Below the pieces are notes generated by a model, which searched no databases, had not been told where the DNA came from, and saw only the letters and a list, made by a program, of their open reading frames with translations. A stretch of 63,636 nt of DNA, filler included, from Collodictyon triciliatum (Eukaryota): the NCBI GenBank assembly GCA_043381765.1. It is 7 parts of 7 records of this genome, joined end to end, with 100 filler letters (N's around TTAATTAATTAA, not from the genome) between each part and the next. Parts side by side here need not be neighbours in the genome. Positions count along the whole stretch, not along the records: positions 21,141 to 31,605 come from JBHJMP010002665.1; 6 more parts are not named here. One strand, 5' to 3'. Position numbers and translations under genes: made by a program. Below are positions 1 to 63,636 of this stretch, piece by piece; position 1 is the first letter of the stretch; every line of letters starts with the position of its first letter.

Positions 1-13700: not shown

Positions 13701-14072
13701 TCTCGTTTCTTTGAAAGGGTCAACATGGTTGCATTACGGGCGCACTTGTCTCACTTTTTTGCCACAACTTTCGGTGACCTTGAGCGTTCTATGAGGGTTA
13801 ACATACGACGGGTCCATTCGCACCTCCAAGTTACAGACGACCACTACGACATCTACGTAGAGTTGTTGATTGCTTCCATCCTGGAGATGAAGCCAGGACT
13901 TACGCCAAAGTCGCTCAGAAAAATCACAAAAATTCTAGAGTCCTTTAGAAATGAGGTAGTTACACGTGGTGGCGAGACATCGAAAAAATCCAGGCAAACG
14001 TGGTGGAGTTATCTCCCTATCACTCTTTCCAGATTCCTTTACGCAGAGAAATCTGACCAGCCGCCTGTGTAA
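10722..14072 (+). CDS. Intronless multidomain membrane protein: disordered Ser/Pro N-terminus, about 8 TM helices, RNI-like LRRs, C-terminal group I truncated haemoglobin
   Basis: Single 3.35-kb ORF; start is ATG 10722 or CCACCATG 10755. Hydrophobic helices at about 11766-12630 with a C...DHSLICWSNGH loop. LRRs (IDLSRNSL, LCLSYNQL, LILDFNPSI, LSVNFCNLG, LSVQGNELG, LQLEWNNM) at about 12868-13390. Globin at 13614-13964: ILSEIGG...VFCLRILNDPILSRFF...RAHLSHFF...FG...RRVHSHL..TDDHYD. Confidence 0.85.
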   Translation: MAHNLLAIQPTMRKHRHSSRSSDRSIPLPTIQESNVSTSVLPISLPKLEHIDKPASFLRLILCEAFPFHAAFLSHPHADPNTHAARDLPNPAHRMPPIPSGFQPHPQSNPPRNAAAWVNPGGKPMPPRPFLASLKTKPSNSSIGSSGSNGFIDQTAGSSSPTLSSGASGSPKSPSPKILTRNMACGSLPIMSQPMISPSSSPNIVTKSPPSAPKPSLSFSTPTQPPLSSSASGGSNSPNQSKAIPPRLLKRDDSEQKNASTSQSPVLERPRPLFSANQNFSKAMISLQMVDPNQTSNGSSLSSSGKPGRRGSRRFSFQGYVLPQTARRWRNLLPSEQRRRKLAIPDNIELSIILQGLAMVLNFMFLYWSPFGAGVSRLLGAPALDNPDSFNSFPPYFLGHFYIPVLSVFIFLNTIGSLVSLFHIQFLVMLLGPKLYKLCDEVWYFVVSSLVMPITSVLLSSMLCRDDPRNGQRIHEIDHSLICWSNGHISLVIFSLLSVSTLIYYSLFKRVEFFSILERAKTSNGNFFYESNPWGFMTRFLIQAVFCANSLFVVPVERQIAKLIYFLCAFGNFILINTNMSYENPRCHGISGSLAACVIIPQAISFTHGVHIGVLAGITILVSFISYIFCVARAVYTKYSFLHRLIDENPTVIRKDYDSRIGRELLSSFKDGQYNTKDHVILLSSKLHSCNYIFIEHWCCVIGRPQSFFHTEWISKVVAIDLSRNSLTSSHIYHLSRAMLTQDSRVQKLCLSYNQLCVLSSFPLSCLIYYHTHLKELILDFNPSITLAGFRYIVNSIISSPNKSLAHLSVNFCNLGSDCAIPISKLLCSQTHHLSRLSVQGNELGVKGAEIISDAITLNGGRDISLQLEWNNMKKQGVEMLLNSIQIENSEHRHKSKPIEGPQLGVLRNGLSKEDFANIPKSGPDDVVEFESDVNEVKPFLDEPVTHPTQTQETPGRTEQAEPDSILSEIGGHEVMEGVIQVFCLRILNDPILSRFFERVNMVALRAHLSHFFATTFGDLERSMRVNIRRVHSHLQVTDDHYDIYVELLIASILEMKPGLTPKSLRKITKILESFRNEVVTRGGETSKKSRQTWWSYLPITLSRFLYAEKSDQPPV

Positions 14073-14844
14073 GAAAACCCTGCCCTTCCAATACTTATTT
14101 TTATGTCTTCCTCCAGTTTTTTTTATTCTTGGAAAAAAAAAGGGTCGAATAGAACTTTGCTCTAATGTAACTCATTCATCGCGGTATGCTGCCTTCTGAA
14201 TCCTTATTCTTTTCCACTATCCCTTCCATTGGCTAAAAAAAAAAAGTCTGGTGACCACCATCCCACACTTCACATGGATACAACCCTTGACGCGCTGTTT
14301 TATTTTATTCTGTTTTTTTTTTGTTTTTGCTCCCAACAGACAATTTCATATATGGTTAAACGAATACATATGTAATGTGTCCGAATGCTTATTTGGGTAA
14401 TAGTTAAGAAATAGCTTATTAAGTGCTCGTGACATTTTAACCCGCGAAACTTTTCTGATGTGGAAATCAATGTGGTCTGTCAATATACACAAATTTAAAC
14501 AGTTAATCGCGATCTCGGGCGCACACAGCCGGGTGAAGGTGTGAAGTGGTGTTGTGAGGTTGAGGCTTGGAGGCGGGGTGAGGTGTGACGCCAGGACAGG
14601 TTGCTGTGTATTTGTGCGCGACGGGGCAACAAATGGTCCCCCAGACGGTCGTGCAACACAGAGAAACCGCCAGAAAATTAGCGATTGAGATGTGGGAATG
14701 GTAAAGCTAATTTCAGCCCGAAGAAACACCAGAGGCAAGCTGATAAGTTTCGAGGTGGTATCGATACCACAGATCGACTCCCACAAAAACAAGCAAAATT
14801 TGACCCCATTTCACCGCGTCACCCAAATTATACAACAAGTCAAA

Positions 14845-16341
14845 ATGTCCGTCCGTGGATTCAATGGAAACATCTTCAACCTTCTCGGAGATGACAATGA
14901 CGAGGCCGAAGTAGCCCCTGTGGTCGTTGTTGCCAAGAAAGACGCTCCCAAGAAGGAAGCTCCCAAGAAGGAGGCCGCAAAGAAGGAGGCCGCAAAGAAG
15001 GAGGCTGCTGCACCCGCCAAGGAAGCACCCGCCAAGGAAGCACCCGCGAAGAAGGCTGACGCTCCCGCAAAGAAAGCCGACGCCCCAGCAAAGAAGGCTG
15101 ATGCCCCTGCTAAGGCCGAGGGCAAGCAACAGGACAAGCCCAAGTCCGCCCGCAGTATCCTTTGAATAACGATGCCTTCATCGTCACACACTCTAGTAGC
15201 CACTTCGCACTATTCCTGCCTCTGGGCACGCTGTAATTTTGCTCTTATACTTTCACCTTAACACCGGCTCCCCTCCCACCTGTTCCAAACTTCACGCCAC
15301 CCAATCACAGGCGAAGGAGGTTAGAAACTACACAGCCCAACCCCTCCACAAACCTGTCCGAAGCAACCTCCCATTCAGCCAATTTATACGCTCTAAGCAT
15401 GTCCTGTGCTTGGCTTGAACTGACTTTCACTCGCTCTCCCTGCCCAATAGACAAGCCGCAACGCGACAACCGCGACAAGCCGCGCCTCGTCCGCACTGAG
15501 GACGGTGAACTTCCCGCTTCCCGCGTCTACGATCGCCGCGGAGCCTCCCAACGCCAGTAAATACAACTTTATCAACACGCAGCTACACTCATACTAATTG
15601 CTTGAGAGTTACGTTTTAACTGAACCTGCTGCCCTACCCACGCAGCGCCCCGAACCACGAGAAGCGCGAGGGAGCCGGGCAGCACAACTGGGGCCTGAAG
15701 GGCGAGATCGAGGCTGGGTACGTCCTCCCTGAACCTCCAACCTTACTCACAACCGATCCCCCTGGCCAAACGCTCATCTTCCCACGATCTGCAGAGCTGA
15801 GATTGCCGCCAATGAGCGTGGCGACCGCCGCCGCCCTCGCCGCAACGAAAGGACGACGTCCACCACTGTGGGAGACACGAGCGTGTCTGTGACCATCAAG
15901 ACCACAGACGACGCCCCTGCCCCTGCCGAGGAGAAGAAGGAGGCTGAGCAGGCGACGGAGCAGACCCAGCCGCCCGCGACGGAGGAGGGCAATGCCAAGG
16001 AGCCAGCGGCAGAGCAGGACGAGGAGAAGGAGACCGGCATTTCGTACGCCGACTACGTCAAGCTGCAGGAGCAGAAGGCCCAGGAGCTCGCTGCCCTTCT
16101 CGGCAAGCCGATCCCCGCCGCCGCTGCCTCTGCTGCCGTGCCCGCCTCATCGGCCGCCCCGGCCCCCCGCACCAAGCGCGGCACGCAGAACGTCGCCGAT
16201 GTCTTCCAGGTCCGCTACACCTCGTCCGGCCGCAGCGGCGCAGCCTACAGCCACGCCAAGCAGGGCACCCCCAACGTCACCGACACCAGAGCCTTCCCAT
16301 CCCTCGGCGCCGCCGCTGCTGCCGCACCCACCCGCCGATAA
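14845..16341 (+). CDS. SERBP1: SERBP1/HABP4/Stm1-family ribosome- and mRNA-binding protein (spliced)
   Basis: N-terminal NIFNLLGDD, Lys/Ala/Pro/Glu repeats, RVYDRRG, EKREGAGQHNWG, ISYADY and C-terminal PNVTDTRAFPSLG. Introns start at 15155, about 15557 and about 15717. GC-rich coding sequence. Confidence 0.85.
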
Positions 16342-16675
16342 GCCTGAGACGAGCCGCAGAGGCGTCCGCATCCACATCCGCATGCGCATCCGTCCCTCTC
16401 AGACTCGGCACGCCGGAGCGGCCTCTCTACCCTCTCTCCCACCCGCACAAACCAACCCCGTGCATTAATCTTTTGTTCTGTGTCTTTAGTACTCGCGACG
16501 GAAAATACACTTCGGATTCAACCTCTTCAGCCCGAAGATACAATAATGAAAAAGGGGTCAACACGCATCACAGACCGCTCCGAACACTAACTTTCCCTTT
16601 TCCATAGAATTGTTGTTGGGTTTGGTGGGGACTTCACTTTATAATCTTGCGTAGCGGCGCACCACACAGAGTCCC

Positions 16676-17440
16676 TCAGACGCCCATCCACGACTCCATC
16701 GCACTGGCAAACCGCGGCGCATTGCCTCTGGGCAGGGGCTGAACACTCTCCCACCGCGCCGACCGAAGCGTGTCCACCAGTCTGCTGCACGTTGTCTGGT
16801 ACAGAAACCCGTCCGCTTCCATCTGCTGGGCGAGCTGCGGGGCAATGCAAAGGGTCACGACATCACTATCATTGCAAATCCCCCAAAAGACACGCATTGG
16901 GGTTGCGACTAAAGACAGAAAGGAAAGAGTGGACAGGACAGAAAGGCAAGGAAGAACAGGGTTGCCTCTGCTTGATGGTTGTCCATGAGCCGATCATTCA
17001 CCACCACGACGAGGCGCTTCTTCAAGGCCAGAGCCTCCAACACAGTCCCGGCTCCTGCGTGGCTGATCACATAGTCTGCTGCTTGCAACTCCGCTCCGAG
17101 CGATGGCGTGAAGCGCAGGCTCCTGCATTCCACCGGCAAGGCGCCCTGGCCACTGCCGGCTTGAAGGTTATGCCACTGCGGCTCAACCAGGCCACGCCCG
17201 TATTGCACCACCACCCGGTGAATCCCGGCCTCTTGGACATACGACGCAAAGCGGCTGCTGTTGACCTGGGGATTGGGGGCAGTTGTTTTTCTTTTTCCCT
17301 TCTTTCTGAGTCTCGAGTCGGAGGGCTTTGATCATGGTAGGATGCTACAGTTCTTTTTACGTGCGTGTGTAAAGCGGGTAGGTCACCTCTTGGATGAGCG
17401 CGTCGAACGAAGTGGAGCCCACAGTGACGAGAAGCGCCAT
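16676..17440 (-). CDS. ALG13: UDP-GlcNAc transferase catalytic subunit ALG13 (3 exons)
   Basis: MALLVTVGSTSFDALI..., VVQYGRG, ADYVISHAGAGTVLEAL...LVVVVNDRLMDNHQAE|LAQQM. Introns 17266-17386 (GT-AG) and 16835-16965 (apparent GC-AG). Confidence 0.92.
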
Positions 17441-17619
17441 GCTTCCTTGCGTCGCGCTGCCTTTTTTTTTTTATTTTTTTATTATTATTATTATTATTAT
17501 TCTTGAGATTTTCCTGGCTTCAAGGTGCGTGTGGTTCTTAAATGCCTACAATGTCATTTTTGTCTTCGCCCATTCAAATTCCTTTTTTTTCTTTCTGTTT
17601 CAAGAGAAGACTCATTATT

Positions 17620-18530
17620 TCATCTTTTCTTCATGGCGCTTGGCGCTGGCCGAGATGGAAGCAAGATAGTCGAGGCAACCACAGATGGCGCACTGACAGA
17701 AGCGACGCGGAATCGTGACGGATGCAGGCACACGAGCGGGGCGGATAAATGGCGGTAGAGCACTGCTCGGTGAAGATTATGTTTGAAAGGCGTATCACAC
17801 TCAATCGAGTTGTTCGGAACAATGCTTTTCGCAGGTTCTAAGACGTTTTTTGAGTCGGTTTGGTGACTTGTTGCGTGCGTGCTGAGCAGTTTTGATTGGT
17901 GTGAGTCACGAGTCTCGCCAAGGAAGTTATCAATCTCAAAGTCGTCTGGGCCGTTATCCGCGCTATCAAACGCTGCCTGTCAAACATAAATATTACGATG
18001 ATTATCTTGTTTGTGCTAGGATATAAAACAAACCTTTAAACTGGGCGAGGGAAACCGCTCTGCTTCCTCGTGTTGTCTATTCTCTGAGGGACCGCACCTA
18101 ACAAGATTAAAACGACGAATGAAGTCCGACCGGGACATTTCTTCACCTCCACCAAGGTCGTAAATAATCGAGAACGACTCGTTTGTTGTGATTTCCATTT
18201 CATCAGATAGAAATGTCCCTTGCATATCTGGTATCGTTGAGCCTGAAAGATGATAGGTCATGTTAAAGGCAACTAAACGATATTCTCTAAAAAAAAAATT
18301 AGCTTCTATATGCTCTTCTAGCGCATCTTCTTACAGTATTCATCCACGTCGCACTCATCGCAGCTGTCCATTATTTGAACGATTATGTCTGATACTGTGG
18401 ATTGGCATTCGCTGATGTCATTTGTGGATAAGTGAGAGTCACTTTTGAAAAGATTCTTCTCGCTCATCGCATGTCCACTACTAGATAAATGGGCTTTGTC
18501 CAATCGAATGATTGTTAGAGAAGGAAGCAT
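17620..18530 (-). CDS. Hypothetical acidic protein, at least 3 exons
   Basis: Three open segments joined by phase-compatible GT-AG sites (DEY|CSTIPD..., SPSLK|AAFDS...). No recognised domain. Confidence 0.4.
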
Positions 18531-18569
18531 CTACAATTTACGTTTGTAATTAAATTAGATACCAAGACC

Positions 18570-18678
18570 TATTCTCCCTCTTCATGTGCACCAAGTACCC
18601 ATGTGCTATACACTCGAGCTCTTCGTCACAGTACTTTCTAATCTTACTCACCCACTTTGAATCGAATAAAAGAAAAAA
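18570..18678 (+). mobile_element. Divergent short LINE 3'-end remnant
   Basis: Ends in CACTTTGAATCGAATAAAAGAAAAAA, the same terminus as the other copies. The 5' boundary is uncertain. Confidence 0.6.
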
Positions 18679-19194
18679 CCTAATCCCCACAGCACAAAAC
18701 ATAAAACAAATCGAATCAAATGTGGCATTATTATCTACATATTATATATAATAGCATTTCACCAAACCAAACCAAACCAAACGAAACCAAACCAAAATAT
18801 AAAATCGTACGCGATTATCCTCATAGGTTCACTTTCTGTCCCATGAAATACATTTTTTTTAATTTTTCGGGTATTATTATTTTCATTATTTATCTGTCTC
18901 CTGTGTTCATTTCTGGTTGAGAGCACAGTTTTTTTTTTATCAGAAACTCATGATTGCAGCCATAAGATAGTAAATATCAGTTCCCTACATTCATGTTCAC
19001 TCTGGCAAGCCTGTTTATTGCGATTTTTTTAAATAGTTTATATACTTTTTTCATATGATATAGGCTCGCATATCCCTTGCAAAAATAAAAATAAAGATAT
19101 AAAGAAAGATGTAAAAGTTGAAGTTTTTTTAAAAAATGCACTGCAAACATAAAAATTAACAATACCAAAAAAAAAAAAAAAAAAAAAATAAAAA

Positions 19195-19268
<74 letters not shown>

Positions 19269-19454
19269 AGGAAAAGAAAAGAAAAGAAAATTAGCGCTGC
19301 GTTTCAAAAATCAAACAAGCAGCCCTTTTCTTTTCTTTTCTTTCCTGCACAACCCCGCAAAGGTCACAAAGTAATTATTCCTTTTATTATTCCCGCGTAG
19401 TTTTCAGGAGAAAAGTAAGCCACAGAAAGAAAAAGGGAAGGAAAGCTTTTGGGA

Positions 19455-21040
19455 ATGGAATCAAGAATACTACGAAGCGATCATGACGGAGAGGATGGAG
19501 TAGAGACCGACGACTTTCCTATTCTTGCTATTATGGACTTTTTCAAGAGCCGTGGCTGGGGGAAGCTGAACCAGATCATATCACACAAACTGGGTATTGC
19601 TTATACGACATCACACAGGTTTTACATTTTTTTTTTGTACCAATGGTAAAACTGCTTCTTCAATAGAGGAGACGGAGCCTTCCCATCTTCTAGGACAGAC
19701 CGAATTACATAGTACTATCCAATTTATTCTTTGATATCTTCGCAATATGAATTACGAATTATGAGATATGAATTATGATTGTCATATCAGTAATTTTTGA
19801 GTATCACAAAGACTCTATTGTTTTTAATGCGTTTACAATCCTTATTCTTATTCATATATTCAAATTTACAGTCTAATCGAAAATATTGCAAAAATATTGT
19901 TTCTGATGCTCGTGATGATGAAATTTTATACTCTAATACTTTATAACATAATATTCGCAGAGCTTCTTGTGAGGTCAAGATTCAAATTTAAGCTAGAAGC
20001 TGAATCCACTAAAGCAGCAGGTAAATAAAGGACGAAATAGCTAAAAAGTAATTATAAAAATTGGAGATGAAAAGGTAATGAAAAAAAAAGGGGCCAAAAC
20101 AAAGAGTCAATACATTCAAATGATCTTACTTTATGACGAGAGAAACGAAATATGACATAATTTGCAATTTTTTTTTAACAAATTGTATAATTCAACTCAA
20201 AATAATAATACCTATGTAGATAGCAACTTTACTAGTATGGATACCATTGAACCCATCGAAAAAACTCCGGTTAATTCGCCAAAGAGTTTGCCTGTGGTGA
20301 AAACAAGTACTTCCGGAAAAAAGAATCTATCCAATGAAGCCTTGATTGAAAAGTTTTTGGACTTGAGCCACGAAATAGAGTCAGAGGCAATCATACTATC
20401 ACCAAAGTCTCCTCTATCGCAAGGCTCGAATACCCCAGGACTTCTTCCAAAGTCAACTATCGCACGTTCCGAAAAATTGGAGGAAAGATTCTTCACACAT
20501 GCGTATGTTTTTTTTTTTTATATGATCGATGAAGATGAAATATGAAAACATATGTCATCTCTTATCACAAGTCATTAATTCATATTTTTGAATACACAAA
20601 GATTTGATAATGCTCTGGAAAAATATGAAGGTAATATTTTAGAGTCTTTTTCAAAAATTTTATTTTATTTTCGCCTCCCTGTGTTCGTGTGCTCGATTAT
20701 CAAACCATTTTCAAATATATTCTATGCAAAAAATTTACATACGCCATAATCTTCTATTCCATAATAGTTCAATAATGGCTTTAATTTCTATGATTATATA
20801 TAGATATTCACCAAAATGAGAAAGAAATAAGCTATTACACACCTCAATCTGAAACTGGTAGTTTTTATTGATTTAGTTCTTGTATAAAACATCACCTATT
20901 TGAAACAGCAATTCGAGACAAGATATAATACAAATCCTTTTAGTGAGAATGCCGAACTGTTATTATTATTGAAAGTCTGCTCAATCTAGATTCGGACGAT
21001 TGGGTGGATGATGACGATTGTGGATACCTAACTCAAAGGG
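19455..21040 (+). CDS. Hypothetical multi-exon protein, runs toward contig end
   Basis: Several coding-like segments bounded by AG/GT (MESRILRS..., ELLVRSRFKF..., DSNFTSMDT...). No recognised domain. Confidence 0.35.
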
Positions 21041-21140
21041 NNNNNNNNNNNNNNNNNNNNNNNNNNNNNNNNNNNNNNNNNNNNTTAATTAATTAANNNN
21101 NNNNNNNNNNNNNNNNNNNNNNNNNNNNNNNNNNNNNNNN
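21041..21140. other. Artificial contig spacer
   Basis: 44 N + TTAATTAATTAA + 44 N. Confidence 0.97.
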
Positions 21141-24100
21141 CAAAAAATCAAAAAATCAAAAAAAAACAATAAAAACAATAAAAACAATAAAAACAATAAA
21201 AACAATAAAAACAATAAAAACAATAAAAACAATAAAAACAATAAAAACAATAAAAACAATAAAAACAAAACAAAACAAAACAAAACAAAGAAACAAAGCT
21301 CTTTCGCGCGCCGTTACTAAATCTAATAGCCGAGCATTCTTGTTCTTCTCAGTTATGCCCATGCGAGTCTGAAATCGAGGGTAAAAATAGATAGCTGGTA
21401 TAAATGTCGGGTCCTGCTTTGACTTCCAATATTGATCTTGCACACCTTTTTCCTATATACGATTCAAGGGAAGGATAATTTTTTTATTTTAGATTTTTTA
21501 CAGCCTGACGTAGTTGTATGCGCGTTGGTTGAAAGCATCGACGCGTGTCGGACAAGGGGGCAGGCCCGCAGGATACGGAAGCTGGATTCGGGCTCACCAC
21601 TATCATTCGAAAAGGTTGAGAATTATTATAACTCTAAAGAGCTGCAACTACAGGAGCCCTGACCTGGATTCGATCCGAGGCCAAATTTCCCTCAGGAGGC
21701 GAATAACCATACAGCCATCCCGCCCTCCTCTGGCCTAGTACCCCTTATATACATGTGTTTTCGAAGGTAAAGGTGCTGTCTTTTTTGTTTTTTTTTTTGT
21801 TTTGTTGTTGTTGTTGTTGTTGTTGTTGCTGCTGCTGGCATGGTCTTGCCTTGTTTTCCTATGCCCTTCTCCTCCTACGTGCTCTTTTCTTTACTATTCC
21901 TTTCTTGTCTTTTTGTCCTATTTTCTCTTTGAAGTCGATATAACCAAAACCTTTGGTATAGATTCAGCTCCATGTATATCTCATCATTTAGAGTTTTCTC
22001 TTCAGAAATTTATGTTGGGAGTGTTTACCCCTAGCATGGCCTTTTTTCCACCGAAAGGCCGCAAATGACAACTTTGGAGATTTCAAGTTCCATTACCTTT
22101 TGTTCGTCCTAGGTCTCCCGCAAACAATACCAGTGACTCCTCGAAGGCAAAACTTCAAAAAAAGTAATAAAGCGTGGCAAAAAGAAACCCACGGCAAGAG
22201 AAAGATACCACAATTTTACGAGTTAAAATTAGACGTTAGAAAATCTCATATTGAGTATGAATTTTACTCTATGACAGATTCACCTGTGTGTATGTGTGTA
22301 TGTGTATGTGTGTTGTGTGTGTGTTGTGTGTGNNNNNNNNNNNNNNNNNNNNNNNNNNNNNNNNNNNNNNNNNNNNNNNNNNNNNNNNNNNNNNNNNNNN
22401 NNNNNNNNNNNNNNNNNNNNNNNNNNNNNNNNNNNNNNNNNNNNNNNNNNNNNNNNNNNNNNNNNNNNNNNNNNNNNNNNNNNNNNNNNNNNNNNNNNNN
22501 NNNNNNNNNNNNNNNNNNNNNNNNNNNNNNNNNNNNNNNNNNNNNNNNNNNNNNNNNNNNNNNNNNNNNNNNNNNNNNNNNNNNNNNNNNNNNNNNNNNN
22601 NNNNNNNNNNNNNNNNNNNNNNNNNNNNNNNNNNNNNNNNNNNNNNNNNNNNNNNNNNNNNNNNNNNNNNNNNNNNNNNNNNNNNNNNNNNNNNNNNNNN
22701 NNNNNNNNNNNNNNNNNNNNNNNNNNNNNNNNNNNNNNNNNNNNNNNNNNNNNNNNNNNNNNNNNNNNNNNNNNNNNNNNNNNNNNNNNNNNNNNNNNNN
22801 NNNNNAAAAAATTTTCTCTCGCTTATAGGGGCCATGTGAGCATGCATCATACGGATACAATACATTTCTTTGTTCAATCGAACTGCATCGTCGACATTAT
22901 GCCACACCAATCCAAGACAACTGAAAATGTGCATAAAGAGTGTTTGGACGCTTTAAAACACTGGGTAATGTTTATTCAAATATAGTGATGATGGTTAAAA
23001 CTGATTTCTCTATATAGTGACCATATTTCCAATACTCTAATGATTTGGATGGATTTTGAATCGCTTGATTTTCTTCTCCAGCAAATAGCAAGGATCATAT
23101 ATCGATACGCTGTAAAATACACCATAGTTCAAGTGATTCAATATGAGGATTACCTAAGTTGATAAAAAATAGTATGATATATTTCCTTTTTCGATTATTT
23201 TCTATTAGCATGTCGATATAATCGGTATCACTATCCTATTATATTATTACATTCTTTTCACTTGATGACCTACATCAGTTTTAAAAATAATTCAAAGACA
23301 ATATCAGCTAACTCTGACTCTACTTGTAGCAAACTTTTTTCACAAATAAACCCAGGACAAGTATGGCTATTATAATTTACTTCATTTCATTTTATTTGCA
23401 AATATAGTGTGTCGTATTCATAATTTTACCGAATTATATCAATATCGAGGGTAAACCAAACTAACACATTTCAAGTTTTAGAGAAAAGATCTTCAATCAA
23501 AATATATATTTAACTATGAGTCCTCAACACAATATACTTTAAAATAACCTAATATGATGGGGCATTTTAATCTATCTATTGCGCGTGTCCTGTATTCACA
23601 TGTCTTATAAGCCTTCAATTTTTTTTGACAACCAAATAATTTATTCAAATATAAATTTTTTCAATAGTTTCTAATATGGTGAGGTGGTTTTTTTTTGAAA
23701 TTAATATAATCATTAAATGGAAAAAATCGAGATATCAAAATGTAAATCAACTAACCAAACCATCATGACATCAATGATTCAAAAGAAACCACAGGAACAA
23801 ATAGACTTTTCCAGAGATAAAGTGGCTACAATGATTGATTAACCATATATAAATGGAGTCTGTCCCTATTAACTTTCTCTATTTTCATTCGTATTTTTTT
23901 GCATAAAAATTCAAGCTTTTTTATATCAGGGATTGTGTCGTATAAACGCAGAGAAAATGAAATAAATATATGTTGTAGGATGATTGTGTAATGAATAATT
24001 AAAAAAAATGAAAGCCGTACATAAAGAGTGCACGATAAATCAAAAGGGCGGATGGATATAGCAAATTTATCTGATAAATTCGAATACACGATTTAATAAA

Positions 24101-24146
24101 ACACTTTCGATAAATTTATTGTAGGTTTTTACGGTTAACTACTAGC

Positions 24147-27100
24147 ATGACTTCTATATTGGAGGTCGGACAAATAATTCCTCGTAATATCGGGATGCAA
24201 GTCGTGTTTTTTTTACTCGCTATTGGTATGATATGCCCTGCCACACCTATGGAGGAAGCCTGTCGGTATAAGACACCTTTACTTGTGGACAGCGTTTTGA
24301 TGTTTGAAACAACCCTAACCCTGAGGAGCCGTGTACTGTCGGGAACAGAGGGGTATATGACCGTTGGTTCAGTTTATGGAACTAACGAGAATTCTTCATT
24401 AGTGACACGCATTCATTTGCTAACTAATGAAAACAACTGTTGGCAGCGCTCGGAGGAGCTCCACGGTCCCAAAATTGATAAAGATGATGTGCTTTTCACA
24501 TCTATTGCATCTAATGGCAATTTAATCGTAGTTGGTGGTGCAAGTCAGAAGCAGGATATCAGTTTTGTTTACCCCTATGTGCGAACCAACTCCACTTGGA
24601 CTGCCTTAGCCTTGATCACAAGGCCTTATAATAGCTGCTTTGGGAAAAAAATCAGCATAGATAGCAATTTTATCGTTATCGGTGCTCCAGGAATTGATGG
24701 GGCATTCGGACAAGTTGAAGTCTACAAGTGGGAAGATAAAGGAATGGCAATGGTTTCAGTTATTTGCCAAGCGCTTCCAGACGGTCTTGGATCGTCTATT
24801 ACCCAGAATACAAATTACCTTGTGATTGGGGCACCTAAATTCCGGGATGGAAGAGGAAATATTCTCATTCTTACGAAAGAAAAGGGTGATACTTTAGGAG
24901 TGCCTGAGAACATTGTTCCGAGATCTCAATGGACAGGTGGATTTGGATACTCTGTGGCTATTGCGGCACAATCGACGATGGCAATTAGTTGCTATTCCTG
25001 CGGCTATATGAGTATCTTTGTTAAAATAATACAGATATGGACAGAAGAATCTAGAATTGCAATCGAAGATGGGACTATAGGTGCACTAGTCATTTCGATC
25101 AATGGTGCATTAGTAACAAGAAGTCATCTCCAACAAAAGCTGAAAGTTTATGCGTGGTCCAAAGGAGAACTTTTTCTTCATCGCTCATATACATGCGTGG
25201 CCGATATTTGCTGCCTGGAGGAATTAGGAGCTGAATTATACTTATCAGATGACTCTATTTCACACAGCCTTCAAAGGAGATGCCTGAGAGACAAAAAAGG
25301 GGGTTTCAATCCAGGTAAATCATATAAACATGTACAATTGGGTTTGGACTTAAAGTCCGTGTAGCAAGAGCATATTTATAATTAATGCTTAAACAAATAA
25401 TATGCAAACCTGTCCATCCGTAATGGACAAATTCGAATATTCTTATATTAGTAACACTATTTAACACTATAAAAAGGACAACCGGACAAACACACTATGG
25501 TAAACCAAGAGCTGCGCAACCTCTATTTCCCCTCATCCAATACACTGGAAAATAATTATACTGGTAACATATGTTTCTATACGATTATAATTGAATTCGA
25601 ATGTTACAACCTTCTATAGTAATTATTTATTTAACAGTATGCTGTCTATTTTGTGTATTACAGATCACCATAGAGAAGAAGGTTATAATACGATTTTGGA
25701 ATCTATTCAGAGTAAACCAATAGATATAGACACCAAAGCAGTTGGAGCCACACATGTTTCAAATTGCTTTAAAGTTGAGGGTGAAGCCGCGCCGGAGAAA
25801 TGTGAGGACCACTCTCGTATGCATAAAATCTCTAAAGCAGTTGGCAGAAATCGTTTAACGCAGTCAAAGTTTTCAGGCGCCACAAAATTAGATGTCGTGA
25901 AATTCCAGCTTCCCCTGCGGCCTACTCAAACTGAATCGAAGATGATTAAATCCATCGAAAATACCTCAATCTCAACATCTTATTCAGAGTCTGAGTCAAA
26001 ATATGATATCTCACCGTCCCTTTCAAATTCTCATTCATATTCCGAAAGCAGATTTGACATCCCATTAATTGCTTCAACTTCCCAAAAATCGACAATCATA
26101 GAATCTGATTCAAGGATTGAGGCATCTACGCCTTTTTCTGATTCCTTTTCTGAGAGTAAGGTAATCTCGTCATCAACGTCTCGTGCATCATACCATTCTC
26201 CAACGACTAGCGCAGATGAATCAGAAAATAGAATTTCTGCCTCACCTAGCCACCCACATACCGAAAGCAAAGTAATAACACCATCATCGTCAAGCTTTGC
26301 TATCTCTCAATACACCACAAAAACAGAATCGGAATCAGAGACCGAAAGCGAGTCCCAATCAAAATCAGATTCTGTCACACCTAGTCAAACCACTTCCGGG
26401 AGTGTATCAAAGACAGCCTCACTAAGTCCAACACGTTCCCCAAAGCTGAGTACTACAAGGACTGCCTCATTCAGTCATCCGTATACGGAAAGTAAATTAC
26501 GAACATCATCAATAAGCCCACCCATTCCTCAATACACCACAAAAACAGAATCGGAATCAGAGACCGAAACCAAGTCCCAATCAGAGTCAGATTCTGTCAC
26601 ACCTAGTCAAACCACTTCCGGGAGTGTATCAAAGACAACCTCAGCAAGCCCAACACGTTCCCCAAAGCTGAGTAATACAAGGACTGCCTCATTCAGTCAT
26701 CCGTATACGGAAAGTAAATTACGAACATCATCAATAAGCCCACCCATTTCTCAATCCACCACAAAAACAGAATCGAAATCAGAGACCGAGTCCGAGTCCG
26801 AATCAAAATCGGGTTCTGTCACACCTAGTCAAACCACTTCCGGGAATGTATCAAAGGTGCCTCTGCAAAGCTTAACATATTCAAAATCATTAATAGAAAA
26901 AAAGTCAGAGTCTTCGTATGAACCTCTAACTAGACCATTTTCAGAGAGTAAAATGTTTCCATCGCGCACCAATCACTTGTCTGTAAGTTATACGAATACT
27001 GACTTGAAATCTTCACGTGCAGATTCTAACTCTAGATCAAAATCGGAGTCTAATAGTCATATGCACTTTAAGTCCACAGTAGCGCATGACTCAACAACTA

Positions 27101-30100
27101 TGGAAAAAACATTTACAGGGTCACCGTCAACATCTCATTTTTTCTCAGATTCAGATACATATCAGTCTGAAACACTATATATTAGGTCCAATTCGCCCAG
27201 TATTTCTCTTATGCATTCGTTCAAGAGTCAGTCTAACACTAAAACGGAGTCAGATTTTATCTCAAGATCCGAAAATTCCAATACAAAATCCCAATCGCAA
27301 TCCCAATTCAAGTCTCAATCTCAGTCTCAGTCTCAGTCTCAGTCTCAGTCTCAGTCTCAGTCTCAGTCTCAGTCTCAGTCTCAGTCTCAGTCTCAGTCTC
27401 AGTCTCAGTCTCAGTCTCAGTCTTGCCTTTTAAGTGGACATATAAATAAATGCGGATTTTGTGGGCCCGAAGAAGCAGAAGCGACATTAACATATAAATT
27501 CTCTCCAATTACAGGTGGTTTTTTGAATGGTAAATCACTGAAAAAAACACATTGGGCATACAAGACAAATATAACAGGGATATCTAAAGCATATCCAAGT
27601 GCTTCGTTGAGTGTGTCACTTGGGGAAGTGTCTACCACAGTTGACTCTCTCATTGCGGGAAAGGTGATACCTACTAAGCCTGATGGGTTGCTGATTTCCA
27701 AAGATGTATACATTTCCAGCCCTACACTTACCATTCGAGCATGGCTCGTCGGCACAAGAGGTGAAACTATGAACCAAGGGGGAGGGATATACGCGCATAT
27801 CATCGAGTATCCCGACTTACAGTCAAGTTGCATTTATGATGGAATGTCTCCGTGTTTAGTGAGTATTGATATCCCTCCTTCATATTTTTCTCAGTTCAAT
27901 AACTCTGCCACGGTCAAGCTTTTATTTGGCTCGGAACATACAACACTGGACGAGGCTACTCTTGTCGGATTGCCAATGTACAGCGATAACCCAAGGACTG
28001 GAATGAAGCTTCAGTTGCCCCAGCAGCCAGTTCTTTCATCATCATATTTTTCATCGACTCTGACAGCTTTTACTGACGGTCAAATATTGGAAGGGTTTAA
28101 TATAGTAATATCCATACCCTCTGATATTGCGACAGTTGAGAGTATTACAAGTTCGGGGTCATTTACGGGAGCAACAAATATACGATCATCAGATGCAACT
28201 CTAGTTTGGACCAGACAAAGTGGCGTTAGTGATATGATGGTCACAGGAGCAATTAATATTGCAGCAATAAAATGGAAGGTAAAAGATGTCCCTGGTGATG
28301 CAACTGGACAAGTAAAATTCCTAATCAAGCAAATGACCGATGTACAAAACGTACCCATAGTGGAAGACTCATCACAGGGAGATGTCTTCGACATGAAAGG
28401 TTCATCCAAAGTGGGGTTTATTTTTGTTTCTCGAGACGAAGTGCGTGGGCATTTTATTAGGACATTACATAATGATATCGTCAATACTGCTGTACTGAAT
28501 GGAGGCATAATCAGTGGTAGCGTGATTTTGTACGAATATTACCAATACCAAAGTCAGCAGGACATAAGTGAGACATCTGAGTGCACCAGCGATAATCCTG
28601 AGATTGTTAAAACACTCGGATGTCGAATATTACTTAACGGAACAGAAATGACTGGGGCAGAATCTGTTATTCTGCGTTACAAGGATGCAAAGACAAGTAT
28701 TCGTGTTTGGTATCCTATGAATGAGATAAAATTGAGAGTAGATGACTCTACACTGAATCGGATATCGAAATACAAAACAAAAAGTTGTTCGAAAGAAGAA
28801 TTTCAAAAAACCCGCCTTTTTGCAAGTGTAGAGTTTTGGAGTGGAGATGATTTATTTGAAGGGGATATATCAGAGCTGATTACTTTTGTGAGTTCTGATA
28901 CAAACGTTGCTATTGTTGATGGAAACCTTGTAAGCGCACTAAAAGTGGGGCATGTGTTTGTTTATGCATTTGGCTATGCATCAAATGTAGTGGCAATAAG
29001 AGTGACTGACGAGCAAGTTTTCTTGAAAAAAATACAGCCTATTGTCTACACAGACCTGAAAGTTTCGTTTGGGAGCTTTGGACCCGAGCTTCTGACTAGC
29101 ACTATTAGATATGTAGACACTGAAATAATTCAAGCACTAGATTTTGAGGGGAAAATAGCACACATATCTGTTTATGGAGTCCTCTCTGACGGAAATCGTC
29201 TGGAAATTAGTGAAAAAGACGGCTTAATCTTTTCTAGTACAGACCCTAATATTATTGAAATATTCAATTATCCTCCCAGGGTTGTTGCCAAGAGTAGTGG
29301 CTGTGGTTATTACGTTAATGCGACGCTGTCTCTTTGTGGTAATACTATCTTGGAGGGATATGGTTTGGTAAAGCTGGATTTACCGAGAATCACACAGATT
29401 GACGTGTCTGTAGATAGCAGCAAAATTACATCAAAAAGTGACCTTTCGTCAACCATAGGGATACCAACCGAGGGAAATTTGAAAGTAAGATGCTTGTTCG
29501 AAAACGGAGTTTGGAAGGATTTTACTCTGGACCCACGAACAAGATATAGTACTGAAAATAAACACTCTAACAGAACCGTAGAAATAAAAGATAATATGGA
29601 AGGAGATTCAAAAATAGGTGTCTACGTTGTTGCCACAGGAACGACATTCGGGAAAGAAACCATACTTGTGACAATAGCAGATATTGCGGATATGAAAGGA
29701 AGAGTAAGCATTCAAGTAATAGGGTTTTCCGAACTAAAATTATTCTCACACCCTTATCCTTCATACTCTGGATCTAAAGATGTAATTTTAAAGAAACTTC
29801 ATCGGTACGAATGTACACAAGTGTACCAACAGTCAAGTCTGGCGATGTATATGATTTTATCAGATGGATCATATTTTGATATCACAGGACTCTCGTTTTC
29901 AGCGTTCTCTATTCAGGGCAAAAACACTGATATCGCTGAGGTCGTAGGCAAGAATGTCATAAGGCCTATAGGAAATGATTTTGGAGAAATACTTGTGGTA
30001 GGTTCCTACTCCAGCGCCAGTACAAACCTCACAATTGAGGTCACCAATCGAGGTCTTAATGCTAGCAAAATAATCACAAGTTTTCCTGGAACATTTTCTG

Positions 30101-31605
30101 GGATTGCGGAGCTTTCAACTCAGCAACTGACATCATCAGGAATATTTCTGGATGGAACCAAGCACCCATCAACACATACCATCTCTGGACTACTAGTTTA
30201 TTCCAGTGATGATGATCGATCCATAATTTTGGATTCTTCTGGCAAAGCAAGAATTAAAAAAAACTCACAGGGGATTGTAAGAGTCCAGGCATCAACATGT
30301 TACGGAGCCATGGGCTTCTCTGACACATTCGCAAATTTGACTCCTGATGTTGGAGATATTGATTTAGGCAACACAAAAGGTCAAGTTTTTGACGATATGG
30401 TAGTCGGATCATCCAAAATTGTACCTATCCGAGTTAATTGTGGGACAAATAGATTTGGTAGCCTCGACCTAATTCTTCAATATAACGAAAGTACCATAAA
30501 AGTTAGTTCCTATAGCAGTGGTAGCCAATGGCCCGGAGGGCAGTTAGAAATCACCATAAATGATCCTCCGGGATTAATCCGCATTTTGGGAGCTGCAAGT
30601 GCGTCATCGAGCTCATCAGGGATATTGGAAATTGCAAAGATTGTGATTGAGATGACACAGGAAGAAGGGTCCCAGCTAGACGGAGAAATTATAAAGCTTT
30701 TATCAAATGACGCAACCACAACTCCAATCGGAGGCTACCTTGGACCTGGTGACCGACGAAAAATAATTGCTGGAAGCGCATGGTTGAAAGGGGTCGGAGG
30801 TGGTAGAACAATAAGGGGGCCGAGGAATAATTCGGTGCAAGCAGTCAAAACTACAAAGACACAATCTGCTTTGTCAAGACAAACTGTGAATTGTGAACCA
30901 TCAAAAATTATGGGCAACACAGATGGAGATTGTGAATTCTCGGTTGCAGATGTACAATTTGCTCTTCGCTATCTTGCAGGATTAGTCAGCGAACCTCTTG
31001 ATTCGTTTCAATTGCGCATGCTGGATGCTGATGGAAACGGAGCCGTGCAAGTGCAGGACGCTATCTATCTCATTCGTGTTTTGGCGAACAAATGGAGATT
31101 TTTTCATTTTAGCCTTATATCTCCTACTACATATAATTCCTTCGCACGAATACAAATTGATTCCATGAATGCTGATATGAATTATTCATTTGTGAAAACT
31201 TCCTATCGATTACTATTGCTTACTTCGAAGAACATGGACATCAAGATAACCAGGGGAATAGATTTGGTGAAAAGTCATGGTATAGTTTCACTGGAATGTG
31301 AGAACATGAACAATGGGAGTTTTTTGATGGAGGGCCGTGTTTTTCATAGAGAAAAAATTGGGGTTTCGATAAAATTAACCACATATAATACTTTGGGGGC
31401 AACATCAAATGACCGTGAAGTGACATTCTACCAAGGTGTTGGAGGAAACTTAATACCCTTTCAGCTTATTGACGCTGACTATGAAACGGAAGAAAATAAA
31501 ACTCAAACTCAGTCTCAGTCTCAGTCTCAGTCTCAGTCTCAGTCTCAGTCTCAGTCTCAGTCTCAGTCTCAGTCTCAGTCTCAGTCTCAGTCTCAGTCTC
31601 AGTCT
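24147..31605 (+). CDS. Giant secreted/surface protein: signal peptide, FG-GAP propeller, Ser/Thr stalk, TMEM132-like cohesin+Ig array, second cohesin, dockerin; 3' end truncated by contig end
   Basis: ORF 24147-25314 (signal-like MQVVFFLLAIGMICPA from 24195; FGKKISIDSNFIVIGAPG, LVIGAPKF, FGYSVAI) joins ORF 25664-31605 through a phase-1 GT-AG intron at 25315-25663. TMEM132 motifs include DIVNTAVLNG, DISETSECTSDNPEIVK, LNGTE..G, VWYP..IKLRVDDSTLNRI and GVLSDG...SSTDPNII...PRVVAKSSGCG. Cohesin-like at about 30400-30790, dockerin-like at 30913-31086. Confidence 0.82.
26305..26856 (+). repeat. Coding tandem repeat, 222-bp (74-aa) unit, about 2.5 copies
   Basis: CAAT(A/C)CACCACAAAAACAGAATC recurs at 26308, 26530 and 26752. 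Confidence 0.92.
27313..27423 (+). repeat. (TCTCAG)n coding poly-(Ser-Gln)
   Basis: Hexamer repeat in frame with the large ORF. Confidence 0.95.
31506..31605 (+). repeat. (TCTCAG)n coding poly-(Ser-Gln) at contig end
   Basis: Hexamer repeat at the assembly break. Confidence 0.95.
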
Positions 31606-31705
31606 NNNNNNNNNNNNNNNNNNNNNNNNNNNNNNNNNNNNNNNNNNNNTTAATTAATTAANNNNNNNNNNNNNNNNNNNNNNNNNNNNNNNNNNNNNNN
31701 NNNNN
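31606..31705. other. Artificial contig spacer
   Basis: 44 N + TTAATTAATTAA + 44 N. Confidence 0.97.
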
Positions 31706-31810
31706 CCCCCCCCACCGTGGAAAATTATTTAAAACAAAAAAAAAAAAAAAAAAAAAAAAAAACACTAATTGCCTGCATGATGAGTAACCTTTTTCATTTT
31801 GCTTGTACAG

Positions 31811-34800
31811 ATAACATGCATTCCCAATTGGCTCTGCGATATGACACTCATAAGCACTCTCGACCTATCAAAGAACGAAGTAACTTCTTGCATATAATTA
31901 CCATTAACATGTATCGTCAACCATTTTACAATTCAGACCATGTACTATAAATAATTTAACAACTATTTAAGATATCTTCACTGCCCGAAAAGATCACTAA
32001 AATGAAAAGGCTCAAGACACTTTTCATAAGTTCGTTGGAGGTTTTTTTTTTTTTTAAAAAAAAAAGAAGATATATTCATGAATGGAAGCAATCAAAAATA
32101 AATATATCACGCAATAATTGACTCATAATATCCTTTTTAAAATGAAAAAATAGATTGATAAATTTCCAAAACAACTCACGTCGATGACTTGGATGGCTCG
32201 TCTTGACATATCAAACAATAATGTAAAATTTTTACAAGACAATACAAAACACAAACATTTCCATTTCATTATTTGTATTCTTAATCGTGATGTGGTACTT
32301 AGGTAGGAAACTTATATATTTTTTTTGTCTAGATTGATTTTATACCAGAGGCAATAGCTTCGATGGTAGAACTGAAGTCACTCCGTTTAAGCCACATCGG
32401 GGTTGTTAATCATGATGCATCAATAAAACGATAATTTTTGAAAAAAATTCCTCCTCTCTGCATTATTCTAAATATTTTTTTCAAATAATAATAATAATAA
32501 TAATGCAGCTCTCGAGCATACCCACACAAATCTATTCGATGACTTATCTTGAGGAATTAGATCTATCCAAAAATCAAGTTGGTAAACAGAGTCCGTGCTA
32601 TAACAAGTCCACTTTGAATCATCTGCTCGCTTCATATCTTAAAATTTCTCATAAATAAATTTTGTAGATATCTACGATAGCTAGCATGTCATACATGACA
32701 AATTTACAAAGACTGGATATGAAGCATAACAGCTTTCCTTACCACACACAAGAATTTCTGAATGCAGCAGATATGACTGCCCAGAAAATAGAATTTTCTC
32801 GTAGGAGCCTTAGGGACGTTCCATATGAGCTTGTTTTACTTCCTGCTAAATCATGGAGAGTGAGCCTAGCTGGGAACATGGTATTTAGAATGGGAAGAAC
32901 AAGAAGAAGAAACCTTTACAAAATTACACTCTTGCATCACGACTATCATATGAGCAATTTGCTTATTCATATATCAATTCTTCATAGCTATCAATTGTGC
33001 CTGATTGGATATATGAGGCCTCATCTATACAAGAAATCGATATATCGAACAATCAGGTTTGTTTCTACCTTTCTTTTCTTTTCTTTTCTTTTCTTTTCTT
33101 TTCTTTTCTTTTCTTTTCTTTTCTTTTCTTTTCTTTTCTTTTCTTTTCTTTTCTTTTCTTTTCTTTTCTTTCTTTCTTTCTTTCCTTCTTTCCTTCCTTC
33201 TTTCTTTCCTTCCTTCCTTCCTTCATTTTTATGACTTTTTGATTGATTTGTTTACATTTCTTTATTCCTTTCGGCCCTTCCAAAATGTATGAAGCAAGAC
33301 TCTTGAATTCAAAATTTTATATGCAACATATGAATAGATTTCCTCTCTACCAGAGGGGTTATCAAATTTGAGGAACCTTAACACATTGACTGCCAGCTCA
33401 CTAATGGTCTGAACACTCGGCAAATCAAATTTGATGAGTCAGTCGCAAGTTTTCATTCTGCTAATCTACTCTTTACTATCAGCTAACAAGCATCCCTGAC
33501 TGGTTGTGTAGAATGACATGCATAGAGTCTCTGGACCTTTCGAAAAATCTAGTATTTATAATCTATCGCATAATTAATTATATATATTTTAAACCCAAAT
33601 GTAAAAGTGTTCGCTTTCCCACTAATTAGATTATTTTCCCCCCTATAAAAGATTTCAGAGATACCTGACATTGTAGCCAATCTAGTCAATCTTAAAACCC
33701 TAGATATTTCTAATAACGAGGTAATTAAAGCCATTCCGTATATATGAATAAGAAGAAAAAAAAGAATGAATGGATCCTCAAATGTCTTTATGCGATAAAG
33801 ATAATAACCCCCCCCCCCCCCCGTGATTTAGCTGGAAAAGATGCCGCCTGTCATAGCAAGTATAAAGGGACTTAGAAATGGGTTGAGTTGTTCGGGTAAC
33901 CCATTAAAAAACATTCCACATAATGTCGTCAAACAAGGACCAATGGCTGTATTTGATTTTTTGGTCGCATTAATTGGAGGAAGTATAAAATGGATGCAAG
34001 GAAGACTTTTGTTGCTCGGTGAGGGAATGGTTGGAAAAACCACTCTAACAAAGTCTATGGCACATAATTTTGAGAGAGAATCATTCAAAAACACAACCGA
34101 CGGCTATAGAGAAAGAACAGACGGGATTGTCCACGTCGATATTGATGACATTATTGTTGGAGATTCAATAGATCCTATATCAATAAAAATCTGGGATTTT
34201 GGAGGGCAAGAGGAGTTCCAAATAACACACCCCTTCTTTTTGTCATCAGGCGCATTGGTTATGATTCTGTATCGCCTCGATTTAGGAAAGGACAAAAACA
34301 ATATTGGGCGTTGGATATCCATGCTTGATAACTTCGCACCAGATTCCAAAATAATCATAGCAGGAACTCACTTAGACGTTGAGGAGAAGATTAGTTCAGA
34401 TGAAATGAACAAGGAAATTAAAAAAATCGTGGAACAAAACAAGAATCACAAGTTTATTCACTCCAATATTAAGCTCAGCAACAAAAATGGAATTGGTGTT
34501 GCAGACCTGAAGCATATCATTTACCAAGGAATGATGGAATTAGAGAACGTAAATAACCAAGTTCCAAATTCTTACGTGCGTCTAAAAGAATACCTAGAGT
34601 ATATTGGGAAGACGACCAAATATGAAAGCATTCAGCTTATATATTCTTTTGCAGAAAAAACTCTTCAGATGAGCACGCACCAATGCGAAAGCGCTCTCAA
34701 ATTCTTGAATGATTTGGGCTCTATTGTTTGGTATTCATCGTTTGATGGAATTAAAGAAGTCGTATTTCTGGATCCACTCTTCCTCATCAATATATTCCGG

Positions 34801-57016: not shown

Positions 57017-58866
57017 NNNNNNNNNNNNNNNNNNNNNNNNNNNNNNNNNNNNNNNNNNNNNNNNNNNNNNNNNNNNNNNNNNNNNNNNNNNNNNNNNNNN
57101 NNNNNNNNNNNNNNNNNNNNNNNNNNNNNNNNNNNNNNNNNNNNNNNNNNNNNNNNNNNNNNNNNNNNNNNNNNNNNNNNNNNNNNNNNNNNNNNNNNNN
57201 NNNNNNNNNNNNNNNNNNNNNNNNNNNNNNNNNNNNNNNNNNNNNNNNNNNNNNNNNNNNNNNNNNNNNNNNNNNNNNNNNNNNNNNNNNNNNNNNNNNN
57301 NNNNNNNNNNNNNNNNNNNNNNNNNNNNNNNNNNNNNNNNNNNNNNNNNNNNNNNNNNNNNNNNNNNNNNNNNNNNNNNNNNNNNNNNNNNNNNNNNNNN
57401 NNNNNNNNNNNNNNNNNNNNNNNNNNNNNNNNNNNNNNNNNNNNNNNNNNNNNNNNNNNAAAAACAACTCCGGGCCCCTAAAGGGGACCCCCCCTCCGTA
57501 TGATTTTTCGGATTTTTAAAATGAACTCCACAATTCCGAATCTTGCTCACTACGCGAATCTTCGGCTGAGCGGACACCTCAGGATTCAATTGCAAACTTC
57601 ACTTTCTCTTTCTAATTTATAGAATTGCAACCCCCTTTTATGTTGTTATTAGCATAATCGCCGCACACATCAAGTAACTCGCCAAGCATATCATATCATA
57701 TATCCCAAACCAAAATACTAAAAAAGATGAAATCAATCGTTTTTGATGAATAATTAAAAAAATATATAAAATGGTCAGTTGAAAAGATTTCATAATGAAA
57801 CGAAATATATTTGAAAAGATAAAAGGCACAAAGACGTATAGTTGATTGAAAAATTTTATTCATACGTAGATATGGAATGGATTATTCATTCTCTATTCCA
57901 TATAAGAGTACAACAGAGATGAGAGAGCATGTATAGGAGAGAATTTAAAAAAAAACAAATTTAAGATAATATTACGAAAAGTTGAATAAAAGAAGCAGAA
58001 TGGTTAAGAAATCACAGAGAACATATCACAAAGTATTGAGTGTGTAGCGCATATAATAACATATCAGTATTAAGCATGGAGCATAGACCATGGAGCTAAA
58101 CCATGGAGCATGTAACACATGTCATAGAAAAAAATGCAAGGATCAGAGAGTAAAGATAATGGACTCTTCTTTTATTTGATTTGATGTTTATTTATTAATA
58201 TTCTATACAGTCTGGAGAACTTGTCAAGACCCGGTCAAAGGCAGTTGTGCGTTTTGGATAAACATAGAGATCATCTTGATATGGAAGCTGAGCTTATTGC
58301 TCATACAAATCCATCCATGTATATTGAGGAAAGGCTCGACTTGCACCTTGCTTTTTTGGATGCTAGTTCTGAATGGAAAGAAATGATCAGTGAGCTTTCA
58401 TATAGTTTTGGTTATGGATGAAAATGAGGGGATAAGAAAAAAATGTATTGAATAATAAAGAGCATACCAAAATGACAGTGCAAACAACAAAAGAAAATTA
58501 TAAGAGCATGAACAAGGCATATATATTGAAAAGTAGAGAAATAGAAGCACAAAGAAAAGATAAAAGAAAATGATCTATAAAAAATCATGTGTGTAAATTG
58601 TGAAACCAAACGACGAAAAATAAAAATTAAAAGGCGATAGAAGGTTAAGAAGGAGAGAAAATACTTCAACGAGCACATAGAAAAGAAGAAAAAGAAGACG
58701 GATCCGTAGAGAGAATAAAAATATAAAAACGAGAAACAAGATAACGAGCTACGAGAAACGAGATGCAAAAAACAAAAAACAAAAAACAAAAAACAAAAAA
58801 CAAAAAACAAAAAACAAAAAACAAAAAACAAAAAACAAAAAACAAAAAACAAAAAACAAAAAACAA

Positions 58867-58966
58867 NNNNNNNNNNNNNNNNNNNNNNNNNNNNNNNNNN
58901 NNNNNNNNNNTTAATTAATTAANNNNNNNNNNNNNNNNNNNNNNNNNNNNNNNNNNNNNNNNNNNN
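58867..58966. other. Artificial contig spacer
   Basis: 44 N + TTAATTAATTAA + 44 N. Confidence 0.97.
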
Positions 58967-59074
58967 ATAAAAACCTATAAAAACCTATAAAAACCTATAA
59001 AAACCTATAAAAACCTATAAAAACCTATAAAAACCTATAAAAACCTATAAAAACCTATAAAAACCTATAAAACC
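58967..59074. repeat. (AAACCTATAA)n 10-bp tandem repeat
   Basis: About 10 perfect copies at contig start. Confidence 0.92.
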
Positions 59075-59212
59075 AACAAAACCAATAAAGCCAAAAAGCC
59101 ACAAAGCAAAAAAGCAAAAACTGAAAAGTGACACTTCCTGAGGAAAAGAAAAAGAAAGTCAAGTTTAAGGACTTCCTCCACGCACTTAATCTCATCGCCC
59201 AGCGACACAAGA

Positions 59213-61744
59213 ATGTCAGCCGACGACTCGTCCGCGGCCCGGCAGATTCCTCTCATGTGTTCGGGGCATTCCCGCCCTGTGCCGTACCTCTGCTATTCTC
59301 CAGTCACGGTCGACGGAGTCTTCATCATGAGCGCGTGCCTTGGTAGGTTCTGTGCCCCCAGCTGGGGAGCCGCTTCAAAGTATTCCCACAGCCTCGTTTG
59401 TTTTCTCTTTTCTTTTTCTTCTCTTTTTCTTCTCTTTTTCTTCTCTTTTTCTTTTTCTCTTTCCTTTCCATTTATTTGGGAGTCCTTTTTGTTGACTTCA
59501 TCGCTCTTCTGCTTTCTGCTTTCTGGTCTTTGCAGACTCCAAAGCGATGCTCCGAAACGCAGACACGGGAGACTGGGTCGGCACTTTCGTCGGACACAAA
59601 GGAGCTGTTTGGGGCGCCTCTTTGGATGCAAAAGCTTTGGTGGCAGCCACGGGGTCGGCTGACTTTTCTGCGTAAGGCTACACACCCATTCAGCAACACT
59701 GGTTTAATGAACCTTTTTTTTTTCAAGCATCGTTCTAATTTAATTAACTTCATTTAACATCACTTCATTTTATTTCATTGGGAATAATATTTATATTATT
59801 TTTTGTCTATTCCGATATATTTACACCTTTTGCTCTAATACCGTGATTTTCTTTTCCTCTTCATAATGGTACATTTGCATGGCCGTTGCATCCCGCACAG
59901 AAAGCTCTGGGACGCTGCAAGTGGGGATGAAATTGAAACTTTCAATCACAAACACATCGTGAAGAGCGTTGCTCTTTCTAAAGTATAATTACGCAGCAGT
60001 GGAAAACACACAAAATAACTGGAAAAAAACTTTAAAACACTACCACTTTTTTTTTATTGAGTTAGAAAAATTCACTGGTTCTAATACAACCATTATTTAT
60101 TTCATTTCGATTGACAAATAACAATACCGTATATCTCCACTCCATCACAAGCTTATTTGATTACAAAAAAAGTTCTTTTATTTTTTGCCGTGATTGTCCG
60201 ATGGGAACAATGTTGACAAAAATCGCTTTAAAAGAAAAATTAAATAAAAATCGAAATATCAGTATCAAAGATGAATCTCACCCAGAGCTTTGCATTAGGA
60301 TGGGAAACATCTACTTACGGGTGGTAATGAGAAGATTATGCGACTTTTTGATGTAAAGAACCCGGCCACTCCAATAACTAGCTTTGAAGGACATACAGAT
60401 GTGAGTATTGTTATCGTTCACAGGCGACGGTTCTATGTTTCGATACGCATGGTCTTTTTTTGCTTTATCCCAGCAAGAATGCAATTTTTAATACTCATTT
60501 AAAGGTTTTGTATGCTTATGAATGAAAATAATTTCCCACCTATTTCACGCGACGTTTGCAACAGGCAATCAAGTCCGTTTTGTGGAAAAATGAGAGCACA
60601 GTTCTCTCTATCTCTGCAGAAACTGAATTTCGGTATTTATATATATATCAGATAACGCGATACATTCTGATTAGAATTGCAATAGAAACAAATCGATAGA
60701 GAAGCAGTTTTACTTTAAACACTGAATTTCTTTTCTTAGCAGCACTGCAACTATGCACCTTCATACTTTTTCAACTTGATGTGAATCTAACCTTGCTTAC
60801 TGTGGTTCACTCTACAATTTTATCCAGGGTGTGGGATGTTCGGTCAGGCACTCAGGTAAAAACATCGAAAGTGAACGACCCGATTTGCGGGGCTGAGGTG
60901 ACATGGAATGAAGAGTATATCATCGTTTCGGCTGGAAAGCAAATCAGTTTGTGGAGCGCGGACCAGTAAGTCTTGAAAGATATAGATGAAGAAAAGAGAA
61001 TGAATGATAAAATCAATTAGCGTGAATGCGAATTTTGAAAAGAGAAGAAACGTAAGATAACGAACCCGTCTGGAAGGAGCGAAGCTTTTTCTAGATTTCA
61101 GACATAATTGGATTAGCTAAATCACAGACTTTCATGGGTTTTTAAAGTTATCAAGAACAAAGAGAAATACAAGGAATGGGACTAAGTGGCGGAATTCCAA
61201 ACAGGTTCGAGCTTGTAAAGACGATTCGAGTGCCATTCAGCGTTGAATCTGCCAGTCTGCACCCGGACGGTCATCGCATCGTTGCCGGTGGTTCAGATTT
61301 CTATGCCCACGTGATAGACGTCAACACGGGGTCTATCTTGGGTCGGTCAGATGCTTTAGACTCTATCGAGGGCTTTTCCGTTCTTTGAAATGGAATATTA
61401 TTACTGATGGATGATTTTTTTTCACTTGGTGGTGTTGATGTTGTACTATGCTTTGATGTTGTATTTATTTAACGATTATTTGTGCGCACTACAACAACAT
61501 GCTTTCCGCCACCACAAATGCAGCTGATGGGTTTATCGGTACGCAAAGTGCTCACGCTTGCTACTTCATCCCCGCAGAGACACACAAAGGACACCACGGC
61601 CCCATCCACTCCATCCGCTTCCATCCGCTCGGGCACTCGTACGCAAGCGGCTCGGAGGACGGAACCATACGCATCTGGCAGAACGACATCGCCCTGGCCA
61701 TCGAGAGGCAGAGACACGAGCAGAGCGAGCAGGCGCCGCAGTAA
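59213..61744 (+). CDS. STRAP: STRAP/UNRIP WD40 protein (8 exons)
   Basis: [13 protein letters not shown]..., [94 protein letters not shown]. Confidence 0.95.
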
Positions 61745-61789
61745 CGGCCCCGGTGTTGACAAATAAAAAAATAAATAAATAATGCATAA

Positions 61790-62057
61790 TTAATCATCAA
61801 TCATCAATCATCAACCATCAACCATGAACCATCAACCATCAATCATCAATCATCAACCATCAATCATCAATCATCAATCATCAATCATCTATCATCTATC
61901 ATCTATCATCAATCATCAATCATCAATCATCAATCATCAATCATCAATCATCAATCACCAATCACCAATCACCAACCACCAATCACCAATCACCAATCAT
62001 CAATCATCAATCACCAATCACCAATCATCAATCATCAACCATCAATCAACCAATCAT
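61790..62057. repeat. (AATCATC/AACCATC/AATCACC)n heptamer satellite
   Basis: Degenerate heptamer array downstream of STRAP. Confidence 0.9.
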
Positions 62058-62713
62058 TTATCTCGCAAAAGGATTCAAAGCCGGATGACGGACACATACC
62101 ATTTATGCACTATACCAATATTGGACAGAATGAAATATCTATTTATGGAGACCGGTTCTTACAAAATTGGCATGACTGANNNNNNNNNNNNNNNNNNNNN
62201 NNNNNNNNNNNNNNNNNNNNNNNNNNNNNNNNNNNNNNNNNNNNNNNNNNNNNNNNNNNNNNNNNNNNNNNNNNNNNNNNNNNNNNNNNNNNNNNNNNNN
62301 NNNNNNNNNNNNNNNNNNNNNNNNNNNNNNNNNNNNNNNNNNNNNNNNNNNNNNNNNNNNNNNNNNNNNNNNNNNNNNNNNNNNNNNNNNNNNNNNNNNN
62401 NNNNNNNNNNNNNNNNNNNNNNNNNNNNNNNNNNNNNNNNNNNNNNNNNNNNNNNNNNNNNNNNNNNNNNNNNNNNNNNNNNNNNNNNNNNNNNNNNNNN
62501 NNNNNNNNNNNNNNNNNNNNNNNNNNNNNNNNNNAATAAAAAACAAATAAAAAACAAATAAAAAACAAATAAAAAACAAATAAAAAACAAATAAAAAACA
62601 AATAAAAAACAAATAAAAAACAAATAAAAAACAGTCAATCAGAACGAGCATTGCGCACCGACCAAAAGGCCGACACCGAAACACACCGACAGAGATACCG
62701 ATACCGCTACACT

Positions 62714-63636
62714 ATGAGCGAGTCACACGCACCTCCACTCCCACAACCCGACACGGTGCAGATAAGCATCCCGGCCAGCAACACAGACAACCTCAGGAAT
62801 AACCACGACACTACGAAAAATGACGGCCAGAGAAACAAAGAAGAAGACAAAGAAGAAGACAAAGACAAAGAAGAAGAAGAAGACTTTGACCCTCTGAGCG
62901 AGCAGCCTACAAACAAAGTTGTGCGCACATTGCACGCAGCAACACACTTTGTGCTGCGGGTGTGTGTCTTTGTGCCGTGCTCCCTCCTCTACTTTGTTGT
63001 CTTTCTTCTGCTGTGGCCCGTGCGCCTGATCGAAACGCAGCTGCACCGCAGACGAGACATCGGGTGGGAACGCATGTTTCTGTTCCGGTTCAACCAGCAG
63101 TGCGCCCGCTTCTTCCTGGGGCTGCTGGGGATCAAAGTGGACGTGCGCGGGTCGTGGCCTCTGCCGTCGGACGGGCCGATGATCATCACGTTCAATCACG
63201 CCTCCGCGCTCGACGGGGTTGTGATTGGCGCGTATCTGCCTCTGCCGCACCTGGTCATTGCAAAGGCCGAGCTGCGCTGGTATCCGGTCATCAACCTTCT
63301 GTTCTACGTGTACGGCACCGTCTTTGTGCCGCGTGCGAAGCGGTCCCAGGCCATCCAAGCCTTGCGGCAGGCCAGCCATCGCATCGCGGCTGATCGTCGC
63401 TGCATCATCATCAGTCCCGAAGGAACGCGCTCGCGCAACGGGCTGCTGCAGGCCTTCAAAAAGGGCCCCTTTTATCTTGCGCGGGAGTCTCGCATCCCCG
63501 TCCTGCCCATTGCAATCCGCGGACTTTACCGCCTTTGTCCCCGCGACTGCCTCTATCCGCGCCCGGGCAGAGTCATTCTTGTCTGCGGTGCGCCCATATC
63601 GTCGAACGGTGCGGGTTTGATATTCTGTTTGCGTAG
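62714..63636 (+). CDS. 1-acyl-sn-glycerol-3-phosphate acyltransferase (PlsC/AGPAT family), open at window end and absent from the ORF track
   Basis: From ATG 62714: acidic N-terminus, TM segment, then FNHASALD, VIAKAEL, GTVFVPR, SPEGTRSRNG, FKKGPF, IPVLPIAIRG. No in-frame stop before 63636. Confidence 0.92.
   Translation, partial: MSESHAPPLPQPDTVQISIPASNTDNLRNNHDTTKNDGQRNKEEDKEEDKDKEEEEDFDPLSEQPTNKVVRTLHAATHFVLRVCVFVPCSLLYFVVFLLLWPVRLIETQLHRRRDIGWERMFLFRFNQQCARFFLGLLGIKVDVRGSWPLPSDGPMIITFNHASALDGVVIGAYLPLPHLVIAKAELRWYPVINLLFYVYGTVFVPRAKRSQAIQALRQASHRIAADRRCIIISPEGTRSRNGLLQAFKKGPFYLARESRIPVLPIAIRGLYRLCPRDCLYPRPGRVILVCGAPISSNGAGLIFCLR

What the first reader, a model, noticed from the sequence alone, without database searches (positions are those of the whole stretch)
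28000..31090. Eukaryotic TMEM132-like protein carrying both cohesin modules and a bacterial-type dockerin in one chain
Seen: the TMEM132-like cohesin (about 28000-28345) and Ig core (about 28410-29385) are followed by more Ig-like repeats. Then come a second cohesin-like module (VGSSKIVPIRVN...GSLDLILQYNESTIKV...GILEIAKIVI, about 30400-30790) and a duplicated Ca-loop/helix unit, GNTDGDCEFSVADVQFALRYLAG...LDADGNGAVQVQDAIYLIRVL (30913-31086). Established: that duplicated F-hand pattern is the type-I dockerin signature of bacterial cellulosomes, and animal TMEM132 has a cohesin but no dockerin. Inference: a secreted protein with both partners could polymerise head-to-tail or act as a scaffoldin-like anchor, i.e. 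a eukaryotic cohesin-dockerin surface assembly system. The basic linker between them (GGGRTIRGPR, RxxR sites) could allow cleavage and non-covalent re-docking.
Basis: partly seen in the sequence, partly recalled or inferred. Interest (0 to 1): 0.88.

Follow-up and report, generated by a model that had tools for sequence, protein, structure and literature searches.

The report
Eukaryotic TMEM132-like protein with cohesin-dockerin clasp
This protist gene encodes a large surface protein in which a bacterial-style "socket" (cohesin) and "plug" (dockerin) sit side by side in one chain, an arrangement shared by hundreds of eukaryotic proteins that I could not find described and that probably lets the protein clip onto itself.

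Summary
Window 27430-31428 is part of one long open exon, cut at its 3' end by a contig end. In order it encodes:
- a conserved N-terminal beta domain
- a divergent cohesin
- about six Ig-like domains, the first a TMEM132 "4th domain" above Pfam's cut-off
- a second cohesin above Pfam's cut-off
- a 40-residue basic disordered linker
- a dockerin with two 12-residue Ca-loop/helix repeats
- one more beta domain

A family profile matches solved cellulosomal dockerins (E 2.7e-8) and cohesins (E 1.1e-6). A generic EF-hand protein reaches only E 0.59.

The gene is not a one-off. An exhaustive search found 624 cluster representatives. Named ones come from Diphylleia, Prymnesium and Mesostigma. Others are giant cadherin-repeat proteins carrying 2-5 copies of the unit.

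In 151 relatives, 195 of 201 dockerins lie just after a cohesin. R-x-K/R-R occurs in 112 of those 195 linkers, against 1.1% of background windows. AlphaFold2 packs cohesin 2 and the dockerin into one compact body (pTM 0.83).

My best reading, at about 50%, is a cis "cleave-and-hold" clasp rather than a cellulosome-like scaffold. Binding, calcium dependence and cleavage are all untested. This protein's own linker has only R-x-x-R.

The parts
24147..25314 (+). Predicted exon 1. It has a signal-peptide-like hydrophobic start (Met codons at 24147 and 24195) followed by an FG-GAP-type repeat region.
   Evidence: Open frame 24114..25364. FG-GAP_2 scores 32.6 bits against a cut-off of 23. The link to the main exon is my inference from splice signals. 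No reads cover it.
25315..25663 (+). Predicted 349-base intron (GTAAAT ... pyrimidine tract ... TTACAG), phase 1. It joins exon 1 in frame to the long exon.
   Evidence: Read directly from the sequence and from the frames. This is inference and is not confirmed by RNA.
25664..27429 (+). Ser/Thr-rich low-complexity (mucin-like) region with internal repeats. It ends in an (SQ)n microsatellite at 27319-27423.
   Evidence: Translation. No Pfam family. The repeat was flagged.
27430..27984 (+). Conserved N-terminal beta domain that precedes cohesin 1.
   Evidence: Local phmmer matches P0003 residues 155-337, domain E 4.5e-31. No Pfam family.
27997..28371 (+). Cohesin 1, a divergent cohesin in the position of the 'TMEM132 cohesin'.
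   Evidence: hhalign of A2 against A1: probability 98.8%, E 9.4e-17. Pfam Cohesin in 6 of 12 aligned homologous segments. jackhmmer seeded here recovers both cohesin positions. Beta strands 11-125 of the model.
28381..29412 (+). Three Ig-like domains of TMEM132 4th/5th/6th type.
   Evidence: Ig_TMEM132_4th scores 38.5-40.5 bits against a cut-off of 27. The 5th and 6th domains hit only in homologues, mostly below cut-off. All-beta segments 139-238, 241-368 and 383-482 of the model.
29470..30333 (+). About three further Ig-like beta-sandwich domains.
   Evidence: No Pfam hit. All-beta segments 502-597, 610-705 and 718-789 with pLDDT mostly 80-93. The domain count is my reading of that output.
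30358..30786 (+). Cohesin 2, a canonical cohesin.
   Evidence: Pfam Cohesin scores 25.4-27.5 bits against a cut-off of 24.1. The family profile hits the cohesin 4ums_A at E 1.1e-6. Foldseek ranks 1-28 are all cohesins.
30787..30906 (+). Basic disordered linker. It holds RTIRGPR at 30805-30825 and, at 30877-30879, a single retained Arg of the family's second R-x-R-R site. One Cys lies just before the dockerin.
   Evidence: pLDDT is about 50 over model residues 161-190. Alignment A1. Family enrichment of R-x-[KR]-R: 112 of 195 linkers against 1.1% of background windows.
30907..31095 (+). Type-I-like dockerin. Ca loop 1 is at 30916-30951 and Ca loop 2 at 31024-31059, each followed by a helix, with a short middle helix between them.
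   Evidence: Family profile against the PDB: dockerins at E 2.7e-8 to 1e-3. Dockerin_1 in 9 of 27 aligned members. Loop positions 1, 3, 5 and 12 are conserved in 201 family dockerins. Helices 208-218, 228-234 and 244-254 of the model.
31099..31428 (+). Beta-sandwich domain after the dockerin.
   Evidence: Strands 1045-1154 of the model. Local phmmer hits in 10 relatives, best P0003, domain E 7.1e-16. No Pfam family.
31510..31605 (+). (TCAGTC)n microsatellite read as (SQ)n. The contig ends here, so the gene's 3' end is missing. The stretch 31606-31705 is an artificial N/TTAATTAATTAA/N joiner.

Best explanation
The region is most of one real eukaryotic gene for a secreted or surface-attached giant adhesion-type protein. 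It carries one copy of a unit of about 1050 residues that is conserved across distant eukaryotes: beta domain, divergent cohesin, about six Ig-like domains (the first three of TMEM132 type), canonical cohesin, short basic disordered linker, type-I-like dockerin, beta domain.

The most likely mechanism is that the second cohesin and the dockerin next to it bind each other within the same chain, in a calcium-dependent way. This forms a clasp across the linker. In most family members the linker carries one or two R-x-K/R-R sites of the kind cut by proprotein convertases. The chain could therefore be cut in the secretory pathway while the two halves stay held together non-covalently, a 'cleave-and-hold' joint.

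Computed here: domain identities, family size, the 1:1 adjacency, the motif enrichment and the compact AlphaFold2 model. Inferred: calcium binding, cis binding, cleavage, and retention of the fragments after cleavage.
For: Domain identities.

Dockerin hallmarks across 201 family dockerins:
- loop 1 position 1 is D or N in 201 of 201
- position 3 is N or D in 193
- position 5 is D or N in 198
- position 12 is D in 201
- loop 2 positions 1 and 12 are D in 192 and 188
This protein has N-x-D-x-D...D in loop 1 and D-x-D-x-N...D in loop 2.

Obligate pairing, in 151 cluster representatives:
- 201 dockerin-profile domains lie in 136 proteins
- 195 of the 201 lie within 220 residues downstream of a cohesin-profile domain
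- the median linker is 47 residues, range 12-119
- in multi-unit proteins every unit brings its own pair

Cleavage motif: R-x-[KR]-R is in 112 of 195 linkers, and 56 of those hold two or three. It is in 41 of 3634 length-matched windows elsewhere in the same proteins.

Compact model. The AlphaFold2 model of the 271-residue cohesin 2-linker-dockerin stretch, built with 27 sequences, has mean pLDDT 87.6 and pTM 0.83. The cohesin is only about 55% of the chain and the linker is disordered. A pTM of 0.83 therefore requires a confidently fixed position of the dockerin relative to the cohesin (the bound is my inference).

Context fits a surface protein:
- a predicted signal peptide
- a Ser/Thr-rich stalk
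- relatives that continue into REJ + GPS + a transmembrane segment (P0003)
- relatives that carry 13-15 cadherin repeats
Against: - No binding evidence of any kind exists. The cis contact rests on one predicted model whose contacts and error map I could not inspect.
- This protein's own linker has only R-x-x-R (RTIR, RGPR) and keeps one Arg of the family's second site. 83 of 195 family linkers lack R-x-[KR]-R. Cleavage is therefore not universal and may not occur here.
- Known bacterial cohesin-dockerin pairs act between chains (recalled).
- Each unit has two cohesins for one dockerin. Cohesin 1 has no assigned partner, and cohesin 1 could be the real partner.
- The query's dockerin alone is below Pfam's cut-off (14.3 against 22.9 bits) and scores about the same for EF-hand_6 (15.4 bits).
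- The 3' end of the gene is missing, so its anchoring is unknown.
Confidence: 0.5

Rival explanations
1. Trans pairing. The dockerin of one molecule binds cohesin 1 or cohesin 2 of another molecule. This would give head-to-tail polymers, homophilic adhesion between cells, or a surface lattice.
For: - Both partner types are present in one chain.
- Two cohesins per dockerin leave a free socket.
- Relatives are adhesion-type proteins with cadherin repeats.
- Solved bacterial pairs act in trans (recalled).
Against: - 195 of 201 dockerins sit directly after a cohesin with a short linker. A strict 1:1 adjacency is not needed for trans binding.
- AlphaFold2 places the dockerin on its neighbouring cohesin (pTM 0.83).
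- The enriched convertase motif between the two has no obvious role in a polymer.
Confidence: 0.25
2. No mutual binding. The two cohesins are just beta-sandwich spacers. The dockerin is a calcium-binding stiffening module, or binds some other ligand, and is kept for structural reasons.
For: - Animal TMEM132 is reported to keep a cohesin with no detectable dockerin (PMC6030884, passages), so a cohesin can persist without that partner.
- Loop positions 10-11, which I recall as the recognition pair in Clostridium thermocellum type I dockerins, are V-A and V-Q here and variable in the family.
Against: - The near-obligate cohesin-dockerin adjacency across distant lineages and the compact model are not expected for independent modules.
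- Both modules keep profile-level similarity to the interacting bacterial modules.
Confidence: 0.17
3. A cellulosome-like scaffold. The cohesins recruit other, separately encoded dockerin-bearing proteins, such as enzymes, to the cell surface. The protein's own dockerin anchors it to another cohesin-bearing protein.
For: This is the classical use of such modules in bacteria (recalled). In bacteria, chains with both modules are common among scaffoldins. Atlas neighbours include bacterial clusters that carry both Pfam families.
Against: - No other cohesin or dockerin was found in the six frames of the 63.6-kb window.
- None of the relatives whose Pfam content I scanned carries an enzyme domain (15 proteins scanned).
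- The organism's genome is not held, so this remains largely untested.
Confidence: 0.08

Closest known systems
Type I cohesin-dockerin pairs of bacterial cellulosomes (for example Clostridium thermocellum Xyn10B dockerin with a CipA cohesin, PDB 1OHZ/2CCL)
   Same: - Homologous modules at profile level: 1ohz_B at E 4.9e-7, 2ccl_B at 3e-7 and cohesin 4ums_A at 1.1e-6.
- The same duplicated 12-residue Ca loop plus helix with Asp at position 12.
- A cohesin fold.
   Different: - It is eukaryotic and has no enzyme cargo.
- Cohesin and dockerin are adjacent in one chain, 1:1, separated by a basic and often R-x-K/R-R-bearing linker.
- A conserved Cys sits inside Ca loop 1 (162 of 201), with Cys-rich residues before it.
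- Loop positions 10-11 differ from the Ser-Thr pair that I recall for C. thermocellum.
- The predicted pairing is in cis, not between chains.
Animal TMEM132 family (Sanchez-Pulido & Ponting 2018, PMC6030884; abstract and passages read)
   Same: A conserved N-terminal region, a cohesin homologue and tandem Ig (BIG_2-like) domains in the same order. Pfam Ig_TMEM132_4th is above cut-off.
   Different: [quoted passage not shown]
- Here the module continues into three more Ig-like domains, a second cohesin and a dockerin.
- No TMEM132D_N or TMEM132D_C match was found in the query, in the 27 A1 segments or in the 15 whole relatives scanned.
- The transmembrane and cytoplasmic parts cannot be checked because the gene is cut.
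Premetazoan and sponge cadherins with a TMEM132-type module (coherins, lefftyrins, hedglings; Nichols et al. 2012 as cited in PMC6030884; the original paper was not held)
   Same: Relatives P0016 and P0024 combine 13-15 Pfam cadherin repeats with TMEM132 Ig domains. P0016 also has a Dockerin_1 match of 21.8 bits. They align to the whole unit, including cohesin 2 and the dockerin.
   Different: The window's protein has no cadherin repeats in the part available. I could not see whether those papers mention a dockerin. No searchable paper holds 'dockerin' together with coherin, lefftyrin or hedgling except PMC6030884.
Non-cellulosomal bacterial and archaeal proteins with cohesin and dockerin in one chain
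   Same: The nearest ESM Atlas clusters by features are bacterial 'Cohesin/Dockerin type I domain-containing' clusters of about 200-280 residues. One example carries Dockerin_1 on 87% and Cohesin on 55% of its 143 members. The archaeal non-cellulosomal cohesin 2xdh is Foldseek rank 12.
   Different: Those are prokaryotic, without TMEM132-type Ig arrays. The Atlas gives no alignment, so kinship closer than the shared domain families is not shown. Peer et al. [quoted passage not shown] What it lists for eukaryotes is unseen.
Cleave-and-hold joints of eukaryotic surface proteins: GAIN/GPS of adhesion GPCRs and polycystin-1, SEA domains, the furin-cut Notch heterodimerisation domain (recalled; functional analogy only)
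   Same: The proposed logic is the same: a cut inside the ectodomain, with the two fragments kept together non-covalently. The closest relative, P0003, carries REJ and GPS domains downstream of the unit.
   Different: The folds are unrelated. Here the hold would be a cohesin-dockerin pair and the cut would be made by a separate protease. Neither has been shown.

Membership tests
Dockerin type I (Pfam PF00404) | Score at or above Pfam's gathering cut-off (22.9 bits) | tested here: not met
   The query segment scores 14.3 bits, E 0.048. Among the 27 aligned family segments, 9 match at E<=0.01, the best at 3e-7.
Dockerin type I (Pfam PF00404) | Profile-level homology to solved dockerins rather than to generic EF-hands | tested here: met
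   The A1 profile hits 4fl4_A at 2.7e-8, 2ccl_B at 3e-7, 1ohz_B at 4.9e-7 and 6kg9_A at 2.7e-6. The generic calcium-binding protein 1jfj_A reaches E 0.59. EF-hand_7 and EF-hand_1 each match 1 of 27 members.
Dockerin type I (Pfam PF00404) | Two duplicated segments, each a 12-residue Ca loop (D/N at positions 1, 3 and 5; Asp at 12) followed by a helix | tested here: met
   Query loops run N-T-D-G-D ... D (aa 1163-1174) and D-A-D-G-N ... D (aa 1199-1210). Helices start at loop position 10 in the model. The definition itself is recalled.
Dockerin type I (Pfam PF00404) | Calcium-dependent binding to a cohesin | not testable with these tools
   Only a single-chain AlphaFold2 model is available (pTM 0.83). 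There is no measurement.
Cohesin (Pfam PF00963), second module | Score at or above the gathering cut-off (24.1 bits), and a cohesin fold | tested here: met
   25.4 and 27.5 bits. 22 of 27 family segments match. Foldseek ranks 1-28 are solved cohesins, best E 1.4e-7, TM-score on the target 0.57-0.76 for most.
Cohesin (Pfam PF00963), first module | Score at or above the gathering cut-off, or profile-level homology to cohesins | tested here: inconclusive
   The query has no Pfam hit. The A2 profile against PDB sequences finds only weak cohesin hits, best E 0.34. Against that, hhalign to the cohesin-2 profile gives 98.8% and E 9.4e-17, 6 of 12 homologous segments match Pfam Cohesin, and P0047's first module matches at 3.3e-9. 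It is a homologue, but a divergent one.
TMEM132 family | TMEM132 fourth (Ig) domain above Pfam's cut-off | tested here: met
   38.5 and 40.5 bits against 27.
TMEM132 family | The remaining family domains: TMEM132D_N, 2nd, cohesin-like 3rd, 5th, 6th, TMEM132D_C | tested here: not met
   None is listed for the query at E<=1. In relatives the 3rd, 5th and 6th appear, mostly below cut-off. TMEM132D_N and TMEM132D_C appear in none of the 15 whole relatives scanned.
TMEM132 family | Single-pass membrane protein with a cytoplasmic tail | not testable with these tools
   The gene is cut by the contig end at 31605.
Proprotein-convertase substrates | An R-x-K/R-R site in an exposed segment | tested here: not met
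   The query linker has RTIR and RGPR only. Of 195 family linkers, 112 have R-x-[KR]-R. The linker is disordered in the model.

The most novel reading that the evidence does not exclude
The cohesin 2-linker-dockerin cassette is an ancient eukaryotic, protease-licensed, calcium-dependent and mechanically strong 'snap joint' in giant adhesion receptors. It would be present from protists to the cadherins of animal relatives. It would hold cleaved ectodomain halves together and release them only under high force or calcium loss, acting as a mechanical fuse or sensor. Vertebrate TMEM132 proteins would be reduced descendants that kept the first cohesin and lost the plug. If so, the cohesin-dockerin bond, known as a bacterial device, would be a general eukaryotic cell-surface mechanism.
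Probability: 0.3. Interest if true: 0.85.

Novelty: new variant of a known kind. Interest (0 to 1): 0.62.

Why it matters
Cohesin-dockerin pairs are among the strongest known non-covalent protein bonds, and they are studied almost only in bacterial cellulosomes. The one paper that links TMEM132 to cohesins leaves open what that cohesin binds, because vertebrates have no detectable dockerin (PMC6030884).

This gene and its relatives show that non-vertebrate members of the same module family carry a dockerin in the same chain, always next to a second cohesin and usually across a convertase-type site. At least 624 cluster representatives were found. They include giant cadherin-repeat proteins and proteins from Diphylleia, Prymnesium and Mesostigma.

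This makes the partner question directly testable with three small recombinant modules. It also suggests a cleave-and-hold joint in eukaryotic adhesion receptors that I could not find described in the searchable literature.

For this particular gene the value is as one example of the family. It is neither the best-conserved nor a complete member.

Tried and rejected
**Tried, without a usable result**
- Complex prediction, cohesin 2 against dockerin: no verdict. Score 0.02 against a mark of 0.34, the alignment was not used and the controls were not run. This counts neither for nor against binding.
- The genome search 'own' for PF00404: no genome is held for this window, so other dockerin or cohesin genes of the organism could not be sought. 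The six frames of the window hold no second copy.
- The look-up of sequencing runs: no RNA holder is listed, and the best share of words is 0.15.
- Read laying on 24100-27300: only one 252-base contig (24 differences) and one 151-base contig lie on the Ser/Thr-rich and microsatellite parts. Nothing covers the predicted intron.
- Foldseek with the 1166-residue model: only generic arrays of Ig-like domains, such as nuclear pore and ciliary central-apparatus chains and S-layer proteins, with TM-score on the query <=0.15.
- hmmsearch of PDB sequences with the cohesin-1 alignment: nothing significant.
- Rfam on the window: no match.
- Earlier findings of this scan, by sequence and by place: nothing.
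- Word-index homologue searches found only 1 and 9 proteins, where the exhaustive search found 624.
- Papers not held: Peer et al. 2009 and Nichols et al. 2012. They may already list eukaryotic proteins with both modules. Supplementary figures of PMC6030884 were not opened.

**Considered and rejected**
- A generic EF-hand pair.
- A bacterial contaminant contig. Against it: named relatives are eukaryotic, the region has a Ser/Thr-rich stretch, and there is a predicted spliceosomal intron.
- A one-off recent fusion.

Full report
**1. What the window is.**
The 63,636-base window is not one piece of chromosome. Six joiners of N44-TTAATTAATTAA-N44 split it into seven contigs. The finding lies on the contig 21141-31605.

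A 2020-codon open frame (25591..31653, + strand) runs into the joiner at 31606. The gene is therefore cut at its 3' end, inside a (TCAGTC)n microsatellite read as (SQ)n. No whole genome is held for the window. G+C is about 0.38-0.42 over the gene.

I worked with P0001, which is window 27430-31600 and 1390 residues. Residue n starts at base 27430+3(n-1).

**2. Checking the modules.**

| Module | Evidence from the query alone | Evidence from the family |
|---|---|---|
| Ig_TMEM132_4th (aa 347-429) | 38.5 bits against a cut-off of 27 | recurs in relatives |
| Cohesin 2 (aa 992-1074) | 25.4 bits against 24.1; 27.5 bits when isolated | 22 of 27 aligned segments match Pfam Cohesin |
| Dockerin (aa 1160-1217) | Dockerin_1 14.3 bits against 22.9; EF-hand_6 15.4 bits against 25 | 9 of 27 aligned segments match Dockerin_1, best 3e-7 |
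| Cohesin 1 | no Pfam hit | see section 4 |
| 29401-30402 and the stretch after the dockerin | no Pfam hit | all-beta in the model |

A phmmer search of PDB sequences with the query found three chains at E<=1. All three are dockerins, at E 0.083, 0.32 and 0.63, matching aa 1160-1217. On its own the query is therefore suggestive but not decisive for the dockerin.

**3. The family.**
The word-index search found one relative, P0002, with 23% identity over 1020 aligned columns. It is colinear through cohesin 2 and a dockerin-like stretch.

The exhaustive phmmer search used 1061 residues (window 27967-31149). It found 624 cluster representatives at E<=1e-3, 405 at E<=1e-10 and 162 at E<=1e-30.
- The best is 40% identical (P0003, 2743 aa).
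- Many hits cover the query from about residue 2-17 to about residue 1045-1057, that is, through the dockerin.
- Many are giants of 4000-8000 residues with 2-5 matched stretches.

Of 30 clusters looked up, three carry a species:
- P0003, a Diphylleia rotans transcript
- P0006, Prymnesium parvum (UniRef name 'Transmembrane protein family 132 fourth domain-containing protein')
- P0055, Mesostigma viride

The other clusters are unnamed.

Pfam on whole relatives shows the following:
- REJ + GPS + a transmembrane-like segment after the unit in P0003
- Dictyostelium-type CTDC repeats in P0014 and P0028
- 13-15 cadherin repeats in P0016 and P0024, and in P0016 a Dockerin_1 match of 21.8 bits

The unit is thus spread over very distant eukaryotes and is built into several kinds of surface receptor.

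**4. Dockerin and cohesins at family level.**
I aligned the window's cohesin 2-to-dockerin stretch (window 30322-31134) with 26 relatives' stretches, giving alignment A1.

A profile of A1 searched against PDB sequences gave 61 chains at E<=1.
- The 21 chains at E<=0.001 are all cellulosomal dockerins, cohesins, or dockerin-bearing enzymes matched at their dockerin. Examples are 4fl4_A at 2.7e-8, 2ccl_B at 3e-7, 1ohz_B at 4.9e-7 and cohesin 4ums_A at 1.1e-6.
- A generic calcium-binding protein appears only at E 0.59.

In 201 family dockerins the Ca-loop positions are almost fixed:
- loop 1 position 1 is D or N in 201, position 3 is N or D in 193, position 5 is D or N in 198, and position 12 is D in 201
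- loop 2 positions 1 and 12 are D in 192 and 188
- a Cys sits inside loop 1 in 162 of 201

The window's protein keeps N/D/D/D in loop 1 and D/D/N/D in loop 2.

For cohesin 1 I built alignment A2, with 12 sequences.
- hhalign against A1 gives 98.8% probability and E 9.4e-17 over 113 columns of the cohesin part.
- 6 of 12 members match Pfam Cohesin at E<=0.1.
- jackhmmer seeded with cohesin 1 collects 429 domains in 154 proteins. Of these, 219 lie on cohesin-2 positions and 210 elsewhere.
- The A2 profile against PDB sequences is not significant, best E 0.34.

Cohesin 1 is a real but divergent cohesin homologue.

**5. Structure predictions.**
AlphaFold2 on the 271-residue cohesin 2-linker-dockerin stretch, using A1, gave mean pLDDT 87.6 and pTM 0.83.
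- There is a beta-sandwich over residues 13-155.
- The linker is low-confidence (pLDDT about 50 over residues 161-190).
- Three helices (208-218, 228-234, 244-254) start at position 10 of each Ca loop.

Foldseek against the PDB puts solved cohesins at ranks 1-28, the best at E 1.4e-7. The first non-cohesin is at rank 29.

The cohesin is about 55% of the chain and the linker is disordered. A pTM of 0.83 therefore cannot be reached unless the model fixes the dockerin relative to the cohesin. That is my inference, because contacts and the error map are not given.

The 1166-residue model of the whole unit used A3 with 25 sequences. It has mean pLDDT 84.8 and pTM 0.55.
- It is all-beta except for the three dockerin helices.
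- I read it as cohesin 1, about six Ig-like segments, cohesin 2, a disordered linker (946-973), the dockerin, and one more beta domain.
- Foldseek with this long model returns only generic Ig-array proteins.

**6. Pairing and the linker.**
Separate cohesin and dockerin profiles were cut from A1 and searched against the 151 representatives.
- 268 cohesin-profile domains were found in 149 proteins.
- 201 dockerin-profile domains were found in 136 proteins.
- 195 of the 201 dockerins lie within 220 residues after a cohesin. The median linker is 47 residues.
- 73 cohesin-profile domains have no dockerin after them. These include cohesin-1 positions and 11 domains near protein ends.
- R-x-[KR]-R occurs in 112 of the 195 linkers: 56 have one, 55 have two and 1 has three.
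- The same motif occurs in 41 of 3634 length-matched windows elsewhere in the same proteins (1.1%).

The alignment shows two preferred places for the motif. One lies just after the cohesin (G-G-R-R-R-R-like). The other lies before a Cys-rich stretch that leads into the dockerin.

The window's protein has RTIRGPR at the first place and keeps only one Arg at the second. It has minimal R-x-x-R motifs but not the family's consensus.

**7. Gene model upstream.**
An open frame at 24114..25364 begins with a signal-peptide-like hydrophobic stretch and matches FG-GAP_2 at 32.6 bits against a cut-off of 23.
- A donor (CAG|GTAAAT, exon end at 25314) and an acceptor (pyrimidine tract, TTACAG|, exon start at 25664) would join it in frame to the long exon.
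- This is inference. By chance the frames would agree one time in three.
- The relatives do not share the FG-GAP part: 0 hits.
- No reads cover the junction.

Between the junction and the unit lies a Ser/Thr-rich, mucin-like region with no Pfam family.

**8. How it most likely works.**
*Computed here:*
- the two cohesins and the dockerin are genuine homologues of the bacterial modules
- the dockerin is almost always the immediate neighbour of a cohesin
- the linker between them is disordered and strongly enriched in convertase-type sites
- AlphaFold2 packs the pair

*Inferred:*
- the pair binds in cis, with calcium
- the linker is cut in the secretory pathway in most members
- the clasp then keeps the halves together

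I put this at about 0.5. The rivals are:
- trans pairing, meaning polymer or adhesion (0.25)
- no mutual binding (0.17)
- a scaffold for other dockerin proteins (0.08)

The partner of cohesin 1 remains open in every reading.

**9. Comparison with what is known.**
PMC6030884 (abstract and passages read) describes the TMEM132 module as a conserved region, a cohesin and three Ig domains. It notes the same module in choanoflagellate and sponge cadherins. [quoted passage not shown]

Literature searches gave the following:
- It is the only listed paper holding all three of TMEM132, cohesin and dockerin.
- 'dockerin' with coherin, lefftyrin or hedgling: no other paper.
- 'dockerin' with 'choanoflagellate': 2 papers, the other unrelated.
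- 'dockerin' with 'cadherin': 33 papers. None of the 20 listed is about eukaryotic dockerins, judging by title and abstract start. One of them was checked by passages and concerns bacteria.

Peer et al. 2009 and Nichols et al. 2012 were not held. They may already list eukaryotic proteins with both modules, which limits the novelty claim.

Chains with both modules are common in prokaryotes. The nearest Atlas clusters are bacterial cohesin/dockerin clusters. Earlier notes of this scan describe cohesin-dockerin tails in Poribacteria (unchecked by me).

**10. Verdict.**
- The gene is an incomplete and not especially well-conserved member of a large, apparently undescribed eukaryotic family variant: a TMEM132-type ectodomain unit that ends in a cohesin-dockerin cassette.
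- Interest is 0.62. The family-level pattern is surprising and makes an open question testable. No binding or cleavage has been shown, and older unseen papers may overlap.

Noticed in passing
window 10473-10572, 21041-21140, 31606-31705, 42185-42284, 52743-52842, 58867-58966: The window is an artificial chain of seven contigs joined by N44-TTAATTAATTAA-N44 spacers that put a stop in all six frames. Genes on either side of a spacer are not neighbours in the genome.
   Followed up: yes
window 33832-37483 (+), on the next contig; LRR-like exons from about 32100: A ROCO-type gene. It has Roc (69.5 bits) and COR-A (37.3 bits), followed by a protein kinase domain (108.9 bits). Short LRR-like exons with small introns precede it.
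   Followed up: partly
window 10573-14072 (+): A 1183-codon open frame combines a Pro/Ser-rich start, a hydrophobic multi-pass-looking middle, an LRR_6 repeat (26.7 bits) and a C-terminal bacterial-like (truncated) globin domain (23.4 bits against a cut-off of 21). This is an unusual fusion.
   Followed up: partly
window 14000-18000: A G+C-rich island (0.52-0.56) sits inside an otherwise 0.31-0.44 contig. Overlapping Pro/Arg/Ala-rich open frames lie on both strands. Its nature is unknown.
   Followed up: no
window 27319-27423, 31510-31605 and about 56900-57016: The same (TCAGTC)n-type microsatellite, read as (SQ)n, flanks the conserved unit on both sides. It recurs at a gap edge on another contig. 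It probably caused the assembly breaks.
   Followed up: partly
family alignment A1, columns about 230-262; window 30889-30933: A conserved Cys lies inside Ca loop 1 of the dockerin (162 of 201 family dockerins), with one to three Cys just before it (C..PC..C in most members, a single Cys in the window's protein). Bacterial dockerins in the alignments have Gly at that loop position. A likely eukaryotic disulfide staple.
   Followed up: partly
P0002 (relative), C-terminal 300 residues: This relative ends in Thr/Ser-rich stretches with repeated six-Cys motifs that look like ShK-type toxin-fold domains by eye. I did not test this with Pfam.
   Followed up: no
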